Part shown: positions 1 through 64,000 of the stretch, piece after piece
Layout of the letters: each line of letters starts with the position of its first letter
How positions within the stretch are numbered: position 1 is the stretch's first letter
DNA from: Alphaproteobacteria bacterium
GTDB taxonomy: Bacteria > Pseudomonadota > Alphaproteobacteria > TMED109
Reading direction: 5' to 3'
Assembly: GCA_965116745.1 (NCBI GenBank)
Contig: OZ220701.1
Coordinates: 436,744-500,743, forward strand
DNA: 64,000 nucleotides
The notes under the pieces: generated by a model
The model's input: only the letters and a program-made list of their open reading frames with translations
What the model was told of the DNA's origin: nothing
Databases searched by the model: none
Program-made: the position numbers and the translations under genes

Positions 1-2011
1 CCTCGCGGCGGCGGAGCGCCGCGCGCACCCGCGCCACCAGCTCGGTCGGCGAGAACGGCTTGACGACGTAGTCGGCCGCGCCCGCCTCGAGCGCCGCGGC
101 CACGGTCTCGTCGCGGCCGTAGCCCGAGATGAAGATCACCGGCAGGTCGGAGAGTTCGGGCGTCTCCTGCATCAGCTCGATGCCGTCTTTGCCGGGCAGG
201 ATCATGTCGAGCAGCACCAGGCGCGGCTTCTCGCTGCGGATGAGGTGCGCAATCTCCCCGGGATCGCCGGTCACCAGCGGGGCGTAGCCGGCCCTGGCGA
301 GCGCGTCGCGCACCGAGCGCAGCGTGCGGGGGTCGTCGTCGACCACGAGAATGCGCGCCTTTTCGCCCGGCTGCTGGCCGGGCGGCGGTCCGGCGGGCGC
401 CGCGGCGCCGGGCTCCCCGGCCACGGGCAGGGTGAAGGTCACGGTGGCGCCATGCCCGACGCCGGCGCTCTCGGCCCGGATGCGCCCGCCATGGGCCTCG
501 ACCAGCCCCTTGCAGATCGCGAGGCCCAGCCCGTAGCCGGCCTTCGACCCGTTCTGGCCATGCTTGTCGAAGAGCCGCGGCAACTGCTCCGGCGCGATCC
601 CGCGGCCCTCGTCGGTGACCGAGACGGTGATCTGGCCGCCCTCGCGCACCGCCGAGACCCGGATGGGCGCGGACTCCGGCGCATGCCGGGCGGCGTTGGC
701 GAAGAGGTTGTTCAGCACCTGCACGACGCGGCGCCGGTCGGCCATGGCGCGCGGCAGGCCGGCGGCAAGGTCAACGAGGACGGCGTGCCGCCCGCCCCCG
801 CCAACGAAGGTGTCCCGCGCCCGTTCCACCAGCTCGGCCAGCTCCGTGGGCTCGGGCGCGACCGAGAGCGTGCCGGTGTCGATGCGGCCCGCGTCGAGCA
901 GGTCGCCGATCAGGCCGCGCATGTGGCCGGACTGCTGGAAGATGATGCGGTGGAACTCGCGCATCTCGGCCGGGTCGAGCGCCGCGGCGTCGTCCAGCAG
1001 CGTCGACGCCGAGCCCCGGATCGCGGCCAGCGGCTCGCGCAGCTCGTGGCTCACCAGGCCGAGAAACTCGGTGCGCAGCCGCTCGATCTCGTCGAGCGGC
1101 GCCAGGTCCTGGACGGTCACCACCACCGAGCCGACGGCGCCGTCCTCGGCGAGGATCGGCGTGGCGTTGACCAGCACCCGGATGCTGCGCCCGTCCGGCA
1201 CCGAGATCAGCATCTCCTCGGCGCGCACGGTCTCGCCGCTGCGCACCACCTCTTCGATCGGGAACTCGCCCAGGCTCACCTCGCTGCCGTCGGCGCGGCG
1301 GATGGTCACCACCTCGAGGAGCTGCTCGGGCGGGTGGCCCGGCATGCGCAGTCTCTCCCCCATCCGCCGCGCCTCGCGGTTGAACGAGACCGGCCGGCCG
1401 CTCTCCGCGTCGAGCACCAGGACGCCGACCGGCGACGTCTCGACCAGGGCCTCGAGATCGGCCTTGGCGCGGCGCTCGTCGCGGTGGGTGCGCGCGTTGG
1501 CGATCGCCGAGGCGGCCTGCGAGGCGAACAGGGTCAGCACCTCCTCGTCCGCGTTCGTGAACGCTTCCCCGTCCGCCTTGTCGGCGAGGAAGAAGCTGCC
1601 GACGTCGGCGTCGTGGTGGCGCATCGGCGTGCCCTGGAAGGTGCGGGCGAAGGCCGGGGCGGGCTCGATGCCGAGCGCGCGGACATAGTCCGAGAGGTCG
1701 TCGAGCCTGAGCGGCCCGTCCAGGGCGCGGAAGTGCGCGAACAGGCGCACGCTGTCGGGCCAGGCAAAAAGTTCCTGTTTCTCTTCCGGGGTGAAGCCCG
1801 AGAACACGAAGTCGAGCGGCGCGCCGGCCTCGTCCACCGTGGCGATGACACCCCAGCGGGCGCCGGTGAGCGCGCGGGCGCTCTTCACCACCTCGTCGAG
1901 GACGGTGTCGAGGTCGAGGCTCGCGTTGATCCGGAGGATGGCCGCGTTGAGGGTGGCGATGCGCTGGCGCAGCGCCGCGATCTCCCGTTTCAGGTCGCCG
2001 GACTCCGTCAA
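1..2011 (-). CDS. hybrid sensor histidine kinase/response regulator (GAF-PAS-HisKA-HATPase_c-REC); C-terminus runs off the left edge
   Basis: Reverse-strand translation starts at TTG (2011), preceded by GGGAGG. It shows an H-box (EFLGLVSHELREPL), an N-box (VLNNLFANAARH) and G-boxes (DEGRGI, GYGLGLAICKG). A receiver domain follows (ILVVDDD ... LVLLDMILPGKDG ... VVKPFSPTEL). It is absent from the ORF track because no stop lies in the window. The + ORF 245..2014 is its antisense shadow. Confidence 0.85.
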   Translation of the reverse strand, partial: MTESGDLKREIAALRQRIATLNAAILRINASLDLDTVLDEVVKSARALTGARWGVIATVDEAGAPLDFVFSGFTPEEKQELFAWPDSVRLFAHFRALDGPLRLDDLSDYVRALGIEPAPAFARTFQGTPMRHHDADVGSFFLADKADGEAFTNADEEVLTLFASQAASAIANARTHRDERRAKADLEALVETSPVGVLVLDAESGRPVSFNREARRMGERLRMPGHPPEQLLEVVTIRRADGSEVSLGEFPIEEVVRSGETVRAEEMLISVPDGRSIRVLVNATPILAEDGAVGSVVVTVQDLAPLDEIERLRTEFLGLVSHELREPLAAIRGSASTLLDDAAALDPAEMREFHRIIFQQSGHMRGLIGDLLDAGRIDTGTLSVAPEPTELAELVERARDTFVGGGGRHAVLVDLAAGLPRAMADRRRVVQVLNNLFANAARHAPESAPIRVSAVREGGQITVSVTDEGRGIAPEQLPRLFDKHGQNGSKAGYGLGLAICKGLVEAHGGRIRAESAGVGHGATVTFTLPVAGEPGAAAPAGPPPGQQPGEKARILVVDDDPRTLRSVRDALARAGYAPLVTGDPGEIAHLIRSEKPRLVLLDMILPGKDGIELMQETPELSDLPVIFISGYGRDETVAAALEAGAADYVVKPFSPTELVARVRAALRRRE

Positions 2012-2268
2012 TAGGGCCTCCCTGGTTCGGACACGGGGCTTGCGGTCCGCCGCGCCGCCTGCATGCGGCGGACCGCAACAGTCATTATTCAGCCAACACC
2101 ACAATGGCCATTTTCTGCACGCAAGTTTTACAGCAAGCCGCGTATAACCCAGACAACATGTAACGGCGCGTGGCCGCCGGCGGGTCCGGATCCCGCAACC
2201 ATGGCGCGAGCGGGAAGCTGGCGTGCCGGGGGCCGGTGCGTCGAGCGTCGGCGACAGGAGAGACGGGC

Positions 2269-2662
2269 ATGAGACGACCTTCTGTGTGCGGCCTGGCAAT
2301 CGCAGTTGCCGTCTCGCTCGCGGCCTGCGGCGGGGGCGGCGATCCGGTGTCCTGGCGGGTGTCCACGCTGGGCGAGATCCTGGAACTGACCGGCCTGTCG
2401 GCGCCGGCCGAGACGGCGGTGGCGCGGTACCGGCCGCCGGCCGGCGCGCACCGTGAAGCGCCGTGGAAGGAAGACGCGTGAACCGGGACGACGCCTTCGA
2501 GCGAATCCTGGCGTTGCTGCACGAGACGACGCCCTGTGGCCGGAGACGAGCGCCCTGGACGACGGGCTGGACGGACGGTTCTACGGGCCGAACCACGAGG
2601 AGGCCGGTGGCGTCTTCGAGCGCGACGACATCGCGGGCGCTTTTTCGCTGAAGCGCGATTGA
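2269..2662 (+). pseudogene. decayed TbpB/fHbp-like surface lipoprotein (frameshifted)
   Basis: Lipobox signal MRRPSVCGLAIAVAVSLAAC-GGGG sits in frame 1. The family-typical C-terminal strand GRFYGPNHEEAGGVFERDDIAGAFSLKRD sits in frame 2. At least one frameshift separates them. Confidence 0.4.
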
Positions 2663-2861
2663 GCGGCTGCGGGAAGGGTGCCGTCCGATAGTCGCTGATG
2701 GCGAAGGCGGTCGTTTTCACTGCCTTGTCGAACAGGTCTGCAAACGGTGTATGGAACTTCTCCGGGACCACCTCGATCCGGTGGTCTGGATCCCAGAGCG
2801 TGAAGTACTTGCGGCACCGCTGCTCCGTTCCGAGCATCTGTCCGTAGGGTCTGAGACTGGA

Positions 2862-3077
2862 TCCTTGCGCGCCCTTGCCGAGCTCGGGTTCCTGCCGGCC
2901 TATAGCCCCGACTACAACCCGATCGAGCTGGCCTTCTCCGGGCTCACGGCGCTGCTCGGCCAGGCCGCCGAGCGCAACATCGAATGCATCTGGGACGCCA
3001 TCGAGCGCATCCTCGACGCCTCCGCACCCAGCGAACGCTGCAACTACTTCAAGGCCACCGGATATGATCCAGGTTGA
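2862..3077 (+). pseudogene. IS630-family transposase, C-terminal fragment only
   Basis: The translation ...FLPAYSPDYNPIELAFSGLTALLGQAAERNIECIWDAIERILD...CNYFKATGY matches the DDE_3 C-terminal block of IS630 transposases (SPDxNPIE). No N-terminal part is present. Confidence 0.7.
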
Positions 3078-3113
3078 TCGGATTGCGCTCTGGCCTTCCC
3101 CGGGAGTGACCGC

Positions 3114-4088
3114 ATGAAACCGAACGGAATCCTTCTCGGCCTCGTCCTGGCGCTGGCGGCAGGGGGCTGCGTGACCGACACGGAGTACCGTGAAGAACGG
3201 GCCATCGATCTAGACCGCAACTCCGACTTCGATGGAACCAAGCTGCGGCTCTATCTGACGCTGGAAGAGGACGGTCGCCTGGTTTCCGTCAACACCGAGG
3301 ACGACGCCATCGGAACCAGTCCCAGTCCTACCCCCATACCGGGGCACGCGGCCCGGCAGTGGACGTTCGAGAAGGACCGGGGGGAGGAGGGCTTCACGAT
3401 TGCCCATGCGGTGGTGAGCTGGGACCCCGACAACCCGGCCGACTACCTCCTGGCTGGGTGGTGGTCCGAGTTCCCCGCCGATGCGGAGTCGGTTTGGGAT
3501 GGCGAAAGGTGGAGGCTGGTCGACGGCCCCGAGCTGGATCACGGCGTCACGCCGGAAATCCCGATCGCCGGCACGGCCTCGTATGTCGGCCCCGCGGGCG
3601 GGCTCTACCTCTATGTCCCCGGAAGCGACTGGGGCGAGGACGAGGGCAAGTTCGTGATCGAAGAGTACCAGGGCACGATCAACATCACGGCGGACTTTCA
3701 GGACGGCACGCTCAAGGGCTGCGTCGGCTGCATCGGCGATCTCGTCACCACGCGGGCCCATTTCGGCGTGTTCCTCGGTGCGGAACTGCTGGACGTGCAG
3801 GAGACCGCCAGGGACTACGAACTGCATCTCGGCACCGCGATTATTCGCCCGGACTGGGATGGCCAGTTTCACCGTGATCGGGTGACGCTGCAGCATCCGA
3901 CGCGGGATATCACGCTGTCGGATGGGTTCTGGGGCGGCGCTGTCTCGAGCAAGCAGGATGCCGACGGCAACCCCCGTGTGATCGGTGGCTTCAACTCCGT
4001 CTACTTCGAAGAAGGCGACGGCAGCATTGGCCGGATTGACGGATCGTTCATGGCCCCGAGCGAGACCTTCGCGGCGTCAGTGAACTAG
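3114..4088 (+). CDS. surface/periplasmic lipoprotein with a TbpB/fHbp-like beta-barrel region
   Basis: Lipobox MKPNGILLGLVLALAAGGC. An internal block, GTASYVGPAGGLYLY...GKFVIEEYQGTINITADFQDGTLKGCVG, resembles the 8-stranded lipoprotein barrel repeat (A.Y.G...G...F.G...l..dF..gtl.G). Confidence 0.7.
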   Translation: MKPNGILLGLVLALAAGGCVTDTEYREERAIDLDRNSDFDGTKLRLYLTLEEDGRLVSVNTEDDAIGTSPSPTPIPGHAARQWTFEKDRGEEGFTIAHAVVSWDPDNPADYLLAGWWSEFPADAESVWDGERWRLVDGPELDHGVTPEIPIAGTASYVGPAGGLYLYVPGSDWGEDEGKFVIEEYQGTINITADFQDGTLKGCVGCIGDLVTTRAHFGVFLGAELLDVQETARDYELHLGTAIIRPDWDGQFHRDRVTLQHPTRDITLSDGFWGGAVSSKQDADGNPRVIGGFNSVYFEEGDGSIGRIDGSFMAPSETFAASVN

Positions 4089-4236
4089 GGAAGGTCCGAA
4101 TAGGTGGGGTTTTGGGCTTTGGGAGGTTCGCGTGGGCTGCTCGCCGTGTCAGGGAGCGTGCGGAGTCTTCGGCACCACCTGATAGTTGGTGCCTTTCCGT
4201 CGTTTCGGGGAAGTCGGGGCACACGGGGGCCGGGGT

Positions 4237-4326
4237 TCAGGCCGTCGCGTAACGGCCGGCGATCAGCAGGTTCGTGAAGCCGAGTAGCAGGGCGATGCGC
4301 TGGGTGTTCTTCGCCAGAAAGGCCGA
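4237..4326 (-). pseudogene. IS5-family transposase, extreme C-terminal remnant
   Basis: Reverse translation LAKNTQRIALLLGFTNLLIAGRYATA-stop matches the conserved GLAKNT...NL...R tail of IS5-family transposases. Confidence 0.5.
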
Positions 4327-4382
4327 AGGGCGTCCCGATCCTGCTTCCTAACCGCTCAAACGTTCGCGCGAAGCAAGCCGAT

Positions 4383-4829
4383 TTGCTGCTCCGGGTTCGT
4401 AACGCGTCCCCGGTATTCCTCGAACGGGTGGTCGTGGATTTGCTGGTCGCGATGGGCTACGGCGGCGGCGACAGCGCCAGGAGCCGCGTGACCAGCCGCG
4501 CGTGGGACGGCGGCATCGACGGCACGATCCGGGAAGATGCGCTCGGGCTCGACGAGGTTTACGTGCAAGCTAAGAAGTACGCCGCTGGCAACCATGTCGG
4601 GGAGGGCGAAGTCCCGGAGGTCGCCGGTGCCATCGACGTGGCGGGGACGACCAAGGGTGTGTGCGTCACCACCTCCGGCTTTACCCGGTCGGCGCGGGAC
4701 TACGTGAAACGCAGTCCGAAGCGGATCGTTCTGATCGACGGGGAGGAACTTGCCCGGTTGATGGTCCGCCATGGCGTCTGGGTGCGGACTTGGATCCACT
4801 ACGAGGTCAGGCGGATCGACGGGGATTAA
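4383..4829 (+). pseudogene. Mrr-type restriction endonuclease, catalytic domain only (N-terminal winged-helix part missing)
   Basis: FLERVVVDLLVAMGYGG...DGGIDGTIREDALGLDEVYVQAKKY...KGVCVTTSGFTRSARDYVKRSPKRIVLIDGEELARLMVRHGV is the Mrr_cat (D-(D/E)xK) core. The ORF begins exactly where the catalytic domain begins. Confidence 0.7.
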
Positions 4830-4853
4830 TTCGATCAGGAAGAGTTCTGGATC

Positions 4854-5012
4854 GTGTGCCTGTCGTGGAATGAGGTGCGCGCCCGCGCCGCCGCCTTCGC
4901 TGAGGACTGGAAGGACGCGGCCTACGAGAAGGGCGATACGCAGAGCTTCTACAACGCCTTCTTCGACGTGTTCGGGATGCGGCGTCGGAACGTCGCGCGA
5001 TACGAGTCGTGA
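4854..5012 (+). pseudogene. type IIG/YeeA-like DNA methyltransferase, N-terminal ~50 aa fragment
   Basis: LSWNEVRARAAAFAEDWKDAAYEKGDTQSFYNAFFDVFGMRRRNVARYES-stop matches my memory of the conserved N-terminus of large class I SAM-dependent DNA methyltransferase/restriction fusions. It is truncated by a stop. Confidence 0.5.
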
Positions 5013-5177
5013 TCAGCCCCGATCGATTGGTCCAGCCGTAATGTTGGTGCTGAGCGGGACGTGCCGCATCACCAATGAGTGCGCCAAGCCTTGAGCAGGC
5101 TCTGCGCCTCTCGCAACGAGACGACTGCTGCCGGTCAGGCGGCCTGGCCCGAAACCGGGCAGCAGCCGACGGAACCG

Positions 5178-6965
5178 TCAGGGCCGGGGAAGAGCTTGTT
5201 GCCGGGCCTCGTCGTCGCCGGGACCAAGTGCATCGATCATCATTTGCCGCATGCGGAATTTCTGCGGTTTGCCCGTAACGGTCATCGGTACGTCCGCCAC
5301 CACTCGGATGAAACGGGGAATCTTGTAATGCGCAATGTTTCCCTCGCAGAAATTGCGGATGTCTTGTTCTGACAATTCGGAACCCGCGGCCGGAATGACC
5401 CAGGCGCAGACCGCTTCACCGAAACTGGCATCCGGGATACCGAACACGTGCGCTTCACGAACCTGCGGATGGCCGAACAGGTACTCCTCGATTTCACGCG
5501 GGTAGATGTTCTCGCCCCCCCGGATGATCATGTCCTTGACCCGACCGGTGATGGTGCAGAAACCCGCGGCGTCGAGGCGGGCCAGATCGCCGGTGTGCAT
5601 CCAGCCGTCGCGGACGCTCGCCTGCGTCGCCTTCTCGTCGTCCCAGTACCCCTTCATGGTGGAGTAGCCACGGGTACACAGTTCGCCCTCCTCGCCGACC
5701 GGGAGCACCCTTCCGCCCGAATCGACGATCCGGGCCTCCAGGTGCGGATGAATCCGCCCGACCGTGTTGCAGCGCTGCTCGACCGGGTCGTCGACCATGC
5801 TCTGAAACGACACCGGCGAGGTCTCGGTCATGCCGTAGCAGATGGTGAGTTCCGGCATGTGCATCTCGTGCAGGACCCGGTCCATGATCACCTTCGGACA
5901 AGGTGCGCCGGCCATGATCCCGGTCCGCATCCGGGCGAGTTGCAGATCGCGTGCGGGAAGCTGATCCAGCATGGCGACAAACATCGTCGGCACGCCGTAC
6001 AGCGCGCTGCAACGCTCATCGGCAACCGCGGCAAGCGTCGCCTCGGCATCGAAGCCTTCACCGGGGAACACCATCGCGGCGCCCTTGCTGATCGCCCCGA
6101 GGACCCCCATCACCATGCCGAAGCAGTGGTAAAGGGGGACGGGGATGCACAGTCGGTCGTCCTCGGTGAGACGGATCCGGTCCGTGACGAAGCGCGCATT
6201 GTTCACGATGTTCCGGTGGGTCAGCGTGGCACCCTTCGGCGCTCCGGTCGTGCCGGACGTGAACTGGATGTTGATCGCGTCATCGGGGGCCAGCGTCGAG
6301 TCGACGGCCGCGAGCCGGAGGGCTTGCGCGGGTCCGGCGAGCCCGGCCAGGCCGGCAAACGCGTAGCTCCCCGGCCCCGGATCATCGCCCAGGGCGATGA
6401 CGCTCCGGAGGTGCGGCAGCCGTTCCGCGCGCAGGCCGCCGGGCCGGCACCGGTCGAGTTCCGGCGCCAGCTGCCGCAGCATGCGCAGGTATGCCGACGA
6501 CTTGAAGCTCTCGGCCAGCACCAGCGCGCGACACCCGGAACGGTTGAGCGCGAACTGGAGTTCCGTCGACCGGTACGCCGGGTTGACGGTGACCAAGATC
6601 GCGCCGATGCGGGCGGTGGCGAGCTGCGTCAGCACCCATTCGTACCGGTTGGGCGACCAGATCCCGACCCGGTCGCCTTTTTCCAGCCCGATGGCGAGGA
6701 GCCCGGCCGCGAGGGCATCGGTGTCGCGGCGGAGGTCGTGATAGCTCCGCCGGATCGACTGGTGCGGACAGACCACGGCGTCACGCGGCCCGAATCGCGA
6801 GACGGCTCGCCCGAGCAGCTGCGGAACCGTGATCGCCTCGAGCGGCGGCGCGGCGGGTCCACGCACGTACGACTCGCCGTGGGCGGGAACGGGGTCGCGT
6901 GCAGGGGACGGTGCGGTACCGAAGTTGGCAACCTGGCCCGCCAGGCTCTGGGTCAGAATGTTCAC
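5178..6965 (-). CDS. AMP-dependent acyl-CoA synthetase/ligase (ACSF2/fatty-acyl-CoA synthase-like)
   Basis: AMP-binding motif FTSGTTGAPKGATLTHRNI is present, with an ANL-type C-terminus (GDLARLDAAGFCTITGRVKDMIIRGGENIYPREIEE...KIPRFI...TGKPQKF). I prefer the GTG at 6965, because the ATG at 7022 would overlap the upstream gene. Confidence 0.9.
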   Translation of the reverse strand: MNILTQSLAGQVANFGTAPSPARDPVPAHGESYVRGPAAPPLEAITVPQLLGRAVSRFGPRDAVVCPHQSIRRSYHDLRRDTDALAAGLLAIGLEKGDRVGIWSPNRYEWVLTQLATARIGAILVTVNPAYRSTELQFALNRSGCRALVLAESFKSSAYLRMLRQLAPELDRCRPGGLRAERLPHLRSVIALGDDPGPGSYAFAGLAGLAGPAQALRLAAVDSTLAPDDAINIQFTSGTTGAPKGATLTHRNIVNNARFVTDRIRLTEDDRLCIPVPLYHCFGMVMGVLGAISKGAAMVFPGEGFDAEATLAAVADERCSALYGVPTMFVAMLDQLPARDLQLARMRTGIMAGAPCPKVIMDRVLHEMHMPELTICYGMTETSPVSFQSMVDDPVEQRCNTVGRIHPHLEARIVDSGGRVLPVGEEGELCTRGYSTMKGYWDDEKATQASVRDGWMHTGDLARLDAAGFCTITGRVKDMIIRGGENIYPREIEEYLFGHPQVREAHVFGIPDASFGEAVCAWVIPAAGSELSEQDIRNFCEGNIAHYKIPRFIRVVADVPMTVTGKPQKFRMRQMMIDALGPGDDEARQQALPRP

Positions 6966-6975
6966 GGGAGCTTCG

Positions 6976-9384
6976 CTACATCGTCCGCCAGTCGCCGGCC
7001 TGCTCGAAGGCGTGCGCGGCACGGTAGATCGTGGCTTCCCGATGGGGGCCTCCGACCAGCATCATGCCGATCGGCAGCCCGTCGCTCATCCCGCAGGGGA
7101 CGTTCATCGCCGGCAGGCCGCCGTTGAACGGTGCCGTGTTGCCGATGTTCTCGAACGCCCGCTGGATATAGAGCGCGATCGAGCAATCCGGGGGCGGGAT
7201 TTCCTGCGCCTTCATCGGCAGCGTCGGCAGCAGGAGGAGGTCGTGCGCCTCGAGCGCTCGCGCGTAGGCCGCGTTCGCCTTGCGCATCAGGTTCTGCGCC
7301 TTCCCGTAGAAACGGCCGCGGTACTGCCGGCGGAAGTGTTCGCCGAGAAACATGCAGACCTTCAGGGAGTGGCTGAGCTCGTCCGCTCGCGTCCGCCACT
7401 GGGCCATGTGATCGATCATCGACGGCAGGAACAGGCCGCGGCAGTTCGTGCCGGCCGCGTTGCCGTGCATCATCTGGTCCTGAAGGCCTTCGACGGCGAT
7501 CGCCGTCCAGCAGTCAAGGGCGAGGAAATGCTCCGGGACCGAGACCTCCTCGACGCTGGCGCCCAGGTCGCGGAAGCGGTCGGCCGCTTCGCGGACCTTG
7601 CGGTCCACATCCGGCTCGCTCTCCGGCCGGCCGAAGCCCTCCGTTAGCACCGCGATCCGAAGGTTTCGGGCACCCTGGCCGAGCGCCTCGGTGTAGCGGG
7701 CGGTCTTCGGGGCGCGCTGCCGGGAATCGAGCCCGTCGTCGCCGGCCAGCACCTCCAGCAGGAGGGCATTGTCGGCCACGGTACCGGTCACCGGCCCCGC
7801 GTGGTCGATCGTGCGCTCGATCGGCATGATCCCGGTGTACGGCACCAGGCCGTGCGTCGCCTTCATGCCGTACACGCCGCAGTTCGCCGAGGGGATCCGG
7901 ATGGATCCGCCCTGGTCGCCGGCAATCGCCATGTCGACTTCCCCGGCGGCGACGAGCGCCGCCGAGCCGCTCGACGAACCGCCCGCCATGTAGCCCCGCT
8001 TCCACGGGTTCTGGACCGGCCCCTTGGCGCCGGTGTGCGAGCCCGCCGACAGGCAGAGGTTCTCGCAGTGGGCCTTGCCCACGATCGTGGCGCCGGCGTC
8101 GAGCATGCGGGTGACGATCGTCGCATCGACTTCCGGCGTATAGCCTTCCATGATCGCCGAGCCGTTCATCATCGGCACGCCGGCGAGGCACACGGTGTCC
8201 TTCAGGACGATCCGCTTGCCCAGGAGCGGACCCTCCGGGGCGCCGCGCACGTCGGTCTTGACGTACCAGGCGTTCAATGGGTTTTCGGACGGTTCGGGGA
8301 AGTGCCCGGGTGCGCGCGGATAGCGCACCGGCGGCAGGTGGTCGGGGGCGGCGTCCAGCCGGTCGTAGGCCTGGACATAGGGCTCCATGACCTCCCGGTA
8401 CTGTTCGAGTTCGTGGTCGGTGAGTCCCATGCCGAACTGGTCGGCCATGGTGCGCATCTGGGCGAGCGAGGGTCGGTTGACGGTCATGGCGTTCGCTGTT
8501 CCGGGGAAGCCGCCGGCAGCATCGGCCGGCCGGGGTGCCGCCCGTTCCTCGGGGACACGTCCGTGGACCGGTGGAGCGGCCCGCTCGACGGGCGGCCCGT
8601 TTCCGGGCATTCCCGGGCGGGGTGACGGGGAGGAGGAAGCGGCGGACCGCGCCGGGCCGAGGCCAAGGAGTGTCTCGATTTCGGCAGGGTTCGCGAGGTC
8701 GGTGCGCCCGAGCTCGCCCGTGACCCGGCCCCGTTCCAGGATGAGGACTCGATCGGACAGGGCGGCGACGAAATCGAAGTTCTGCTCGACCAGCAGGATG
8801 GACAGCGCCGCCCGCTCCTGCAGCCCGCGCATGGTTTCGGCGATCTCGTCGATGATCGAGGGCTGGATGCCTTCGGTGGGCTCGTCGAGCATCAGGAAAT
8901 CGGGCTCGCCCATCAGGCACCGCGCGAGCGACAGGAGCTGCTGCTCCCCTCCGGACAGGGCGCCGCCCTTGCGGTCGAGCAGGTCGGCAAGGCGGGGGAA
9001 GGCGGCGAGAACCGTGTCCAGCACGTCGTCTTCGTGCTCGCCCGTGAAGCCCTGCCAGCCGAAGCGCAAATTGTCCCGGACGGTCAGTTGCGGAAAGATT
9101 CCCCGTTCCTGGGGGACGAAGCCGATGCCCATACGGGCGCGCTCGAACGGCGGCAGCGCGGTGATCGCGTGGCCGCGGTACCGGATGACGCCGGCCGTGG
9201 CGGGCAGGTGGCCCATGAGGAGGCGCAGCAGGGTGGACTTCCCCATGCCGTTGTGGCCGAGGATTCCCACCACCTCGTCCTCGAACACCTGGAGGTCGAC
9301 CCCGTGCAGGATGGGCACCTTCCCGTAGCCGCCCGTGAGCCCCTTGACGTCCAGGGCCGGCGTCGCCCCCGGGACCTCGGTCAC
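6976..9384 (-). CDS. LivF-type ABC ATPase fused in frame to an amidase-signature amidase
   Basis: Residues 1 to ~243 are the ATPase: Walker A GHNGMGKST, signature LSGGEQQ, Walker B FLMLDEPTEG. A ~56 aa Pro/Ala/Ser/Gly linker follows. From the internal Met at 8487 there is a complete amidase (MTVNRPSLAQMR...KDTVCLAGVPMMNGS...GGSSSGSAALVAAGEVDMAIAGDQGGSIRIPSANCGVYGMKATHG). No in-frame stop separates the two parts. Confidence 0.85.
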   Translation of the reverse strand: MTEVPGATPALDVKGLTGGYGKVPILHGVDLQVFEDEVVGILGHNGMGKSTLLRLLMGHLPATAGVIRYRGHAITALPPFERARMGIGFVPQERGIFPQLTVRDNLRFGWQGFTGEHEDDVLDTVLAAFPRLADLLDRKGGALSGGEQQLLSLARCLMGEPDFLMLDEPTEGIQPSIIDEIAETMRGLQERAALSILLVEQNFDFVAALSDRVLILERGRVTGELGRTDLANPAEIETLLGLGPARSAASSSPSPRPGMPGNGPPVERAAPPVHGRVPEERAAPRPADAAGGFPGTANAMTVNRPSLAQMRTMADQFGMGLTDHELEQYREVMEPYVQAYDRLDAAPDHLPPVRYPRAPGHFPEPSENPLNAWYVKTDVRGAPEGPLLGKRIVLKDTVCLAGVPMMNGSAIMEGYTPEVDATIVTRMLDAGATIVGKAHCENLCLSAGSHTGAKGPVQNPWKRGYMAGGSSSGSAALVAAGEVDMAIAGDQGGSIRIPSANCGVYGMKATHGLVPYTGIMPIERTIDHAGPVTGTVADNALLLEVLAGDDGLDSRQRAPKTARYTEALGQGARNLRIAVLTEGFGRPESEPDVDRKVREAADRFRDLGASVEEVSVPEHFLALDCWTAIAVEGLQDQMMHGNAAGTNCRGLFLPSMIDHMAQWRTRADELSHSLKVCMFLGEHFRRQYRGRFYGKAQNLMRKANAAYARALEAHDLLLLPTLPMKAQEIPPPDCSIALYIQRAFENIGNTAPFNGGLPAMNVPCGMSDGLPIGMMLVGGPHREATIYRAAHAFEQAGDWRTM

Positions 9385-10097
9385 GCCGCCTGTCCCAGAT
9401 AGACGCTGCGGACGGCCGCGTCCGCCAACACGGCGTCCACGTGACCCTCGAGCAGCACGGCGCCCCGGTGAAACACCGTGACGGTTCTGGCAATCGAGCG
9501 GATGAACTGCATGTCGTGTTCGACCACGACCACGGCGGCCGTCCGCGCGAACTCTTCCACGATTGCGGTCAGGCGTTCGACGTCACCCCCGGTCATCCCG
9601 GCGGCGGGCTCGTCGAGCAACACGAGCCAGGGGTCGCCGGCCATGACCATGCCGAGCTCGACATGCTGGCGCTCGCCGTGGGCGAGCCGGCCGGGCGAGC
9701 TGCGCGCAACGGGCTCCAGCGCCAGCCGGGCGATGGTTTCGTCGGCTTTCCGGGTGGCGGCGCGCGGCGGCAGGAACCGGCGCGCGGCGAGCCAGATGTT
9801 CTCGAAGACGCTCAGCCCGTCCATGACGCTCGGCACCTGGGTCTTGGTGCCGACGCCGAGGCTTGCCACGTGGTGCGAGGGCCAGCGCGTGGTTTCCTGG
9901 CCGCGCATGAAGATCTGCCCTTCCGTCGGCTGGAGCAGCCCCGTGATGCATTTGAAGAAGGTTGATTTTCCCGCGCCGTTCGGGCCGATGAGGCAGCGGA
10001 GCTCGTGGGCGGCCAGCCGGAAGTCGACGTGGGCGACGGCCAGCACCCCGCCAAATTGCATGGTGAGGCCCTGGGTCTCCAGGACCGTTTCAGGCAT
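9381..10097 (-). CDS. LivG-type ABC transporter ATP-binding protein
   Basis: Walker A GPNGAGKSTFF and Walker B LVLLDEPAAGM are present. There is a 4-nt overlap with the downstream ATPase-amidase gene. Confidence 0.9.
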   Translation of the reverse strand: MPETVLETQGLTMQFGGVLAVAHVDFRLAAHELRCLIGPNGAGKSTFFKCITGLLQPTEGQIFMRGQETTRWPSHHVASLGVGTKTQVPSVMDGLSVFENIWLAARRFLPPRAATRKADETIARLALEPVARSSPGRLAHGERQHVELGMVMAGDPWLVLLDEPAAGMTGGDVERLTAIVEEFARTAAVVVVEHDMQFIRSIARTVTVFHRGAVLLEGHVDAVLADAAVRSVYLGQAA

Positions 10098-11133
10098 CGC
10101 CTGACGCCAGGGTGGACGGCGGCCCGCGACGTCTCCGGTACCGGCGCCGGGGGCGCCGGCGCGTGACCCGGCGCCAGGCGTTCACCAGCACGGGAGCAAT
10201 CCCGCCCGGCAGAAAGAGCACGAAGAGGACCAGGATGGCGCCGGACACGACGGAATTGTGAATGAGGTCCTGCTGCCCCAGGAGAAACTTGAGATAGGAG
10301 AGACCGGCCGCGCCCAGCACCGGCCCGATGCGGGTGCCCAAGCCGCCGACGATGCACCAGATGATGATGTCCGCCGACTGGCTCAGCGAAAACAGGCGCG
10401 GGGTGACGATTTCCGCCCAGTTCGCGAACAGTGCGCCGGCCAGTCCGGCGATGGCGGCGCCGGCGGTGAACATGACGGTCTTGCGGGCCGGGACGTCGTA
10501 GCCCATCAGCGCAGCCCGCATCTCGTTCTCGCGAATGCCGACGGCAATGCGCCCGAACGACGACCGGAGCAGCGCGCTCACGAGCAGGTACGCCAGCAGC
10601 AGGCAGGCCGCGCTGAAGTAGTAGAACGACTCCCCCCAGACGTAGGCGTCCGGATACCCGGGGACGTTCAGGGTCTGGAAGCCCGGAATGCCGTTGAAGC
10701 CGCCGAGCCGCGCCCTGCCGATCACGTAGTCCGAACCGGCGGTGGCGTTCATGAACCGGTGAAGGATCAGCGTGACCACGAGGGTGATGACGCCGAGGTA
10801 GACATCGGTCAGCCGGCCATAGAACAGCATGGCGCCAAGCACCGCGGCGAAGCCCGCCGGGATCGCCACCGCGAGGAGCATCGGCGCCGTGCTCTCGCCG
10901 ATGTTGATCGCGGCAATGGCGTAGGTGTAGGCGCCAAGACCGAAGAAGGCGGCCTGGCCGAAACAGAGGATTCCCCCGAACCCCCAGACCAGTCCCAGAC
11001 TGAGACCGAGCATCCCGTAGATGATGAGGATGGTCAGCGTGTAGGTGCTGACCAGCATGGGCAGGATTCCGACGGCGCCGGCAGCCACCACCAGCGTGCC
11101 GGTGAGTTCGCGGCTCCAGCCGGCGTCCCTCAC
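10090..11133 (-). CDS. LivM-type branched-chain/amide ABC transporter permease
   Basis: Polytopic hydrophobic protein with the typical LivM layout. It overlaps both neighbouring genes (operon coupling). Confidence 0.9.
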   Translation of the reverse strand: MRDAGWSRELTGTLVVAAGAVGILPMLVSTYTLTILIIYGMLGLSLGLVWGFGGILCFGQAAFFGLGAYTYAIAAINIGESTAPMLLAVAIPAGFAAVLGAMLFYGRLTDVYLGVITLVVTLILHRFMNATAGSDYVIGRARLGGFNGIPGFQTLNVPGYPDAYVWGESFYYFSAACLLLAYLLVSALLRSSFGRIAVGIRENEMRAALMGYDVPARKTVMFTAGAAIAGLAGALFANWAEIVTPRLFSLSQSADIIIWCIVGGLGTRIGPVLGAAGLSYLKFLLGQQDLIHNSVVSGAILVLFVLFLPGGIAPVLVNAWRRVTRRRPRRRYRRRRGPPSTLASGDA

Positions 11134-11996
11134 AGCGATTCCCTGAACAGCCGGTCGGTGATGCCCCGGGGCAGGAGACGGAGGAGGACGACGGCCGCCA
11201 CCAGGAGCGCCACTTCGCCGACGACCGGCGACACCGCGAAGCTGAAGATCTGGTTGATCAGCCCGAAGACACCGGCGCTGCTGGCCAGACCCGCGACCAG
11301 CGCGGGCCCGCCGGCGATGACCGTAATGAAGGCCTTCGCGATGTAGGCGCCGCCGGACGTGGGGACCAGTCCGACGAGCGGCGCGAGAACGGCGCCGGCC
11401 AGCCCCGACAGCGCGGACCCGCAGGCGAAGGTCAGCATGTAGATGCGGTCGGGGTTGTAGCCGAGTGACGCGGCCATGTCCGAGTGCTGCATCGTCCCGC
11501 GGGCGATGAGCCCGGACCGGGTCGACCTGAGCACGGCCAGCATGAGAAGCAGGAGGACCGCGGCCACCAGGACGATGAAGAAGTTGTAGCCGTTCACCTG
11601 GTAGTCCCCGAGCGCGAAGCCGGGGATGGGGGTCGATATGCCGGTCGTCGTGTTGCCGAACAGCATGGTCACGACGCCGATGAACAGCAGGCTCAGCCCC
11701 CAGGTGGCGAGCATCGTGTCGATGAGACGCCCGTAGAGGTGCCGGATCACGAGGCGCTCGACCACGAGGCCCAGCCCGCCGACGACCGCCGGAGCCAGGA
11801 CGAGCATCGCCAGGAAGACGTTCACGCCGAGATCGACGGCAGTGATCGTGGCGTATCCCCCGAGCATCATGAACTCGCCGTGCGCGAGGTTGATGACCCG
11901 CATCATCCCGAAGATCACGGCCAGGCCGGCGCTGATCAGGACCAGCGCGCCGATCGCGTACAGCACTTCGACAACGATGACGAGGGCGAGATCCAT
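11130..11996 (-). CDS. LivH-type ABC transporter permease
   Basis: Begins MDLALVIVVEVLYAIGALVLISAGLAVIFGMMRVINLAHGEF, which is the canonical LivH N-terminus (INLAHGE). Confidence 0.9.
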   Translation of the reverse strand: MDLALVIVVEVLYAIGALVLISAGLAVIFGMMRVINLAHGEFMMLGGYATITAVDLGVNVFLAMLVLAPAVVGGLGLVVERLVIRHLYGRLIDTMLATWGLSLLFIGVVTMLFGNTTTGISTPIPGFALGDYQVNGYNFFIVLVAAVLLLLMLAVLRSTRSGLIARGTMQHSDMAASLGYNPDRIYMLTFACGSALSGLAGAVLAPLVGLVPTSGGAYIAKAFITVIAGGPALVAGLASSAGVFGLINQIFSFAVSPVVGEVALLVAAVVLLRLLPRGITDRLFRESL

Positions 11997-12075
11997 GTCA
12001 GTGGCGGCTGACCGGGCAGGGCGAAGCGGCGGGGGCGGCGTGGTCGGTCACGCTGACGCCCCTGCCCGGCCCGGC

Positions 12076-13299
12076 TCAGATCTCGATTTCGTACTGCTGG
12101 TTGTCGTCCGGATTGACCGCCAGGTCGCAAACGGCCTGGGTGTCGATGGGCTGGCGTTGCGGCAGGGTGTCGATGACCGTCATGCCCTGGTTCTCGATCT
12201 CCATCAGATGGACATCGAGGACGGCGTGGTGGGTCTTCGGGTCGACCGTCACCCTGCCGCCGGGACCCTGGATGGAAATCCCGGTCTCGAGCGCCGTGAC
12301 GACCGCATCACGATCGAGCGAGCCGGCTTCCCGCACGGCCGCCGCCCACGTCAGCACGCCCTGGTAGTTCGATACCGCGATTTCGTGAATGGCCGTGTCG
12401 TCGCCGTAGGCCGCCGCCCATTTGCGCTTGAATTCGGCGTTCTCGGGGGTGTCAAGCTCCTGGCTGTAATTGTAGGCAACCATGATCCCGTTGCCCTCGT
12501 CCGCGGTCAGTACCTTGTGTTCGTTGCCCACACCGAGGGTCGTGGAGGCAAGGGGGATCCGGGCCTTCATGCCGGCCGCGGCCCATTGCCGGAAGAACGA
12601 CAGGTGGGCGCCGCCGACCAGGGGCGCGATGACCAGGTCCGGGGCGGTCGACTGGATTTTCGCGATCGTCGATCCGAAGTCGGAGACATCGAGCGGGAAG
12701 AAATCGGCCGCGACGGTCTCGCCGCCGTGGTCGCCCACGTACTTCTGGATCCACTTGGCCGTGATCTGGCCATAGTTGTAGTCGGCCGCGAGGATGTAGA
12801 CCGATCGGGCCCCCACCTTGTTCATGGCGTAGGGCACGAGTGCCTCGACCTGCTGGGCCGGCGTGACGCCGTTGATGAAGATGTTGCGGTCGCAGACCCC
12901 GCCTTCGTACAGCACGTTGTAGAAGTACAGCGTCCCGCTCTTGCGCAGGATCTGGCGAATCGCTTCTCGCGAGGCCGACAGGATGCCGCCATGGACGACG
13001 TCGACCCGATCCTCGCGGGTGAGCTGCTGCGCGTACTGGGAATACAGCGCCATGTCGGATTGGGTGTCATAGGCGACCACGTCGATGGGCCGCCCCAGCA
13101 GGCCGCCGGCGTTGTTGATGTCGTCCACGGCGAGGCGCATCGCCATGTCCATCGGCTTGCCATAGGCGTCGAAGATGCCGGAGGTGTCGAGGACGGATCC
13201 GAGCTTGATCGGTTCGGCTGCGGCCGCCGGGTACCCCAGCAGGGCGGCACCCGTCAGGGCGGCGCTGCCGCCGAGAAAATGGCGACGGTTGATGGACAT
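12076..13299 (-). CDS. Tat-exported periplasmic substrate-binding protein (Peripla_BP_6; AmiC/UrtA-like amide/urea binding type)
   Basis: Twin-arginine signal MSINRRHFLGGSAALTGAALLG. The body resembles UrtA/AmiC-type type-1 PBPs (GSVLDTSGIFDAYGKP...DVVHGGILSASREA...YILAADYNYGQ). Start chosen at the internal ATG 13299. Confidence 0.85.
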   Translation of the reverse strand: MSINRRHFLGGSAALTGAALLGYPAAAAEPIKLGSVLDTSGIFDAYGKPMDMAMRLAVDDINNAGGLLGRPIDVVAYDTQSDMALYSQYAQQLTREDRVDVVHGGILSASREAIRQILRKSGTLYFYNVLYEGGVCDRNIFINGVTPAQQVEALVPYAMNKVGARSVYILAADYNYGQITAKWIQKYVGDHGGETVAADFFPLDVSDFGSTIAKIQSTAPDLVIAPLVGGAHLSFFRQWAAAGMKARIPLASTTLGVGNEHKVLTADEGNGIMVAYNYSQELDTPENAEFKRKWAAAYGDDTAIHEIAVSNYQGVLTWAAAVREAGSLDRDAVVTALETGISIQGPGGRVTVDPKTHHAVLDVHLMEIENQGMTVIDTLPQRQPIDTQAVCDLAVNPDDNQQYEIEI

Positions 13300-13360
13300 A
13301 CGGAAATCCTCCTGTCGGGGCCCGCTCGGGCCCGTCATGGGTTGCTGACAGGCACGGCGG

Positions 13361-14956
13361 TCATGCCTTGCCCTTGTCCTTGGTCTTGATCCGATTGGCG
13401 TAGTCGGCAGTGCGCCCGGCCAGGTTGGGATCGAAGTCGAGGCCGATTTCGGCCCCCATCTGCTTCATGGCCGGCAGCCGGACGGCCATCCCGAGGATCT
13501 GTTCCATCGCGGCGCCAAAGGCGTCTTCAGCCGCGCCCGAACTTCCTGCAGCCGGGCTGGGTCCGCCAATCTGGTTGATCCGGATGGATTCGATCTTCTC
13601 GACCGGCTTCATCATCTGCGCCATGATTTCGGGGAGGCGATCGAGCTTGCGTTCTTCCAGGCGCATGCGGATCACGGAGTCGCTCAGCAGGTTCTCGGCC
13701 TGATTCAGCGCCGTGCGTCCCTCCGCCTCCGCCTCCATGCGGGCCTTGTCGGCCGATGCCGCGCTCGCCGTTGCGGCGGCCTCTGCCTTGGCCTTCGCGA
13801 GCACGGTGTCGACGTCGGTCTGCACCCGCGCGTGTTCGCGGGCGAGATCCTGTTCCTGGCGCAGCCACGCGACCTCTCCCTCGCGCTCGGCGGCGGCCCG
13901 CTCCTTTTGGGCCTGAACGTTCTCCGAAGCCAGGACCAGTTGGGCCCGGGCTTCTTCCTCGGCGGCCCGGGCAACCGACTCGTCGGCCCGCTTCCGGGAA
14001 AGTTCGATTTCGTTCGTGAGCTTCGCCTCTTCGAGTGCCAGGAGCGCGCGCATCTCGGCCTTGCGGAGCTCTTCGTCGCTCGTGACCTGGGCCGCCTTCG
14101 CCTTCTGCTCGCCATCGATGCGCACGGTCTCGGAGGCCAGTACGGCCGCCGCCCGCGCTTGCTCGGAACGCGAGCGGGCATCGGCCTCCAGCTTGTCCAG
14201 GTGCTCTTGCTGGGAGATCTCGGCCTCGCGTTCGGCCCGCTTGAGCTCGATTTCGCGCTGATGCTGGGCCAGCCGGCTCTCCCGGACTGCGATCTCGGTG
14301 GCGGTCTCGATCTCGACCCGCGCCTTTCGCTGCGTGGCGACGAGTTCGGCGAGGCGCCGGCGGCCCTGCGCGTTGAAGGCGTTCGATTCATCGAGCTGGG
14401 CCAGGTTGGTCTGGTCGACCGACACCAGGGCGGCGGCAATCAGGCTGAGTCCGAACTTCGCCGCCTGCTCCCCGGCTTCGGTCGCGACGTCCTGCGTGAA
14501 CGCGCTCCGGTTCAGGTGGATGTCCTCCATCGTCCGCTGGGCGGCGGCGTTCTGGATGGCGTTGACCAAGGCCCCCCTCAGCAGCTCGTGGACCGAGCCC
14601 CCGTTCCGCGAGATGCGATTGCCGAGCGCCTGGGCAGCGGTCGAAACCCCTTCGCGAGACGGTTCGACCCGCAACTCGAATTCCATCCCGACATCTGCCC
14701 GCAGTTGGTCGCGGCACAGGACCGCCTCGCTGCCCGATTGCGTGGCAGAAATCGAGATCGCCGCCATGGAGACACGCTGCAGGCGATGCACGATCGGGAG
14801 GGCCAGGCAGCCGCCGTCGAGGACGACCTTGCGCCCGCCGAGCCCGGTTCGCACCAACGCCGTCTCCAGCGTGGCCTTGGCGTAGTAGCGCTGGAGGAAC
14901 CAGATTCCACAGGCCAAGGCCAGCAGAACGCCGGCAACGGTGTAAAGCCAAGCCAC
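13361..14956 (-). CDS. flotillin-family SPFH/Band-7 protein (YqiK-like)
   Basis: An N-terminal membrane helix and SPFH core are followed by a long Ala/Glu/Arg-rich coiled coil and the conserved flotillin tail (LPEIMAQMMKPVEKIESIRI). Confidence 0.85.
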   Translation of the reverse strand: MAWLYTVAGVLLALACGIWFLQRYYAKATLETALVRTGLGGRKVVLDGGCLALPIVHRLQRVSMAAISISATQSGSEAVLCRDQLRADVGMEFELRVEPSREGVSTAAQALGNRISRNGGSVHELLRGALVNAIQNAAAQRTMEDIHLNRSAFTQDVATEAGEQAAKFGLSLIAAALVSVDQTNLAQLDESNAFNAQGRRRLAELVATQRKARVEIETATEIAVRESRLAQHQREIELKRAEREAEISQQEHLDKLEADARSRSEQARAAAVLASETVRIDGEQKAKAAQVTSDEELRKAEMRALLALEEAKLTNEIELSRKRADESVARAAEEEARAQLVLASENVQAQKERAAAEREGEVAWLRQEQDLAREHARVQTDVDTVLAKAKAEAAATASAASADKARMEAEAEGRTALNQAENLLSDSVIRMRLEERKLDRLPEIMAQMMKPVEKIESIRINQIGGPSPAAGSSGAAEDAFGAAMEQILGMAVRLPAMKQMGAEIGLDFDPNLAGRTADYANRIKTKDKGKA

Positions 14957-15067
14957 AGGTGTTTCCTGTCGTCTCCCGGGTCACGGCGGGGGGCCGGCCG
15001 ATTTGGCCGACTAGCCCGAACGACAGGGTAGCCGCATTAGTTTCCGATTCAAGTAGTTTGTGTTATC

Positions 15068-16234
15068 TTATTGCCTGGTAAGATTCTTTACGATCTCGAA
15101 TTCCATTCCTGTCACGCGTGCAAGGTAGGTCGGGAGCGGGCGTGGCTCGGTGGTGCCGCGGGCCAGCCGGCGAGCACTGCGATAGTGGCCGCGGGCCGCA
15201 AAGTTCGCCGCGCGGGATCGCCAGTCGTCGCCATGTGTATCGACCAGGGCGGCCAGGCAATGAATGCCCTCGTAGGTGGACTGGCCCAGCGTGTTCAGGA
15301 CCGGCGCATGATCGCCATGGGTCGAGTGGTATTTCTCCCGGAACGACGCATTGGCCTCTGTCCGCAGCGATCCGAAATAGGCGGCCGAGGCATAGAAACG
15401 GTTGAGCGACTTCGGCCCGCTTGCCAGGAGCACGTTTTCCTCCACCGCGCAGGAAAAGCGGACGGTGCTCCGATGCAGGTCCGCGTCCCCGAAGGCCCTG
15501 TTGAACATCACCGCGTCCTGGCCGATCAGCGAGACCAGGACGGCATCCGCGCGGCAGCGGCGGATTTCATCCACGAACGGCCGCATGTCCGCCACGCCAA
15601 ACGGCAGGTAACGTTCGTAGACGAGGGGAGCGGCGCAGTCTCGCAGGATCCTCTTGGCAAAGGTATGTGAAGCCCGCGGCCACACGTAATCGTTACCGAT
15701 CATGGCCCATCGGCGGAACCTGTACGTCGAGTGAAGGTGGCCGATCGCGGGGCCCAGTTGCAGCGCCGGGGTTTCGCCGATGGCGATCACCCCGGGCGTC
15801 CGTTCGCCACCCTCGTAGAGGGGGGTATAGATGAACGGAACCCTCTGCCTGACCACTTTGCTCAGGCGTTGCCGGACAGCGCTGATGTGCATGCCCACGA
15901 TCGCATCGATCGCCTGCGCCTGCAGGAGGTCGCTCACGAGTGAGTCGACCGGAACCGCGGCTTCCTCGGCCGCATCGACCAGCAACAACTGGACCTGACG
16001 GCCGTCGATCCCGTCACGACGGTTCAGTTCGTTGACGGCTACCTGGGCGCTGGCGATACAGGATGGCGACCAGATCCCGGCGGCGCCGCAGAGCGGCACG
16101 AGCAGCGCAACGCGGTAGCAGGAACCCGGCGGCGGCAACAGCGCATCGAAATCGCGCCCATACTCCGGTGGCAGACTGGCCGGACCACACCGGCCAGCGG
16201 CAAATTCCTGGCCGCTGGAACAGCGTTGCTGCAT
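15068..16234 (-). CDS. cytoplasmic AmiC-like ligand-binding sensor (aliphatic amidase expression-regulating protein family)
   Basis: There is no signal peptide. Blocks FIYTPLYEGGERTPGVIAIGETP and IGNDYVWPRASH parallel Pseudomonas AmiC (CYPTPYEGFEYSPNIVYGG, IGSDYIYPRESN). The start is uncertain: ATG 16234 is preferred, because ATG 16303 overlaps the divergent marR start. Confidence 0.75.
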   Translation of the reverse strand: MQQRCSSGQEFAAGRCGPASLPPEYGRDFDALLPPPGSCYRVALLVPLCGAAGIWSPSCIASAQVAVNELNRRDGIDGRQVQLLLVDAAEEAAVPVDSLVSDLLQAQAIDAIVGMHISAVRQRLSKVVRQRVPFIYTPLYEGGERTPGVIAIGETPALQLGPAIGHLHSTYRFRRWAMIGNDYVWPRASHTFAKRILRDCAAPLVYERYLPFGVADMRPFVDEIRRCRADAVLVSLIGQDAVMFNRAFGDADLHRSTVRFSCAVEENVLLASGPKSLNRFYASAAYFGSLRTEANASFREKYHSTHGDHAPVLNTLGQSTYEGIHCLAALVDTHGDDWRSRAANFAARGHYRSARRLARGTTEPRPLPTYLARVTGMEFEIVKNLTRQ

Positions 16235-16301
16235 GCGGCAAGTACAGTTGAAAGTGGTTTCCAAGTCAACTATTTCTTGTGCGACAACGGCGGGTATCTC
16301 C

Positions 16302-16793
16302 ATGAGCGATTCAGCGAGGCCACTGACTGGCTACCTTTCGTACGTACTGGCCGCGGCTCATCGTGAAGTACGGATTTCCCTGTCTCACCGGCTGAAGGCT
16401 TTCGGGATCCAGATCGAGGCCTGGCGGATCATGGCGACACTGGCGTCGCATCCAGCGGCAACCATGAGTGAGCTTGCCGACCTGGTGCTGATGAACCCAC
16501 CGGCCTTGACCAAGCTTGTCGATCGCATGGTGTCAAGCGGGTTGGTGCACCGTCAGATTTCGAGGCAGGATCAGCGTCAGGTCAACTTGATTCTGACGGA
16601 CCTCGGAAAAAAGCGGATGTCGCAAATTCGGGCGGAAGTGCAGTCCGAGGACGACGAGATCCTTGCGGCGATCGGATCGGAGAACGTGGAGTTGTTTGTG
16701 GGCATGCTCCAGAAGATCTCACCGCGTGCAGTTCGCCTCTCGCAGAGACCGCCGCCTCGGCGACTGCCCAAGGCTGGCCGTACTGACCTCTAG
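16302..16793 (+). CDS. MarR-family transcriptional regulator
   Basis: Winged-HTH core IEAWRIMATLASHPAATMSELADLVLMNPPALTKLVDRMVSSGLVHRQISRQDQRQVNLILTDLGK. Internal ATG chosen as the start. Confidence 0.85.
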   Translation: MSDSARPLTGYLSYVLAAAHREVRISLSHRLKAFGIQIEAWRIMATLASHPAATMSELADLVLMNPPALTKLVDRMVSSGLVHRQISRQDQRQVNLILTDLGKKRMSQIRAEVQSEDDEILAAIGSENVELFVGMLQKISPRAVRLSQRPPPRRLPKAGRTDL

Positions 16794-17069
16794 TCAATCC
16801 TTTGCAGCGCCTGTTCACAGAGCTGCATGAAACTCCGGTGACGGGGAACAAGCGCGTCGGCCGGGAAGACGTGCTGAGCCCGCTGCCCGTCCACGCTGGC
16901 GTGCCCAGGTAGGGTCGGGGGCGCTTGCAAAATCGCCCCGCGATGGCGGTCCCTCCAGTCCAGTTGTTCTGGCAGCAGCCGAAAATATCGTTTACGATCC
17001 GGAAGTTGCGGTCGGCGGAGTGACGTCATCCCGTCCGGGTCGCAGCGGAATGGCCAGCGGGGTGGTGAG

Positions 17070-17804
17070 ATGCGAGGTTTCCGGGGCGCGCTACTTGCGG
17101 CCTGCGTTCTGTTGTTCGCGGCCACGCCGGGCGCGGGCGCGCAGGACGGGCCGTACGTCGGCGTGGCGGCGGGATGGAACCGGGCCAGCGGCGACTACAC
17201 CAAGGGCATTGGTCTCGACGTGCCGCCCGCGAGCTATGAGTCGGCGACCAGCGACGCGCGACACGGGGTCGGCACGCTGCGGGGGTCACTCGGTTACCGA
17301 ACCTTCGTCGCCGGTCCCCTGTACGTTTCGGGAGAGCTCGAGGCGACGCTCCACGGCGGCGGCGGGCCGGCAGGCTACCTGCGGGAGGGCACTGGCGAAG
17401 GGGACCGGGACGTGTGGCCAGGACCGTGGAGCGTGCAGCGGAAAGGCGGGCTAGGTATCAACGCCCGGCTCGGGTACGCGCCTGGCGGGCTGCTGGACGA
17501 AGGCGGATCGATTTATGTCGTCGCCGGCCTGCATTGGCAGCGGGCGTCCGTGCGGCGCGGTTCCGACATCGGCGGGGAAGCGATCCGGACCGCGGCGAAT
17601 CACACGTTTCGCCCGTGGGTTGTCGGCGTGGGCGTGGAGTGGGGAAGCTGGGCAAGCCGGATCGGGCTCGAGGTCCGGTACTCGTCAGCTGATCTGGAGT
17701 TCCGCACCGGAGGGGATGGTTCGGCGCTCGGGATGCCGCGCATCGATCACCGGTTCGGCGTGCGCGAGGTCGGCGTTCAGGTGGGTTACATTCACTCGTT
17801 CTGA
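17070..17804 (+). CDS. outer-membrane beta-barrel protein (OmpA-like 8-strand/porin family)
   Basis: Signal peptide MRGFRGALLAACVLLFAATPGAGAQD, alternating beta-strand pattern, and terminal ...VGVQVGYIHSF (C-terminal Phe). Confidence 0.75.
   Translation: MRGFRGALLAACVLLFAATPGAGAQDGPYVGVAAGWNRASGDYTKGIGLDVPPASYESATSDARHGVGTLRGSLGYRTFVAGPLYVSGELEATLHGGGGPAGYLREGTGEGDRDVWPGPWSVQRKGGLGINARLGYAPGGLLDEGGSIYVVAGLHWQRASVRRGSDIGGEAIRTAANHTFRPWVVGVGVEWGSWASRIGLEVRYSSADLEFRTGGDGSALGMPRIDHRFGVREVGVQVGYIHSF
17702..17804 (+). repeat. direct repeat, left copy (the functional 3-prime end of the OMP gene)
   Basis: Hand alignment with 21242..21344 is gap-free over ~103 nt, with roughly 80-85 percent identity. 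Encoded peptides: RTGGDGSALGMPRIDHRFGVREVGVQVGYIHSF versus RTGGDGSALGMPRIDHRFDVREFGVQVSYSRSF. Confidence 0.8.
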
Positions 17805-18040
17805 TCAAAACGGCAGAATCAGGCAACCGTGCGCGGCGGGGCGTCCTGAACGAGAAACTGTACCCGCACTTCGCGATCGTTTTCGGAGGCGAAGGTGGAT
17901 CGCTTGACCGGCAATCATGCAGATCTTCGCAGTTGCCATCGACGGACGAGATCCTGGCGGATCGTCCCGGTCCCGAACGTCACTAGGGGCAGCGTTCGTC
18001 GGCCCCGCCTGGTGCAGCGACCAATTCCGCACGGGACAAA

Positions 18041-20092
18041 ATGATACCGCCAACAGGCACGGTCGGTGCCGATAGGCTGCAGGCGGCGAGGCGGCGTCGA
18101 TGGCGAGGCCTCGCCCGATTGGCGCAGGCCAGCATCCGCCATGGCGCCCGGCTGTGCGCGGTTGTGTGGGCGTCAGCGGCAGTGGGCGCACATGCGGACA
18201 CGGTCGGGCAGCCCCTTTCCGGGGAACCCTGCATCGAGGATGGCCGGCGGCTGACGTACGGTTTCTTTGCGGACTTCCGACCCGTGAGCTTCAGCGAGAA
18301 CCTGGATCCGGACAGCCCCGCATTCGATGACCATCGTGGTTACGAGGCCGACCTCCTGACCGCGTTGGAGACCATGGCGGACGCCGGTCTTGCGTTTGAC
18401 CGACGGGGCATCGATATCTGGCCGGACATCTGGCTGCGACCGGCAGGCCCTGACTACGACTTTGTGGGCGGCGGCATCACCATACTGGATTCGCGCACAC
18501 GTGACGCCGATGGCGTGGAGCAGGTGGCGTTCACGTCCGGCCACATCGCCTTTCGACAGTCGCTGCTTGTGCGCGCCGAGGACGCGCAGCGCTACGCATC
18601 GCATGCCGACCTGGGTCCCGCGCGGGTGGCGGCGTTGGGCGGTACGACCGGGGAGCATCGGCTGCTGGTGCTGACCGGGGTGGTGGGGGCGGAGGGCAAC
18701 CTGGCGGCGGGCACTGCGATTCACCTGGCCGACGGCACTTCCCTTACGGCCGACGGCAGCGCCCATTATCAGATCACCGCGGCGGGCTCCAGCGCGAACC
18801 TGGCGAACCGTGTGCGTATCGAGGGACCATCGGGCACGGTGAAGGAAGTGCTCATTCTGTCCACAGATCAGGACCAGCTGGATGCGCTTGCGAGCGGGCG
18901 CGTGGACGCCATCGCCCGCGGCGAACTGGGCAACCGGGAGGCGTCCCGCAACGCTAACTCGCGCTTTGTCGTGACCGCGCTCGACCCGGCGGTGGAGTAC
19001 GGCGGCTTCGCGTTCGACAAGGACGACCAGGGACTCGCTGCGTGCGTCGATGCCCGGATCAACTACCTGACCGACGGTCGAAGCATCGGTTTTGCGGAAT
19101 GGCTCGACGACTCGCAGGCGTTCCTGCAGCGCGCCCGATACTGGAACGCGACGGAAGCGCTTGCCCAGATCTATGCCTATTCGGCGCTTACCGAGCTCGT
19201 GCGCGAACGATTCAATCGTACCTTGCGCGCCCCGGTCGACGCGGGCGATGCGGCGTGGGACCCCAACCCCGGCGGTCTCTGGCTGCGGGTGCAGCACGGA
19301 GGCCGGCGCAACGAGAACGCCCACGCCGACAGTCGCCCGTTCGACGGCGGCAGCTGGCGGGAAGACCGCAGCGAACTGCAAGTCGGTGTGTACCGGCCCC
19401 TCGACGGACTGGACGTCGACCTTCGAGCGGGGTTCACCGGACACGTATTCCGAGTGAATGCCCACGTCGAAAACGGTCGAGGCGCGCCGGGGTCGGATGC
19501 GGAAGCACTCGGTTACGGCGGCGGGGTGAGCCTGACCTGGATAGGCAGACGAGGCCCTTATGCGGCGACCGAGGCGCGATTCAGTCTTTGGGAAGCCGAG
19601 GTGAACTACCGGCGGCGGGAATTGTCGACCGGCATCGACGGACGGTCCTGGGGAGTGTCGGCGGAATCGGGCTGGCGATTCGGCGGGGACGGTTTCCGGC
19701 TGACGCCACGGCTGCGCGTCGCGTGGACCGGCGTGGGCTTCGATCGCTTCACCGACAGCGACGGCGTCACCGTGCGGCAGGACCATGACAACGCCTTGGA
19801 CGCCGCGTTGGGCGTGGCGGTTGGCATCGTCATGCCGGATTCCGGAATCCGGCTGTACGGTGACCTGGAGTTGGTGCGTGACTTCGAGGAAGACAGCGCC
19901 ATCGCCGCCTACGGATACCGGTTCCGCTCCGGCTTGGCGGAAACCTGGGCGCGGCTGCAGGTGGGCGTCCGCAAGGAGTTCTCGCCGCGCGTGAGTGCTG
20001 CGTTGAGCAGCGATTTCGGGGTGGGACTGGACCCTGACACCGAGAGCACGTCCATGTGGGACATTCAGGCGGCCCTGCGTTGGGCGCTGTGA
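18041..20092 (+). CDS. autotransporter with a family-3 solute-binding-protein (SBP_bac_3-like) passenger
   Basis: The N-terminal half has SBP3 blocks (YEADLLTALE...DFVGGGITILDSRTR...VAFTSGHIAFRQSLLVR...LGGTTGE...SGRVDAIARGEL...YGGFAFDKDD...INYLTDG). The C-terminal ~270 aa is an autotransporter beta-domain (WLRVQHGG...ELQVGVY...RLTPRLRVAWTGVGFDRFTD...ALRWAL). The likely true start is TTG 18119, which gives signal peptide MAQASIRHGARLCAVVWASAAVGAHA. Confidence 0.8.
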   Translation: MIPPTGTVGADRLQAARRRRWRGLARLAQASIRHGARLCAVVWASAAVGAHADTVGQPLSGEPCIEDGRRLTYGFFADFRPVSFSENLDPDSPAFDDHRGYEADLLTALETMADAGLAFDRRGIDIWPDIWLRPAGPDYDFVGGGITILDSRTRDADGVEQVAFTSGHIAFRQSLLVRAEDAQRYASHADLGPARVAALGGTTGEHRLLVLTGVVGAEGNLAAGTAIHLADGTSLTADGSAHYQITAAGSSANLANRVRIEGPSGTVKEVLILSTDQDQLDALASGRVDAIARGELGNREASRNANSRFVVTALDPAVEYGGFAFDKDDQGLAACVDARINYLTDGRSIGFAEWLDDSQAFLQRARYWNATEALAQIYAYSALTELVRERFNRTLRAPVDAGDAAWDPNPGGLWLRVQHGGRRNENAHADSRPFDGGSWREDRSELQVGVYRPLDGLDVDLRAGFTGHVFRVNAHVENGRGAPGSDAEALGYGGGVSLTWIGRRGPYAATEARFSLWEAEVNYRRRELSTGIDGRSWGVSAESGWRFGGDGFRLTPRLRVAWTGVGFDRFTDSDGVTVRQDHDNALDAALGVAVGIVMPDSGIRLYGDLELVRDFEEDSAIAAYGYRFRSGLAETWARLQVGVRKEFSPRVSAALSSDFGVGLDPDTESTSMWDIQAALRWAL

Positions 20093-20176
20093 GCTCACTC
20101 TGAACTTTGGGGGGAGCCAAGTTGTTGGGGTCTTGGGATAGATCAGCAAGGTGACGGAAGCACGCGCATCAGATCA

Positions 20177-20365
20177 ATGGGTCGCAACGCGCGGCTCGAA
20201 GAAGTATCCGAGGCCGGCAACATGGACCTACCCGGCTTCCGGTTGCATCGCCTCAAGGGCGATCTCGGAAGTTTCTGGTCGGTCACCGTGTCCGGCAACT
20301 GGCGCGTGATCTTCCGGTTCGAGGGTGGTCACGCCAGCGATGTCGATCTGGTCGATTATCACTAG
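20177..20365 (+). CDS. higB: HigB-type (RelE/ParE superfamily) toxin, apparently N-terminally truncated
   Basis: The C-terminal two-thirds matches plasmid-maintenance killer proteins (NMDLPGFRLHRLKGDLGSFWSVTVSGNWRVIFRFEGGHASDVDLVDYH). It is 62 aa versus ~92 aa typical, and upstream in-frame codons do not look HigB-like. Confidence 0.7.
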   Translation: MGRNARLEEVSEAGNMDLPGFRLHRLKGDLGSFWSVTVSGNWRVIFRFEGGHASDVDLVDYH

Positions 20366-20377
20366 GGAGAACAAGCG

Positions 20378-20668
20378 ATGCCGATGAAGAAGCCACCGCA
20401 TCCGGGCCTTTCGGTGCGGCACGACTGTCTGGCACCCTTGGGGCTGAACGTCACCGAGGGGGCAAAGCGCCTGGGGATCAGCCGCAAGCAGCTTTCCGAC
20501 ATCGTGAACGGTCATGCGGGCATTTCGCCGGCAATGGCAATTCGCCTCGACAAGGCATTCGGGGGCGGTGCCCACACGTGGTTGCGACTCCAGGCTGCCT
20601 ACGATTTGGCGCAAGCGATGAAGCACGCGGACGAAGTCAAGGTCGAGCGGCTGGTACCAGTGGCCTGA
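20378..20668 (+). CDS. higA: HigA-type XRE-family antitoxin
   Basis: [70 protein letters not shown] is the canonical HigA HTH. Confidence 0.9.
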
Positions 20669-20683
20669 TCCGTGGGGTCGCTT

Positions 20684-20881
20684 GCCGCCGCGGCTGCGCA
20701 GCCGAAGCCAGCCGATCTTCGGGAACCACGGCCTGCCGTCCCGGATGCGCACATCCTGCGGGACCGTCACACTGTCGCGGCCGCGGCGCGTGAACCGCGG
20801 CCGCCCGGCCTCGTCCCGGAAGAACCACCGCCCGGCGTCGGCCTGGCACTTGGCCACCGCGTCTGCGGAAGGCATGCCCTG
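20684..20881 (-). pseudogene. TnpB (IS605/IS607-type OrfB) N-terminal fragment
   Basis: ...FFRDEAGRPRFTRRGRDSVTVPQDVRIRDGRPWFPKIGWLRLRSR matches the conserved PRFK...SF..PQ......LPKIGWVR block of TnpB. It is truncated at the higA boundary. Confidence 0.5.
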
Positions 20882-20963
20882 TCGCAGCATGTGAAGGGTG
20901 GATTCTGGATGTTCCTCGTCCCCGGGGGTGTCGACTAACCGCGGTACATGGGCGATCCAGAGC

Positions 20964-21065
20964 TCACAACTCCGCGTGCTCGTGGCAAGCCCGGAACTGG
21001 TCGTCGATCGAGGCGGCGCTCTGCAGATCGGAGGAATAGCGGGCGTAGAGTGCGGCACGGATCAT
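20964..21065 (-). pseudogene. large serine recombinase, first ~33 codons only
   Basis: MIRAALYARYSSDLQSAASIDDQFRACHEHAEL-stop is the catalytic-serine N-terminus (ALYARYSSD.Q) of resolvase/large serine recombinase family proteins. Confidence 0.6.
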
Positions 21066-21241
21066 GTCATCACGCCTGTCGGGTCTGCGGTTTTCGGGTC
21101 TCTTCGGTCGGCCGGTTGTCATCGTCGTCACGACAAGTGTGGCACGCGCAGAAGACGAGCGGCCTGTAATCGAAGGGGAAGCCTTCATTCACGGCCTCCA
21201 GCCGGTCACACTGGAACTCACAACACAGTGATGAGAACCTG

Positions 21242-21344
21242 CCGCACGGGCGGGGACGGGTCGGCGCTCGGGATGCCACGCATCGACCACCGGTTCGATG
21301 TGCGCGAGTTCGGTGTTCAGGTGAGCTACTCCCGCTCGTTCCGA
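21242..21344 (+). repeat. direct repeat, right copy (displaced or pseudo 3-prime end of an OMP gene)
   Basis: See 17702..17804. In this copy the TGA stop is CGA, and no upstream OMP body is attached. Confidence 0.8.
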
Positions 21345-21526
21345 CCGGAGCAGGGTCGGCCGGTCGCAATCGAAATGACCGGGAAGGATCGGACCGCAGC
21401 GGATAGACCGAGGATCACCGAGGTAAGAGCCGGAGACGCTGCTGGATGGCGGTGTATCACACAATGGTCAGCTTTCAGGAAGCATTTTTGATCGATATTC
21501 CTTCCAAAATGATCTAGATTAGAAGG

Positions 21527-21730
21527 ATGAAAACTACCATTGATATTCCTGACCGAGAGCTTGAAGATGCCATCAGGTTCACGGGGGCAAAGACCAAGCG
21601 GGAAGCCGTGGTCGGTGCGATCGCCGACTTCAACCGTCGTATGCGCATGGCGGAGCTCATCCAATACGCCGGCACCTGCACCGAAATGATCGCGCCGGAT
21701 GAACTTCAGGCGGCCCGGCGCCAGGAGTGA
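21527..21730 (+). CDS. vapB: VapB-family (DUF2191-type) antitoxin
   Basis: MKTTIDIPDRELEDAIRFTGAKTKREAVVGAIADFNRR is the typical type II VapB/DUF2191 N-terminus. AGAAGGA lies upstream of the ATG. Confidence 0.85.
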   Translation: MKTTIDIPDRELEDAIRFTGAKTKREAVVGAIADFNRRMRMAELIQYAGTCTEMIAPDELQAARRQE

Positions 21731-21734
21731 GCCG

Positions 21735-22106
21735 TTGATCCTGATCGATACATCGTCATGGATACACATGCTGCGGCCCGGCGGTGACCCGAACGTGCGC
21801 AGCCGCGTAGAAGCCGCGTTGGCAAGCGGACAGGCGTGCTGGTGCCCACTCGTGCAGCTGGAACTTTGGAATGGAGCGCTCGGACGCCGTGAACGGACAG
21901 TGCTCCATCACTTTGAAGCTGTCTTGCCGGAACTCCCGATTGACGCGGAAGTATGGTCGGCCGCATTCGATCTGGCACGTCGCGCGCGTGCGCAAGCGAT
22001 AACGGTTCCGACCACCGACCTGATTATCGCCGCGTGTGCCAGGCGTCATCACGCAACGTTGGAAACAGCCGACTCAGATTTCGAATTGCTGGATGAGGTG
22101 CGTTAA
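21735..22106 (+). CDS. vapC: PIN-domain VapC toxin
   Basis: LILIDTSSWIH... gives the first PIN acidic residue, and ...TTDLIIAACA...LETADSDF the later ones. TTG at 21735 sits 7 nt after a GGAG inside the vapB stop region. Confidence 0.85.
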   Translation: MILIDTSSWIHMLRPGGDPNVRSRVEAALASGQACWCPLVQLELWNGALGRRERTVLHHFEAVLPELPIDAEVWSAAFDLARRARAQAITVPTTDLIIAACARRHHATLETADSDFELLDEVR

Positions 22107-22401
22107 CGCCGACCCGTAGTCACGATGACCGCGCAACACTTGGTCAGATCATGCGGTTCCGGTCGCTCCTCGATGAGCTCTTCATCGTCCCGCTTGTGCA
22201 TGAGCCCAGGTGGAACTCATCACTCTTGCGCTGAGCCTGACGGCAATGCGTCGCCGTTACACGTGGCAGCGCCGTGTCACCGGTGTCAATGGCAACTGAA
22301 AACGTCACCCTTTCGCGGGGCCGGCCGGGGGGTCGCGGGGGTATCGGCGTGCGTGTCGACGGGTCGCCCGCGCGCGGCACGGAGTAGAGCGCGCGGGCTG
22401 C

Positions 22402-22575
22402 TCATCCCGGGATCTCTTCGCGGTGGCTCGCGGTCCGGCTCCGCAGCAGGTCCTGGTGTTCGCGCATACGGTAGCTGTTGCCGCGGATGTGGATGACGAC
22501 GGCGTGGAGGAGGCGGCGGTCGATGAGCGCGGTGGCGTCGAACTGTTCGCTGGGCCGCTTGCAGAACGCCGGCAT
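22402..22575 (-). pseudogene. IS21-family IstB helper ATPase, C-terminal fragment
   Basis: ...DATALIDRRLLHAVVIHIRGNSYRMREHQDLL matches the IstB tail (AILDRLLHH..V..I.G.SYR.R). Confidence 0.55.
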
Positions 22576-22601
22576 CATCTTGGGCCGCCCGCATCCGAGG
22601 T

Positions 22602-23099
22602 CTATTCGCATGCGCCCGGCCCCACCGAGGATCGGCTCCCTTCGATGACGGTGAGAAGGTGAACGAGCTCCGGGTCGCCCATGCAATCCACCAGTGATGC
22701 CGCGAGATCAACCCCGTGCGCGGCGATCTCGTCCAGATCCTCGAAGCGGCGCACGTAGAATGCGCAACCGGCCTCGGCACGGGGGTGGGCGTTCCCCTCC
22801 CGCTCGCGCAATGCCCGGACATTCCAGAAGCCGACGGCGTCTCGCTGGCCCATGACCATGAAAGCGGCGAGCGCGCCACCGTGGGCCAGGGCGTGGGCAG
22901 TGCGGCTTTTCGCAGAGCCCAATGTGAGTACGATCCGCTCGCCCGTCGTGAGACCATGAGCGCGGTTGATACAGCTCTGAACCCGTTGCAGCGCTACTTT
23001 GGCCTCCTCTGGTTCCGGCTGCCACGCACCGGGGCCCGGCGCCGCGGTGCAACCGGCGAGCAGGAACGCGAGAGTGATGCCGAAGCAGGGTGATCTCAT
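22602..23099 (-). CDS. hypothetical lipoprotein
   Basis: Lipobox MRSPCFGITLAFLLAGC at the internal ATG 23099. No family recognised. The 3-prime end abuts the IstB fragment and may be truncated. Confidence 0.5.
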   Translation of the reverse strand: MRSPCFGITLAFLLAGCTAAPGPGAWQPEPEEAKVALQRVQSCINRAHGLTTGERIVLTLGSAKSRTAHALAHGGALAAFMVMGQRDAVGFWNVRALREREGNAHPRAEAGCAFYVRRFEDLDEIAAHGVDLAASLVDCMGDPELVHLLTVIEGSRSSVGPGACE

Positions 23100-23212
23100 T
23101 TTGCTGTCTCCCGGACCCGGTGCGGCAGCGGAAAGTCGCCTTCCCGCATCAGCTGGTAGGTCGCAGACAACTCGGGCCGCTTCGCTCCTGCATCTCTTCG
23201 CAACGCAGCGTC

Positions 23213-23308
23213 GGGGTCGACCGGGCCCGCACCCGGATCGGCCTGGCAAACCTCGCCTACAACTTCCAGCGCCTCGTCTTCCACGAGCGCCGGGCGGCTG
23301 TCGCCTGA
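23213..23308 (+). pseudogene. IS5-family transposase, C-terminal remnant
   Basis: RARTRIGLANLAYNFQRLVFHERR resembles the conserved C-terminal helix of IS5/IS1182-group transposases. Confidence 0.5.
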
Positions 23309-23494
23309 AGCTGCATCCAGGCCGCCAAACAGGGGCAAATCCCCCCGAACCTGGGCGCCGGCAGGACCCGCAGACGGCCATTCGGCCGGATTCCGGCAGG
23401 CATCACGCTTCACCCACGCCCATCATGCTGCCAGCGACACGATCACGCGCTTCCTGGAGACGTTCAGTCGGCAACCGTCTCCCGTCGCCCCGCT

Positions 23495-26137
23495 TCAGGG
23501 TAGCGCCACCTTCAGGCCGACGTAGTAGTAGCCGCCATTGAAGCCGAAAGGCGAACCTTCCGGATACAGCAGGCCCGCCACTTCGCCGGCCGGATTCTCT
23601 TCCGGATATTCGTCGAGGATGTTTTCTGCGCCGATCGCCAAGGTCACGGAATCGTTCCAGTCGAACGAGACCTCCGCGTCGAACAGCACCCGCGGGTCCG
23701 CATGGAATTGCAAGCTCTCGGTATCGGTATTGGTCGGCGCATCGAAGAATCCGCCGTAGTACCGACTCCGCGCCATCAATTGCCAGAGGCCCTGCCGGTG
23801 AGTCCAGGTTGCTACGTATCGCTGATCCGGTCGCCCTTCTTCAATCTGCCGCCTGCGTTTCTCGTTGGTGTAGCGCGGATCGTAGTCCGTAAGCGAAACG
23901 TCCGACCAGTTCCCAGCGAGGGTCAGGCTCGACTCTCCGCCCCAGAGTTCGAATGGCAACGTCGCCACGAGGTCGATTCCCGAGGCCTCCACGGTCTGCC
24001 GGTTCGTGAAAAATCGGACGGAAGTGAAGCTGGAAGCATCGGAGACGCCCGCCGTGAGCAGCGCGTCGATATCCTCGGGGGCAAGTTCGAACCTGCTGGT
24101 GAGGGTAATCCGGTCTTCAATCTCGATATTGTAGTAGTCGAGGGTGATGTCGAGCCGGTTCAGGCTGATGACGGTACCCATGGTGAAATTCGTGGACTGC
24201 TCGGGTGTGAGGGGCGTCGCACCCAACTGCTGTGCAACAGGATTGGACGGAGGCAAGGTGGCGACGTCTGCGAGCCTGCCGATGAGGAACTCCGTCGTCA
24301 CGTTCCGAACGGTGGCCTGCCCGGCGGTGGGAACCCTGAACCCGGTGCTGACGGAACTGCGCACGGCGACCGAATCCGACACCTGGAATCGGGCGGCCAG
24401 CTTGCCGTCCGTCGTATCGCCGAACAGCCTGTAGTCCTCGTAACGCACTGCAGCGCCCAGCAGGAAGCGCTCGGTCAGGTTTGACTCCAGGTCGACGTAG
24501 GCAGCGTGGGACCTCGACGTGGACTTGCCCGCATCACCGGGCTGGAACCCGGGAAACCCGTTCGACCCGACTCCAAACCCCTGCTCGGGAAGTCCGAATT
24601 CGTCGTCTATGTAGTGGGAATTCGGCTCGCCACTCGTGACCTCGAAGGTCTCGTCCCGGTACTCCAGGCCGAGGGCCACGTTGATCGGAATCCCCGCGCT
24701 GCCGATGTCGAAAGGCCTGGACAGGTCGAAATTGACCACGCGGTCCGTTTCCGTATAGGCGCCCGCGTCGTAGTAGGTCGGAATGTTGTTGCGGAGACCC
24801 AGCAACTGCGGATTGATGGTGTTGTAGATATAGAAGTCGGCGTGGCTCCGGCCGGTCCCCGCACTCAGGTCGTAGAACCAGTCGCCCCGTTTTCCACGCA
24901 GGCCGACAGCCAGGGCACGATCATCGATGTAGCCGCCGAACTGCGGGGTGAAGCCGCCGGGAAATTTCTCGTACAGCGTGTAGCAATCGGGATGATCCCT
25001 GACGGCCGCGAGCGCCTCGGCAGCGGGCGCATGGCCCACAATCGGAATTGGCGGACAATTGGCCGACCGACTACCGCCTAGGTCGGCGACTTTGATGGTC
25101 GCGGTGCCGTCGGGCAACGGATCCCCCTTGAAGACCCCTTCACGCGTGTGCGGGTTTCGGAAGTAGAACCCCCCCTCAACCTGGCGTTCGGCCCAATTGC
25201 CGAAGGCATAGACTTCCGCTCCGTTGGGAAGATCAACGCCAAAGTTGCCGAACAGTTTGTAGTCGCCGGAGTACTTGGGCGATCCCCAGATCTGGGCCGT
25301 CGGCTGCCGTACGTGCGCGTTGCCGGCATCGACGAGATCCTGAGCGTCTCCGCGTTGCACGGCGCGGTCGGTGGGTTCGGAATCCTTCCACTCGAAACTC
25401 AGATTGGCGAAGCCGTCGGCTGTCAGTGGCAGGCCCACGTTGCCCGCCAGGGTCAGCACGTCACCGTCGCCTTCGTAGTGGCTGCCCCACCTGGCGTCCA
25501 CCGTGGTGCCGGAACTGCCGTCCTTCAGGACGAAGTTCAGGATGCCCGCAATCGCATCGGAGCCGTACTGCGCCGAGGCACCGTCCCTCAGCACTTCGAG
25601 CCGGTCCAGGGCAATCGCCGGAATCGCGGAAATATCGGCGCCTTGCGCCCCGGTCGAGATGCCCGATCCAAGCCACGTGATCACTGCGCCGCGGTGGCGG
25701 CGCTTGCCGTTGACCAGCACCAATGTCGAGTCCGGCGGGAGGCCGCGCAACGTCGCCGGCCGGATGAACGATGCTGCGTCGCTGATGGGCTCCAGGCCGA
25801 CGTTGTACGACGGGACCTGGCTGGCAACCAGGGCATCCAGGTTGTTGTCGCCCTGCATAACGAAATCGTCACCGGCGACGACATCGACCGGAACCGGGGA
25901 TTCGGTAGCAGAACGATCTCTTCTGCGCGATCCGATGACGACGATGTCCTCGATGAGGGCATCGCTGTCCGCCCCGATCGCTTCAGGAGTGGCATCCTGG
26001 GCGACAGCCGGGCGTTCGACCACCAACGAAGCACAGCCTACAAGGCAGACGGACAAGACCCATCGCAATGCAAGCATCCTGAGCCGATGGCAAGATTGGC
26101 CAACGGTTACGGAACCGGCGAGCGCCCTGATCATCAC
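23495..26137 (-). CDS. TonB-dependent outer-membrane receptor
   Basis: Signal peptide, then plug blocks (IEDIVVIGSRR, LRGLPPDSTLVLVNGKRR, LEVLRDGASAQYGSDAIAGILNFVLK), then a long barrel. GGAGGGGAG lies upstream of the ATG at 26137. Confidence 0.9.
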   Translation of the reverse strand: MMIRALAGSVTVGQSCHRLRMLALRWVLSVCLVGCASLVVERPAVAQDATPEAIGADSDALIEDIVVIGSRRRDRSATESPVPVDVVAGDDFVMQGDNNLDALVASQVPSYNVGLEPISDAASFIRPATLRGLPPDSTLVLVNGKRRHRGAVITWLGSGISTGAQGADISAIPAIALDRLEVLRDGASAQYGSDAIAGILNFVLKDGSSGTTVDARWGSHYEGDGDVLTLAGNVGLPLTADGFANLSFEWKDSEPTDRAVQRGDAQDLVDAGNAHVRQPTAQIWGSPKYSGDYKLFGNFGVDLPNGAEVYAFGNWAERQVEGGFYFRNPHTREGVFKGDPLPDGTATIKVADLGGSRSANCPPIPIVGHAPAAEALAAVRDHPDCYTLYEKFPGGFTPQFGGYIDDRALAVGLRGKRGDWFYDLSAGTGRSHADFYIYNTINPQLLGLRNNIPTYYDAGAYTETDRVVNFDLSRPFDIGSAGIPINVALGLEYRDETFEVTSGEPNSHYIDDEFGLPEQGFGVGSNGFPGFQPGDAGKSTSRSHAAYVDLESNLTERFLLGAAVRYEDYRLFGDTTDGKLAARFQVSDSVAVRSSVSTGFRVPTAGQATVRNVTTEFLIGRLADVATLPPSNPVAQQLGATPLTPEQSTNFTMGTVISLNRLDITLDYYNIEIEDRITLTSRFELAPEDIDALLTAGVSDASSFTSVRFFTNRQTVEASGIDLVATLPFELWGGESSLTLAGNWSDVSLTDYDPRYTNEKRRRQIEEGRPDQRYVATWTHRQGLWQLMARSRYYGGFFDAPTNTDTESLQFHADPRVLFDAEVSFDWNDSVTLAIGAENILDEYPEENPAGEVAGLLYPEGSPFGFNGGYYYVGLKVALP

Positions 26138-26306
26138 TCCCCTCCCTTAAGCGGTTTGAGCCATTCCTAGGAATTTAGGGAATCCGATACGAAAGTGCCA
26201 AGGAGGCCGATAACTCGTTGATCTGATTATGTGCTCACCCGACTTCCGAACCTGACTATGCGGCATAACCTCATAGTTGTGCGCACTGGCAAGCGACGGA
26301 GCGCAG

Positions 26307-26393
26307 CGAGCGAAGCGGGGTTGGTGGCAATGGCAGCCCGCTGCGGATCACTCCCACGGAGATGTCGGTTCGAATCTGACCGTCAGCTTCGCT
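26307..26393 (+). ncRNA. tRNA-like element or tRNA 3-prime fragment (not a canonical tRNA)
   Basis: A perfect T-arm, GTCGG-TTCGAAT-CTGAC (26363..26379; its G-T pair fits only the + strand), is followed by CGTCAGC. The whole is enclosed by a 9-bp stem, GAGCGAAGC/GCTTCGCTC. I could not fold a D-arm or anticodon arm, and no CCA is present. Confidence 0.25.
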
Positions 26394-26618
26394 CACTCCA
26401 TGGCGTCATACAACCCATGGAAAGCATTGAACATTTTCGAAAACACGTTGCATGATCTTGACGTCAGAAACGAAGAAAGAGAGCCACCTGGTTGGCACAG
26501 TCCGCACCCGACAAGGCATACCGAGACGGCATTTCCCTGATTGTGCGGCGACAGCCATGGAGTCGACCAGCCCGTCCGTGCCGTCGTCCCTGAGCCCGGA
26601 CGCGCCCAGCCAGTAGTA

Positions 26619-26647
26619 GGGGTCTATCCCCGCGCGGGCGGGGGTGA
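26619..26647 (-). repeat. single type I-E-like CRISPR repeat-like palindrome (orphan)
   Basis: The reverse strand reads CTCACCCCCGCCCGCGCGGGGATAGACCC, which is close to the I-E consensus GTGTTCCCCGCGCGAGCGGGGATGAACCG. It occurs once, about 45-70 nt downstream of the ATPase stop. Confidence 0.35.
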
Positions 26648-26690
26648 GTTGCTCCATTCAACGCGATCAGGCAACGACGGGCAGTATCGC

Positions 26691-28031
26691 TTACAGCATT
26701 CTCCACAATCGGGACATTGGAACTGCATGGAAACGATCGCCAAAGGGGATGCTGGTCTCACCGTCATAAAGCACTATGCCGCGTTGGAAGCGGTTGCCAG
26801 CTGCTCTTTCAAGTTTGCGCAGCCCACGAAAGTCTCTTGAACTCACCGACGCGGCCGCCTTGATTTCCACACCGGCGACGGCGCCGGACGCCTGCTCCAT
26901 TACGATATCCGTTTCGGCGCCGTCCTTGTCCCGAAAATGGAAGAATTCGGTGGGTGTGTCCTGCCAACTCGCCTGTCTTCGCAATTCCTGGAACGCAAAT
27001 GTTTCCAGGAATTGCCCTAGGAGGGTTCGGTCTGCCGCCAGCGCCTTGGCGTCGGTGCCGAGCAAGGCTGCGGCGAGGCCGGTATCGGTGAGATGCAGCT
27101 TCGGACTCTTGACCAGCCGTTTCAGTCGATTGCCGTGCCAGGCAGGGAGCCGTTCCAGAAGGAACAGTCTCTCGAGAAGCGTAACGTAGTCCCCGATTGA
27201 CGGCCGACTGAGCTCGAATGGGGAGGCCAGGCTGCTGAGGTTGAAGAGCTGGGCTGTCTGGGCGGCTGCGGCGCGCAGGAGCCGTGGCAGGAGGTCGAGC
27301 GATCGGACCCGCGTCATGTCCCGCGCGTCGCGTTGCACGATTGCCTCCACATAGTCGCGATACCAGTTGGCCGAGCGCCTCGCTGTCGGGCGCTCCAAGG
27401 CCGCGGGATAGCCGCCGACAACGATCTTCTCGATAAGCTGCCCACCCAGACGCTCGCATTGGAATATCGGGAATCCGTCGCCGAACAGGGCGTTCAGGAA
27501 GTTCGCATCGGGACGAGATCGGTTTGATTGCCCCGTAAGCTCAAACTGTGTCAGGGGATGCAACGGCACGATCTCTACGCGTCCCGCCAGTGAATCCGAC
27601 AATTGGGGAACGAGAAAGACGTTCGTGGAGCCCGTAAGCAGGAAACGTCCCGGAGCCCGCTGGCGGTCCACGGAGATCTTGATGGCCCCAAAGAGCTCGG
27701 GGACGTGCTGGACTTCGTCAAGGATGACGCGCTCCGGCAAGTCGGCAACGAAACCTGTCGGGTCTGCCCGGGCGCCGTCTCTCGTGACGGGATCGTCAAA
27801 GCTGAAGTACCTGTAGTCCCGATCTTCCCGAGAGGATCCCCATGCGGGTTCATTGCCGCCCCAGGTCGGGCGGTTGCCGCTCCAGATGACGTAGTTGGGC
27901 GCGCAGGTGACCTGAGCGAGCGTAGTCTTGCCGCACTGACGGGGGCCGTGTATCAGCACGACCGGTGAATCCTCGAGCGCTTCGACAAGCCGGCGCTCGA
28001 CGGACCGGGGATAGAAGACCGAATTCGACAT
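26691..28031 (-). CDS. AAA-family ATPase with DUF4143 C-terminal domain
   Basis: Walker A VLIHGPRQCGKTTL, Walker B VILDEVQHVPELF, and the DUF4143-type tail (GGYPAAL...LLERLPAWHGN..KRLVKSPKLHLTDTGL). Confidence 0.85.
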   Translation of the reverse strand: MSNSVFYPRSVERRLVEALEDSPVVLIHGPRQCGKTTLAQVTCAPNYVIWSGNRPTWGGNEPAWGSSREDRDYRYFSFDDPVTRDGARADPTGFVADLPERVILDEVQHVPELFGAIKISVDRQRAPGRFLLTGSTNVFLVPQLSDSLAGRVEIVPLHPLTQFELTGQSNRSRPDANFLNALFGDGFPIFQCERLGGQLIEKIVVGGYPAALERPTARRSANWYRDYVEAIVQRDARDMTRVRSLDLLPRLLRAAAAQTAQLFNLSSLASPFELSRPSIGDYVTLLERLFLLERLPAWHGNRLKRLVKSPKLHLTDTGLAAALLGTDAKALAADRTLLGQFLETFAFQELRRQASWQDTPTEFFHFRDKDGAETDIVMEQASGAVAGVEIKAAASVSSRDFRGLRKLERAAGNRFQRGIVLYDGETSIPFGDRFHAVPMSRLWRML

Positions 28032-28357
28032 CGGCCAAATGTAAGCTCAGAGTGCGGCTGATTGCAAGGTTTCGTCTCGGCCAATTGAAAGAAATTCAGG
28101 AGGTACAGTTGAGCGAGTGCTCGGTAGGCGGGTTCGGCGACGCAACGAGTGACGGTCGACCGCCTGGATCTGGGTCCCTGCGAGCGGATGAAAACGGTAA
28201 TAGACCGTGACCGTCTCGCTCAACTTGTGGGGTTTATGGGCGGGTTTACACGACTGTGCGGTACGCACATCTGGCGCGGGACTCGGTCCCCCGGTCCGCC
28301 GTCCACGTCGCCGACAGCGTCGCCGGCGACCTTCTCAAGGGGTACCGCGCGGCCGCC

Positions 28358-28621
28358 TCATAGCAGCTTCACGAGGGGGACGATCACCCCGCCCTGGGCG
28401 ATCAGCGCGCCGAACAGCCATTTCAGCAGGTCCGACTTCACCGATTCGATGGTCGCCCGGGTCTCCTGCCGCAACGCTTCGATGTCAGCCTTGGTGGCCA
28501 GATTGCCGTTGAGCAGTGCGATTTGCTCGTCGGCCAGCGTCTCGGCCTGCTGCTCTGTGAAGCCGCAGTCGGTCAGGCGCTTGACGTACCGGTGGGTGTC
28601 GAACGCGATGGCCTCGGTCAT
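28358..28621 (-). CDS. DUF1640-type coiled-coil membrane-anchored protein
   Basis: MTEAIAFDTHRYVKRLTDCGFTEQQAETLADEQ...LATKADIEALRQE...GGVIVPLVKLL is the typical DUF1640 pattern. Confidence 0.7.
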   Translation of the reverse strand: MTEAIAFDTHRYVKRLTDCGFTEQQAETLADEQIALLNGNLATKADIEALRQETRATIESVKSDLLKWLFGALIAQGGVIVPLVKLL

Positions 28622-29349
28622 GCGCCGATGATACGAGCCGTACACACGCCCGACAAGAAACGCTCAGCCGCCGCTGAGCAGACACGATTGAGCGCCGCCT
28701 CGCGGACCTCTTCCTGCCCGCCCGGCGAGGACCGCCGCGTCAGGCCGAAGGACGGCCCTCGCGCGCCGGCGCAGTTCCCCGACACCACCCCGATGTCCTC
28801 GCGTCACAGGTTAAGGACTCCGGACAGCGTGCCACTGGTCAGCGTCAGCAGACGGATCGCTACAACCGACCATGGATGCCCGGCCGTGTGCCTGTCCAGC
28901 ATCGCACCCAATCGTTGCCGTTCGTTAGCACCGGCGCATGGGTGATCGTGGGGCTGTCCGGGTCAGTGGAGGCGGCGAACTGGTAGGTTAACTCTGCCCC
29001 CTCGGTCGCCGTCCGGGCCACCGCCGCCACCGATGCGGGCGGGTCGTTCAACTGCGCGATGGCGATCGCCATCGGTGCCGCGGCGGCGGCGCCGTCCTCG
29101 CTGCCGTCGTGTCACCGGGGCTGGGCGTGGGTAACTTCGTTGCTTCCCGGTTCCGCATCGGCAGGCGCGACTGGCCTTCCGGGCTGCGCTGCAGAGCGAA
29201 CAGGATGGTTCGCCTGCCTGGGTGACCGGCGCGGAATCGTGGCGGCACGTGGCCGGTTGCGGTCAACCGCCGAACCCGCATTTGCCCGGAGACGCCCGCA
29301 TTCGTCCAGAGGGGCTGAACAAGAGACGTTCGCACAGCAAACAAATGTC

Positions 29350-29378
29350 TTGACGATCTATATCTAGTACTGTAAAGT
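29350..29378 (+). promoter_or_regulatory. sigma-70-like promoter in an AT-rich islet
   Basis: TTGACG (29350-29355), a 17-nt spacer, then TAAAGT (29373-29378). It sits in a locally AT-rich ~120 bp stretch that contrasts with the GC-rich flanks. Confidence 0.4.
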
Positions 29379-29988
29379 CAAATTTCCACACGATATTGAA
29401 AAGTCAGTCAGATTTATCGTACTGGAGATTTCTTATCCGAACATTGAATCTCAATGGTGACGATCACCAACCCTCCTCGGGGGCCGGTCTAGATCGCGTT
29501 GGTGGCAGGTATTCCTCCCTATCTGCCCCGGGCAACCCGCGACCACCGGCACCGACAGGCGAGGAGGATTCTATCGCGGTCGGCGGCTGTACCCCGAATA
29601 GGCATGGGCGCACGCTTATGTCTTGGCGGTTTCCGAAAGGGTCCTAGGGAGCGCCAGTTCGGGTTGCCGCCCGGTTTCCGCGCGGCGACCGCCGACCGCT
29701 TTTGTCCTGCTCCGGCAATCCACGTTCGCATTCCCGGTGGGCTAACCGGAATACAGTTCTTCAGGCCCGCCGCAGCCACGCCCGGCTACCTGTTCGCATC
29801 GACCTCTCGGCTGTGGCGCCGTCGATCCGGCCCGTCGCCGGAGACGGGCGGTGCGTGCCGGTACGGTCGGCGCTCAGGCCAGCGCGGATCGCCGTCCGTA
29901 TCGCCGGTGCCGTACCTGCGAGGTACGGTCCTGTTGCGGATTGACCGGCCGAGTTCGGGCGCCGCGCGTGGTGCCGCCGGCCGGGAAA

Positions 29989-31530
29989 TCAGGATCGCCG
30001 CAGCATCAGCACGGACGTGACCGCGCCCACGAGAAAGAAGATCGCCAGGGCGAAGTGGCCGTCCTGAAAGGCGAGCTCATGCGCCTTCAGGGAGAGCACG
30101 TCCCGCAGATAGCTCTCGGCCACGCCGAAACGTGCTTCCGCCTGCAGGCCGGTGGTCTCCAGGAGGCCGAACAGCGTGTCGCGAAGACCGGTCGAGACGA
30201 AGTTGTCCGCGGTCTGACTGACCATCAACTCGTGCCCGTGCTCGGCAATCCGGGATTCCATGTAGATGGCGAGAACGTTGACACCGATGGCCCCGCCTGC
30301 GATCCGGACGAAGTAGTTGGTGCCTGAGGCGTAGGGCGCCAGTTCGCGCGGTACCGCCTCCATGGTGACCAGATTCTGGGCCGGGAGAATCATGCTGAGG
30401 CCGGCTCGGCCAAGCGTGATCAGTGCCGCCATGGTCCAGAAGGTGGTGAGGATCCCGGCGCCGGCGAGCAGCCAGCAGGAATAGGCGAAGATCAGAAGAC
30501 CCGATCCGATGGTGATGTAGGCCGGGATCTTGCCCACGATTCGCCCGGCAATGGGAAAGGCAATCAGCATGAAGATGCCACCGGGCAGCAGGACCAGCCC
30601 GGCCCCCAGGGGGGAAAGGCCTTGCACGGTCTGTACCAAGACGGGAATGATGTAGAGGGTGCCGAACACGCCGGCCCCGAACACGAACGCGACGATCGCG
30701 GAGGCCACGTACTTCGGGTACGTGAACAGCTTGGGCTGCAGGATCGGATTGGGTGTGGACAGTTCCCGCACGATGAAGGCGATCATCGTGCTTGCCGAGC
30801 CGAACAGCAGGAAAAAGACGAGGTCGGTCGTCCAGCCGTCGCGTTGTCCCGCACTGGTTCCGGTGAGGAACAGCATGACCGACGCGATCACCAGCGCGAA
30901 GTTCACGGCGTTGAACGGGGTTTGGACGGCGTCCTCGTCGCGGCCGGGGACAAAGCGTGAGGCGAGGCAGGCCGCGATGAACATGATGGGGAGCGGGGCG
31001 GCGAGGACCATGCGCCAATGCGCCTCCTCCATGATGAAACCGCCGATCAGCGGTCCGACCGCCGGGCCGAACACGATGCCCATGCCGTACCAGCCCATGG
31101 CCTTGCCGCGCTCTTCCGGAGGGAAGGCCAGAAAGACGACGCTGAGCCCCAGCGGCTGAACCAGACCGGCGCACAGGCCCTGCGCGACCCGCGCCATGAC
31201 CACGCCGGTAAACGTCGGCACGTACTGGCCGATGAGTGCGGCGACCGAGAAGATGGCCAGCGCCCCGAGCAACACGTTGCGCGGCCCGAACCGGGTCATC
31301 AGCGTGGCGTTCAGCAACATGCCCGCCGCCATGGCCGACAGGAACCCGGTGTAGATCCAATGCGCCTGGTCCTGGCCGATCCCGAACGTCCCCATGACGT
31401 CCGGGATCACGACATTCCCCATCGTCGACGACATCACCGTCGACACCGTCGCCAGCAGTACCGCCAGCAGGGTTCCGACCTTGTGCAGGGAGCCGGCCGG
31501 CGCCGGCGCGGTGGTGGTTACCGCAGCCAC
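29989..31530 (-). CDS. DHA2-family (EmrB/QacA-type, 14-TMS) MFS efflux transporter
   Basis: N-terminal block ...VLLATVSTVMSSTMGNVVIPDVMGTFG, 14 hydrophobic segments, and overlap with the upstream HlyD-family gene. Confidence 0.9.
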   Translation of the reverse strand: MAAVTTTAPAPAGSLHKVGTLLAVLLATVSTVMSSTMGNVVIPDVMGTFGIGQDQAHWIYTGFLSAMAAGMLLNATLMTRFGPRNVLLGALAIFSVAALIGQYVPTFTGVVMARVAQGLCAGLVQPLGLSVVFLAFPPEERGKAMGWYGMGIVFGPAVGPLIGGFIMEEAHWRMVLAAPLPIMFIAACLASRFVPGRDEDAVQTPFNAVNFALVIASVMLFLTGTSAGQRDGWTTDLVFFLLFGSASTMIAFIVRELSTPNPILQPKLFTYPKYVASAIVAFVFGAGVFGTLYIIPVLVQTVQGLSPLGAGLVLLPGGIFMLIAFPIAGRIVGKIPAYITIGSGLLIFAYSCWLLAGAGILTTFWTMAALITLGRAGLSMILPAQNLVTMEAVPRELAPYASGTNYFVRIAGGAIGVNVLAIYMESRIAEHGHELMVSQTADNFVSTGLRDTLFGLLETTGLQAEARFGVAESYLRDVLSLKAHELAFQDGHFALAIFFLVGAVTSVLMLRRS

Positions 31531-32774
31531 GACCAGAACCCGTCGGCCGAGCCGTCGTCGACGTACACCTCCACCATCATCCCGGGCTTCAGCCGCGCAT
31601 CCGGCGGCGCGATGTCGATCCGCACCTTGATCCGCTGCGTCACCTTCGTGAACGTGCTCGAATCGTTGAGCCGCGGCAGCAGCGAGAACTGGCTGGTCGC
31701 CGCATCGCCGATCCGCGCCACCCGGCCCGCCACCTCCAGGTCGGGGTAGGCGTCGACCTCGATCCGCACCGGCTGCCCCACCTCGAGCCGTGCGACCTCG
31801 GTCTCGCGGATGTTGGTCTCGACCCAGATCCCGGCCGGATCATGCAGCACCAGCAGCCGCTCGCCCGCCGACACGTACTCCCCGGCCATCACGAACGTGC
31901 CGCCCACCACCCCGTCGATCGGGCTGGTGATCGTCCGGTCGGCAAGGTCGATCTCCTGGCGCTGCCGGCGCGCCGCGATCTCCGCCGAGCGCGCCCCGAG
32001 CGTCACCCGCTCGGCCTCGCTCACCCCCAGCATCGCCCGGTCGGCCTCCGCCTCCGCCAGCTGCGCCTCCGCCTTCGCGACGCCCGCCGCCGCCCGCCCC
32101 AGCTCCTGGCGCGCCTTCAGGAAATCGGCCCGCGCCCGCTCCAGGCGCGCCGCCGGGACCGCGCCCGAATCCGCCAGCGCCTCCATGCGCCGGAACTCCG
32201 ACTCGAGGTACGTCAGCTCGTCGGCGTGCACGCGCCGGTTGGCCTCCGCCTCGCCGACCTGCGAGCGGGCGGTCGCGATGCGGGCCTCGACCTGGCCCTC
32301 GGTGAGCGCCGCCTGCGCATCCACGCGGCGCAGCTCGGCCTCGAGCGCCGCGAGCTCGGAGTCGGTCTCGGCGAGCGCCAGCGCCGCCGCGCGCGTGTCG
32401 AGCCGGGCGAGGACCTGGCCCCTGGTGACGCGGTCGCCCTCGCCGACCAGGCGCTCGAGCAGGACGCCCTCGGCGGTGCTGCTGACCGCGAGGAGGTCGG
32501 CCTTCACGCGGGCGTCGGCCTCGTGCACGTAGAGGACGGAGGTGCGGATCCACTGCGCCGCCCAGGCGGCCATGGTGGCCAGCAGGACCAGCAGCAGCAG
32601 GACCCGACCGGCCAGGACCAGCAGTCGGCGCCCGCGCGACGGCGCGGGGGCGTCGGCGGGGGGCTCGGGCTCGGGCGCCGGCGGCGGCGCAGTCTGGTCA
32701 GAGGCGACGGCCGGGCGGAACCGGCGCTCGGCGCCGAGGTCGAGTGTACGTCCGGTTTCAAGTTGCCTGGGCAA
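31518..32774 (-). CDS. HlyD-family membrane fusion protein (EmrA-type)
   Basis: A single TM helix (LLVLAGRVLLLLVLLATMAAWAA) is followed by the lipoyl/coiled-coil/beta-barrel pattern (VHEADARVKADLLAVSSTAEGVL...GDRVTRGQVLARLD ... TITSPIDGVV). I chose TTG 32774, because the 631-aa ATG-started ORF adds an implausible N-terminal extension. Confidence 0.8.
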   Translation of the reverse strand: MPRQLETGRTLDLGAERRFRPAVASDQTAPPPAPEPEPPADAPAPSRGRRLLVLAGRVLLLLVLLATMAAWAAQWIRTSVLYVHEADARVKADLLAVSSTAEGVLLERLVGEGDRVTRGQVLARLDTRAAALALAETDSELAALEAELRRVDAQAALTEGQVEARIATARSQVGEAEANRRVHADELTYLESEFRRMEALADSGAVPAARLERARADFLKARQELGRAAAGVAKAEAQLAEAEADRAMLGVSEAERVTLGARSAEIAARRQRQEIDLADRTITSPIDGVVGGTFVMAGEYVSAGERLLVLHDPAGIWVETNIRETEVARLEVGQPVRIEVDAYPDLEVAGRVARIGDAATSQFSLLPRLNDSSTFTKVTQRIKVRIDIAPPDARLKPGMMVEVYVDDGSADGFWSWLR

Positions 32775-32828
32775 CGCAAGGCTTCTTCCGGTGGTCAGGA
32801 GAACGTAAGTATACGTTAATGACACTGT

Positions 32829-32865
32829 TTGACGCGATAGATCGCGTGCGTGGACATCTTGACGC
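32829..32865. promoter_or_regulatory. palindrome and direct repeats upstream of the efflux operon (candidate repressor operator)
   Basis: CGCGAT-AG-ATCGCG palindrome at 32833..32846, flanked by TTGACGC copies at 32829 and 32859. It lies ~60-90 nt upstream of the proposed emrA-type start. Confidence 0.3.
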
Positions 32866-33385
32866 CATTTACTGGCTACTGAAATTTCCTCCCTCACCGG
32901 ATGTCCGCAGGTCCTGGATGTCGGTCCCCGCCGGTTGAAACCGAACTCCGAGTGGGTCTCCAGACGATCTATCGAGGAGTATCTCGCCCGCACGGCCGGA
33001 CTGTCTTCGGGGACGCCGGTAGCGCCGTGCGTGACGCTTCGCGCAGCCCGCCGGAACGTCGGCGGATCGGTTGCGCACCCCATACGCGGTGCCCCGCACC
33101 CTATGAACGGCTGGGTCGGATCTACTCGGCACTGATCCACGCGGCGCCGTAATGACCGTGCTGACCCGGCAATCACCGATGACGAAGCGACGCTCCTGCA
33201 GGCAAGCGAACCGACGGTACCGATCTGGCCCTCAAGTTCCATGGGTTTGCAAGGATCGCCGGCGACAGGCCCGACGGCAGGAGCAACGGTGTTTGGACCG
33301 CGGTCGCCCATATCCCCGTACTGCCGCCGGGCAGAGGCCAACGGCGACCCTATGGCGGTGTCGTGGTTGGCGCCCCGGGTTCGTA

Positions 33386-33419
33386 TTGACATGATGTGAC
33401 CAGTCATTAACACTGGTCA
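33386..33419 (+). promoter_or_regulatory. promoter with a perfect inverted-repeat operator for the Phd-VapC module
   Basis: TTGACA at 33386-33391. Inverted repeat TGACCAGT-cattaac-ACTGGTCA at 33397..33419 ends 1 nt before the ATG (33421). No room is left for a Shine-Dalgarno sequence. Confidence 0.55.
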
Positions 33420-33420
33420 T

Positions 33421-33660
33421 ATGGAAACGATCAACGCTTCCGAATTCAAGGCCCGCTGCCTGGCCATCCTTGATCGTGTCTTCGCGACGGGAGAACCCGT
33501 GGTCATCCTGAAACGCGGTCGGCCGGTGGCGGAACTGGGTCCGGTGCGTAGCGTTGACGTCGGATATCCGCAGTCGGGACTGGCCGGCACGGTTACCGTG
33601 GTTGGGGACATTGTGGAGCCCGCCGTGGCGGAACAGGAGTGGGAAGCGTTGCAGCGGTGA
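33421..33660 (+). CDS. Phd/YefM-family antitoxin
   Basis: METINASEFKARCLAILDRVFATGEPVVILKRGRPVAEL is the canonical Phd/YefM N-terminus. Confidence 0.85.
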   Translation: METINASEFKARCLAILDRVFATGEPVVILKRGRPVAELGPVRSVDVGYPQSGLAGTVTVVGDIVEPAVAEQEWEALQR

Positions 33661-34055
33661 GGGCCCTGCTTGATACGCACGTACTGATCTGGTGGTTCGG
33701 TGATCGCTCGCGGCTGTCGCCGGCGCAGCAGCAGATTCTCGCTTCCGCGAGCCCGGAGGCGCCCCTCGTGGTATCGGACATTTCGCTCTGGGAAGTGGCG
33801 ACCCTGCAGGACCTTGGTCGAATTCGGCTGGCCATGCCATTGCGCGAATGGCTCGACCGCGCCACGGCCGCGCCGCTGGTGCGGCGGCAGGGCATATCGC
33901 CGGCGATCGCTGCGGAATTGACGGTGCTTCCGACTTCCTTTCGTGGAGACCGGGTCGACCGGATACTTGTCGCCACGGCCCGGGTGCTTGGCGCAACCCT
34001 CCTCACGCAGGACCGCAGGATTGCCGAATCCGGACTGGCGGAAACGCTGGCTTGA
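33657..34055 (+). CDS. vapC: PIN-domain VapC toxin
   Basis: GTG overlaps the antitoxin stop (GTGA). LLDTHVLIWW...SDISLWEVA...DRVDRILVATA...LLTQDRRI carry the PIN acidic residues. Confidence 0.85.
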   Translation: MRALLDTHVLIWWFGDRSRLSPAQQQILASASPEAPLVVSDISLWEVATLQDLGRIRLAMPLREWLDRATAAPLVRRQGISPAIAAELTVLPTSFRGDRVDRILVATARVLGATLLTQDRRIAESGLAETLA

Positions 34056-34566
34056 GAAGCGTCTTCAGCTCTGATCTGGACCAGGTCGCGCCGGGTGTTC
34101 GATCGGCGATCGAACCTTTCCGCCTAGGCCAAGAGCTGCCTCGGATCACTTGGACCCGCAGGAGTCCGGGAGCAGGCGTGCGGGAAAACAGAACCGCAGC
34201 ACCACGATTCCTGATCTCGAACTGAAACCGTCGCCGTCGCTACCCGGCTTTCGTGCCTCCCGGGACTTGGCCGGTGCGCAGCAGCGCTCCATGTGCGTTC
34301 GACCGGCGGACAGAGACTCGCGGATGCGGCCTTTCTCCAGAAGCTGTAGCCAACTCGGCACGTAAGCGGGTCCACGTTCACGAAGTTCCTTCGCTGGGTG
34401 ACAGGATCGGGATTGTCTGGCGGCCATGCTTCCGGTAGGAGGATTTCAAGGTGGCCGCGCCAACCGCCGCTGTGAGCCGGCGACCCGGAACGGAACGTGC
34501 CGATCGGCGCGAGGAAGCTGAACACCGAGGACGCGGAGCGCACCATGGCCCGGGAGTGGCAAGCTT

Positions 34567-36750
34567 GTGACTGAAGCAGCGAACCGATGCCGAATCGCCG
34601 TCGATGTCGGCGGTACGTTCACGGACGTTGCGCTTGAGCTCCCCGATGGCGGGATCGTCACCGCCAAGGTGCTGACCACGCCGAACGTCCCGGAAGAGGG
34701 CGTGGTCGCGGCGGTCCGTCAGGCCATCGCCGAAGCAGGCGTGGAGCCGGCCGCGGTCGGTCTGGTCATTCACGGCACCACGCTTGCCACCAACGCCCTG
34801 ATCGAACGGACCGGCGCCAGGACGGCGCTCATCGTGACCGAGGGATTCCGGGACTCGGTCGAGATGGCGCTCGAGAACCGCTTCGAGCAGTACGACATTT
34901 CCATCGATCGGCCGGCCCCGCTCGTGCCCCGCCACCTGCGCTGGCCGGTCACCGAGCGGATGAATCACGCGGGTCACGCCCTGGTTCCCCTCGACGAGCA
35001 GTCCGTGCACGCCCTCTTGCCCCGGTTCGAGCGCCACGCGATCGAGGCGGTCGCGGTCGGGCTGCTCCATTCCTATGCGAATCCCGCCCACGAGCGACGG
35101 GTCGGAGCGATTCTTCACGAGGCCCTGCCTGACCTCCGCGTCACGCTCTCGAGCGAGGTGTGCCCCGAGATCCGCGAGTACGAGCGCCAGTCGACGGCCT
35201 GCGCCAACGCGTACGTCCAGCCGAGAATGTCCAGCTACCTCGGGCGCCTCGATGCCGCCCTTCGCGGTCTCGGCCTGGGGTGCCCGCTGCTGCTGATGAC
35301 ATCGGGCGGCGGGCTCACCACCCTCGAGATCGCGTCCCGTTTCCCGATCCGGCTGGTCGAGTCCGGTCCGGCGGGCGGTGCGATCCTCGCCGCCGAGATC
35401 GCACGCGAGTGCGACTGCGAGAACGCGCTGTCCTTCGACATGGGCGGGACGACCGCCAAGCTTGCCCTCATCGATGCGTTCGAGCCGCAGACGACCCGCA
35501 CGTTCGAGGTCGCCCGCGCCTACCGCAACCTGAAGGGCAGCGGCCTGCCGGTTCGCATTCCCGCCATCGAAATGGTGGAGATCGGTGCGGGCGGGGGCTC
35601 CATCGCGGGAGTCGACGCGATGGGCCGGCTGAACGTGGGGCCGGCCAGTGCGGGAGCCGACCCGGGGCCCGCCTGCTACGACCGTGGTGGCGAGCGACCG
35701 ACGGTAACCGATGCCGACGTCGTGCTCGGGCGCATCGACCCGGCGGACTTCGCGGGCGGCTCGCTGCAACTGGTCCCGGAACGGGCGGTCGACTCGATTC
35801 GCGGCGCCGTTGGACGGCCGCTCAAGCTGGCGGACCCGGTCGCGGCGCTGTCCATTTCGGAAGTCGTTGACGAGAACATGGCCAACGCGGCCCGGGTCCA
35901 TGCCGTCGAATGGGGAAAGGACGTCTCCGCCCGGACGATGATCGCGTTCGGCGGCGCGGCGCCGCTGCATGCGGCGCGACTGGCCCAGAAGCTCGACGTC
36001 GATCGCGTCATCGTGCCGACCGGCGCCGGGGTCGGATCAGCGATCGGCATGCTCCGGGCCGCAGTATCGTACGAGGTGGTCCGCAGCCGCTACATGCGTC
36101 TCACCGAGTTCGATCCCCGGGCGGCCAATGCATTGCTCGGGGAGATGCAGGCGGAGGCGCAGGCGGTCGTGTTGGCCGGGGCCGGAGCGGATGCGGAACT
36201 CGAGGAAGCCCGGCATGCCTACATGCGTTACGTGGGGCAGGGACACGAGATCGTGGTGCCGCTGGCCGACCGCACGCTGGCGGACGCGGACCGTGAGACC
36301 CTGGCCGACGCCTTTGACACCGAGTATGCGCGCCTCTTCAGCCGGACTCTCCCCGATCAGGAACGCGAGGTACTGAGCTGGACGCTCACGGTTACCGCAC
36401 GAAGGGATTCCTCGATTACGTCCACGACGAAGGGTGGCACCCTCCCGCCGCCGACAGCGGTCAGTGTCGGATCGCCGGTCCCGCAGCCGGGAGGAGGTCA
36501 GGGACCGGCGGCGGCAGGCCGACGGCTTTTTGACGCGATCCGCGCCGACTACGTGACGGCGACGACGTATCGCCGCGACGACCTCGTCCAGGATGGTGTG
36601 GTTGCCGGCCCGGCGGTCATCGTCGAGGAGCAGACGACCACGGTGGTGCCGGACGGGTTTCAGGTCGTCGTCAACTCCCTCGGCTACCTGGTCCTCGAAC
36701 GGCGGGATCCGCAGGCTAAGGGTCAGCAGGGGGAGAACCGAGCGTTGTGA
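34567..36750 (+). CDS. hyuA: hydantoinase/oxoprolinase family protein, A subunit (N-methylhydantoinase A-like)
   Basis: CRIAVDVGGTFTDV N-terminal ATPase motif, later FDMGGTTAKL and VEIGAGGGSIA (Hydantoinase_A). Confidence 0.9.
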   Translation: MTEAANRCRIAVDVGGTFTDVALELPDGGIVTAKVLTTPNVPEEGVVAAVRQAIAEAGVEPAAVGLVIHGTTLATNALIERTGARTALIVTEGFRDSVEMALENRFEQYDISIDRPAPLVPRHLRWPVTERMNHAGHALVPLDEQSVHALLPRFERHAIEAVAVGLLHSYANPAHERRVGAILHEALPDLRVTLSSEVCPEIREYERQSTACANAYVQPRMSSYLGRLDAALRGLGLGCPLLLMTSGGGLTTLEIASRFPIRLVESGPAGGAILAAEIARECDCENALSFDMGGTTAKLALIDAFEPQTTRTFEVARAYRNLKGSGLPVRIPAIEMVEIGAGGGSIAGVDAMGRLNVGPASAGADPGPACYDRGGERPTVTDADVVLGRIDPADFAGGSLQLVPERAVDSIRGAVGRPLKLADPVAALSISEVVDENMANAARVHAVEWGKDVSARTMIAFGGAAPLHAARLAQKLDVDRVIVPTGAGVGSAIGMLRAAVSYEVVRSRYMRLTEFDPRAANALLGEMQAEAQAVVLAGAGADAELEEARHAYMRYVGQGHEIVVPLADRTLADADRETLADAFDTEYARLFSRTLPDQEREVLSWTLTVTARRDSSITSTTKGGTLPPPTAVSVGSPVPQPGGGQGPAAAGRRLFDAIRADYVTATTYRRDDLVQDGVVAGPAVIVEEQTTTVVPDGFQVVVNSLGYLVLERRDPQAKGQQGENRAL

Positions 36751-36821
36751 ACGCTTCGCGGTCGGACAAGATGCGGCTTGTGGCGACGCTCCCCGGAGTT
36801 TGACCATCAGGATGGATCAGG

Positions 36822-37271
36822 TCAGCGCGGGCCGGCGCTGTGGGTCACCGCCTCCGCGAGGTGCACGATCCTGTCTGCCAGGTAGGGATGGATGCGTACC
36901 CGGTCGTGAAACCGAGTGTCGGCGGTCACGACGGGGTACTGCGATTGAAGGGCGAGGGCGAGATAGAAGCAGTCGTAGGCGGGGTGGCCGAGGTCACGCG
37001 CCAGACGCGCTGCGGCAGCGCTCAGCTGGGGCATGGACACGGGGAGCGTAATCGGAGCTGCCAGCAGGGTGTCCACGGCGTCGGACAGATCCTGGCCGGA
37101 AATGTCGCCGCGCTGGTGCATCGCCCACAAGGCGTTGACGGCTTCTGCGAATACGAGCGACGGGGCGATGAACATCGACCCGCTGGTCAGGAGTGCGCCA
37201 GCTTCCTTGGAGTAGGCCTCATCGACCAGCCATTTTACGGCCACGCTGGCATCGATCACGTATCCGTTCAC
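36822..37271 (-). CDS. vapC: PIN-domain VapC toxin
   Basis: MNGYVIDASVAVKW... and ...AYDCFYLALALQSQYPVVTADTRF match the PIN pattern. There is a 4-nt overlap with the upstream antitoxin. Confidence 0.85.
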   Translation of the reverse strand: MNGYVIDASVAVKWLVDEAYSKEAGALLTSGSMFIAPSLVFAEAVNALWAMHQRGDISGQDLSDAVDTLLAAPITLPVSMPQLSAAAARLARDLGHPAYDCFYLALALQSQYPVVTADTRFHDRVRIHPYLADRIVHLAEAVTHSAGPR

Positions 37272-37504
37272 ACGGCGCCGTCCCGGTCACGGTCGGCCCG
37301 GATGGTGTCGGTGCTGTCGACCGACGAACGCAGGCGCTGCCGCAGGGCTTTCGCCCGCTCGACAAAGTGCTCCTCGGTGCCGAACAATGCCTCCCGCAAT
37401 ATGGCTCGGTGTTCGGCCTCGGCCGAACGGCCATTGGCGGCAGCCTTCCGTTTGAGCGCTTGCGCGACTTCCTCGCTGATGTTCCGTACGGTCAGTTGAA
37501 CCAT
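37268..37504 (-). CDS. ribbon-helix-helix (FitA/Arc-like) antitoxin
   Basis: MVQLTVRNISEEVAQALKRKAAANGRSAEAEHRAILREAL is the typical RHH plasmid-stability antitoxin N-terminus. Confidence 0.75.
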   Translation of the reverse strand: MVQLTVRNISEEVAQALKRKAAANGRSAEAEHRAILREALFGTEEHFVERAKALRQRLRSSVDSTDTIRADRDRDGAV

Positions 37505-37857
37505 TCGCGTTGCCTTCAATAGAGTGCCTGCAATGCTGTCACTAGTTTATCCTGAAATCGCGCCGGTGACATGGCCGAAGGGTTGCAGCCTGCTCCGGCT
37601 TCGCGCTGTCAGCGGATTCGATAGTGCCCGTCCGCCGCCGTCGACGCGGCTCTTGCCGCCCCTGCGGAGTTTTCGAGGCTCGAAGGCGGCAGGCGGGCGA
37701 TCGCTGGCGCGAAGGCCCGCGGTGCGAAGTGCACGGCACCAGACCGGAACGGGGTGCGGCCAATCTCTTCCAGGTGACTGAATTCGGTACTCTGACGGCC
37801 GGCCCGGGGTCAAGATGGGCCGGCCAGCGCCGATCGTCTTAGGCCGGAGGAGTGAAC

Positions 37858-39597
37858 ATGACCAACGGGACCACGCTCGACCGGATTCGGATGCAGATCC
37901 AGTGGAACCGGCTCCTGTCGGTGGTCGAGGAGCAGGCCCAGGCCCTGGTCCGCACTGCCTTCAGCACGTCCGCGCGCGAAGCGGGCGACATCTCTGCCGG
38001 GGCCTTCGACACGTCCGGACGCATGCTCGCGCAGGCCGTCACCGGCACGCCGGGGCACGTGAACGCGATGGCCGCGTCGGTCAAGAGTTTCCTGGCGAAG
38101 TACCCGCTCGAAATGATGGAGGAAGGGGATGTCTTCCTCACCAACGACCCCTGGCTCGGCACCGGGCACCTCAACGACTTTACGGCGGTGACCCCGACGT
38201 TCCGCGGCGGGCGCATCGTGGCCCTGTTTGCGGCCACGACCCACGTGGCCGACATCGGCGGCCGCGGCTTCGGGCCGGACGGGCGCCAGGTCTATGAAGA
38301 GGGCCTCAACATCCCGATCCTGCCGCTCGCGAAGCGCGGAGAGTTCAATGCGCTCGTGCTGGAGATCGTGCGCGCGAACGTCCGCAATCCGGTCGAGGTC
38401 GAAGGCGATCTCTATTCGCTCGCGGCCTGCAACGAGGTCGGCGGACGCCGTCTCGTGGGCATGATGGACGAGTTCGGTCTTGACGATCTGGAAGACCTGT
38501 CCCGTTACATCATCGACACGTCGCACGAAGGCATGCTGACGGAGATCCGCGCCCTTCCGAACGGCACGTACCGCAATGCGATGCGCATTGACGGGTACGA
38601 GCGTGAACTGGACCTTGTCGCCGCGGTCACCATCGACGATACCGGCCTGTCGGTCAGCTTCGACGGGACCTCGCCGGTATCGAGCTACGGCATCAACGTA
38701 CCGATTACGTATACCGAGGCCTACGCGAGCTTCGGGGTGCGTTGCGTGATCGGCTCGCGCATCCCGAACAATGCCGGCTCCCTTGCGGCCATCCGGGTGA
38801 CCGCTCCGGAGGGGTCCATCCTCAATGCACCGCCACCGTGTGCGGTGACCGCGCGCCACGTGATCGGTCAGATGCTGCCCGACGTCATGCTGGGATGCCT
38901 CGGCCAGGTGATCCCCGGGCAGGTGCCGGCGGAAGGCACTTCCTGTCTGTGGAACCCGGTCTTCCTCGGCGGGCACGGCATGACCGGCGACGACCTGCAG
39001 AGCGGCCCGACGTTCGCCATGAACACGTTCCACGCCGGAGGGACGGGGGCCCGTCCCGGCAAGGACGGCCTTGACGCGACCGCGTTTCCTTCCGGCGTGC
39101 GCAATACGCCGATCGAGGTGAACGAGACGATCGCGCCGCTCGTGTTCTGGCGGAAGGAATACCGCGAGGACTCGGGTGGCGCCGGTACGTACCGGGGCGG
39201 TACCGGCCAGATCATGGAAGTCGGCTATGCCGGCGATCGCGCATTCGCGATCAACACGATGTTCGACCGGGTGATTCATCCGCCGCGAGGTCGGAGCGGG
39301 GGAAAGCCCGGTCAGGTGGGACGCATCTATCTCAAGTCCGGCGCGGCGGAATTCAGGGGAAAGGGCCGGCAGACGATCCCGCGCGGCGAGCATCTCGTGC
39401 TCGAGATGCCGGGCGGCGGCGGGCTCGGCGATCCGCTCGACCGCGACCCGGAGCGCGTGGCCGAGGACGTGCGGAACGGGTTCGTTTCGGTTGAACGTGC
39501 GCAGGCGGACTACGGCGTCATTCTGGATTCCGGTCACCGGCTCGATCGTGTTCGCACCGCGAACGAGCGCCGCGCCCGCGCGGCAGCCGAGTCCTAG
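37858..39597 (+). CDS. hyuB: hydantoinase B/oxoprolinase family protein (N-methylhydantoinase B-like)
   Basis: DRIRMQIQWNRLLSVVEEQAQALVRTAFSTSAREAGDISAGAFD...NDPWLGTGHLND is the Hydantoinase_B N-terminal region. GGAGG lies upstream of ATG 37858. Confidence 0.9.
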   Translation: MTNGTTLDRIRMQIQWNRLLSVVEEQAQALVRTAFSTSAREAGDISAGAFDTSGRMLAQAVTGTPGHVNAMAASVKSFLAKYPLEMMEEGDVFLTNDPWLGTGHLNDFTAVTPTFRGGRIVALFAATTHVADIGGRGFGPDGRQVYEEGLNIPILPLAKRGEFNALVLEIVRANVRNPVEVEGDLYSLAACNEVGGRRLVGMMDEFGLDDLEDLSRYIIDTSHEGMLTEIRALPNGTYRNAMRIDGYERELDLVAAVTIDDTGLSVSFDGTSPVSSYGINVPITYTEAYASFGVRCVIGSRIPNNAGSLAAIRVTAPEGSILNAPPPCAVTARHVIGQMLPDVMLGCLGQVIPGQVPAEGTSCLWNPVFLGGHGMTGDDLQSGPTFAMNTFHAGGTGARPGKDGLDATAFPSGVRNTPIEVNETIAPLVFWRKEYREDSGGAGTYRGGTGQIMEVGYAGDRAFAINTMFDRVIHPPRGRSGGKPGQVGRIYLKSGAAEFRGKGRQTIPRGEHLVLEMPGGGGLGDPLDRDPERVAEDVRNGFVSVERAQADYGVILDSGHRLDRVRTANERRARAAAES

Positions 39598-40009
39598 CAC
39601 CGGTCTTCGGGCGGGCGCGAACCGGCTGGTTCATCGACCGGACCACGGGCCAAACCCACTGTTTGTTGCGTAGGTGCGGCGAACCCGAGACCTGGTCCCA
39701 AGCGTTCGGCATTGCTGCGCTTGGCGGGCTCCGGCGCGAGCCACGCGAATTGCCGTCGCCCACCCAGTCGATCAGCAGGTGCATGCCCGGTTTCCATGAG
39801 GCGCTTTGGACGGTCTGGGTCCATCACCCGGGTGCTAAACCTGGCGTGACAGCCAAGCTTCCGACAGTAGACTCGCGATTTCGCTTCAATCCGGTTCCTG
39901 AGGTAGTGGTCGCGTGAGTTCCTTTTACTTCACACCCTGGCGCCGGCAGAGCGCACGCCGAAGAGCTCGAAACGCGAACGGTGACGGCACGGCGACCCAG
40001 GAATTGATC

Positions 40010-40255
40010 ATGTCGGCGCAGACGGTGGAAGAGGCGGAACTCATTTTCGAGATCTTCAAGAACACGCCCACCAAGTCGAAGGTGCTGCTGCCGCAAGCGG
40101 CCATGGCAAAGGTGTATCGGTGGGCGGGCATGTGGGACCGGATGCTTCAGTTGACCGAGGAACTGGGAGATCCCGAGCACCCGGCTTCCGAACGCGATGA
40201 AGCCACATCGTTCCTTGAGAACGATGACTCGAAGCCGGCGTCCAGCAAGCGATAG
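40010..40255 (+). CDS. hypothetical small acidic protein
   Basis: Lower local GC and a non-shadow amino-acid composition (MSAQTVEEAELIFEIFKNTPTKSK...). No family recognised. Confidence 0.3.
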   Translation: MSAQTVEEAELIFEIFKNTPTKSKVLLPQAAMAKVYRWAGMWDRMLQLTEELGDPEHPASERDEATSFLENDDSKPASSKR

Positions 40256-40487
40256 AGCCAACTGCAAACCTTGCGAGTTCAGAAGCGGGGCGACTAGCAC
40301 TGCGCGTTGCCCGGGGGCGCGAACCGCGCAGGCAACATTCAGGCCGAAGGGGGCGTTACCCTCCTGAGGAGGCTATCCCTGATCGGGAAGCGCAGACCAT
40401 GACCGGCTTGCACGCTCGATCGAATGATGGAGCAGCCTGCGGATTGACGACAATTTCGGCTGATGGTGCTGAGGCCGCTTCCCGGCG

Positions 40488-41504
40488 TCACGGGCCCGAT
40501 CGCATCAGTTCCGCCAACAGCGGCTTTTGCCGAAGGGATTTCCCGATTGCATCCCGCCACCTGGGGCCTGCGGCCATCGCGTGTTCAAAGGCTTCTTCGA
40601 GCGCGTAAGGTCGGTCGTCTGCGAGAGTTCGGATCAACAGCTCGGCCTGTGCAAGGTCTTTCCTGGCCTTCGCCTCCGAGCCGGTCGGCCGGCGTTGAGC
40701 GACGATCAGTTTGTGGATGGCATATCGTTCCGGTTGCGGAACTTGAACGAGAATGCCGCTCCGATAGAGGGCTACCGCCGGGATGGGATCAGCGATCAGG
40801 AAGTTCAGGAAGGTGAGCGTTTGGGCGTAGACGCCCAGAGGTTGCAGCATGAGGACATCGTCAGTCTCGCGCATTTTCGGTGCAAGGAAATCCACCATGG
40901 TGCCGCCTCCGGGCATCGCCCATCGGGTGGGTCGGTTTCTCCGATCGAGGCCCGGGGCCGGTGACAGTTTCAGATCCCTGAAGGTATCGGCCAGCGACGG
41001 GTTGACTTGGTCGTGAATGACGAGTTTGAGGCCCTCAAAGGCGGCGATATCGACGTCTTCGGTCACAGCGAGCGTGTCGGTCAGGCTCACGCCTAGTTCG
41101 GCGCTGTAAAGGCGAAAGGCGTGCGTTCCGACCAGCGTGCCACCGAGACGGAATGTGCCGACTTGCGCCATGGCGTTGAGGACCTTGCCGGTTTGGCGAT
41201 CTAGAGCCGGGAGCCCTGCGGCCCGTAGCTGCGCAACCAGCTTGGCACTCCGCTTTGCGAGTGTTCGCTGATCCTCGCGTTGTGTCTCGGCAGCTTCGAC
41301 ACGCTTCCGGAGCTCAGGTGTATCCCGGCCGATATAGCGGTCGACGACGCGGTCGCCGATCCGTTGGCGGGCGTACCAGTAGCTCCCTTGGCTACCTTGG
41401 TGCTTCAGCAAGGGCGTTCCGCCCATTGCAGAAACAGCCCGCATTTTGTGCGCTTCTAGCAGGTCCTGATAGGTGGTCTGAACCGCGAGAGGAAAGGTGT
41501 TCAT
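40488..41504 (-). CDS. GSU2403-like/NTP_transf_8-type nucleotidyltransferase-fold protein
   Basis: Minimal NTase core ...FRLGGTLVGTHAFRLY...AVTEDVDIAAF (G-x-G/S ... DxD). The conserved tail is ERYAIHKLIVAQRR...KARKDLAQAELLI, and the N-terminal segment is YWYARQRIGDRVVDRYIG. The family assignment is from memory of these motifs. Confidence 0.65.
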   Translation of the reverse strand: MNTFPLAVQTTYQDLLEAHKMRAVSAMGGTPLLKHQGSQGSYWYARQRIGDRVVDRYIGRDTPELRKRVEAAETQREDQRTLAKRSAKLVAQLRAAGLPALDRQTGKVLNAMAQVGTFRLGGTLVGTHAFRLYSAELGVSLTDTLAVTEDVDIAAFEGLKLVIHDQVNPSLADTFRDLKLSPAPGLDRRNRPTRWAMPGGGTMVDFLAPKMRETDDVLMLQPLGVYAQTLTFLNFLIADPIPAVALYRSGILVQVPQPERYAIHKLIVAQRRPTGSEAKARKDLAQAELLIRTLADDRPYALEEAFEHAMAAGPRWRDAIGKSLRQKPLLAELMRSGP

Positions 41505-41508
41505 GCCG

Positions 41509-41572
41509 CCCTACGATTTTGACTTTCGTAGGGTATAGCGGGTTTGCCCTACGCCGACAACATTCGTAGGGC
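41509..41572. promoter_or_regulatory. two tandem inverted repeats sharing a CCCTACG/CGTAGGG core, overlapping a putative promoter
   Basis: CCCTACGA-9 nt-TCGTAGGG (41509..41533) and GCCCTACG-11 nt-CGTAGGGC (41546..41572). On the gene strand, TTGTCG-17 nt-TATACC lies between and over them. The first repeat ends 4 nt from the ATG. Confidence 0.5.
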
Positions 41573-41637
41573 AAAGCGGTGAATCACGGTGCAAGTTCCG
41601 GTTGCCCATTGCCGGAATGCAGCCGTTGCGGTTGCGG

Positions 41638-41990
41638 CTACCGGCCGGTCAGCTGCCGATAGATTGCCGGCAGTGGCGTAGTGAGCTGGTCAGAGTGGCG
41701 AATCACCGCAAACCCGTGGCCAGCGAAGATCCGCCGGTGCCAGGCCCGCCCGCGTTCGTCCACCACGATGCCGAAGACGCTCCGGCCGGTGCGCCGCGCC
41801 TCGCGAATGGCCATCCGGCTGTCTTCAACGCCGTGGCGGCAGTCCGTACCCGGACACGGCAAGCGATGGCCGTCGTGTGCTACGCGATCGCGGCGCCCGC
41901 CCGGCCCGACGACGGCACGGTCAACCGCGACTGGCGCGGCAGCAGACCGGCGCCCTCTTGCAGCTTCGACGGACTAGACAATCGGGTATC
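41638..41990 (-). pseudogene. NorD/CbbO-like von Willebrand factor A protein, C-terminal fragment
   Basis: HGVEDSRMAIREARRTGRSVFGIVVDERG...FAVIRHSDQLTTPLPAIYRQLTG matches the NorD/CbbO tail. The upstream part is out of frame and contains a stop. Confidence 0.5.
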
Positions 41991-42243
41991 AGCCAACAAT
42001 TTGTGGGTCTTACTGCCTGAGGCGCCCCCGCGCCCACCATGCGCTACGCTCCCACGCTAGGAGAGTCGGCGACTGCGGGTTCCCCCGTAACGGCAACAGT
42101 ATCTCTCCGGCGGTCGGGCCGCGGTCCCCGTCGTTTTGAATGGAATCAATCCGAATGAGAACAGCAAGGTGAATACCCGAGCAAGCGGCGCGATACGGCC
42201 CCGCAAGATGCTGCAGCTCCCGACATCAAAGGATCCGAAGTCC

Positions 42244-43590
42244 ATGTGGCGACAGCTGGCAAAGTCCCTGCGGGCTGCCGCCGTTGTCGGATTCTCGCTC
42301 GGTGCCCTGCCGACGCCTGCGGCTGCCGATCTGGGGGCCGAAGCGTTCACCCTGGCGAACGGCATGCGGGTGGTGGCCGTCCCTATGGAACGGCCTGGCG
42401 TGGTGCACCATGTCGTGTACTACGCGTTGGGCGCCGCGGACGACCCGAGCGGTCAGTCAGGAATCGCGCACTTCATCGAACATCTGATGTTCAATGGAAC
42501 GGGGACAACCACTGACGGACAGTACAAGCAGATCATCGGGCGCAATGGCGGCAGCACGAATGCCTACACGTCAGCGGATGTAACCGCGTATTACGCGACG
42601 ATTGCCCGTGACCGCCTGGAGACGGTCATGCGTCTCGAGGCCGACCGCATGACAGGGGTTGTCTTCAAACCCGAAAACTTCGAGGCCGAACGGCAGGTCA
42701 TCATCGAGGAGCGCCTGCAGCGAACCGAGAATTCTCCGTCCGGAGTGTTTCGCGAGCAGCTCATGGCTGCGGCCTGGCAGGCGCACCCGTACGGGCGTCC
42801 GCTCATCGGCTGGCGCCACGAGATCGAAGCGCTCACCCTGGAGCAGGTGGAAACGTACTATCGCCGCCACTACGGACCTGCCAACGCGCTCCTGGTCGTC
42901 GCGGGTGACATCGACGCCGAGTCGTTGCGTCCACTGGCGGAACGCACGTTCGGCACGGTTGCGGCAGGCGGGGAGCCGGTGCCGCCGCGGCCCATGGAAC
43001 CTCCCCATCGAGCCCGGATCACCGTCGAGATGGAAGACCCGCGTGTCGCCCAGCCCCGATGGTCCAGGCATTATCGGGCCGAGAGCTATTTCTCGGGCGT
43101 CGCGCGGGAGTCGGCCACTCTCGACGTGCTCGCGGCCGTGTTGGGGGGAGCGTCCGGCCGGTTGCACCGTGCCCTCGTTGTGGATCGCAAGGTCGCCTTG
43201 GCGACAGGCGCCTACTTCGCCGGCAGCAACCGGGATGGAGGGTTCTTCCTTGTGTACGCGATGCCTGCTGACGGGACCGACGTTTCCGAAGTCGGGGAAG
43301 CGGTGAATGCAGAGCTTCGGCGGGTGGCCGAGGAGGGCGTCGAGGAAAGGGAGGTGCAGCGCGCAGCCTACCGATTCGCCGCCGGTGAGATTTACGCTCG
43401 TGACGACGTGTCAACGGTTGCCGAGTTCGTCGGGAGCACCCTCATCAAGGGTGGAACCCTGGAGGACATCGATGGGTACATCGACATGGTGCGTTCAATT
43501 TCGGCCGCCGAGGTGGCCGGCGCGGCGCGTGCGCTGCTGGCCGAGCAGGCGACGGTGACCGGAATTCTCCGCCCGGGAGACGCCCAGTGA
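42244..43590 (+). CDS. M16-family (pitrilysin-type) zinc peptidase, active subunit
   Basis: Signal peptide, then the inverted zinc motif GIAHFIEHLMFNGT (HxxEH) and the downstream ERQVIIEE glutamate region. Confidence 0.85.
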   Translation: MWRQLAKSLRAAAVVGFSLGALPTPAAADLGAEAFTLANGMRVVAVPMERPGVVHHVVYYALGAADDPSGQSGIAHFIEHLMFNGTGTTTDGQYKQIIGRNGGSTNAYTSADVTAYYATIARDRLETVMRLEADRMTGVVFKPENFEAERQVIIEERLQRTENSPSGVFREQLMAAAWQAHPYGRPLIGWRHEIEALTLEQVETYYRRHYGPANALLVVAGDIDAESLRPLAERTFGTVAAGGEPVPPRPMEPPHRARITVEMEDPRVAQPRWSRHYRAESYFSGVARESATLDVLAAVLGGASGRLHRALVVDRKVALATGAYFAGSNRDGGFFLVYAMPADGTDVSEVGEAVNAELRRVAEEGVEEREVQRAAYRFAAGEIYARDDVSTVAEFVGSTLIKGGTLEDIDGYIDMVRSISAAEVAGAARALLAEQATVTGILRPGDAQ

Positions 43591-44912
43591 GTCACTTCCT
43601 GCGAAACGTGGCCGCGACGGCGCTGGCGATCAGCATCGCTCTCACCGTCTCCAGCGCGTCAGCCACTACTTCGCCGGTAGAGGTGATCGAGTCGCCGAAG
43701 GGCATCGAAGCGTGGCTGCGCCGAGACTCGTCGCTCCCCATCGTGTCCATGACGTTCCGGTTCACGGGCGGTGCGGCGCTCGACGCCCCCGGGAAGGAGG
43801 GCCTCGCCCAATTCATGGCGGCGCTGCTGGATGAGGGAGCGGGTCCCTATGACACGGTCGCGTTTCGGGATCGCCTGGACGACCGGGCCATTCGGCTGTC
43901 CTTCTCTGCCGGGAGGGACAGCCTGTTCGGTACCCTGCACACGCTCCGGGAAAACGTCGAGGAAGCCGCCATGCTGCTCGGGCACGCGCTGGCCCGCCCG
44001 CGCTTCGACGACGAGCCAGTCGCGCGCATCCGCAGCCAACTGGAAGCGGTTCGGGCGCAGAATGAGACGCGGCCGGGGAGCGTGGGGCGTACTCGCTGGT
44101 TTTCGCTGGTCTTCGGCGATGGGCCGTACGGGCGTCCCTCTTCCGGTACGCAGGCAAGCCTTGCCGGCATCGGTGTCGAGGATTTGCGCGCCGCTGCCAG
44201 CGAACGCCTGGTTCGCCGGCGGTTGGTCGTCGGGGTGGCGGGCGACATTGACCGCGAAGCACTTGCCCGCGTGCTTGATCTCGCATTCGGCGACCTTCCG
44301 GTCGGCGAGCTCCCGGACGAGGCGCCCGAGAACGGGAACTTCGCCGGTCAGACCGTGCACGTCCCCATGGACATTCCGCAAACCGAACTCGTGTTCGGCC
44401 TGCCGGGCATAGCGCGCGACGATGCGGATTTCTTTCCGGCCTTCGTCCTGAACTCCGTCCTGGGCGGTGCAACGCCGGGGACCCGGCTCGAGCAGGAAGT
44501 CCGGATAAAGCGCGGCCTCGCCTACAGCATCTACACCTACCTGGCCGACGCTGAGCGCGCCCCGCTTCTGATCGGCGCGACGTCGACGCGCGACGAAGGG
44601 GCCGGGGAAACGGTCGCGGTGGTGCGCAATGTGGTTCGGCAAACGGCGGCGGGCGGACTCACCGCGGACGAACTTGCCGATGCCAAGCTCTACATCACCG
44701 GTTCATTTCCGCTTGCCCTCGACAGCACGTCCGAGATTGCCGGCTTTCTCGTAGCCATGCAGACCAACGATCTGGGTATCGACTACCTTGACCGTCGCAA
44801 CGCGCTCGTTGAGGCCGTCACGATCGAGGATGTGCAACGCGTGGCCAAGCGTCTGCTGGTGGAGGACGCCATGGTCTGGGTCGCGGTGGGGCGGAGCGAC
44901 CCGTTCCCGTAG
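43587..44912 (+). CDS. M16-family peptidase, non-catalytic partner subunit
   Basis: Same fold pattern but no HxxEH (GLAQFMAALLDEG). There is a 4-nt overlap with the upstream M16 gene. Confidence 0.85.
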   Translation: MSHFLRNVAATALAISIALTVSSASATTSPVEVIESPKGIEAWLRRDSSLPIVSMTFRFTGGAALDAPGKEGLAQFMAALLDEGAGPYDTVAFRDRLDDRAIRLSFSAGRDSLFGTLHTLRENVEEAAMLLGHALARPRFDDEPVARIRSQLEAVRAQNETRPGSVGRTRWFSLVFGDGPYGRPSSGTQASLAGIGVEDLRAAASERLVRRRLVVGVAGDIDREALARVLDLAFGDLPVGELPDEAPENGNFAGQTVHVPMDIPQTELVFGLPGIARDDADFFPAFVLNSVLGGATPGTRLEQEVRIKRGLAYSIYTYLADAERAPLLIGATSTRDEGAGETVAVVRNVVRQTAAGGLTADELADAKLYITGSFPLALDSTSEIAGFLVAMQTNDLGIDYLDRRNALVEAVTIEDVQRVAKRLLVEDAMVWVAVGRSDPFP

Positions 44913-45033
44913 AGGGCTGACGCGCTGGACCTGCCGCAGACGCGTGAACGCCATTGCCGGGAGTCGCAAGGCCAGGTCTGTTCGACGGCGTGCCAGCCTG
45001 GCGCGCACCCACGGCCGCCCCCGCGCGCAGCTG

Positions 45034-45159
45034 CGGCCGGCTGATCGGGACCACGTCTGGCCGTACGACTTCGTGCACTGCGGCACAGACGACGGCCGGG
45101 CGTTCCGGACCCCGAACATCCTGGACGAGTACACCTGGAACTGGATGCTGATCGGCGTT
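45034..45159 (+). pseudogene. IS3-family transposase (OrfB integrase core) fragment
   Basis: RPADRDHVWPYDFVHCGTDDGRAFRTPNILDEYTWNWMLIGV resembles the IS3 OrfB block (PN.VW..D.T......G......ILD..SR). Confidence 0.55.
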
Positions 45160-45217
45160 TGTCCGGCTTCCGTCGATTGCCGGAATCCGTTCGTTCCGTC
45201 CCGAAGCGTTTCCGCCG

Positions 45218-47284
45218 TCAGGCGGCCAGTTCGTGCCGCCGCTCGACGACGCGGAAATTCAGCTTCTCGGTGGGTTTCATCGACGGGAGCGGGTTGAACC
45301 GCAGCGCGTCGACGTACTTCGACGGCGACACCTCAAGGGTGACGTGACGAGCGATCATCAGCACGTTGACCGCAAGTTGCAGGTCCATCCACCGCGAACC
45401 CAGGCATTTGTGCGTGCCGAGTCCGTAGGGCGCGTAGCCCGGGTCGCGATGCTCGTCGCGTGGCGGCAGATAGCGGTCGATATCGAACGAGAACGGGTCG
45501 GGGAAGACTTCGTCCAGGTAATGCGTGGCGGTCTGGGCGATATGGACCCGCGAGCCCACCGGGATTTCGTGGCCCCCGATCACGAATGGGTTCATCACGT
45601 CCCGCATCGACATCGGCACGATCGGGTACATCCTGAGGCATTCCATCAGGAAGCGGTGCGTGACCCCCATCGAGGACATGCTGAAGTCGTCCCCGTCGGG
45701 ATCGCCGTGTTCGAACAGGGCATCGGCTTCCTCCCGGATTCTCTCGTGCAGCGCGGGCCGCGACGCCAGCACGTAAACCGCGAAGCTCAGCGCGTCGCCG
45801 AGATAGACGCTCGCGACCAACGACGCCGCCAGGGCGAAACGCAGGTTCGATTCCGGCACGAGCTGCGGATCGCTGGCGTGCAAGCTCAGCCAGTCATCTG
45901 CAAGGTCGCGCGAGCACCCGGCACGCTGGGCCGGCGTATGGACGCTCCGGATGCGTTCGATCAACGTGTCCACGGCCTTCGCCCGGCGCTTCATTCCCGG
46001 GGTATTGAGCATGAACTTGGGCAAGGCATGCATGATGTGAACGATGAGCGCCCGTTCCTTGAACTCGATCAGATCGTCAAGGATGTCCTGGGAGTCCACG
46101 CTGAGGAAGAGCGACGAGAGCTGCGCGTTGACCATTCGCCGGCACCTGCGTACGGGAAAAGTCTCGCCCACCGTCCAGTTCGCCATGAATTCGCGGGCGA
46201 GCCGGTACACCTGGTCCAGTTGACTCGACAGCCGGGCCCGTGAAAACGCCGGTCCCATGGCCTTGCGCAGCCGGAAATGATCGCCGCCGTCCAGCGAAGG
46301 CAATACGCCATGCGCGCCGTAGACTTTCTCGAAATCCGCGAAATAGCCCCAAGCCGTCAGGTGCATTCGCCCGTGCCGGTCCACCCACTCGTTGGTCTCC
46401 CGCCCGCCCAGGACGATCATGGGTTTGACGAACGGTGCACGGATCTCGAACACCGGGCCGTACTCTTTCGTCAGTTCGCCGAAGAGCGCGGGGACGTTGC
46501 CGCTGCGGACGTGGGGGCTGAGCAGCAACCGGCGTAGGGCGACGACGGGTCTTTTCTTGGTGAGCGTGGACCGCCGCAGCATCAGGCTGACGATGTTGTG
46601 TTCGACCGCGGCGGCGATCGAGCGGCCGATCAGGTCCATCCGGCAGATGAAATCAATGCGCTCCTGGGTCTCTTCGTCGATCTGGAACATGAAGCGAAGG
46701 ACGTCGCACGTGTTGACCAGGCAGATGATGATGATTTCCCGGGGTTCGGGAATCGCATCGGTGAAGAGCGCCTTGACGACCCGCGTCTTGATGAACTGCC
46801 CAACCGTGCCCGTTTGGGAGACGCCGAACAGGTCCTCGCGCCAGCGGGTCTCCGCCAGCGTCCAGAATTCGCCGTCGTGGTGTTCCAGGATCTCCGCTTC
46901 GACCAGGCGGTCCAGGGTCTGATCGATCATCGTGTCCGCGTTCAGGGCGAACTTCTCGATCCAGTACTGGGCGTTCCGGCGCTCCGGTTCCTCGGCGATT
47001 TCCTGCAGGATGGGATCGAGGACCGAATCGCCGGTTTCCGTTCGGTCCAGCAGGAACAGCGAGTCCAGGTCGGTGTCGATCCGCGAGAGCAGCGAGAGTT
47101 CCGCCAGCGCCGCGCCCACTACCGCACAATTGAGGGCCCAGCCGGGAACCTGGTGGAAATAGCCGGTCTGCTCGTTGAGGAGCATCAAGACGAGCTCCTC
47201 CGGCAGGGTCAGTGTTCGGATCGTCACGCCGCTATCGGGCATTGGCCCCGGCCCCACTTCCTCCTCTCGCTGTATCGACGCCAA
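45218..47284 (-). CDS. GOLPH3/GPP34-domain - cytochrome P450 fusion protein
   Basis: The N-terminal ~210 aa parallels human GOLPH3. LTLPEELVLMLLNEQTGY matches LTLMEEVLLLGLKDREGY; TGDSVLDPILQEIAEEPERRNAQYWIEKFA matches [30 protein letters not shown]. The C-terminal ~450 aa is a P450, with ExxR in ECLRMYP and heme loop YAPYGLGTHKCLGSRW. Confidence 0.85.
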   Translation of the reverse strand: MASIQREEEVGPGPMPDSGVTIRTLTLPEELVLMLLNEQTGYFHQVPGWALNCAVVGAALAELSLLSRIDTDLDSLFLLDRTETGDSVLDPILQEIAEEPERRNAQYWIEKFALNADTMIDQTLDRLVEAEILEHHDGEFWTLAETRWREDLFGVSQTGTVGQFIKTRVVKALFTDAIPEPREIIIICLVNTCDVLRFMFQIDEETQERIDFICRMDLIGRSIAAAVEHNIVSLMLRRSTLTKKRPVVALRRLLLSPHVRSGNVPALFGELTKEYGPVFEIRAPFVKPMIVLGGRETNEWVDRHGRMHLTAWGYFADFEKVYGAHGVLPSLDGGDHFRLRKAMGPAFSRARLSSQLDQVYRLAREFMANWTVGETFPVRRCRRMVNAQLSSLFLSVDSQDILDDLIEFKERALIVHIMHALPKFMLNTPGMKRRAKAVDTLIERIRSVHTPAQRAGCSRDLADDWLSLHASDPQLVPESNLRFALAASLVASVYLGDALSFAVYVLASRPALHERIREEADALFEHGDPDGDDFSMSSMGVTHRFLMECLRMYPIVPMSMRDVMNPFVIGGHEIPVGSRVHIAQTATHYLDEVFPDPFSFDIDRYLPPRDEHRDPGYAPYGLGTHKCLGSRWMDLQLAVNVLMIARHVTLEVSPSKYVDALRFNPLPSMKPTEKLNFRVVERRHELAA

Positions 47285-47421
47285 GGTTACCCCGATTTCC
47301 GCGCCTCGTCACGCCATTTCGCGTTCAGCTGGTTCGTCCACTTCCGTCGCAACTGCGCCGTTCCTAGTATGGCTATGCCCGTACCGACGACTGCGCGGCC
47401 CTCGCCGACCTTCATCAACAA

Positions 47422-48459
47422 GTGGAGCGCGCCATGTCGATGAAGCTGCCCAGAGACCTTCGGGACGCCTACCGGGGCTGGGACCCGGCGGCCGGCGTGG
47501 CGCGATTCAGCGGCTGGCTCGACCGAAGCAGACGGGCCGACCGGGATGGCTACGACCATACCGCGACAGTGAACGACTACTACGATTTGTGCAGCGAATT
47601 CATGCAGTTCGGATGGAACGAATCCCTGCACTTCGCTCCGTTGACGCGCGGGGAGACGCTGGAGGAAGCCATTGTCCGGCATCAACGCAGGATGATCGGA
47701 TCGCTGGAGCTGCGAGAGGGGATGAAGGTCGTGGACGTCGGCTGCGGTGTAGGCGGCCCCATGCGGCGGGTCGCCCGCGAGTCAAACGCCACGGTCGTCG
47801 GCATCAACAACAACCAACGGCAGTTGGAAATGGCGAGGCGGAGGAACGTCGAGGCGGGCCTCGATCACAGGGCGGAGTATGTCAAGTGCAACTTCATGGA
47901 CATGCACGCCATTGCAGCCCACTCGTTTGACGCGGGTTACGCGATCGAGTCGACGTGTCACGCGCCGGACAAGGCGCGCGCGTTCGCGGAGATCTTTCGC
48001 GTGCTCAAGCCGGGCGCGCCGTTCTGGGGCCAGGAAATGTGCATGACGGAAAGCTTCGACCCGGACAACGCCCGTCACCGCGCGATCAAGGATGAACTCA
48101 TGCGGGGAGTCGCCCTCCCGAATATCGCCACGTTCCGGGAAGTGAACGACGCGCTCGAGGCCGCAGGCTTCCACATTGTCGAGGCGGAGGACAGGGACAT
48201 CGGGGATAGCGGGGGCACGCCCTGGTATCGGCCCATGGAAGGACAGGGCGGGATATTGCGCAATGCGTTTCGCAGGACGCCATGGGGCCGCGCGGCGATG
48301 ATTGCCGGCCTTCGGCTGGCTGAGGCGTGCCGTGCCTTCCCGAAGGGTTCGACCGCCGTCGTCAGATTGATGGATCGAACAGCCGACGCGTTTGTTGCCG
48401 GCGGCAGGACAGGGATATTCACGCCGCTCTACTGTTTCCTCGCCCGCAAGCCCGGGTGA
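47422..48459 (+). CDS. sterol 24-C-methyltransferase (ERG6/SMT-type class I SAM methyltransferase)
   Basis: It is collinear with yeast ERG6 along its whole length: VNDYYDLCSEFMQFGWNESLHFAP, VVDVGCGVGGPMRRVA, VGINNNQRQL, YAIESTCHAPDKARAFAEIFRVLKPGAPF, PWYRPMEG, and the sterol-MT C-terminal block AFVAGGRTGIFTPLYCFLARKPG. Confidence 0.85.
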   Translation: MERAMSMKLPRDLRDAYRGWDPAAGVARFSGWLDRSRRADRDGYDHTATVNDYYDLCSEFMQFGWNESLHFAPLTRGETLEEAIVRHQRRMIGSLELREGMKVVDVGCGVGGPMRRVARESNATVVGINNNQRQLEMARRRNVEAGLDHRAEYVKCNFMDMHAIAAHSFDAGYAIESTCHAPDKARAFAEIFRVLKPGAPFWGQEMCMTESFDPDNARHRAIKDELMRGVALPNIATFREVNDALEAAGFHIVEAEDRDIGDSGGTPWYRPMEGQGGILRNAFRRTPWGRAAMIAGLRLAEACRAFPKGSTAVVRLMDRTADAFVAGGRTGIFTPLYCFLARKPG

Positions 48460-48828
48460 TCCGGCGGAACTGTCCAGGGCTTCTATCGACTACTTGACAG
48501 GTTGGAGATGTTCCGGGACGCAGGTCTCGAGCCCTTTGTTGAGTGTTGCGCGATTGCCCTCGCCAAGGCCGGGCGCCCCGGCATCTTCACCCTGATGCAG
48601 TTCATCCGCGCGCACAAGGCGGAACAGCGCGGGCCTCACGAATAGGCCAGGCCGGACGGCGCAGGATCGATCGCGAGTGGGGAGCCCGCGAAGGAGGGGT
48701 CGTGCCTGCGATTAGTGCGCGGAGTTCAGCGGAAGGCCGTCCCGGTGCAGTTCTTCCAGCGTCCCTCCCGGGCGTTGGCCACTCGACGGCGAAGCCGACC
48801 GGCGCAGATGCCGTTCTTCGACCGGGTG

Positions 48829-49785
48829 CTATCGCACCCGCTGGAGCGCCGTCCGGGTGAAGTCGCGAGCGTCAAGGTCGGTTCCAAACGCGTAGTCCGA
48901 CCAGTCCAGTATGGTGCTCTTGCCCGTGAGATGGTTGGTCATCGTGATCCTGCTGCTCCGCCAGAAACGATCCAGATATTGTGCGTAGTCTTCCATGACC
49001 ATCGTCTTGACATGCGCTTCCCGACGGTCGAAGAACTGGATCTGCATGGAGCGCAGTTCTTCCTTGTCCATCCATACCAGTTGACGGGAGTACCCGGAAT
49101 CCTCATTCAGCGGGATCCGCTCCAGAACGATGCATTCGAGCTCGCCGCAAGGCTCGTCCCGCAGGTACCGATGCATGAATTTCTCGACTTCCACGGTGCC
49201 GAGGTCCTCGTACGAGAACTCGCTGCCCATGAATGAGCCGGATTGATTCGCGGAGCTGATGCGCTTGACCCGTTTCAGGGCGGGGAGATAGAGCCACTGT
49301 TCGTCTGGCTCACCCTTGTGGACGTGAACGAGAAATGCGGTTCCCTTGACGTCGCGCGGGCGGTCGAACACGAACACGCTGCGGTCGCCGTCGCCCGCGA
49401 CCTCCATCACCTTCAGGCGGATTTCGCGATTGCTCTCCTGTCCCCGCTTGGTGCGCAGGGTCATGATCAGGTTAGACGTGAAGTTGCCGAAACCCTTTTG
49501 ACGTTCACGGGCCTCGGTCGCGATCCGGAGCCCCGCTTCTTCGGCGGTTTCAGCCTGCCCGACCGTAGGCACGGCCGCCCAGGCGAAGATGGCAAGTAGG
49601 ATCCCGAATGACGCCAGGACCGGGCGAGGAAGAGAAACGCGAATGACCGTTGCCTCCTGTCGATCACCGTAACCGCAACAGGAAACGTAGGAACTCGACG
49701 GAGAGGCCCGAGCAGTGAGCGGATCACATCGATTCCCGCACCTGTTGAAGCATGGTAGCACGATTCCTGCCATGCACCTGACCAT
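48829..49785 (-). CDS. LolA-like outer-membrane lipoprotein-sorting-type periplasmic protein
   Basis: DGDRSVFVFDRPRDVKGTAFLVHVHKGEPDEQWLYLPALKRVKRISSANQSGSFMGSEFSYEDL is the hallmark block of the LolA_like family that usually pairs with COG1033 RND genes. The start is uncertain; the signal-like segment begins near 49650. Confidence 0.75.
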   Translation of the reverse strand: MVRCMAGIVLPCFNRCGNRCDPLTARASPSSSYVSCCGYGDRQEATVIRVSLPRPVLASFGILLAIFAWAAVPTVGQAETAEEAGLRIATEARERQKGFGNFTSNLIMTLRTKRGQESNREIRLKVMEVAGDGDRSVFVFDRPRDVKGTAFLVHVHKGEPDEQWLYLPALKRVKRISSANQSGSFMGSEFSYEDLGTVEVEKFMHRYLRDEPCGELECIVLERIPLNEDSGYSRQLVWMDKEELRSMQIQFFDRREAHVKTMVMEDYAQYLDRFWRSSRITMTNHLTGKSTILDWSDYAFGTDLDARDFTRTALQRVR

Positions 49786-49827
49786 CTGCCACGGGACGGT
49801 CTTGTCCGCGGAGAGCAGCTTCCGTGC

Positions 49828-52155
49828 CTATCCGACCGACCGGCTCAGTCGCTCCCTGATCTGCGCGGTCGTTTCCTTCGTCGTGTCAAGCGCCATCAGC
49901 AACGGCGGAAGGAACAGGAAATCCGCCAGCAGGGCGATGATGACCGTGATCCCGACGAGCAGGCCGAGCGCCTGGTTGGTCACCATTCCCGATGCTCCGA
50001 ACACCATGAAGCCCAGCGCGAACACAACCGTCGTCGCGGTCAGCGCCTTGCCGACCGCGCCAAAGGCGGACTGAACGGACTCCGACGGCAACAGCCCGCG
50101 TTTCCTGGCGCCGACATACTTGGTCATGAAGTGGATCGTGTCGTCCACGATGATGCCGAACGCGATGGCGGTGACGACTGACGCCGCGACGCCGACCTCT
50201 CCTACCACGTATCCCCAAAGACCCATCGCCATGGCGGCCGGCAGGAAATTGGGGACTAGGCTGATCAGGCCGAGGCGCACGCTTCTGAAGACGAAGAGCA
50301 GGAGCAGGGACACGATGGCCATTGCCGCGATCGTGCCCCGCAGCATGCCCTCGATGTTCCGTTGAATTGAATGGGCGCCGACCACGGAAACGCCCGTGGC
50401 CTGGGTTTGCAGGTCGGGCGCGTTTTCCCGGAACCAGGCTTGCGTGCGATCGTCGAGGTCAACCTTCTCCCGGGTCGTGAGGCTCTTGAGCACGACCGTC
50501 ACGCGCGTCGAAGACCGTTCCACGTCGATGAGGTTGTTCAGATCGCGGCCGACCGGCAGAGAGAACTCGTAGAGCAGCAGGTACTGCGCAGCAAGGTCGG
50601 AGTCGTCCGGAAGCAGGTAGAAGCCGGGATCGTCGCCATGCAGGTTCTTGTTCAGGCGCTTCATGATGTCGGAGATGGCGAAGACGTGGGCCACCTCCGG
50701 TTGCGCCCGACTCCACTCCGCAAACGCGTCCACCTGCCGGAGATATTCGACATCCGTGATGCCGCCCTCCCGCCCGGAGTTGAGCGAGTACTCGTATGTT
50801 TCTACGCCGGTGAAGTTCTCGCTCACAAAGTCCGTGGATCGCCGGAACTCGTAGCTCTCGTCGAGCAGCTCAAGCCAGTTCTCGTGCAGCTCGATCCGCG
50901 AGATCCCGGCGATGAGCACGACCATCACGGCGGCGACCGACCAAAGCAGGGTCGTGCGGTAGGAAATGACGAACCGCGCCAGGCGATCGAAGATGTCTGC
51001 TTTTCCCGCCGGCGCAGGCCCGCCACGCATCGGCACAACGGTCAGGAAAGCGGGCAGCAGCGTGACCGAAAAGACGAAGGCCGCCATAGCGCCGAACGCC
51101 ACCATGTTGCCCATCACCCGAAACGGCGGCATGTCCGCGAAATTGAGGCTGAGAAAGCCGATTGCGGTTGTCACCGATGTCAGGAGAACCGGCCACACGT
51201 TGACCTGCAGGGAATGAATCGCTGCCTGCGGACGGTCCATGCCTTGGCGCAGGCCCGCCCGCATCCCCTCGATAATGTGCACGGAGTGCGCGACGGTGAC
51301 TGCCATCAAGACGAATAGCGCCGCGCCGCTCTCGCCGAACAACTTCAGCCCGACCCAACCGGTGAAACCCAGCGCGGACAGCATGACCGCGATCAGCATC
51401 ACGAGGATCGCCACCATTCCCCATAGCGAGCGCAACAGAACGATGGCGACGAGCAGCATGGTCCCGAGCGCGGCCGGCGCGAGGACGCCCATGTCATCGT
51501 CAATCGCCTGCTTCATGGCGCGGTTGAGGATGAGTTCGCCGGTCAGATGGTAGTCGATGGTCGGATACCGAGCTCTCTGTTCGGCGGCGGTACCGTGGAG
51601 GAAGTCGGTAACCTCGAATCGTCCCAGCTGTCGGTCCTCGGGAAGCGCGACGCTGACGACCAATCCGGCGATGCGACCATCCCTGGAAATGAAGCGCCCT
51701 GCGACTTCTTCGGTACTGAGCGCAATTTCGCGAATGCGTTCGATATCGCTGTCGCTCAGGGAACTGGCGTCGTCGATCAGGGGGGCGACGATCAGTTCGT
51801 CCTCGAGGCCCTCGCTGTGTGAATAGTTTGTGATCGAATCAACGCGGGTGACGTAGGGCGTTCGCCATAGCTGGTCGGTCAGCTCTTCAATGGCGACGAG
51901 CGCTTCCGGCGAGAAAACCGTACCGCCTTGCGGGGCCACGACCACCAGCGCGGCGTCGGAGAGCGAGTAGGTGGCTTCCAGCTCGTCGAGTGCGACGATG
52001 TGCGGGTCGTCTTGGCTGAAATGATTCCGAACGTCGACGTCAACGACAATGATGTACTGGGCGCCCGCGGCCAGGGCTAGCATTGCAACTAGTGAGAGTG
52101 CGATAGACAGCCATCGGCGCTCAACCGGTAGCGCGATGAAGGAATCCAAATTCAT
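49828..52155 (-). CDS. RND-superfamily lipid exporter (COG1033, MMPL/HpnN-like)
   Basis: 775 aa with two 6-TM bundles and two periplasmic loops. The N-terminal region ...HFSQDDPHIVALDELEATYS... is typical of predicted RND exporters. A LolA-like gene follows immediately on the same strand. Confidence 0.9.
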   Translation of the reverse strand: MNLDSFIALPVERRWLSIALSLVAMLALAAGAQYIIVVDVDVRNHFSQDDPHIVALDELEATYSLSDAALVVVAPQGGTVFSPEALVAIEELTDQLWRTPYVTRVDSITNYSHSEGLEDELIVAPLIDDASSLSDSDIERIREIALSTEEVAGRFISRDGRIAGLVVSVALPEDRQLGRFEVTDFLHGTAAEQRARYPTIDYHLTGELILNRAMKQAIDDDMGVLAPAALGTMLLVAIVLLRSLWGMVAILVMLIAVMLSALGFTGWVGLKLFGESGAALFVLMAVTVAHSVHIIEGMRAGLRQGMDRPQAAIHSLQVNVWPVLLTSVTTAIGFLSLNFADMPPFRVMGNMVAFGAMAAFVFSVTLLPAFLTVVPMRGGPAPAGKADIFDRLARFVISYRTTLLWSVAAVMVVLIAGISRIELHENWLELLDESYEFRRSTDFVSENFTGVETYEYSLNSGREGGITDVEYLRQVDAFAEWSRAQPEVAHVFAISDIMKRLNKNLHGDDPGFYLLPDDSDLAAQYLLLYEFSLPVGRDLNNLIDVERSSTRVTVVLKSLTTREKVDLDDRTQAWFRENAPDLQTQATGVSVVGAHSIQRNIEGMLRGTIAAMAIVSLLLLFVFRSVRLGLISLVPNFLPAAMAMGLWGYVVGEVGVAASVVTAIAFGIIVDDTIHFMTKYVGARKRGLLPSESVQSAFGAVGKALTATTVVFALGFMVFGASGMVTNQALGLLVGITVIIALLADFLFLPPLLMALDTTKETTAQIRERLSRSVG

Positions 52156-52794
52156 GTCAACGTGCCGAATCGGTATCAGGCTTCATGTATAGCACTTCCA
52201 GTCCACCCGGCCACGGGAGGAGCCGGTACGCCTGCCCATCCAGGCTGCTGTTCGTATCGCGGTTGCGGCAACCACCACCGGTATCGTCAAGTTAACAGTA
52301 TCGCGTTTGCCCCATTGCCTTCAATCAATACTGAAACGGTTGATAGGTACGGATGGTTGCCGGTGCGCCAGTGCCCGCTGCATCGCGCTGACGCAACCGT
52401 GTCCGGCAGAGAACGCTCCACGCGATCACGCCTGGCGCGCGCGGTTCAACTGCGGCAACTTCACGTCGAGACTTCGGAAAGTCCCCTCATCAGGCAGAGG
52501 GGCAGGCTATTGAATGTCGTCGACTTCAGATGGCTTGCAGGTCTCTTTTGTACGGTCATTCGTCTTGTTGCCGTACCACGACAGTGCTATTTGTCGGGTG
52601 ATGCGATACAGCAAGAACTGTGACGTCGGCTCGGCTACTGGCCTGCCGTCGACGTGCGACTTCCTCACCATCATTTGACATGGCGAGGACGAAACCTGGA
52701 TGCTTCAGGACCACGCACCGTCGCTCCCTTCGGTCTTGCGCAGTTCGCTGAGATAAAGGCGTCGCCATACCTGGGAACGAGAAATTGGCGAAAC

Positions 52795-53841
52795 GTGAAG
52801 AGCAGTTGCAGCACGGGTGACGTGACGGGCGCTCTGTTTCCGTTTCCCGAGGGCTGGTACTTCGTCATCAGCCGACGCTCTTTGGTAAAGAGCAAACTGA
52901 TTCAACGGCAGTGGCTGGGCCAGGACATCATCGCCTGGTGTGACAGTGAAGGCACTGTCTGCGTGGCCGAGTCGGTGTGCCCGCATATGGGTTCATCTCT
53001 GGGCCCGGCCGCAGGCGGGCAAGTGCGCGACGACTGTCTCGTCTGCCCCTTTCACGGGTTCACGTACGATATTTCCGGCAGTTGCGTGGCGACTCCCTTT
53101 GCTCCGCCGCCGAAATCCGTGAAGCTTCAGGTGCTCGATGTACGGGAAATTCATGGCCTGATCTTCGCCTGGTGGAGCGCAGCCGGACGACCGCCGCAAT
53201 GGACCTTGCCGGACGTGCCGTCCGCGGGAGACGACTGGTGCGCCCCGGAAGTCCGGAGCGTCCGATTTCGCGGCCATGTCCAGGAGTTGGCAGAGAACTC
53301 CGTGGATCTGGCCCACCTGCAGTACGTACATGGTTACCGAGACGTAAATCCGGTCGGCTCGACCACGGTGGATGGCGCCCATCTGCTTGCCCGGTTCGAG
53401 TTCCGCCGGCGCCGGCGTATCGCCGGCATTGTCGAGTCCGTCTACCAGGTTTCTGCTGCCGCCCACGTCCATGGGCTCGGTTACTCTTTCGTCGATATCC
53501 AGGAGCACTCGATCGGCATGGACCTGCGGCTCTGGGTCCTTGCCACCCCGGTCGACGGCACGTTGGTGGAGTTGGTCCTGGTCAGCCAGATCCGGAACAT
53601 GCGCAACCCCAAACGACCGATCGTGGGCCTGGGGTTCCTGCCCGCGAAGCTGCGCACCAGCGTCATGAACAAGTTCGTGGTATCCGCGCAAATGCGGGAT
53701 GTCCGCCAGGATGTCGTCATCTGGCAACGACGGCGGCATCGTCCGCATCCGCGATTGAGTCGTTCTGACGGCGACATCGGCAGATATCGTCGCTATTGCA
53801 AACAGTTCTATCCGCGCGTCGACGAAGGTGATGACAGGTAG
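52795..53841 (+). CDS. Rieske [2Fe-2S] non-heme iron oxygenase (sterol-desaturase/SdmA/KshA-like class)
   Basis: Rieske motif CPHMGSSL...(17)...CPFHGF, preceded by FPEGWYFV. The C-terminal catalytic region includes NSVDLAHLQYVHG. Start GTG 52795 is proposed; the 395-aa ORF start at 52654 adds a non-homologous leader. Confidence 0.8.
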   Translation: MKSSCSTGDVTGALFPFPEGWYFVISRRSLVKSKLIQRQWLGQDIIAWCDSEGTVCVAESVCPHMGSSLGPAAGGQVRDDCLVCPFHGFTYDISGSCVATPFAPPPKSVKLQVLDVREIHGLIFAWWSAAGRPPQWTLPDVPSAGDDWCAPEVRSVRFRGHVQELAENSVDLAHLQYVHGYRDVNPVGSTTVDGAHLLARFEFRRRRRIAGIVESVYQVSAAAHVHGLGYSFVDIQEHSIGMDLRLWVLATPVDGTLVELVLVSQIRNMRNPKRPIVGLGFLPAKLRTSVMNKFVVSAQMRDVRQDVVIWQRRRHRPHPRLSRSDGDIGRYRRYCKQFYPRVDEGDDR

Positions 53842-53975
53842 CCGCTGTGCGGGCCTGGAAGCCCGCTTTTGCGGCCCGGTCGCGACCGGTGACCCGGGGC
53901 AACCGAACCGCTAGCGGAAGCTGACGATCCCCAACCGGCAGTGCAGCGCCAGCGGGCCATGACCCTTCCCGTGCG

Positions 53976-55334
53976 CTACGCCTTCCTGAACCGTGACCCG
54001 TGCAGGATGCTCCCATAGTGGTTGAACCACCGCCTGGCCTCGGGGTCGTCAAAGGGATAGTCGGCGCCAAGCTGCCTCGCCGCGGCGAGGCCGGTGATGA
54101 GGCATGTCTCCTGGCTGTTGATCAGCGTGTGAGCGCCGCAGTGCCACGTCCTTCGCTTGCCCTGAATGAAGCGGAACAGGCCCACGAGCATCGTGACTTG
54201 ACGCAGGTCATGAACGATATGCTGGAACCGGCGCTTCGAGATGATTTTCAGCTCGTCGATGGGACTGGTCGCGTTGTAGGTCACCAGGCAGGGCTTGTCC
54301 GAACGCTTGGCCCAGGGCTGCTGGTTGTGGATGATGTGCGTGATCTCGTAATTGTCAGGTTTGTCGCCGTACTGCCGGATGTAGTTGGTCCGAGTGGCCA
54401 GGCACTTCATGTCGTTGTCGGGCAGGACAGAGGAGTCCCAGTGAACGACGGCTTGACGGTGGATATCGTTGTCGTATCGGATTGACGAAAGGATGAAGCG
54501 TTCGAGCCGGGAAGGCTGGTCCAGGATTTTCAGGGTCTGGTCTGCCGGGCATGCAAACACAACCTCGTCGAACGTTTCCCGGGCCCCGGACGCATCCTCA
54601 ATCACGACGCCGGATGCCTGTCGGTACACCTTCGAGACCGGCCGGTTGAGGTAGATTTTGTCCCGGAAGCCAGCCGACAGGTTCTCGTAGATTCGTCGAG
54701 TCCCCTGATCCCACGTCCACATGGGGGTGCCCGTCTCGATATTGAAGAATTCGAGATACCTCGAGAAGAGCGCCGCTGGCAGATCGAACACGTTCGAGGC
54801 CAGTACGAAATTGATGAACATCGGCTTCAGGATCTTGTACCGGAAGGCCTCGGAAAATCCCCCCAGATTCAAGACCGTCCGCATGCTGACGTAATTGAAC
54901 GGGTTGAGGGCGTTCAGGTACTTGGACCGGGCGCGGCTGAGCCAGCCGATCCAGTGCAAACGTCTCAGGAGGCGCTGAAACTTCCTGATTTCGGATTGAA
55001 GATCGTCCCTGATCTCGGACTCGAAATCATGGGCGTAGGCTTGGCCACCGTACTCGACGCTGTAGGTGAACCTGGTATCAATGAGCTTGATATCGAACGC
55101 TTCCATCAGCAACAGGACGTGGTGATACACTGATGGAATAAGGGCCGTGACCGATATGTCGAAGGGAATTGAACTGCCGTCATTCTGGGGCATGTCGACG
55201 GTGACCGCGTTCCCGCCGAGCTGCTCCTGGGCCTCGAACAGGCGGAAATCAAAACGGTCCGGGTGATGATGCAGCGCCCAGGCGGCGCCCAGTCCCGAGA
55301 CGCCTCCACCCACAACAGCAATTCGTTGCGGCAT
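53976..55334 (-). CDS. FAD-dependent oxidoreductase (amine-oxidase fold, COG2907-like)
   Basis: Dinucleotide fold MPQRIAVVGGGVSGLGAAWAL...FEAQEQLGGNA and the C-terminal ...HCGAHTLINSQETCLITGLAAARQLG. GC is visibly lower than in the flanks. Confidence 0.8.
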   Translation of the reverse strand: MPQRIAVVGGGVSGLGAAWALHHHPDRFDFRLFEAQEQLGGNAVTVDMPQNDGSSIPFDISVTALIPSVYHHVLLLMEAFDIKLIDTRFTYSVEYGGQAYAHDFESEIRDDLQSEIRKFQRLLRRLHWIGWLSRARSKYLNALNPFNYVSMRTVLNLGGFSEAFRYKILKPMFINFVLASNVFDLPAALFSRYLEFFNIETGTPMWTWDQGTRRIYENLSAGFRDKIYLNRPVSKVYRQASGVVIEDASGARETFDEVVFACPADQTLKILDQPSRLERFILSSIRYDNDIHRQAVVHWDSSVLPDNDMKCLATRTNYIRQYGDKPDNYEITHIIHNQQPWAKRSDKPCLVTYNATSPIDELKIISKRRFQHIVHDLRQVTMLVGLFRFIQGKRRTWHCGAHTLINSQETCLITGLAAARQLGADYPFDDPEARRWFNHYGSILHGSRFRKA

Positions 55335-55757
55335 TGCGGTTTTCCTCGCAAATCTCGGAACTTGGAAACTTACCACCGTGCCCGATCGCCCACTAGGCAG
55401 CCATGCTGCTTGGCCGCGCCATGGCAGGAAGAAACGAACCGCCGGTCAGGCAGCGACAGCGATGTCGGACCCGAGGCCGCCGTCTGGCCAAATCACTGCC
55501 GTGCCGCGGCGTGCCCTTCGTAGTGCGTTTGCGATTAACGTGCGTCGAGTGCCTGATCTCGGGGGACGTCTGATCGATGGGATCGAGATCTGGTGAAGGC
55601 GGTGCAGCACCCGCGGTTGTGTCCCTGCATTGCGGGCGGCGTGGCGCCCGGTTCTGTTCATGGCGGTAGCTCCCGTGGCCAGCCAAACGGGGGGTCCAAT
55701 CAGAATGTTGTTCGCGGCCTGCCGAAGCGTCATCATCCTTTCCGAGTGAGAACCGGC

Positions 55758-56537
55758 ATGCATTTTCTCGTGTTTTCGAAGCGGTTCGGGCTGGCCGTTC
55801 TCGCGCTGCTTTCGTGCGTTTCGGCCCAGGCCGCCGATTGGAGCAACACCGAATTTCATCTCCAGGTCGGCCGTCTGGATGCCCCCTCTTTCGCTGGCGG
55901 CGGCAGAGCCCTACACGTGATCCATACGCTGCAGCACGCAAGCGGATGGCAATATGGCGACAACTTCTTCTTCGTTGACGTCGTGGATTCGCGGCAGCCC
56001 GGCGCCCCCGACATCGACTTCTACAGCGAAGCCTACGCGAACTTGAGCCTTGGCAAGATTACCGGCGGTCGCGTCGGCACCGGCCTGGTTTCGGATATCG
56101 GGCTGATCGGCGGCTTCAACTGGGCCGTGGACGCGAAGGTCCGAAAATATGCAGCCGGCGTACGGCTGGCGCTCGGCCTCGAGGGTTTTGCGTTCGCGAA
56201 CCTCGACCTGATGGCCCTGATCGACGACAGCGAGGGGTTCGTGTCCGGCGGGGCGCCCGCGGAGGACGACACTATCCTCATCGACTTCAACTTCGCACGG
56301 CCGTTCAGGATCGGCACAGCGGACTTCAGCCTCGAAGGCCATATCGAATATGTCGGCGGGCGGACCAACGAACTCGGCGGCACGGTGGGATCGTGGATCT
56401 TGGCGCAGCCCCAGCTGCAGTGGCACTTGACTGATCGGCTCGCGCTCGGGATCGAGTACCAGTTGTGGATCAACAAGTTGGGCGACCGGGACACCGACGA
56501 GAACGCCGTGCAGGCTTTGATCGTGTGGGAATTCTAG
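55758..56537 (+). CDS. Tsx/OmpK-like outer-membrane channel
   Basis: Signal peptide MHFLVFSKRFGLAVLALLSCVSAQA. ADWSNTEFHLQVG... and the terminal ...NAVQALIVWEF match the Tsx/OmpK family pattern. Confidence 0.7.
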   Translation: MHFLVFSKRFGLAVLALLSCVSAQAADWSNTEFHLQVGRLDAPSFAGGGRALHVIHTLQHASGWQYGDNFFFVDVVDSRQPGAPDIDFYSEAYANLSLGKITGGRVGTGLVSDIGLIGGFNWAVDAKVRKYAAGVRLALGLEGFAFANLDLMALIDDSEGFVSGGAPAEDDTILIDFNFARPFRIGTADFSLEGHIEYVGGRTNELGGTVGSWILAQPQLQWHLTDRLALGIEYQLWINKLGDRDTDENAVQALIVWEF

Positions 56538-57134
56538 GCCCTGCGTCGGTCGGGCTCACGCGTGCGGCCATGACAATCCGCCAGGCGACGCCACCGACCG
56601 AATGGTTGCGCCCGCCGCCCCGGAGGAATGGTCCTGCGCGAAGAGTGCGTAGCGTGGGTTGGTCGAGCGTGAGGTCGCCGCGCCGAACGGAGCGCCGATC
56701 CATAGGTTTAAGTTCAACCGGTACTGGATCCGGGTGCCGGGACGCGGCACCCTGTGCGTGGAGGTGCCGTACTGTGCGAACGTCCGGCCCGGCAATGGGT
56801 TCCCCGTGCGGCGGCATCGGCCACCTGGACGACGCGTGGTCCGGGGATCGCGAAGTGCGGGCTGCTGTCGCAGCTGGCACCGAGCCTGGCCCGCATCGGC
56901 GGAGTATCCGGATCGGCAGGGGTGCCGAAGCGCCGGTCACGAGAGAGACGAAGCGCGGTCGTGCGCTGCCCGGGATTCCGGTGCCTGGATCCAATCCGAA
57001 CCGACGATGATGGTCGACGCGAACGCGATCCGTGGCGCGCTGCCCGAACCTGCAGCTGATGTGGGTGCGGCCGTTCTCGCGGGTGGCGTACCATCCCCGC
57101 GCAGACAGGCAGGGCAAGCGGGCGGAGTCCTGCC

Positions 57135-58130
57135 ATGCGGGTGATCACGGGAGCGAGCGGCCATATCGGCGGTGTGCTCGCCCGAGTGCTGGCCGACCGG
57201 GGTGATCCCCGTCAGGTCCGCGCGATCTACCGCGATCGGAAAGGAACGGCAGCCGATCTCGCCATTGAGTGGGTCGGTGGCGACATCCTCGACCAGGAAT
57301 CGCTGGTTGCCGCGTTCTCGGGAGCGGAAACCGTCTACCACCTGGCCGCCTTGGTGTCGATTGACCCCGGCCGGGCCAAGGATGTCCACACGACGAACGT
57401 GTCGGGCACGCGCAACGTCGTTGAGGCAGCCCTGCGCTGCGGCGTGCGGCGGCTGGTGCACGTTTCCTCGATTCACGCCTTCAACCAGCACCCGCTCGAC
57501 GAAGTGCTCGACGAGCGCCGTGGTCCCGCCGACGGTCCGTGGCACGCCGCCTACGACCTGTCGAAAGCGGCAGGCGAACGGGAGATTCGGCGCGGCATTG
57601 ATCGCGGCCTCGATGCCGTGATCCTCAACCCGACCAGCGTCATCGGCCCCTTCGACGGCGTGCCCTCGTACATGGGACACGTGTTCCTCGACCTGTACCG
57701 GAGACGCATTCCCGCGCAGGTTGCGGGCGGCTTCGACTGGGTGGACGTGCGCGACGTGGTCGACGCCACGGTGGCCGCCGAGACGAAGGCGAGGTGCGGC
57801 GAGAACTACCTCCTGTCAGGCGGCTGGGATACCGTGCGCAACCTGGCGATCCTGTCCGAGCAGGCGACCGGGGTGCCGGTGTCGCGTTTCGTGGTCCCCT
57901 TGTTCGTGGCCCGGCTCTGGGCGCCCTTTCAGGTCATGTTGGACCGTAGTCAGGGGCGCCGGCCGCTCTATACGCCGTCGGCGGTACGCGTGATGAGCAA
58001 CGGCAACCGCCGGATATCCAACGCCAAGGCGCGGGCGGAACTCGGGTTCGAGCCGCGTCCCTTGGCAGATTCCGTACGGGATGCCTACCGTTGGTTCGAC
58101 GAGCAGGGCATGCTCGGCGAAGCTGGTTGA
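57135..58130 (+). CDS. extended short-chain dehydrogenase/reductase (3-beta-HSD/HpnA/dihydroflavonol reductase-like)
   Basis: MRVITGASGHIGGVLARVL (Rossmann fold), YDLSKAAGE (YxxxK), 331 aa. Confidence 0.85.
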   Translation: MRVITGASGHIGGVLARVLADRGDPRQVRAIYRDRKGTAADLAIEWVGGDILDQESLVAAFSGAETVYHLAALVSIDPGRAKDVHTTNVSGTRNVVEAALRCGVRRLVHVSSIHAFNQHPLDEVLDERRGPADGPWHAAYDLSKAAGEREIRRGIDRGLDAVILNPTSVIGPFDGVPSYMGHVFLDLYRRRIPAQVAGGFDWVDVRDVVDATVAAETKARCGENYLLSGGWDTVRNLAILSEQATGVPVSRFVVPLFVARLWAPFQVMLDRSQGRRPLYTPSAVRVMSNGNRRISNAKARAELGFEPRPLADSVRDAYRWFDEQGMLGEAG

Positions 58131-58131
58131 G

Positions 58132-58893
58132 ATGGCCGAGGAACAACTGCACGGCGTGCTGGTATGGGCGGTCATCGCCGCGGCCGGCCTGACGTTCCTG
58201 TACCTGCTCCGCCTGACCGCGCCCTACGGCCGCCACTACGCCGGCACGGGCTGGGGGCCCCACATCTCCAGCCGGCTCGGCTGGGTCATCATGGAACTGC
58301 CGGCGGTCGTCATCTTTCTCGCGGTCTATCTCGCCGGAAAGTCGGCGTCCCATCTCGTGCCGCTGTTCTTCCTGGCCATGTGGCAGGTCCACTATCTGAA
58401 CCGGACGTTCGTGTTTCCGTTCCGGATCCGGGCAAGCGGACGGAAGACGCCGCTGCTGATCGTGGCGTCAGGCTTGTTCTTCAATGCGATCAACGCCTAC
58501 ATCAATGCCCGGTTCATTTCGGAATTCGGCGAGTACGCGGTCGAATGGCTCGCCGACCCGCGTTTCCTGATCGGCGTCGGAGTTTTCCTGGCGGGGATGG
58601 CGCTCAACCTGCACGCCGACCACGTCCTCATTCGCCTGCGTGGACCGGGCGAGACCGGCTACGTGATCCCGCAGGGAGGCGGGTATCGCTTCGTGTCGTG
58701 TCCCAACTACCTGGGTGAACTCCTCGAATGGGCCGGCTGGGCACTCGCCACGTGGTCGACGTGCGGTCTCGCCTTTTTCCTCTTTACCGCCGCCAATCTC
58801 GTGCCCAGGGCGCGCAGCAATCACCAATGGTACCGGGAGACCTTCAGCGATTACCCGCCTCGCCGGAAGGCGCTGATACCGGGCGTCTTCTGA
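58132..58893 (+). CDS. 3-oxo-5-alpha-steroid 4-dehydrogenase (steroid 5-alpha-reductase, SRD5A/DET2 family)
   Basis: The C-terminus GGGYRFVSCPNYLGELLEWAGWALATWSTCGLAFFLFTAANLVPRARSNHQWYRETFSDYPPRRKALIPGVF is collinear with human SRD5A1 (GGLFEYVTAANYFGEIMEWCGYALASWS...RAKEHHEWYLRKFEEYPKFRKIIIPFLF). The start ATG is 2 nt after the SDR stop. Confidence 0.85.
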   Translation: MAEEQLHGVLVWAVIAAAGLTFLYLLRLTAPYGRHYAGTGWGPHISSRLGWVIMELPAVVIFLAVYLAGKSASHLVPLFFLAMWQVHYLNRTFVFPFRIRASGRKTPLLIVASGLFFNAINAYINARFISEFGEYAVEWLADPRFLIGVGVFLAGMALNLHADHVLIRLRGPGETGYVIPQGGGYRFVSCPNYLGELLEWAGWALATWSTCGLAFFLFTAANLVPRARSNHQWYRETFSDYPPRRKALIPGVF

Positions 58894-58941
58894 TCAGGCG
58901 GCGGTCGGGTGCGGCGACCGCCCGGCGGCCTGCGCCTGCTC

Positions 58942-59784
58942 TCAGCGGTTCGTCACCTGCAGCCACGTCCAGAGCAGGCCCATCATGACGGGCTGGTGCA
59001 GCAGGTAGTAGACGAGGCTGTTGCGGCCGAGGAAGCGGACGAACCGCCCGACGTGGCCTTCCATCCGGTAGACCGCCAGCCGGCGCAGCGCCCCCGCCCC
59101 GTGCGCCCATCTGGCGGCGCCGATACCAAAGAGCACCGCTGCCAGCCAGGGAAACACCGGGAAGTAGTCGCCCGAATTCGGGCGGGCGACCGACAGCCCG
59201 GTCCACTGCCAGATCCGCGCGTCCAGCAACTCGGTCTGCACCGTTTCGTTGATGGCGAGAATGGCCACCGCCGCGGCCACCGCCAGCCACCACGGGCCCC
59301 GCACGAACGCCAGGCCGGCGATGCCGGCAAACGCGATCAGGTGCAGGATGCCGAAAAAGATCAGCGACTGTGGCGTGGCGATCCAGGTGGCAGCGGTGAT
59401 GGCCAGCGCCCCCAGGACGATCAGCGCCAGCCGCCGGGCCCAGCGCGTCCAGTGGAAGGCGTGCGCGTGCGCGAGATAGAGGCTCGCGCCCGTCGCGAAC
59501 AGGAAGCTGATGGCCACGGCCTTGGCCAGGGCCGCCCAGTGGAGCTGCGTCGTGTAGCCGGGCTCCTGCAGCCCAAAGAACATCAGATCGTAGGCAAAAT
59601 GGAATACGGTCATCCCGATGAGCGCGACCCCCCGCAGCAGGTCCAGCAGCGGGATCCGGGGGACGCTCTCGGTTCCGGCTCGTCGATGGTCCGCGCCGGA
59701 ACGTCCGGCCGGGGCCTGGGCGCCCTGCCGCCGGGATCTCCGCGGTTTCGCTCTCGCTGCCCGTGGTCCGCGCCTTCGAGCCAT
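58942..59784 (-). CDS. DUF1624/HGSNAT-like membrane acyltransferase-family protein
   Basis: RIPLLDLLRGVALIGMTVFHFAYDL... and multiple TM segments are typical of DUF1624. Confidence 0.7.
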   Translation of the reverse strand: MARRRGPRAARAKPRRSRRQGAQAPAGRSGADHRRAGTESVPRIPLLDLLRGVALIGMTVFHFAYDLMFFGLQEPGYTTQLHWAALAKAVAISFLFATGASLYLAHAHAFHWTRWARRLALIVLGALAITAATWIATPQSLIFFGILHLIAFAGIAGLAFVRGPWWLAVAAAVAILAINETVQTELLDARIWQWTGLSVARPNSGDYFPVFPWLAAVLFGIGAARWAHGAGALRRLAVYRMEGHVGRFVRFLGRNSLVYYLLHQPVMMGLLWTWLQVTNR

Positions 59785-60110
59785 GCCCCGATGCCCCCGG
59801 CAGGTTCGATCGTGTCGCCGTCAACCCGGCTTGCCCGCGCGCCGCGCCGATCTTGCCGGCCATCTTACCGCTGCAGCGGCAAGTTCAGGTGCGGGCGAAC
59901 GATCGCGATATCCGGTTTGGCGGCGTCGGTGTCCGGGCGACCCGCACCGGCGCGGTCGCCCGTCCGGCCGGTGCGACGCTGGCAGCGGGCGTCCAGCGGT
60001 GCGGTGGACACCGATGCTCGGGGATCTGGTCGCGGGCTCGGCCCCCTGGTCACGGATATGATCGGTGACCCGGCGGCCGGCCGCCGTCAGCAACCGCATC
60101 CGGGGGCAGC

Positions 60111-61094
60111 GTGAAGTACCGTCGATTGGGCCGCACCGACCTTGAAGTTTCTGAGATCGTCTTCGGTGCCGGGTGGGTTGGCGGCGTCCTGATCCATCAC
60201 GATGCGGAAGTCGGGCGGGCGGCGCTGCGCCTCGCCCGGGAAGCCGGCGTCAACTGGATCGATACCGCCCCGTCCTACGGCGACGGGATCTCGGAGCGTG
60301 CCCTCGGCAAGCTCCTGCCGGAATTCGACTGGAATCCTTATCTCTCGACCAAGTTCCATGTCGATCCGGCGAGCGACCGTCCGGTATCCGAGCAGATCGA
60401 GGAGAGCGTCAGGGGGAGCCTCGCCCGTTTGAACCGGACCTCCGTCGACCTTCTGCAGCTGCACAACCCGCTTGGGGCCGGAAGCGACGCGCGCTGCCTG
60501 GCTGTTGACCGCGTCCTCGAGCCCGGCGGCGTGGCGGATGCGCTTGATGACCTGAAGCGCCGGGGCGTGACCCGTTACGCCGGCTTCACGGCAAACGGCG
60601 ACGCGGACAGCCTGAAGCGGATGGTGACCAGCGCACGGTTCGACACTGCGCAGGTCTATTACAACATGCTGAATCCCAGTGCGGGACGACCGGTGCCCGG
60701 CGGCTGGTCGGCGATCGATTTCGGCAACGTGATCGCCCATTGCGAACGGTGCGATGTCGGGGTGTTCGTCATCCGCGTGCTGGCAGCGGGGGTGCTGGCG
60801 ACCGCGGCGCGGACGGGGCGGGAGATCCCCATGTACGCGAGCGCCGACATGGCCTCCGAGGAAATGCGCGCCCGCGCCGTCTGGGATGCCATCGACGGGG
60901 AGCCGGGCAGCCGGGCGCAGGCGGCGATCCGCTTCGTGCTCGACGACCGGCGCGTCCACGGCGTCCTGGTCGGTCCCAACGTGCCCGAGCACGTGAGCGA
61001 GGCGGCAGCGGCAGTGGACATGGCGCCGCTGCAACCGGACACGGGCGCAGCGCTCCGCCGCCTGTACACGCGCGACTTCGGGCAGCTCAGCTGA
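60111..61094 (+). CDS. aldo/keto reductase
   Basis: MKYRRLGRTDLEVSEIVFGAG...INWIDTAPSYGDGISERALGK...VDLLQLHNP are canonical AKR blocks. Confidence 0.9.
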   Translation: MKYRRLGRTDLEVSEIVFGAGWVGGVLIHHDAEVGRAALRLAREAGVNWIDTAPSYGDGISERALGKLLPEFDWNPYLSTKFHVDPASDRPVSEQIEESVRGSLARLNRTSVDLLQLHNPLGAGSDARCLAVDRVLEPGGVADALDDLKRRGVTRYAGFTANGDADSLKRMVTSARFDTAQVYYNMLNPSAGRPVPGGWSAIDFGNVIAHCERCDVGVFVIRVLAAGVLATAARTGREIPMYASADMASEEMRARAVWDAIDGEPGSRAQAAIRFVLDDRRVHGVLVGPNVPEHVSEAAAAVDMAPLQPDTGAALRRLYTRDFGQLS

Positions 61095-61505
61095 TCCTGC
61101 GAAGGGCCGGGGGCGGGGGTACGCAGCTCCGGTTTGCGCGTGGCGAGTAGTCCGCTCTCGCGGTTCACCACGGGGCTGCCCGGTGTTGCCGTCGTCTTGC
61201 TGCCGGCGCGCTCCCGGCCAGCTGGCGCCGACCGGCGCGTCGGCCCCGGCAGCCGAACGTACCGGCGGGTTCGGGCGGTTCTCCCCACAGCGTGGCGGTC
61301 TCCCGATCGACCGCCACTCCGGCGTCCCGGCGACGGCAGCGAGGCCGGGGTCAACGGCAAGCGGGCAGGTGACGGATCGTTCGTCCGGAAATCGACGACA
61401 ATTCTCGACCTCTAGCCAATCGCCCCTAGATATATGCGCACAGGACATGCATGTCGTGCCAGGAGGAAACCATCTGGAACAGAACCAAGTGCAAGGAACC
61501 CAGCG

Positions 61506-62459
61506 ATGTTCGAGAAACGTAGCGACCTGAACAAGCTTCTCGTCGTTGCTGAAACAGGACAGATCCTTTCCGCAGCAGACAAGCTTGCGATTACCCAGCC
61601 CGCCCTGTCACGAATCGTCAGCAAGCTCGAGGAGCAGTTCAGGGGCCGGTTGTTCGAACGCCTGCCGACGGGCGTCCGCCTCACCGAGCTCGGATCCATC
61701 GTGACGGAACTGGCCCGGCGCCTGCTGAGAGAAATCGAGGACGCGGAAGACATCGTGTTCTCGATGGTGTCCGGGCGATCCGGCACGTACCGCGTCACGG
61801 CCGGACCGGTGTGGATGCAGGCCGTACTGCCGAGCGCGGTCGCCCGCTTCCACGAGACCTTTCCCAGCGTCGAACTGAAGCTCCAGACCACCGCCTACAA
61901 GGAAGGCATCTGGCTGCTGACGAACGGCAAGACCGACATGCACTGCGGCGGGCTGGACACCAACGAGCCCCTCCCTCCGTTTCTCACCCGTGAGCACGTC
62001 CTGGACACGACGCTTGGCATCGTGGCCCACCGGGACCATCCGCTCCATGCGCGCAGGCCCACGTACGGCGATCTCGCGGACTACCCGTGGATTGACTTCG
62101 ATGCGGTGCTGCATGGGGAAGGTCCTTCGGTCAGGTCGTTGCTGGGCGACCTTCTGAAACGACTCCATCGACGAACCGGCCGACAGGTAAGGACGATCAT
62201 CCGCACGAATTCCGTCGGCCTGTTCCTGATGGCCACCGGTCCGTACCTGTCCTACCTCTCGTCCACGCTGATCGAGAACATTCCGGAGTTCCAGCTCAGG
62301 CCCCTGCCGCTGAAACTGGGGACGCACCGCTATCGGGCGGGCATCGTGTCGCGACGTTCGACCGAGAGCCTTGAGCCGTTCAGGTACCTGAAACAGATGA
62401 TCCGCGAGGTGGCCCAGGGGCGGCGCTTCGGGCCACCCGGATTGGCCGCCGGCACCTGA
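61506..62459 (+). CDS. LysR-family transcriptional regulator
   Basis: LLVVAETGQILSAADKLAITQPALSRIVSKLEEQFRGRLFERLPTGVRLTELG (HTH_1), followed by a LysR substrate-binding domain. Confidence 0.85.
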   Translation: MFEKRSDLNKLLVVAETGQILSAADKLAITQPALSRIVSKLEEQFRGRLFERLPTGVRLTELGSIVTELARRLLREIEDAEDIVFSMVSGRSGTYRVTAGPVWMQAVLPSAVARFHETFPSVELKLQTTAYKEGIWLLTNGKTDMHCGGLDTNEPLPPFLTREHVLDTTLGIVAHRDHPLHARRPTYGDLADYPWIDFDAVLHGEGPSVRSLLGDLLKRLHRRTGRQVRTIIRTNSVGLFLMATGPYLSYLSSTLIENIPEFQLRPLPLKLGTHRYRAGIVSRRSTESLEPFRYLKQMIREVAQGRRFGPPGLAAGT

Positions 62460-62630
62460 GCGACGCCGCCGGGCAAGACTGTCCGTCTGGTGGGGCCGGG
62501 CCGGGCGTGACGGGGAGTTGCCGGCCGCCCGACCGGAGGGGATGACGGCCGCGTCACCCGTCTCCGCACCGACGGTGATCCGGCCGTCCGGCCGCCGCTC
62601 GGCCTATCATGAAGCCGCCGAGACGGGCGG

Positions 62631-62990
62631 ATGATGATCTGGATTCACTTGACGGCCGCCACGCTGGCGCTGGGGCTCGGGATGGCGAACCTGGCGCTTG
62701 CCAAGGGCACCCGGCGGCATCGCATCTTCGGCTGGATGTGGCTCGTGACCATGTCCTTCGTGACGCTGTCCTCGTTCCCGATCCGCGAGTTGAACGAGGG
62801 CGCGTTCAGCTGGATCCACGGGCTCACGGTTTGGACGCTCTTCTGCATGGCGGTCGCGATCATCGCCATCCGCCGAGGCCGGGTCCGCACCCATGCCGGC
62901 TTCATGATCGGCACGATGGTGGGGGTGATCGTCGCGGGCCTGTTCGCGCTCGCGCCGGGACGCTTCATCAGCAGTCTCCTTGGCGCGTGA
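62631..62990 (+). CDS. DUF2306-like small membrane protein
   Basis: Four hydrophobic segments, with HLTAATLALGLG...HRIFGWMW...IHGLTVW as recalled for DUF2306. Confidence 0.55.
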   Translation: MMIWIHLTAATLALGLGMANLALAKGTRRHRIFGWMWLVTMSFVTLSSFPIRELNEGAFSWIHGLTVWTLFCMAVAIIAIRRGRVRTHAGFMIGTMVGVIVAGLFALAPGRFISSLLGA

Positions 62991-63432
62991 TGCCGGCGCT
63001 TTCCGCTGGCCTGCCGGTGCCGGCACGGACCCCTCGCCGCACCGCCTGACGGCCGACGCAACGCTTCGCTGGCGTTCCGTCGGCACCCCGATGGAGCGCC
63101 GCCGGGCACGCGCCGGACTTCGGTGCCACGCATCCGGCCCGGCGCGGGTCCGCGGTCGGCTCCGTTCGATCGTCGCGGCCGGCGCGGGCTGTCTGCAAGG
63201 GGAACGTCGACCCGGGCCCGCCGGTCGGTGCCGCAGCGGCCACCGGCGCTCCAGCCGGAACGCCCGCACATTCGGGAACCGGGGCGTCGTGCCTCGGCGG
63301 CCGGGCCTTCGGGCGACCCCAGTCCGGACCCGACGCCGTCCTCGTGCGAGCAGGCACCCGGGCCGCACGCACTAACCTGTCGGCCGACGTTCCGCTTCGG
63401 AACGGACCGTTCTTCGCCGGGAGACCAGACCC

Positions 63433-64000
63433 ATGAACTTGCCCGAACCTTCGACCGTTCGTCGCGTTGGCATCATCGGAGCAGGCACGATCGGGGCGTC
63501 CTGGGCCGCGTATTTCCTCGCGCGCGGGCTGGAGGTCGACGCGTGGGACCCGGCGCCCGATGCCGAGGAGAAGCTGCGGACGTTCGTGGACAGTGCCTGG
63601 CCGGTCCTGGAGAAACTCGATTGCGTGGTCGTCGGCGCTGGCCCGGGCCGGGTCCGTTTCCACGCCGATCCCGCGGAAGCCGTGGCCGGGGCCGAGTTCG
63701 TGCAGGAGAGTGCACCGGAAACCCTCGACCTGAAACGGTCGCTGTACGCCGAAGTGAACGCGGCGCTGCCGCAGAACGCCATCCTCGCGAGCTCGACTTC
63801 GGGCCTGCTGATGTCCGAAATGCAGGCGGGGTGTTCCAATGCCGCGCGCTTCGTGGTGGGGCATCCCTTCAACCCGCCCCACTTGATCCCACTGGTGGAG
63901 GTCCTGGGCGGCGCCGAAACCGATCCTCGCGCGGTCGACTGGGCGATCGGCTTCTACAACGCGCTGGGGAAGAAGGCGATCCGGCTCAACCGGGAGGTGT
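63433..64000 (+). CDS. 3-hydroxyacyl-CoA dehydrogenase family protein (L-carnitine dehydrogenase-like); runs off the right edge
   Basis: VGIIGAGTIGASWAAYFLARGLEVDAWDP (NAD fold), ...ESAPETLDLKRSLY...ILASSTSGL...GHPFNPPHLIPLVEV. It is not in the ORF track because no stop lies in the window. Confidence 0.8.
   Translation, partial: MNLPEPSTVRRVGIIGAGTIGASWAAYFLARGLEVDAWDPAPDAEEKLRTFVDSAWPVLEKLDCVVVGAGPGRVRFHADPAEAVAGAEFVQESAPETLDLKRSLYAEVNAALPQNAILASSTSGLLMSEMQAGCSNAARFVVGHPFNPPHLIPLVEVLGGAETDPRAVDWAIGFYNALGKKAIRLNREV

Follow-up and report, generated by a model that had tools for sequence, protein, structure and literature searches.

The window, by which we mean the whole stretch of 64,000 nucleotides analysed here, belongs to a sponge-associated bacterium and encodes a type Va autotransporter of 683 aa whose passenger appears to be a divergent module of the family-3 solute-binding proteins (SBPs). 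Our favoured interpretation, to which we assign a probability of roughly one half, is that the protein serves as a surface-tethered receptor that is uncoupled from any importer and binds a ligand derived from the host or the holobiont, and that its gene stems from a decayed integrative element. What the sequence data show directly is the architecture of the protein, its conservation and the purifying selection on it, as well as the distribution of the passenger module and the ways in which it is tethered, with no transporter gene as its neighbour in the annotated loci.

The open reading frame lies exactly where a preliminary description of the window had placed it, and the parts distinguished there (signal peptide, SBP-like region, short linker and autotransporter barrel) could be delimited, together with an insertion, as follows:

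18041-20092, plus strand: autotransporter gene with SBP-like passenger, 683 aa (ORF, full-length homologues, dN/dS)
18041-18196, plus strand: putative Sec-type signal peptide, aa 1-52 (inspection of the sequence by eye and pattern of the relatives)
18230-19150, plus strand: passenger, aa 64-370, a divergent SBP_bac_3-type module of ~307 aa (profiles, PDB, Pfam, Foldseek)
18668-18844, plus strand: lobe-2 insertion specific to the family, ~55 aa long (aa ~210-268), with a predicted beta-rich structure (profile alignment, AlphaFold)
19151-19270, plus strand: linker, aa 371-410, with the predicted pore-spanning helix TEALAQIYAYSALTELVRERF followed by a loop (AlphaFold helix, Foldseek, alignment)
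19271-20089, plus strand: type Va translocator beta-barrel, aa 411-683, ending ...LRWAL (TIGR01414, Foldseek, AlphaFold)

An antisense ORF of 658 aa (18173-20149) overlaps the gene. Long antisense ORFs are common at 67% G+C, and the plus frame is taken as the real one because it has full-length homologues at E = 0 and dN/dS values of 0.18-0.39. The true start may be the TTG at 18119, which would yield a protein of 657 aa and at which the start of the 98%-identical relative P0002 was called; the mature protein is the same with either start. The full-length homologues (P0002-P0025) are 98-49% identical to the 683-aa protein, and the passenger-barrel fusion is common to ~25 clusters (49-98% identity) from independent assemblies of Proteobacteria and Nitrospirales, with all six Nitrospirota loci carrying it. 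Twenty full-length fusion proteins from Proteobacteria and Nitrospirota, again with 49-98% identity, were aligned. Judging from dN/dS (passenger, 0.18-0.23; barrel, 0.28-0.39), both halves are under purifying selection. The location of the gene in a graveyard of mobile elements and a frameshifted copy in one relative (L001/L022) might suggest that the fusion arose by chimeric assembly or that the gene is decaying into a pseudogene. Its reading frame is intact, however, the same architecture recurs in the ~25 clusters from independent assemblies and two phyla, an assembly check found the passenger/barrel junction spanned by contigs from independent runs, and both ratios are well below 1. We therefore regard this reading, including the earlier concern that an outer membrane protein had been fused to the passenger by misassembly, as refuted as far as sequence data can do so, and its probability as negligible. 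Reads from the sole RNA-labelled run that contains the gene were not accepted as evidence of transcription, as they covered genes and spacers evenly and at the depth of the DNA runs.

By eye, the N-terminus shows a basic n-region, a hydrophobic core (LCAVVWASAAVGA) and an AHA/D motif with cleavage expected after AHA52, and the aligned relatives have the same hydrophobic core and A-x-A pattern, which bears out the proposed signal peptide. At its other end the SBP-like module stops one residue before the linker helix, to which it is directly joined. The linker is short as described (~40 aa), and its helix, predicted by AlphaFold at residues 371-386 (pLDDT 71-84), is conserved in 20 of 20 fusion proteins. 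No pertactin or autochaperone profile matched the 683-aa protein, whose passenger is predicted to be alpha/beta. The barrel matched TIGR01414 (E = 3.9e-22; 78.9 bits with a cut-off of 16; aa 378-656). In a Pfam-A hmmscan the protein itself did not match PF03797, which its relatives do match (best E = 4e-26). Foldseek with the full-length model returned AIDA-I (PDB 4mee) as best hit (E = 7.5e-16, TM 0.85, 326 columns aligned with the transport unit) and EstA as second, followed by EspP, Hbp, AaaA (rank 8), BrkA and NalP; AlphaFold modelled the barrel with a pLDDT of ~80. On the strength of these profile and model comparisons we take the barrel for a genuine type Va translocator, as had been claimed, down to the ...LRWAL ending. 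This ending itself is a point against our favoured interpretation: autotransporter beta-signals usually end in an aromatic residue, and in the clade of the window the terminal residue is Leu, with Trp at position -2. The Nitrospirales clade ends in ...LRIDF.

The N-terminal region had been described as an SBP fold of the family-3 type. Alone, the passenger gave weak matches, namely E = 5e-7 to EhuB (TIGR02995), 0.0018 to PDB 5jos and 0.0094 to Pfam SBP_bac_3 (PF00497), the last with 16.1 bits and thus under the cut-off of 26.4, which counts against the receptor reading. The family as a whole gave a clearer picture: its profile found AncCDT-1 in the PDB at 7e-7, SBP_bac_3 matches 55 of the 65 relatives at E <= 0.01, of which P0028 (45.4 bits), P0125 (29.9) and L075 (28.2) are over the cut-off, and the best 50 Foldseek matches of the passenger are all family-3 binding proteins. 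For the C-terminal part (lobe 2) the best curated matches were the ectoine binder EhuB and binders of Lys/Arg/Orn and of cystine. The assignment thus holds at the level of the family, while the window protein by itself falls short of the Pfam threshold; the region relates only to family-3 SBPs, and no beta-helix is predicted. Two AlphaFold runs (full length with 82 sequences, passenger alone with 65) modelled lobe 2 confidently, and Foldseek gave a TM of 0.78 to the isolated domain 2 of ArgBP, but lobe 1 (aa ~60-170) had a pLDDT below 50 in both runs, and the overall TM is only 0.3-0.4 because lobe 1 is unfolded in the models. The two-lobe structure that the preliminary description had anticipated is therefore borne out for lobe 2 and stays a prediction for the closed pocket as a whole, which again counts against the receptor reading. 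Profiles and Foldseek matches support a divergent family-3 SBP module, whose fold would be two-lobed.

The pocket residues F79, W127, R152, Q173, T203 and G204 are invariant in the passenger family. When AncCDT-1 is aligned with the module, Y22 corresponds to F79, W60 to W127, R85 to R152, Q100 to Q173 and T132 to T203, all of them invariant in 82 sequences. R85, and with it R152, presumably forms the carboxylate clamp, by analogy with LAO/HisJ-type proteins. Roles of Y22, W60, Q/K100 and T132 in the AncCDT/CDT site have been described (10.1101/157495). As far as can be read from the alignment, the clamp for carboxylate ligands of the amino-acid binders, with its aromatic pair and Arg/Thr, is kept in the passenger family; the equivalent of Asp170 is ambiguous in the profile alignment and could be G294 or E295. 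In the lobe-2 insertion, ~65 profile positions stand opposite ~13 residues of AncCDT-1, and AlphaFold predicts strands at 226-229, 234-236 and 257-261 with a pLDDT of ~75-94.

The closest solved sequences belong to the lineage of AncCDT and cyclohexadienyl dehydratase (PheC/CDT), an enzyme with its origin in the SBP fold, and the module might likewise have turned catalytic at the cell surface. Its unusually high conservation with many further invariant charged residues (H98, E102, E110, R121, R154, H168, R172, R178, E205, R207, N298, D315, E319) would agree with this, as would its occurrence in fusion with, or next to, enzymes (S41 peptidase, GH16-like domain). A catalytic role would also fit the globular passengers known so far, EstA and AaaA among them, the solved autotransporter passengers without a beta-helix being enzymes (PMC9289746). 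However, the columns of the CDT residues Glu173 (the general acid), Lys100, Asn128 and Asn133 hold L296, Q173, L199 and G204, with an uncertainty of one position as E295 lies one column before L296. Moreover, the nearest match, AncCDT-1 (PDB 5t0w), is by the title of its entry an ancestral amino-acid-binding protein preceding the enzyme, and no curated enzyme family was matched by the module. We consider a surface enzyme rather improbable.

The passenger also contains two invariant cysteines, C64 and C335, which are 271 residues apart. According to published work, autotransporters let disulfides through only if the cysteines lie close together, and MalE, when folded as a passenger, hindered translocation (PMC3546941); measured against this limit, the cysteine pair counts against display at the surface. 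A C64-C335 disulfide might block translocation, in which case the domain would act in the periplasm and the barrel would be only an outer membrane anchor. Purifying selection on the pore-spanning helix and the barrel in two phyla would be hard to explain for a mere anchor, though, independent fusions to other autotransporter barrels exist, and a tether on the periplasmic side could be had much more simply with the lipoprotein anchor that the module has elsewhere. Retention in the periplasm therefore seems very improbable to us.

Matches to the module numbered 291 among 1.84 billion representatives, and 541 loci were found in species genomes. The best 80 of these 541 loci all come from metagenome-assembled genomes of lineages typical of sponge and coral cobionts, as judged from lineage and isolate names, and among the named runs containing three distant copies, sponge metagenomes predominate. 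The 310 aa of the module are 50-75% identical between sponge and coral associates that belong to nine or more phyla. By these sequence comparisons it forms a small, discrete and strongly conserved subfamily of the family-3 SBPs, seen here only in sponge- and coral-associated lineages. It is almost always tethered to a membrane by a lipoprotein signal, a C-terminal tail or a barrel. Lipobox signals are found in Poribacteria, Chloroflexota, Latescibacterota and Acidobacteriota; Dadabacteria have a tail of Cys, transmembrane segment and basic residues (DGCS, transmembrane segment, RERIWR), which gave no match to the NCBIfam sorting-signal models; and Proteobacteria and Nitrospirota have the barrel. 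In the module tree the Dadabacteria group is sister to the autotransporter clade of the window with 99% support, and the fusions are placed in at least three spots. In P0137 and P0143 the module is joined to other Pfam-positive autotransporter barrels that have no significant BLAST similarity to the barrel of the window, and unrelated barrels have apparently been joined to it independently in other lineages. P0124, whose C-terminal 309 aa are barrel-like (...GRVRF) and match neither PF03797 nor TIGR01414, was not counted as a proven autotransporter. The other domains fused with the module are of extracellular kinds (Big_1, fn3, Calx-beta, Spondin_N, PDZ, S41 peptidase).

The gene had further been suggested to lie in a horizontally acquired islet, and remnants of an element are indeed present around it:

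17070-17804, plus strand: upstream OMP_b-brl gene, 244 aa, whose 3' end is the probable integration target (PF13505, repeats)
17702-17804, plus strand: left direct repeat, formed by the live 3' terminus of the upstream OMP gene (translation ...RTGGDGSALGMPRIDHRFGVREVGVQVGYIHSF, then stop)
20177-20365 and 20378-20668, plus strand: cargo of the islet, a higB truncated at its N-terminus (62 aa) and an intact higA (translations)
20964-21065, minus strand: putative serine-recombinase stub, 33 codons from the N-terminal end (MIRAALYARYSSDLQSAASIDDQF...) and then a stop (motif recognition only)
21242-21344, plus strand: right direct repeat, a relic displaced from the 3' terminus of the OMP gene and lacking a stop codon (translation RTGGDGSALGMPRIDHRFDVREFGVQVSYSRSF...)

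The two repeats, 103 nt long and 83% identical, bracket the autotransporter gene, the truncated higB with higA, and the recombinase stub, for which no profile match was obtained. In the near-identical locus L010 Pfam recognises HigB-like_toxin and HTH_3, L011 has a full HigB of 92 aa, and a copy of the autotransporter gene elsewhere that is 85% identical adjoins conjugation genes and higBA. The G+C content of the gene is not distinct from that of its surroundings, so that repeats and element remnants are the basis of the assignment; together with the copy beside conjugation genes they support the suggestion that the gene is part of an integrative islet that has decayed.

In the Pfam-annotated neighbourhoods no permease/ATPase pair for polar amino acids was found beside the module, and clustering of the neighbours at 99 loci revealed no partner that is conserved between phyla. 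In Latescibacterota and Poribacteria, GFO/IDH/MocA oxidoreductases and sulfatases are repeatedly found next to the module. Their recurrence was treated as chance because the Latescibacterota loci share one synteny and because both families are, as we assume, greatly expanded in the genomes of these two groups. An S41 peptidase was seen in one fusion (P0133) and one adjacency (L014), which we regard as a lead only; a GH16-like domain is also fused with the module or adjoins it.

The tethered module could also serve the scavenging of nutrients, in that it would capture a scarce solute (an amino acid, a betaine or a related compound) and concentrate it locally or hand it to a porin or an uptake system; surface binding proteins do feed TonB-dependent transporters. 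This would be in keeping with the retention of the ligand-clamping residues of amino-acid binders, with the curated matches of lobe 2 and with the lipoprotein form in the monoderm Chloroflexota, which resembles an ordinary importer receptor. The Nitrospirales loci point the same way, as the module gene lies 9 nt downstream of an EgtB/OvoA-like gene in a cluster that also holds a true EgtD and a betaine-type binding-protein/permease fusion. Yet no uptake component is conserved beside the module gene in any phylum, the TonB-dependent receptor of the window lies outside the islet and is missing from the neighbourhoods of the other copies, and a binder covalently tethered outside the outer membrane cannot dock on a permease of the inner membrane. 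For the autotransporter we therefore hold scavenging to be unlikely. It does count against our favoured interpretation that the module has the look of a common lipoprotein in the majority of phyla and might there work with an ABC importer whose genes lie at another locus; the absence of an adjoining permease is compatible with such a distant partner.

In our favoured interpretation as a surface-tethered receptor, the precursor would be exported by Sec, its C-terminal barrel would insert into the outer membrane and the ~307-aa passenger would be threaded out and stay covalently tethered at the cell surface, its exposure being assumed because this is the course of the type Va pathway. There it would bind a small molecule of the host or holobiont, or a matching end-group on the host matrix, and its purpose would be recognition or attachment instead of the delivery of a solute to a permease; the gene would have arrived on the integrative element that has since decayed. 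Exposure, ligand binding and biological role are what we infer here; ligand capture, sensing and adhesion, which the preliminary description had considered, all stay candidate roles. That nine or more phyla of sponge and coral symbionts possess the passenger domain, variously tethered, suggests that the ligand is a specific one shared in the host environment. More tentatively, and with less confidence than the receptor function itself, we propose that the module is a holobiont-specific receptor which has spread horizontally through these phyla on differing anchors and binds one host molecule or matrix end-group, by which symbionts would be recognised, retained or spared. If so, the autotransporter versions would be evidence from nature that the module acts extracellularly.

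To our knowledge, the natural passengers of autotransporters are beta-helices or, rarely, globular enzymes. From the beta-helical (pertactin-like) autotransporters the window protein differs in having neither a beta-solenoid nor an autochaperone. It is one of the rare type Va proteins that carry a globular domain immediately on the linker helix, a "type 3" passenger architecture that includes EstA and the GDSL-lipase autotransporters (Clarke et al., 2022; PMC9289746). With EstA of Pseudomonas aeruginosa (PDB 3kvn), the second-best Foldseek match, it shares the type Va barrel and a globular passenger of ~300 aa, and neither protein has a beta-helix stalk or an obvious cleavage site, so that the passenger is probably retained on the cell. 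The passenger of EstA is a GDSL hydrolase, whereas that of the window has a predicted two-lobe binding-protein fold, no recognised catalytic motif and a long-range pair of conserved cysteines. AaaA (PDB 9oqa), an arginine-specific aminopeptidase of P. aeruginosa, likewise combines a globular, non-beta-helical passenger with a type Va barrel and acts on amino-acid-type substrates at the cell surface, but its passenger is an M28 peptidase and the solute-binding fold of the window lacks a peptidase signature.

The ordered motif set, the ligand clamp and the top Foldseek matches are those of the polar-amino-acid and ectoine binders of ABC importers (SBP_bac_3/PF00497: LAO/HisJ, ArtJ, ArgBP, EhuB, AncCDT-1). 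The module departs from these in the score of the window protein under the Pfam cut-off, in its lobe-2 insertion and cysteine pair, in not lying beside its permease/ATPase in annotated neighbourhoods, and in its tethering by barrel, lipid or C-terminal tail within what are here only sponge and coral symbiont lineages. No natural binding protein as autotransporter passenger was found in the literature, of which our coverage is incomplete, and two large family surveys mention none. If the holobiont-receptor reading is true, the proteins described here would be the first natural case of an autotransporter whose passenger is a non-enzymatic binding protein with a long-range disulfide. The only counterparts in our comparison with an SBP as passenger are the engineered fusion of MalE to the beta-domain of IgA protease and similar display constructs. 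These are artificial and reportedly translocate poorly, the folding of MalE having interfered with translocation (cited in PMC3546941). The fusion of the window is, in contrast, natural, conserved and under selection; with cysteines 271 residues apart it tests the stated limits of the autotransporter pathway, and as a natural SBP-type passenger it could inform the design of surface display.

The 683-aa autotransporter (P0001) is encoded at 18041-20092 (+), exactly as the preliminary description had it. There is also a long antisense ORF (18173-20149), at 67% G+C. The gene is the plus frame, which relatives match over the full length at E = 0, with pairwise dN/dS of 0.18-0.23 in the passenger and 0.28-0.39 in the barrel. 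The signal peptide described earlier was likewise found: basic residues, then a hydrophobic core, then AHA up to residue 52 with D following. The aligned relatives show this pattern too. Since the residues ahead of the core vary among these, and the start of P0002 (98% identical) is called at TTG 18119, translation may truly begin there; the mature protein would be the same either way.

The C-terminal barrel is a type Va translocator of the ordinary kind and, as had been proposed, an autotransporter domain rather than another outer membrane fold: it matches NCBIfam TIGR01414 (aa 378-656, E 3.9e-22, 79 bits), and Foldseek ranks the transport unit of AIDA-I first (E 7.5e-16, TM 0.85, rmsd 2.9), followed by EstA, EspP, Hbp, AaaA, BrkA and NalP. 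In the full-length AlphaFold prediction the barrel (pLDDT ~80) is preceded by a helix (371-386); the passenger stops at N369-A370, the linker helix starts at T371, and neither a beta-helix nor an autochaperone is present in the passenger. Pfam-A hmmscan gave no PF03797 match for P0001 itself, while relatives, including ones 85% identical to it, match strongly; architecture searches with Pfam alone would pass this gene over. NCBI calls the relatives just "autotransporter domain-containing protein". The C-terminus reads LRWAL in the P0001 clade and LRIDF in the Nitrospirales clade.

The proposed solute-binding passenger held up at the level of its family, although P0001 alone stayed under the Pfam cut-off for family-3 binders (SBP_bac_3, 0.0094) and lobe 1 was unfolded in the models. 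Its other single-sequence matches were weak (EhuB 5e-7, PDB 5jos 0.0018, Lys/Arg/Orn and cystine binders) and all agreed in direction. A profile of 65 relatives matched AncCDT-1, an ancestral binder of amino acids, at 7e-7, SBP_bac_3 matched 55 of the 65 (a few above cut-off), and the best 50 Foldseek matches of the passenger model were all family-3 binders (ArtJ, ArgBP, AbpA, EhuB, CDT, GluR0, cystine receptor). As lobe 1 (aa ~60-170) lies below pLDDT 50 in both AlphaFold predictions, TM-scores stayed as low as 0.3-0.4, and we infer a two-lobe fold. Unlike canonical SBP_bac_3 members, this ~310-aa module carries a ~55-aa insertion in lobe 2 and a pair of cysteines (C64, C335) that never vary.

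That the fusion is an artefact is extremely improbable: 20 full-length proteins align end to end (49-98% identity), and contigs from separate runs cross the junction. The proteins form a Proteobacteria and a Nitrospirales clade; between the two, identity is 37% for the barrels (E 1e-68) and ~63% for the passengers. In addition, P0137 and P0143 have the module ahead of Pfam-positive autotransporter barrels with no significant BLAST similarity to that of P0001. Barrel-fused forms occupy three or more positions in the module tree, where well-supported branches require at least four changes. These unrelated barrels and tree positions indicate that fusion of the module with a type V barrel happened at least twice. 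One gammaproteobacterial MAG contig holds paralogous copies ~37 kb apart (L022:7671-9128 and L023:7869-9881), one intact (670 aa), the other frameshifted after VRHGG, either a long-read error or a pseudogene.

The module family is small and sharply bounded: a passenger-only search of 1.84 billion representatives gave 291 matching proteins with E <= 0.001, of which 97 have E <= 1e-30. Among contigs from one genome per species, 541 stretches code for it; the top 80 all come from MAGs of Poribacteria, Latescibacterota, Chloroflexota (Dehalococcoidia, SAR202, Caldilineaceae), Nitrospirales, Dadabacteria/Thermodesulfobacteriota, Acidobacteriota, Spirochaetia and Proteobacteria, which we read from lineage and isolate names as sponge and coral cobionts. 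Named runs with the P0001 gene, or with a Dehalococcoidia or a Spirochaetia copy of the module, are mostly sponge metagenomes and also include coral, coral-reef and marine metagenomes. The module occurs in these forms:

lipoprotein signal and module: Poribacteria, Chloroflexota, Latescibacterota, Acidobacteriota
signal peptide, module and Cys/transmembrane/basic tail: Dadabacteria
Ig-like N-domain and module
Spondin_N and module
tandem modules
module fused to Peripla_BP_6, PDZ+fn3, Calx-beta, sCache_2, a GH16-like domain or an S41 peptidase

Since the Dadabacteria tail form is sister to the P0001 autotransporter clade (99% support), the anchor is interchangeable and the module is retained. In Dadabacteria/Thermodesulfobacteriota the conserved tail (L015:7001-8236, L024-L030, L037) reads DGCS, ~10 residues, a hydrophobic helix and R(K/E)RIWR; no NCBIfam model matched it, though it is like exosortase/myxosortase sorting signals, and the gene is flanked in every case by lepB (Peptidase_S26) and pyrR. 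P0128, P0132, P0151 and P0133 have a ~90-aa Ig-like segment after the module, with a common end motif (F/Y/L)LRGWR(L/V/W)(S/A)L. Past the module, P0172 (526 aa) is rich first in Thr and then in Cys, and it closes with a coiled-coil-like tail of eukaryote-like look.

The gene had also been placed in a probable horizontally acquired islet, which the following features bear out:

17070..17804 (+): upstream OMP_b-brl gene (244 aa)
17702-17804 and 21242-21344: 103-nt direct repeat, 83% identical
between the repeats: autotransporter gene, higB cut to 62 codons, intact higA, 33-codon serine-recombinase N-terminus pointing outwards

The repeats are the 3' end of the OMP gene and its displaced relic, with near-identical translated peptides. 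This fits an element that would have integrated in that 3' end, supplied a replacement and later decayed. In another sponge metagenome, a copy with 85% identity adjoins trbL/virB8/cagX/trbI and intact higBA; other copies have unrelated neighbours. Beyond the islet lies an intact vapBC pair (~21518-22106). Run X3, labelled metatranscriptomic, was rejected as expression evidence: it covers genes and spacers of 15000-24000 evenly (depth ~8-25), like DNA runs, and probably contains DNA.

Surface scavenging that feeds uptake is an unlikely alternative. In no Pfam-annotated neighbourhood does the module adjoin a permease/ATPase pair for amino acids, and clustering all ORFs of 99 loci gave no partner conserved across phyla. 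In two Nitrospirales loci (L018:5783-9031, L019:1152-9031) the autotransporter starts 9 nt past an EgtB/OvoA/SenA-family sulfoxide synthase-like gene, in a cluster that includes a true EgtD (TIGR03438, 332 bits against a cut-off of 291), a gene resembling PLP-dependent lyases, and an OsmF-type (betaine-type) fusion of binding protein and permease together with its ATPase. The cluster has the look of an ergothioneine-type one, and a histidine-betaine type of ligand is a lead only. The module may be linked to recognition of peptide C-termini, as suggested by an S41 C-terminal-processing peptidase gene directly 3' of it in one Latescibacterota genome (L014:8604-9986), an S41 peptidase after the Ig-like segment of P0133, and the PDZ+fn3+module protein P0126.

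By HMMER alignment to AncCDT-1, the aromatic pair Y22/W60 corresponds to F79/W127, R85 to R152, Q100 to Q173, T132 to T203 and S133 to G204, all invariant in 82 sequences. The arginine we take to be the clamp for a ligand carboxylate, as in LAO/HisJ-type proteins, and from these residues the pocket looks like that of a binder of carboxylate-bearing ligands. Residue roles follow those for the AncCDT/CDT lineage, where the Asp170 column, ambiguously aligned to G294/E295, is tied to alpha-amino versus alpha-keto acid recognition (10.1101/157495). The column of the general acid Glu173 of cyclohexadienyl dehydratase holds L296; CDT-like activity is not supported by the sequence, and a surface enzyme is rather improbable.

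The reading we prefer, with a probability of about one half, is that the precursor would be Sec-exported, the barrel would insert into the outer membrane, and the module, threaded out and tethered at the surface as in EstA, would bind a host-derived carboxylate-bearing ligand or end-group without an importer. A surface receptor is favoured because selection repeatedly put the module on devices placing proteins on or outside the envelope. The chief difficulty is the invariant pair C64/C335, 271 residues apart: passengers are reported to tolerate only closely spaced disulfides (PMC3546941), and the same source relates that a folded MalE passenger hindered translocation. Periplasmic retention is very improbable, and a periplasmic importer receptor is disfavoured because a type V barrel would be useless to it.

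Two surveys of the autotransporter family (one of them PMC9289746) mention no solute-binding passenger, and targeted literature searches found none. The wider module family, confined by lineage and isolate names to host-associated bacteria, raises the significance of P0001. P0001 has its globular domain set straight on the linker, as EstA does. Clarke et al. (PMC9289746) class this rare layout as "type 3"; EstA was then its sole solved example, and AaaA, also among our Foldseek matches, is a later one.

Follow-up and report, generated by a model that had tools for sequence, protein, structure and literature searches.

A putative sterol-tailoring and efflux cassette with a GPP34-P450 fusion in a probably sponge-associated alphaproteobacterium

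Bacterial sterol C-24 methyltransferases (SMTs), the fusion of GPP34 with cytochrome P450 and sterol gene clusters in sponge MAGs have already been published, each separately. Among SMTs from sponge metagenomes, 8 of 10 methylate desmosterol in vitro (PMC10070321). ERG24-CYP51-LSS clusters have been recovered from 115 of 537 MAGs of Ircinia (PMC9531527). Published fusion partners of GPP34 are P450 (656 proteins), Rieske (two genomes) and an ABC ATPase (five), and the GPP34-P450 fusion has been reported as expressed and as exclusive to sponge symbionts, in which it spans many phyla; sterols and methyltransferases go unmentioned in that study (PMC11706023). In the literature we found no paper that joins SMTs, GPP34-P450 and sponge-MAG sterol clusters as one cassette. 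Here we analyse a stretch of 64,000 nucleotides (hereafter the window), whose source is probably a sponge-associated alphaproteobacterium, likely of the Rhodospirillales, and in which an SMT and a GPP34-P450 gene are adjacent.

Gene content of module A

The first-pass annotation had named nine relevant genes, flanked by HGSNAT_cat/DUF1624, aldo/keto reductase (AKR) and LysR genes; the nine were found at or near where it had placed them and the flanking genes were all recovered (Pfam). The gene at 45218..47284 (minus strand; likely start ATG 47245) encodes in a single ORF of the 'GPP34_L' type a GPP34 (GOLPH3/Vps74-like) domain on the N-terminal side (Pfam, 105 bits) and a cytochrome P450 (108 bits) with the heme-Cys motif YGLGTHKCLG and the ExxR motif ECLR. 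The closest solved relatives of the P450 part are CYP51 enzymes, at only 83 bits, and neither CYP125 nor CYP142 is found among its 60 best solved relatives. In the MAFFT alignment the counterpart of Vps74 Trp88 is a conserved Trp within 'PGW', and the position of Vps74 Arg97 is occupied by Val and variable across the family; pairwise comparison with Vps74/GOLPH3 gives a weak match (E 0.009-0.3), and inspection of the N-terminus revealed no visible signal peptide. Transcribed divergently from this gene is the SMT/ERG6-type gene (47434..48459, plus strand, 341 aa), as first delimited 47422-48459; its homologues are 341-343 aa long, and therefore 47434 is probably the start. The protein matches Sterol_MT_C (63 bits, cut-off 21.7) and Methyltransf_11 (68 bits), which places it in the sterol-type family, as had been proposed, and not outside the sterol clades. 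It exhibits the motifs VDVGCGVGGP and IESTCHAP, and its relatives at 60-85% identity come from MAGs of many phyla. The canonical region I motif of SMTs is YEYGWG; the window protein has FMQFGWN instead, a departure that counts against the sterol-tailoring reading given below.

The next two genes, on the minus strand, encode an inner-membrane RND transporter of the MMPL/HAE3 type (49828..52155, 775 aa; Pfam MMPL 127 bits, Sterol-sensing 20.8 bits and slightly below cut-off) and, 42 nt downstream in the same operon, a LolA_like/TP_0789-like periplasmic protein (48829..49785; 200 bits) with a likely start at GTG 49647, from which a signal peptide ending in VGQA precedes ETAEE. The NCBIfam scores of the transporter (HAE3 161, HpnN 113 and BstA 22 bits) all fall under their cut-offs, which excludes its assignment as BstA or HpnN. 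RND-family pumps are common, which counts against an export reading.

A KshA/Neverland-type Rieske non-heme-iron oxygenase follows at 52654..53841 (plus strand; likely start GTG 52822, giving 339 aa; Pfam KshA_C 87.5 bits over the full length, Rieske 58 bits), with the motifs CPH...CPFH and ENSVDLAHLQYVH. Its assignment as SdmA is excluded (NCBIfam 40 bits, cut-off 600), and its closest match in the PDB is KshA (98 bits). The cholesterol 7-desaturase Neverland shares about 30% identity with KshA (PMC7609953), and therefore a KshA-like match need not mean ring opening. The remaining enzyme is an FAD-dependent oxidoreductase of the amine-oxidase superfamily (53976..55376, minus strand; likely start ATG 55334, giving 452 aa; Pfam Amino_oxidase 64 bits), whose PDB matches are LkcE at 110 bits and, at 45 bits, 2B9W, a 'putative aminooxidase' of P. 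acnes; in NCBIfam it has weak matches to HpnE and protoporphyrinogen oxidase. It is a low-GC gene, and the GC dips noticed earlier are borne out, with values of 0.575 for 52-53 kb and 0.584 for 54-55 kb where the surroundings have about 0.65. The cluster lacks a redox partner (ferredoxin, KshB-like reductase) for either the P450 or the Rieske oxygenase, which also counts against the sterol-tailoring reading. Scanning of genes throughout the 64-kb window turned up no squalene epoxidase, cyclase or CYP51, in line with the earlier statement that the first two are absent. The ORFs 52162-52623 (153 aa) and 56470-57117 (minus strand) have no support as genes.

At the left edge, between the stop of an M16 peptidase gene (44912) and that of the GPP34-P450 gene (45218), lies the anticipated IS3 fragment, a remnant of about 45 codons (approximately 45025..45159, plus strand) matched in tblastn by annotated IS3-family transposases at 62-67% identity. 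It is the edge of an indel: in locus L133, from the window's own lineage, the M16 gene is followed directly by the SMT gene, and both the stretch with the IS3 remnant and the GPP34-P450 gene are missing.

Recurrence of module A across phyla

Co-location was counted in the 10-kb neighbourhoods of the 80 best SMT loci, which are not independent samples; they span at least five phyla, and their taxa include Alpha- and Gammaproteobacteria, Thermodesulfobacteriota, Chloroflexota and Rhodothermales. A full-length GPP34-P450 gene accompanies the SMT gene, at no more than 10 kb, in 56-57 of the 80 loci, a KshA-like Rieske gene in 42, and an amine-oxidase-type flavoenzyme of 65-76% identity in 15, Dehalococcoidia included. 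An RND pump is present in 56 of 80, in one of three non-orthologous architectures: the 775-residue HAE3/MMPL pump with the LolA-like protein and a DUF1302-like protein; an 825-aa MMPL protein of Chloroflexota, 21% identical to the window pump and with a Sterol-sensing match of 51 bits (Pfam); and, in Gammaproteobacteria and Rhodothermales, AcrB with a membrane-fusion protein and an outer-membrane factor. Orthologues of the window pump (64-79% identity) adjoin the SMT gene in six loci, and the LolA-like and RND genes are kept together in five (L133 among them). Locus L020 combines a second SMT, an RND pump, GPP34-P450 and SMT with a P450 that is a homologue (64% identity) of the one in the sterol clusters L084/L085 described below. 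The core thus recurs across phyla in varied gene orders and with three unrelated types of RND pump, and therefore inherited synteny alone is insufficient to explain it. Signs of mobility include, besides the IS3 remnant and the GPP34-P450 indel, an IS1595 insertion in L081 and an IS605 TnpB in L133.

The first-pass annotation had regarded all nine genes as one unit, to be recognised by conserved neighbourhood. This holds across phyla for the core with its RND pump and fails for the rest: none of the 80 genome loci has an SDR, SRD5A, outer-membrane channel, HGSNAT, AKR or LysR gene within 10 kb of the SMT gene, and none has an oxidosqualene cyclase there. The SDR-SRD5A module meets the SMT core in the window's own lineage only, where L133 keeps the genes from SMT through LysR in unchanged order.

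The SDR-SRD5A pair and its neighbours

The extended SDR of the SdmB/HpnA/3-beta-HSD type (57135..58130, plus strand, 331 aa; Pfam Epimerase 109, 3Beta_HSD 72 bits) exhibits the motifs GASGHIGG and YDLSK. It scores 211 bits for SdmB (cut-off 600) and 201 bits for HpnA (cut-off 368) in NCBIfam, under both cut-offs, and is excluded as an SdmB equivalog. The SRD5A1/2-type steroid 5-alpha-reductase gene follows at 58132..58893 (plus strand, 253 aa; Pfam Steroid_dh 177 bits); its homologues are also 253 aa long, which sets the start at ATG 58132. The two genes had been noted as nearly contiguous, and indeed the TGA of the SDR gene ends at 58130, leaving a 1-nt spacer, and they form a translationally coupled two-gene operon with the SDR gene first. 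The reductase groups with SRD5A1/2 and the bacterial PbSRD5A (7C83, E 4e-81; human SRD5A2, 7BW1, E 6e-45), away from DUF1295 and TECR (enoyl-CoA reductase art-1, only E 5e-9), so that its steroid-family assignment stands. The SDR gene is directly upstream of SRD5A in ten other loci. In L084/L085 the order GPP34-P450, SDR, SRD5A lies beside SMT, a squalene-epoxidase/cyclase fusion, a P450 and ERG4_ERG24, and in L082/L083 an ERG2_Sigma1R gene (201 bits) is upstream of the SDR-SRD5A block; SRD5A homologues also stand alone amid housekeeping genes in two loci.

Upstream of the pair lies a gene for a 12-stranded outer-membrane beta-barrel (55758..56537, plus strand, 259 aa from the real start at 55758), with a signal peptide ending in SAQA before ADW and a C-terminal WEF with Phe last. 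It has no Pfam match itself, 13 of its 36 homologues match Channel_Tsx, and its AlphaFold (AF2) model (pLDDT 73) is best matched by E. coli Tsx (1TLW, TM 0.56, E 3e-5). The earlier 'Tsx/OmpK-like' label is thus right as to Tsx-likeness. The dedicated role it implied is not borne out: the gene adjoins SDR-SRD5A in the window lineage only, and in L134 it stands in an unrelated, non-sterol context. The channel is therefore taken as generic, with a weak claim to membership in the cassette, and the proposed RND/LolA-like/outer-membrane trio shrinks to RND and LolA-like.

On the other side lie the genes of an HGSNAT_cat (DUF1624) membrane acyltransferase-like protein (58942..59784, minus strand, Pfam 215 bits), an AKR (60111..61094, plus strand, Aldo_ket_red 116 bits) and a LysR-family regulator (61434..62459, plus strand, HTH_1 and LysR_substrate). 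HGSNAT_cat adjoins SRD5A solely in L082, L083 and L133, where the AKR and LysR genes are conserved as well; the HGSNAT_cat and AKR genes are lineage-specific neighbours. The AKR is a candidate 3-ketosteroid reductase, and the LysR protein may regulate the SDR-SRD5A/AKR module. A 3-hydroxyacyl-CoA dehydrogenase gene extends from 63376 onward.

Sterol tailoring and other readings

Such composition of domains and neighbourhoods suggests, with a probability of about 0.62, a cassette spread horizontally among several phyla and serving sterol methylation, oxidation and export, which in the window stands beside the SDR-SRD5A module; taken whole, the original interpretation is partly supported. Module A (about 45.2-55.4 kb: SMT, GPP34-P450, Rieske, flavoenzyme, RND and its LolA-like partner) would be the part that spread. 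Its substrates would be sterols in the cytoplasmic membrane, obtained from the host or made by the symbiont's own cyclase encoded elsewhere in the genome. The SMT would add a methyl group at C-24, the P450 and the Rieske oxygenase would oxidise or desaturate the sterol, and the flavoenzyme would alter a double bond by reduction, isomerisation or desaturation, the exact reactions of all three being guesses. The GPP34 domain may stand in for the membrane anchor that eukaryotic P450s have at their N-terminus and keep the enzyme at the lipid surface that holds the substrate. The pump and the periplasmic carrier would then take the product to the outer membrane or outside the cell, although both direction and cargo are conjectural. 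Module B (57.1-58.9 kb, perhaps plus AKR and LysR) could convert delta-5-3-beta-hydroxysterols via the delta-4-3-ketone to 5-alpha-stanols, with the 3-hydroxyl put back by the SDR or the AKR.

SMT-like enzymes of Botryococcus methylate squalene and botryococcene, and the cassette might likewise act on non-sterol isoprenoids (squalene, hopanoids, carotenoid-like compounds or sponge terpenoids), with a terminal isopropylidene methylated and an HpnN-like pump exporting the product. This is unlikely: the like scores of the SDR for HpnA and SdmB, the HpnN and HpnE matches and the absence of a cyclase from the window and all 80 SMT neighbourhoods would fit it, but every hopanoid-family score is well under cut-off, the SRD5A is close to enzymes reducing delta-4-3-ketosteroids, ERG2-like, ERG24 and epoxidase-cyclase genes adjoin parts of the modules in relatives, and most of the sponge-metagenome SMTs tested take sterols in vitro (PMC10070321). 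Partial catabolism or detoxification of host steroids, attacked by the SDR, the P450, a flavin dehydrogenase and a KshA-like 9-alpha-hydroxylase with the pump providing tolerance, has a chance smaller still. The enzyme set of the window resembles the upper cholesterol catabolic pathway, bacterial steroid catabolism has reportedly been surveyed in metagenomes from natural, engineered and host environments, the closest solved relative of the Rieske protein is a ring-opening hydroxylase, and the 3-hydroxyacyl-CoA dehydrogenase would also fit. Yet a methyltransferase and a 5-alpha-reductase indicate tailoring, not degradation, the P450 is nearer to CYP51 than to the catabolic types sought, and genes for KshB, a KstD-type (FAD_binding_2) enzyme, Hsa meta-cleavage, Mce4 and side-chain beta-oxidation are all absent from the window. 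That the genes are chance neighbours in a mobile, rearranged region, with no joint action, is very improbable. The IS remnants and insertions, the separation of SDR, SRD5A, the channel, AKR and LysR from SMT outside the window lineage and the unrelated contexts of the Tsx-like and SRD5A genes speak for it, but for the module A core it is largely refuted by the recurrence described above.

The GPP34-P450 protein might instead be delivered to sponge cells, bind PI4P on the phagosome and halt its maturation, its neighbours being unrelated or loosely related to this role. The reported restriction of the expressed fusion to sponge symbionts, the strong GPP34 profile match and the conserved Trp favour this published proposal; against it stand the N-terminus, with no visible signal peptide, the substituted Arg97 position, the weak pairwise similarity to Vps74/GOLPH3, and the requirement of a P450 for heme and a reductase chain, which would presumably be hard to supply outside the bacterium. 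Moreover, the gene adjoins SMT in 57 of 80 loci, together with Rieske, flavoenzyme and RND genes, and in L085 it lies beside a de novo sterol cluster. We consider host evasion by this route doubtful, although it is compatible with sterol tailoring, as altered sterols could affect phagocytosis. The assignment of the module A proteins to their families and their co-location across phyla are observed directly, and the cassette offers a metabolic reading of a fusion previously explained solely as host evasion. The partners to which GPP34 has been found fused, oxygenases and a transporter (PMC11706023), belong to classes also present in the cassette of the window.

Gene content of the locus and family assignments

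The gene order of the window, whose G+C content is ~65%, was established by a codon-position screen combined with profile searches. Two M16 peptidases (42136–44912, plus strand) are followed by the remnant of an IS3 element (~45025–45159, plus strand), for which tblastn revealed 62–67% identity to annotated IS3 transposases, so that the fragment placed at the left edge of the locus by the first-pass annotation is genuine. The gene descriptions of that annotation agree with the profile searches and gene order, and the two low-GC stretches it had pointed out are real.

The core of the sterol C-24 methyltransferase-type protein (SMT; 47434–48459, plus strand) matches Methyltransf_11 (68 bits) and contains the glycine-rich SAM loop VDVGCGVGGP, and its C-terminal domain (aa 282–344) matches Sterol_MT_C (PF08498) with 63 bits against a cut-off of 21.7, as expected from the earlier assignment to the sterol-type methyltransferases. 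Of the motifs that we take to be canonical for SMTs, IEATCHAP is represented by IESTCHAP, and Region I (YEYGWG, with its conserved aromatic) is altered to FMQFGWNESLHF. The PDB search returned no SMT structures, the top matches being other methyltransferases.

The gene at 45218–47284 (minus strand) encodes, in one ORF, a GPP34 domain (GOLPH3/Vps74-like, aa 27–228) and a cytochrome P450 domain (aa 259–654) with the heme cysteine motif. Among solved structures the P450 domain is nearest to CYP51, distantly, and with best matches of only 83 bits its orthology with CYP51 was ruled out. The PI4P pocket of GOLPH3/Vps74 presumably comprises Trp88, Arg97, Lys178 and Arg181; the comparison covers only Trp88 and Arg97, Lys178 and Arg181 not being alignable, and the alignments disagree, MAFFT keeping the Trp with Val or a variable residue at Arg97, and HMMER having both positions in gaps.

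The Rieske oxygenase (52654–53841, plus strand, with a probable start at 52822) has KshA as its closest solved relative (98 bits) and matches the KshA_C domain over its full length (87.5 bits). Both metal-binding motifs are present, CPH...CPFH and ENSVDLAHLQYVH, the latter tested as E-x3-D-x2-H-x4-H for Fe(II). As KshA and the cholesterol 7-desaturase Neverland are themselves ~30% identical (PMC7609953), hydroxylase and desaturase cannot be told apart from the sequence of the window protein. No KshB or other ferredoxin-reductase-type gene was detected among the scanned window genes. The neighboring Amino_oxidase flavoprotein (53976–55376, minus strand) is closest in the PDB to LkcE (110 bits), followed by a 'putative aminooxidase' from P. 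acnes (2B9W, 45 bits), which we take to be a fatty-acid double-bond isomerase.

The RND protein (49828–52155, minus strand) and the LolA_like protein (48829–49785, minus strand) exhibit operon-like spacing. Judged by its profile scores, the former is HAE3/MMPL-like, with 161 bits to the HAE3 subfamily model, below the NCBIfam cut-off of 352. The NCBIfam scores of 113 versus 752 and 53.5 versus 1100 for HpnN, and of 21.9 versus 1400 for BstA, rule out both identities, including the HpnN-like one initially suggested. The Sterol-sensing model of Pfam is missed narrowly (20.8 bits versus 22.3).

The outer-membrane protein (55758–56537, plus strand) possesses a signal peptide and a C-terminal Phe and has no Pfam match of its own; 13 of its 36 homologues match Channel_Tsx (best E-value 2e-7). 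A PDB profile search with the family yielded 0 matches, and fold comparison was used instead: the predicted model (pLDDT 73) is a 12-stranded barrel, whose best match is Tsx (1TLW; TM 0.56, 9% identity). The family is widespread, with 60–87% identity across many genomes, and is not specific to the sterol genes. One homologue (76% identity; 10001–10792 in locus L134, from a 5.5-Mb genome) follows an M1 aminopeptidase with no sterol genes nearby; a 214-aa protein of the same locus has no counterpart in the window.

The extended SDR (57135–58130, plus strand) and the SRD5A protein (58132–58893, plus strand) are likewise spaced as in an operon, a single base separating stop and start in the junction TGAGATG. 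The SDR scores about the same with SdmB (211 bits) as with HpnA (201 bits); the cut-offs being 600 and 368, respectively, it was ruled out as an equivalog of either. Since the Rieske oxygenase scores only 39.9 bits with the SdmA model (NCBIfam cut-off 600), SdmA is excluded as well, and the SdmA/SdmB pair, cited in the first-pass annotation among several sterol-active Rieske systems, does not apply to this locus. The reductase matches the bacterial steroid 5α-reductase PbSRD5A (7C83; E-value 4e-81, 276 bits) and human SRD5A2 (7BW1; 6e-45, 157 bits) far better than the enoyl-CoA reductase art-1 of the same superfamily (5e-9), and covers positions 2–150 of the 150 in the Steroid_dh profile (177 bits), with only 21.7 bits for DUF1295. 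By sequence comparison it is thus a true SRD5A1/2-type protein, and its placement with the sterol-type proteins rather than DUF1295 holds. Further downstream are HGSNAT_cat (58942–59784, minus strand), AKR (60111–61094, plus strand) and LysR (61434–62459, plus strand) genes.

Several ORFs were rejected as genes. The stretch 52162–52623 (153 aa) has no Pfam or NCBIfam match, its position is uncalled in the close relatives L081 and L133, and it is the divergent RND/Rieske intergenic region. The minus-strand ORF 56470–57117 and the plus-strand ORFs past the Tsx-like gene are Arg/Pro-rich and match no family; a 184-aa ORF of L133 matches the window over 40 residues only. A DUF1302-like outer-membrane protein, which accompanies the RND/LolA-like pair in ~9 loci, was sought in the window and is absent. 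No squalene epoxidase, cyclase or CYP51 was found among the genes scanned across the 64 kb, in accord with the initial report for the first two. Scans of the window for tRNA genes and Rfam families gave zero matches, promoter and terminator patterns occur at or below shuffle expectation, and the repeat scan revealed short chance-like matches only, with no island-bounding repeats.

The remainder of the window encodes a histidine kinase, an ABC amino-acid transporter, a flotillin, a TonB receptor, an MFS/HlyD pair and hydantoinases. The flotillin/SPFH protein (13361–14956, minus strand; Flot 98 bits, Band_7 56 bits) adjoins the branched-chain amino-acid ABC transporter; bacterial flotillins organize membrane microdomains tied to isoprenoid lipids, and its presence in a genome with sterol-tailoring genes may therefore be relevant. 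An 802-aa ORF (6976–9384, minus strand) within the LIV-type transporter operon joins an ABC-transporter ATPase domain (113 bits) to a complete amidase domain (287 bits), which is an unusual fusion. Two ORFs of 683 aa (18041–20092, plus strand) and 276 aa (20228–21058, minus strand) exhibit a good coding signal and no Pfam match. Scattered genes of the defence or mobile type, namely an Mrr restriction endonuclease (4383–4829), an AAA_14/DUF4143 ATPase (26691–28031), a PIN toxin (36822–37271) and an NTP_transf_8 nucleotidyltransferase (40488–41504), are in line with the enrichment of defence systems reported for sponge symbionts.

Genomic neighborhood of the SMT in other bacteria

The SMT has hundreds of relatives with 60–99% identity. 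Its exact sequence has no database record, and neighborhoods were taken from close homologues. The 80 best loci from a one-genome-per-species collection, almost all of them MAGs, include Rhodospirillales, Alpha- and Gammaproteobacteria, Arenicellales, Pseudomonadales, Thermodesulfobacteriota, Dehalococcoidia/Chloroflexota, Dadabacteria, Acidimicrobiia, Rhodothermales and 'Candidatus Poriferihabitaceae'. Many carry bin names typical of work on sponge microbiomes, PMC11706023 names SB0661_bin_34 and APA_bin_87 as sponge symbionts, and a contig of the Aplysina aerophoba metagenome from the study of Brown et al. encodes one SRD5A relative. Contig L081 (99%) and the Rhodospirillales MAG L133 (protein P0242) provide the closest full-length relatives. 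A myxobacterial origin, initially considered in view of the high GC content, was rejected, since every close relative belongs either to Rhodospirillales or to MAGs of other symbionts; the window most probably derives from a sponge-associated member of the Rhodospirillales.

Within 10 kb of the SMT in these 80 loci, which are not independent, the full-length GPP34-P450 architecture (query residues ~39–686 aligned) occurs in 57, the Rieske oxygenase in 42, the flavoenzyme in 15, the window-type RND in 7 and the LolA-like protein in 4, and the SDR, SRD5A, outer-membrane protein, HGSNAT, AKR and LysR in none. The nine genes regarded as one unit in the first-pass annotation therefore split into a widely conserved core (~45.2–55.4 kb) and a lineage-specific add-on, which includes the SDR-SRD5A pair (57.1–58.9 kb), and the Tsx-like channel loses its supposed dedication to the system. 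Of the sterol tailoring and export proposed there, the sterol theme and the link to a pump stand, and the nine-gene unit does not.

Clustering of the ORFs of the 80 loci revealed that the pumps differ in other lineages: an AcrB-type RND in 32 loci of Gammaproteobacteria and Rhodothermales (with a membrane-fusion protein in 26 and an outer-membrane factor in 17), and an 825-aa MMPL protein, 21% identical to the window pump, in 19 loci of Dehalococcoidia. Any of the three RND types adjoins the SMT/P450 genes in 56 of 80 loci. That the same enzymes recur in differing gene orders with three unrelated pumps suggests a selected functional coupling rather than inherited synteny. The 825-aa protein (7499–9976, plus strand, in locus L076, and 18 other Dehalococcoidia/Chloroflexota loci), which adjoins the SMT, passes the Pfam cut-offs for Sterol-sensing (51 bits) and Patched SSD (29.7 bits). 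In the Thermodesulfobacteriota MAG L002, two tandem full-length GPP34-P450 genes (3804–8089, minus strand), 59–61% identical to that of the window, adjoin two SMT paralogues, a DUF1302-like barrel, a LolA-like protein and an RND.

SMT identities of 60–76% between different phyla argue for horizontal spread of the core genes, to which the IS3 remnant of the window, IS1595 of L081 and IS605 TnpB of L133 also point. L133 retains the order SMT, LolA-like, RND, Rieske, flavoenzyme, barrel, SDR, SRD5A, HGSNAT, AKR, LysR and has no GPP34-P450 gene; the SMT there directly follows M16, indicating that the fusion gene and the IS3 remnant of the window represent an indel. An IS1595 transposase is inserted between the SMT and the LolA-like gene in L081 (11187–11609), and IS605 OrfB/TnpB between the RND and the Rieske gene in L133 (4956–6233), which suggests that the core is under active rearrangement in close relatives.

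SDR-SRD5A pairs with overlapping or near-touching stop and start codons recur in environmental contigs (L092, L098, L100, L103, L115, L119 and L125), with identities down to ~37–46%, and in L137, and represent an old two-gene unit. SRD5A stands alone among housekeeping genes in L135 and L136, and two lineages have sterol genes in the vicinity of the pair. In the window lineage, the ~95% relative L082/L083 encodes, just upstream of the Tsx-like gene and the pair, a 207-aa ERG2_Sigma1R protein (642–1265, plus strand; 201 bits) of the sterol C-8 isomerase/sigma-1 receptor family, which is absent from the window. In the 4.7-Mb circular genome L085, the GPP34-P450, SDR and SRD5A genes are consecutive on one strand, followed by an SMT, a squalene-epoxidase/cyclase fusion, a 484-aa P450 and ERG4_ERG24. 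Of all the individual observations, this arrangement argues most strongly for an action of the fusion, the SDR and the reductase on sterols. The separate stand-alone P450 (484 aa) occupies, in L085 and L020, the CYP51 position of published clusters, alongside the fusion. At a query coverage of at least 50%, it was found in 1 of the 80 loci and the epoxidase-cyclase in none; partial cyclase matches lie at the edges of L036 and L010.

Predicted pathway and competing explanations

The SMT is predicted to alkylate Δ24 sterols, the P450 and the Rieske oxygenase would introduce oxygen or a double bond, and the flavoenzyme may act on a double bond. The GPP34 domain could stand in for the membrane anchor found at the same end of eukaryotic P450s and hold the enzyme at the lipid surface, and the pump with its periplasmic carrier would take the product out of the inner membrane. 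The SDR, SRD5A and perhaps the AKR might lead to 5α-stanols via a Δ4-3-ketone, and we propose the first two as a two-gene bacterial route to these compounds. The sterols could originate from the bacterium's own cyclase or from the host. Or perhaps the core genes constitute a symbiosis device, by which host sterols are taken up, modified by the SMT, GPP34-P450, Rieske oxygenase and flavoenzyme, and pumped back out? We give this possibility a chance of about one in four. It would have symbionts of many phyla, with no cyclase at this locus, altering the side chain or the nucleus of host sterols; if so, part of the unusual demosponge sterol repertoire would be bacterial in origin, including C-24-alkylated and stanol skeletons that serve as animal biomarkers, and the GPP34-P450 fusion would be a sterol enzyme and not a phagosome effector.

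The effector function derives from Ferreira et al. (2025), who proposed PI4P-dependent evasion of phagocytosis for this type of fusion, termed GPP34_L (PMC11706023), and a secreted phagosome effector explains part of what we observe at this locus. The same authors reported rare fusions of GPP34 with Rieske and ABC-ATPase domains (PMC11706023), so that its partners belong to the oxygenase and transporter classes of the core genes, which fits a shared membrane-lipid role. Activity on non-sterol isoprenoids or a partial steroid catabolism would likewise account for some of the genes, as would mere chance proximity, against which the recurrence in differing orders speaks. None of these four alternatives covers both the recurrence of SMT, P450, Rieske oxygenase and pump and the association with genes for ERG2, ERG24 and a cyclase, and we favor the tailoring and export of sterols.

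Such a function would bear on which sterols the symbionts make or remodel, on their possible export to the host, and on the role of GPP34_L. Bacterial SMTs complicate the interpretation of 24-alkyl steranes as the earliest trace of animals, and the GPP34-P450 fusion is among the clearest gene signatures of sponge symbiosis. The positional data link these two lines of research with a third, bacterial sterol transport, which to our knowledge has been worked out in Methylococcus only: most genomes with this SMT clade have the signature fusion beside the SMT, and two further oxidoreductases and a pump of one of three unrelated types occur as well.

Comparison with known systems

Sterol gene clusters of sponge symbionts are a known kind of system. 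The literature searched appears to contain no description of the present set of core genes or of its connection with GPP34_L and efflux, and we found no papers there joining bacterial SMTs, GPP34-P450 and sterol transport. The window fusion almost certainly belongs to GPP34_L, with which it shares architecture and ecological distribution; 656 GPP34-P450 proteins are known, exclusively from sponge symbionts (PMC11706023). The words sterol and methyltransferase are absent from that study, which proposed PI4P binding and phagocytosis evasion, whereas at the present locus the position of the fusion links it to sterol enzymes and pumps.

The reductase is strongly similar over its full length to SRD5A1/2 and PbSRD5A, and the alignment includes the Glu of ELPA and the Tyr of HYL, presumably the catalytic pair of SRD5A; it differs in being translationally coupled with an SdmB/HpnA-like SDR and in adjoining the sterol genes. 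The combination of a Rieske oxygenase with an extended SDR among sterol genes resembles SdmA/SdmB, but here the two are 3.3 kb apart with other genes in between, and the SDR is coupled to SRD5A. With KshA and Neverland/DAF-36 the Rieske protein shares the Rieske and Fe(II) motifs and the full KshA_C domain; it has no KshB reductase nearby. The reduction at C-24 in Myxococcota is carried out by a geranylgeranyl-reductase homologue (PMC12004948), which belongs to a different flavoprotein family than the window flavoenzyme and shows that side-chain steps in bacteria are taken on by flavoenzymes of non-eukaryotic type. As in BstABC of Methylococcus and in HpnN systems, an RND and a periplasmic lipid carrier adjoin triterpenoid-modifying genes, with the same presumed logic of transfer from the inner to the outer membrane; the periplasmic partner is LolA_like in the window, whereas BstB has the periplasmic-binding-protein fold.

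Brown et al. reported that 8 of 10 sponge-metagenome SMTs methylated desmosterol in vitro, and described clusters of epoxidase-cyclase, ERG11, ERG24, SMT and sdmAB in a text from which the words P450, Rieske and transport are absent (PMC10070321). In 2022, Kelly et al. reported ERG24-CYP51-LSS clusters for 115 of 537 Ircinia MAGs (10 phyla), along with an enrichment of SMT and with horizontal transfer (PMC9531527); the work of Brown et al. dates from 2023. Compared with these published clusters (epoxidase-cyclase, CYP51, ERG24, SMT, sdmA/sdmB), the core genes of the window share the SMT alone, and GPP34-P450, a non-SdmA Rieske oxygenase, the flavoenzyme and the pump stand in place of the others. 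The two systems are alike in possessing an SMT with Sterol_MT_C, in their occurrence in uncultured demosponge symbionts of many phyla and in their signs of horizontal transfer, and in L085 parts of the two modules directly adjoin a de novo sterol cluster of the kind described by Brown et al. and Kelly et al.

Follow-up and report, generated by a model that had tools for sequence, protein, structure and literature searches.

A GOLPH3-like domain fused to a cytochrome P450 with an atypical I-helix, encoded within a sterol-type gene module of probably sponge-associated bacteria

Among the proteins reported from sponge symbionts is a fusion of GPP34 (GOLPH3-like) and cytochrome P450 domains, published as "GPP34_L" (Microbiome 2025;13:4, PMC11706023). 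A gene of this kind lies in the 64,000-nt stretch of alphaproteobacterial DNA analysed here (the window). The fusion itself is not new. The initial annotation of this DNA had proposed that the GPP34 domain may tether the P450 to a membrane or lipid surface where sterol substrates sit, and that an I-helix without an acid-alcohol pair hints at isomerase- or peroxygenase-like chemistry. The locus raises the question of what the P450 acts on, what its unusual I-helix implies, and what a fold known from the eukaryotic Golgi contributes to a bacterial enzyme.

The fusion gene and its neighbourhood

The gene had been annotated as a 688-codon open reading frame (ORF). That mechanical ORF exists (45218..47284, reverse strand) and begins at TTG, but the gene most likely occupies 45218..47242, since homologues measure 672-676 aa and translation from an ATG at 47242, which GAGAGGAGGAAG precedes, yields a product of 674 aa. 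The gene and its neighbours in the window are the following:

45218..47242, reverse strand: GPP34-P450 fusion gene, 674 aa from the ATG at 47242, stop included, with the TTG 14 codons upstream
47243..47421, no strand: divergent intergenic region of 179 bp between the fusion gene and the sterol methyltransferase gene
47422..48459, forward strand: sterol 24-C-methyltransferase-type gene (SMT), with Methyltransf_11 and Sterol_MT_C domains
48829..49785, reverse strand: LolA-like periplasmic lipid-carrier protein, conserved module member
49828..52155, reverse strand: MMPL/HAE3/HpnN-like RND transporter with a weak sterol-sensing-domain match, conserved module member
52654..53841, forward strand: oxygenase with Rieske and KshA_C domains, conserved module member
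53976..55376, reverse strand: FAD amine-oxidase-family enzyme, LkcE-like and fatty-acid-isomerase-like, conserved module member
57135..58130, forward strand: SdmB/HpnA-like NAD(P)-dependent reductase of the 3beta-HSD family, near the module, not a conserved neighbour
58081..58893, forward strand: membrane reductase of the steroid 5alpha-reductase family (PF02544), a neighbour here and in locus L063 only

Both Pfam domains, GPP34 and p450, are found in the one ORF, each above its threshold, and the same architecture occurs in all 120 of the 90%-identity clusters listed (the total exceeds 120), in 76 GTDB loci, some of them on closed long-read MAG chromosomes, and, with the same length, in six JGI/GenBank metagenome loci. 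The fusions are spread over about 45 separate 50%-identity clusters and at least eight phyla, all bacterial. An AF2 model of the fusion, built with an alignment of 47 diverse fusions (pLDDT 89.4, pTM 0.86), indicates a defined two-domain arrangement. With this recurrence, a conserved linker, a confident two-domain model and no point in its favour, an assembly or frameshift artefact joining two genes can be dismissed.

The metagenome locus MKWU01 comes from what we take to be an Aplysina aerophoba metagenome. The nearest relatives of the window protein are found in MAGs of the series SB06xx, RHO, COS, CAR and jk18x, the closest (93% identity) being encoded by the Rhodospirillales MAG SB0662_bin_7, which belongs to the same Ircinia ramosa bin series as the GPP34_L study (PMC11706023); bins of the SB06xx and jk18x series derive from sponges (PMC11706023, PMC9531527).

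The earlier guess of a sterol substrate gains strong contextual support, not cited in that annotation, from the divergent SMT gene next door and from a sterol-type module conserved across phyla. Of the 69 full-length loci, 41 have an SMT no more than 10 kb from the fusion, and in 38 of these 41 the distance is at most 2 kb (at most 500 bp in 15). The SMT-bearing loci belong to Alpha- and Gammaproteobacteria, Dehalococcoidia, other Chloroflexota and Dadabacteria; gene order and orientation vary among them, the adjacency being kept through many rearrangements in five or more phyla. Genes for the KshA-like Rieske oxygenase (closest to the 3-ketosteroid 9alpha-hydroxylase KshA and weakly similar to SdmA), the LkcE-like flavoenzyme and the LolA-like and HpnN-like proteins co-occur in 26-31 of the 76 loci, although transfer of the module as a block keeps such neighbourhood counts from being independent. 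A Pfam-confirmed ERG4/ERG24-family gene stands between SMT and the fusion in locus L082, and by tblastn another 14 GTDB loci of Dadabacteria type have an ERG4/ERG24 homologue in their flanks. The cluster of locus L055 holds the fusion, an RND pump, SMT, a fused squalene epoxidase-OSC, ERG24 and a genuine CYP51 (E 8e-54 over 254 residues, I-helix AGQHT); it was the sole positive among 77 regions searched for OSC, SHC and squalene epoxidase motifs, an OSC thus lying within 10 kb in 1/77, so that the sterols could be either the bacteria's own or host-derived. Among 537 MAGs of Ircinia symbionts from the same phyla, 115 have been reported to carry ERG24-CYP51-OSC clusters flanked by SMT (PMC9531527), and functional SMTs have been reported from sponge symbionts (PMC10070321); no SMT structure was found in the PDB. 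None of the metagenome contigs with the fusion is named in the supplements of Brown et al., who tested SMT-bearing scaffolds.

Alternatively, the substrate could be a non-sterol lipid (a hopanoid, carotenoid, fatty acid or other terpenoid), with SMT travelling alongside on a mobile island. The flanks of 28 of the 69 loci hold no sterol-marker gene, the RND pump resembles HpnN, the nearby reductase is as close to HpnA as to SdmB, the nearest unfused relatives of the P450 are CYP120-like, and the neighbours of two distant GPP34-P450 families (P0139, P0129) are unrelated and include no sterol genes. We nevertheless regard a non-sterol substrate as rather unlikely, given that the SMT adjacency survives rearrangement across phyla, that ERG4/ERG24 adjoins the fusion in L082, that the fusion of L055 sits inside an OSC-CYP51-ERG24 cluster, and that the window showed no genes for hopanoids or carotenoids. 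The unrelated neighbours of P0139 and P0129 limit the sterol link to the window clade rather than extending it to all fusions.

The P450 domain and its I-helix

The C-terminal part of the protein contains the following features:

45323..46510, reverse strand: cytochrome P450 domain, closest solved relative Methylococcus capsulatus CYP51 (22-24% identity)
45794..45814, reverse strand: I-helix motif A-S-V-Y-L-G-D in place of (A/G)Gx(D/E)T(T/S), Tyr480 invariant in the clade
45632..45643, reverse strand: ExxR motif ECLR, E534 and R537 invariant
45398..45427, reverse strand: heme-binding loop YGLGTHKCLG, Cys613 invariant

The Pfam p450 profile matches ORF residues 259-654 (E 5.5e-31), and the ExxR motif and heme loop are present as annotated. 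A PERF-type Arg motif (FDIDRY) was also found, and Cys613, E534/R537, D587/R590 and G607 are invariant among 47 diverse fusions; outside the I-helix, the P450 machinery is canonical. The family profile retrieves Methylococcus CYP51 (E 2.7e-34) five to six orders of magnitude ahead of the next match. Foldseek likewise finds Methylococcus CYP51 with the modelled C-terminal domain, but it hardly discriminates among P450s, so the CYP51 affinity leans on the profile search. An NCBIfam search returned P450 matches far below threshold and nothing better.

The reported absence of an acid-alcohol pair from the I-helix holds. The segment LVASVYLGDALSFAVY falls within a long helix predicted by AF2 (464-494), and, in single-sequence and family-profile alignments alike, A-S-V-Y-L-G-D pairs gap-free with A-G-H-H-T-S-S of Methylococcus CYP51, so that Tyr takes the place of the acid/His and Leu that of the Thr; two independent alignments and the predicted helix thus agree that the motif has not been misplaced. 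Conservation among 77 family members is 100% for this Tyr, 92% for the Leu and 97% for the Gly. Most other GPP34-P450 families retain AG(L/I)DT, and a sister subclade (P0129, P0130) has AGH-YT(G/A)S, with Thr kept. Since the atypical I-helix is confined to one subclade, it and the GPP34 domain are separate features.

Leu in place of the I-helix Thr, and an invariant Tyr in place of the acid, could mean that the enzyme does not activate O2 and that its action on sterols is of an isomerase, peroxygenase or hydroperoxide-rearranging (CYP74/CYP8-like) kind. Sponges contain sterol peroxides, and no redox partner is encoded nearby, ferredoxin-type Cys motifs being absent from the entire 64,000-nt window. 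However, most bacterial P450 genes, to our knowledge, have no adjacent redox partner gene, and EryF-type substrate-assisted P450s are O2-dependent without an I-helix Thr. The sister subclade keeps Thr, the remaining machinery is canonical, and the O2-dependent sterol C-22 desaturases CYP710/CYP61, with their FLFA(A/S)QDA(S/T)(S/T)S motif, have Ala at the Thr position (PMC11311414). A missing Thr alone, as put forward in the initial annotation, therefore does not imply isomerase- or peroxygenase-like chemistry, and we consider such a reaction unlikely. The CYP710/CYP61 I-helix signature, F(L/M)FA(A/S)QDA(S/T)(S/T)S in its broader form, is itself absent from the window protein, which has LVASVYLGDALS; the A-S start and the lack of Thr are what the two have in common. 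The C-helix pattern G-x2-H-x3-R-x6-F(S/T), considered as a CYP710 signature, was dropped, as it is common in bacterial P450s.

With Tyr-Leu instead of acid-Thr (His-Thr in CYP51), proton delivery would have to differ, proceeding through the invariant Tyr, water or a substrate hydroxyl, and the pattern appears compatible with desaturase-type or substrate-assisted oxidation.

The GOLPH3-like domain and the linker

Two features precede the P450 domain:

46601..47206, reverse strand: GPP34/GOLPH3-like domain, residues 13-214 of the 674-aa protein
46493..46588, reverse strand: polybasic linker SLMLRRSTLTKKRPVVALRRLLLSPHVRSGNV, conserved, net charge +8

The assignment of about 210 N-terminal residues to GOLPH3/GPP34, made by eye, is corroborated by a full match to PF05719 (ORF residues 27-228, profile positions 1-199 of 201, E 6.1e-30; 105.2 bits against a gathering cut-off of 29.1). 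The N-terminal block LTLPEELVLMLL pairs with LTLMEEVLLLGL of GOLPH3, and the second block, TGDSVLDPILQEIAEEPERRNAQYWIE, which is of the TGDxxLD...WIE type, pairs with its GOLPH3 counterpart. Human GOLPH3 (3kn1/9qpq) was matched over the entire domain by the family profile (E 6e-8), which was required for this, the single sequence of the N-terminal domain giving only marginal PDB matches (E 0.008-0.27). GOLPH3 was also the top Foldseek match (E 2e-8, TM 0.61) of a first AF2 model, which was computed with 34 close homologues and served the GPP34 fold search only, its P450 domain being poor (pLDDT 57).

PI4P binding by GOLPH3 requires W81, R90, R171 and R174 (PMC2806290). The window protein has P33 (with W35 nearby), V42, D103 and I106 at these positions, and among 77 family sequences the R90 position is V/I/A in 75, the R171 position is E/D in 76, and the R174 position is I/T/V/M/L. 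To judge from these replacements, the domain has lost the basic PI4P pocket of GOLPH3/Vps74. Residues 1-218 carry a net charge of -22 (the GPP34 domains of the clade average -22, range -28 to -14), which is consistent with an electronegative face of GOLPH3 type. In GOLPH3, this face holds the short basic tails of membrane enzymes, and a hairpin goes into the bilayer (bioRxiv 10.1101/2025.06.26.661719). The corresponding region is modelled here as strands 119-122/126-129 and 133-136/142-144, with a loop (133-144) of low confidence, and its residues G124, F126 and W127 are conserved. The linker, with a mean charge of +5.7 in the clade, is located where microsomal P450s carry their membrane anchor and basic hinge.

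The proposal that the GPP34 domain tethers the P450 in the manner of GOLPH3 is weakened by these data, given the replacement of R90, R171 and R174 and a charge of -22, which should be repelled by an anionic bacterial membrane and makes direct tethering doubtful. Membrane contact, if any, is more likely to involve the hairpin and the +8 linker, or docking to the basic tails of membrane proteins.

The acidic domain could instead be a docking module for an electron-transfer partner, or a regulator of the basic proximal face of the P450. The domain is strongly acidic, as ferredoxins are; GPP34-Rieske fusions exist beside GPP34-P450 fusions, stand-alone GPP34 genes adjoin P450 genes (PMC11706023), and both kinds of oxygenase need external electrons. 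The pTM of 0.86 suggests, at the level of the model, a fixed interface with the P450. On the other side, no cofactor-binding motif or conserved Cys cluster occurs in the GPP34 domain across the broad family, and, ferredoxins themselves being acidic, an acidic domain would not attract them. We therefore find either role improbable.

Still less probable is the published proposal that sponge-symbiont GPP34 proteins, including the GPP34-P450 form, are secreted effectors that bind host PI4P and block phagosome maturation. The family is restricted to sponge symbionts and expressed in situ (PMC11706023), and its eukaryotic relatives GOLPH3 and Vps74 are PI4P effectors (PMC2806290). The features of the window protein argue against this role: the PI4P-binding arginines are not conserved and the domain is highly acidic, the N-terminus, as read from the sequence, has neither a signal-peptide-like hydrophobic stretch nor a twin-arginine motif, the gene sits among genes for integral-membrane and sterol enzymes, and secretion would be unexpected for a heme enzyme dependent on ferredoxin-type electrons.

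Proposed function and comparison with known systems

On balance, the reading that we find somewhat more likely than not is that the fusion tailors sterols as a P450 distinct from the 14-demethylase, with a repurposed GOLPH3-like domain docking it to partner proteins or at the membrane. Its gene neighbourhood suggests sterols as substrates of what would be a cytoplasmic heme-thiolate enzyme, its P450 domain probably a distant CYP51-like one with a different reaction. The module, apparently exchanged horizontally among sponge-associated bacteria, would couple side-chain methylation by SMT to further oxidative and reductive steps carried out by the fusion P450, the KshA-like Rieske oxygenase and the flavoenzyme, to which an ERG4/ERG24-type reductase may be added in some lineages, and the LolA-like and HpnN-like RND pair may move the product across the envelope. 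Our preferred guess for the reaction is side-chain desaturation or oxidation in concert with SMT, so that the enzyme would play a part like that of ERG5, next to partners resembling ERG6 and ERG4. The GOLPH3-like domain, its PI4P pocket putatively lost, its acidic tail-holding face kept and exaggerated, and its hairpin region kept and followed by the polybasic linker, might stand in for the transmembrane anchor of eukaryotic sterol P450s and keep the enzyme at the inner-membrane surface, near membrane-embedded sterol enzymes or the transporter. Going further, and much more tentatively, the clade might represent the missing tailoring oxidase of sponge-symbiont sterol synthesis, an ERG5-like side-chain desaturase or oxidase working with SMT and an ERG4/24-type or flavin reductase, its GOLPH3-like domain serving as a PI4P-independent adaptor between a soluble enzyme and its membrane-embedded partners.

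What goes beyond the GPP34_L report is the location of the fusion gene in a sterol-modifying module shared by horizontal transfer, a context that points to sterol tailoring rather than host manipulation. Sterane biomarkers of the 24-isopropylcholestane type serve to date the first animals, and it is actively debated whether symbionts, and not the sponge, are able to make their side-chain-modified precursor sterols (PMC10070321, PMC9531527). The module offers clonable candidate genes for post-methylation steps and sterol export, with the fusion P450 as its most conserved member. If our main reading is correct, a GPP34-P450 family put forward as a host-manipulation effector would be a metabolic enzyme with a repurposed GOLPH3 fold, a re-reading that bears on the role of the GPP34 fold before its use in the eukaryotic Golgi. 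On the more tentative reading, the clade would contribute to the unusual sterols, alkylated or unsaturated, that are attributed to sponges, its GOLPH3-like domain would provide a prokaryotic counterpart, possibly a forerunner, of GOLPH3-mediated retention of Golgi enzymes, and two separate literatures, on symbiont sterol gene clusters and on GPP34 as a symbiosis marker, would be joined. An invariant Tyr-Leu in place of acid-Thr in a large natural family would also provide a test case for alternative O2-activation or desaturation chemistry.

Among known systems, Methylococcus capsulatus CYP51 (6mcw/7jj1/7snm) is the best sequence and structure match, and its family also occurs in sterol gene clusters; the heme loop (H-K-C) of the window P450 is CYP51-like and its B'-region partly similar. 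It is nevertheless very unlikely that the fusion is simply the sterol 14alpha-demethylase of these bacteria with an additional N-terminal domain, since identity to bacterial CYP51 reaches only 22-24%, AG(Q/H)HT(S) (AGHHTS in Methylococcus) is replaced by ASVYLG, a true CYP51 coexists with the fusion in the L055 cluster, and canonical CYP51 is already present in sponge-symbiont sterol clusters (PMC9531527, PMC10070321). The Methylococcus enzyme is itself a fusion, with a C-terminal ferredoxin, whereas the fused domain of the window P450 is N-terminal and without redox function.

CYP710/CYP61 (ERG5), sterol side-chain P450s that act alongside SMT (ERG6) and an ERG4-type reductase, resemble the window P450 in an I-helix that starts with A-(A/S) and lacks the canonical Thr. 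They differ in having Asp where the window P450 has Tyr and, in eukaryotes, a transmembrane-helix anchor, and homology between the two is demonstrated at the superfamily level only.

GOLPH3/Vps74 and the window GPP34 domain have in common the fold, the LTLxEE and TGDxxLD...WIE blocks, a predicted beta-hairpin region and an acidic character. The window domain, unlike GOLPH3/Vps74, has no COPI-binding N-terminal tail or conserved PI4P-binding arginines, and it is bacterial, covalently fused to an enzyme and most likely cytoplasmic. GPP34_L is identical in architecture (N-terminal PF05719 and C-terminal PF00067 in a single polypeptide) and comes from the same lineages; its description includes no sterol context, residue-level or I-helix analysis (PMC11706023).

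Finally, the window carrier is LolA-like, in distinction to BstB/BstC of the Methylococcus BstABC system, and the window transporter scores far below the HpnN equivalog cut-off; as in BstABC/HpnN trafficking, however, an RND/MMPL transporter and a periplasmic lipid-carrier-like protein are encoded together with sterol enzymes.

Architecture and spread of the fusion

The gene encoding a GPP34 (GOLPH3-like) domain followed by a cytochrome P450 was delimited at ATG 47242, because homologues are 672-676 aa long and this start yields 674 aa. Residues are numbered from this ATG; adding 14 gives the numbering of the longer ORF.

45218..47284, minus strand: ORF of 688 codons, starting at TTG
45218..47242, minus strand: fusion gene, 674 aa from ATG 47242, which is preceded by GAGAGGAGGAAG

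In Pfam searches, ORF residues 27-228 match GPP34 over its full length (E 6.1e-30, profile positions 1-199 of 201), and ORF residues 259-654 match the P450 family (E 5.5e-31). The GOLPH3-type blocks that the initial annotation had read in the N-terminal domain, LTLPEELVLMLL and TGD...LD...WIE, are present, as are its P450 motifs, ECLR and YGLGTHKCLG. The AlphaFold2 model (47 diverse fusions in the alignment; mean pLDDT 89.4, pTM 0.86) predicts a defined two-domain arrangement. In Foldseek searches with predicted models, the top match of the N-terminal domain was GOLPH3 (E 2e-8), and that of the C-terminal domain was Methylococcus capsulatus CYP51 (TM 0.80-0.82, 22-24% identity).

All 120 of the 90%-identity clusters listed (70-93% identical) combine both domains at the same length, and sampling one genome per GTDB species turned up 76 fusion loci, several on closed long-read chromosomes; the proposed single protein is thus real and conserved, and an assembly artefact joining two genes is excluded. 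The hosts comprise Alpha- and Gammaproteobacteria, Dehalococcoidia and other Chloroflexota, Latescibacterota, Gemmatimonadota (Longimicrobiales), Dadabacteria/Thermodesulfobacteriota, Poribacteria, and Acidimicrobiia. An exhaustive search with 50% clustering yielded approximately 45 separate fused clusters, with P450-domain identity down to 28%, and unfused relatives of about 450 aa with at most 36% identity. Among the matches listed, the closest relative (93% identical) belongs to the Rhodospirillales MAG SB0662_bin_7, whose bin series is shared with Ircinia ramosa MAGs of PMC11706023.

A sterol-type gene module

The fusion gene sits in a sterol-type module, the neighbors of which on one side are as follows.

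Adjacent, 179 bp from the fusion gene, divergent: sterol methyltransferase (SMT) with Sterol_MT_C domain
48829..49785, next on the SMT side: LolA-like protein
49828..52155, SMT side: MMPL/HAE3/HpnN-like RND pump
52654..53841: Rieske + KshA_C oxygenase (KshA E 4e-27; SdmA 40 bits only)
53976..55376: FAD amine-oxidase-family enzyme (LkcE E 9e-31; P. acnes fatty-acid isomerase also similar)

Slightly farther out on the SMT side lie an SdmB/HpnA-like reductase and a steroid-5alpha-reductase-family protein. When proteins of the window region were searched by tblastn against the 76 GTDB loci, SMT was found in 42, the flavoenzyme in 31, the Rieske protein in 29, the LolA-like protein in 28, and the RND pump in 26, with differing gene order and orientation; M16 peptidases, reductases, and other flanking genes were not conserved as neighbors. 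Of the 69 loci where the fusion matches over its full length, 41 have an SMT; its distance is at most 2 kb in 38 of the 41 and at most 500 bp in 15. GC content drops to 0.60-0.63 at 46-56 kb of the window, exactly the fusion-to-flavoenzyme module, from 0.66-0.69 in the flanks, and module proteins are 67-81% identical across phyla; both features fit horizontal spread, and from composition and identity the region looks like a horizontally acquired island.

Several further genes were recorded in the window. Three ORFs within or next to the module match no Pfam family: one of 314 aa (55593-56537), which also has no NCBIfam match and no counterpart in the 76 loci (L001-L076), one of 153 aa (52162-52623), and one of 161 aa (56659-57144). 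Two M16 (pitrilysin-type) peptidase genes, which overlap by 4 bp (42136-44912, plus strand), lie directly beyond the 3' end of the fusion gene. An 802-aa ORF (6976-9384, minus strand) has an ABC-transporter ATPase domain at residues 26-170 and a full amidase domain at residues 379-786; it represents an unusual fusion or else the read-through of two genes. An autotransporter beta-barrel protein (18041-20092), a TonB-dependent receptor (23495-26137), an AAA_14/DUF4143 ATPase (26691-28031), hydantoinase/oxoprolinase A and B subunits (34567-39597), and an NTP_transf_8 nucleotidyltransferase (40488-41504) show no evident tie to the fusion.

A sterol cluster was found in an Arenicellales MAG (locus L055), where the fusion, RND pump, and SMT accompany a complete-looking sterol core at 16436-21966, comprising a fused squalene epoxidase-oxidosqualene cyclase (OSC) of 1139 aa, CYP51, and ERG24. 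This CYP51 is genuine: its I-helix reads AGQHT, and it matches Methylococcus CYP51 at E 8e-54. It is split into ORFs of 317 and 160 aa by what looks like a frameshift near 20310-20375, probably a long-read indel and not the mark of a pseudogene. Since fusion and genuine CYP51 share one cluster, this is the decisive case for a fusion P450 that belongs to a sterol cluster and is not the 14-demethylase. Among 77 regions searched, OSC lies close by only here, so the sterol could be either self-made or host-derived. ERG24-CYP51-OSC clusters with a flanking SMT have been described independently for 115 of 537 MAGs of Ircinia symbionts, spanning ten phyla (Kelly et al., PMC9531527), and sponge-symbiont SMTs are active (Brown et al., PMC10070321); neither paper mentions GPP34.

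Dadabacteria-type loci carry the fusion gene in two or three tandem copies. In L026, L029, L036, L039, L041, L059, and L082 (Dadabacteria/Thermodesulfobacteriota), the tandem paralogues share about 60% identity with the window protein and are accompanied by SMTs of two types and an ERG4/ERG24-family gene, which suggests diversified substrate or regio-specificity. The ERG4/ERG24-family gene stands between SMT and fusion in L082 (Pfam E 4e-32), and by tblastn a homologue lies in the flanking sequence of 14 other Dadabacteria-type GTDB loci. Two Dadabacteria modules encode a 448-aa protein without a Pfam match between the LolA-like gene and SMT (L032:7119-8465, L082:5810-7156), adjoined in L032 by a 137-aa ORF without a match.

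It is likely that the fusion is sterol-related. The claim is limited in reach, because 28 of the 69 full-length loci have no sterol marker in their flanks and the more distant fused families represented by P0139 and P0129 have unrelated neighbors without sterol genes. A non-sterol lipid as substrate is quite unlikely.

The I-helix and the chemistry of the P450

The fusion is a conserved two-domain heme enzyme, CYP51-like yet outside the CYP51 family, in which Tyr-Leu replaces the acid-Thr pair. A gap-free alignment to Methylococcus CYP51, obtained both with the single sequence and with the family profile, sets the segment A-S-V-Y-L-G-D against A-G-H-H-T-S-S, which places Tyr at the acid position (His in CYP51) and Leu at that of the conserved Thr. 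Since the segment also falls within a long predicted helix (464-494, AlphaFold2 model), the loss of the acid-alcohol pair noted earlier does not stem from a misplaced helix. Across 77 clade members, Tyr480 is invariant, and Leu481, Gly482, and Asp483 are conserved in 92%, 97%, and 81%, respectively. Tyr-Leu is confined to a single subclade: AG(L/I)DT is retained in most other GPP34-P450 families, and the sister representatives P0129 and P0130 have AGH-YT(G/A)S, intermediate between the CYP51 and Tyr-Leu patterns. All other heme-binding requirements are invariant in 47 diverse fusions.

From the missing pair, the initial annotation had suggested non-canonical chemistry. The observation stands, but this reading does not follow from it: sterol C-22 desaturases CYP710/CYP61 (...A(A/S)QDA(S/T)..., PMC11311414) have Ala where the fusion has Leu, so Thr loss alone does not prove non-oxygenase chemistry. 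Chemistry independent of O2 is therefore conceivable, yet the I-helix does not require it, and we regard it as doubtful. That the P450 is itself a CYP51 is extremely improbable despite the structural match, as the I-helix signature and sequence identity (22-24%) fail and a real CYP51 coexists with the fusion in L055.

The fusion P450 would catalyze sterol oxidation or desaturation, with the side chain as the most plausible target, and may act with SMT and a reductase as an ERG6/ERG5/ERG4-like trio; a specifically C-22-desaturase-like reaction is rather unlikely.

The GOLPH3-like domain in relation to known systems

The N-terminal domain has a GOLPH3 fold, is strongly acidic, lacks the PI4P pocket, and is followed by a basic linker. 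Its net charge is -22 in the window protein (clade mean -22, range -28 to -14; mean of all fused families -14), and that of the conserved 32-residue linker is +8 (clade mean +5.7). This charge segregation, clade-wide and extreme, spans residues 1-250 (window 46493-47242). GOLPH3 requires W81/R90 and R171/R174 to bind PI4P (Wood et al., PMC2806290); these positions were mapped by profile alignment to full-length GOLPH3 (9qpq_A) and counted across 77 relatives.

W81: P33 in the window protein, with W35 close by
R90: V42; I/V/A in 75 of 77 relatives
R171: D103; E/D in 76 of 77 relatives
R174: I106; I/T/V/M/L among 77 relatives

Judged by these substitutions, the bacterial domain would not bind PI4P in the known way. 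Docking of a redox partner by the acidic domain is improbable. No redox partner is encoded nearby, and no ferredoxin-type Cys motif was found in the window.

The architecture itself is not new. "GPP34_L" (GPP34 + cytochrome P450) was described in 2025 (Microbiome 13:4, PMC11706023) as 656 of 663 long GPP34 proteins, monophyletic, expressed in situ, confined to sponge symbionts, and present in most symbiont phyla; GPP34-Rieske fusions are rare, and P450 genes often adjoin stand-alone GPP34 genes. Its authors proposed that the protein is secreted and, as an effector, binds PI4P of the host and keeps phagosomes from maturing. We consider this very improbable, since the pocket is lost, the charge is unfavorable, an export signal is absent (the sequence of the window protein shows neither a signal-peptide-like N-terminus nor a transmembrane segment), and cofactor needs and genomic context conflict with it. 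The word "sterol" is absent from that paper, and literature searches for a GPP34-sterol link returned nothing relevant. As far as the searchable literature shows, the tie between fusion and sterol module, the evidence contradicting PI4P binding, and the recognition of a subclade whose I-helix carries an invariant Tyr-Leu are new. The family bears on the sponge-biomarker debate and on GOLPH3-fold ancestry.

The initial interpretation of a membrane-tethered sterol P450 is supported in part, and we lean towards a sterol-acting P450 with the GOLPH3-like domain as a membrane or partner dock. The domain may take the place of the transmembrane anchor of eukaryotic sterol P450s, keeping the P450 on the surface of the inner membrane or bound to partners that are membrane-embedded. 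In GOLPH3, a highly electronegative face holds short basic tails of membrane enzymes and a hairpin is located in the bilayer (bioRxiv 10.1101/2025.06.26.661719). As those tails resemble the basic linker of the fusion, an intramolecular domain-linker interaction is conceivable by analogy. Compared with GOLPH3, the bacterial domain has kept and exaggerated the acidic character and probably kept a hairpin region, whereas the lipid-headgroup pocket is lost.
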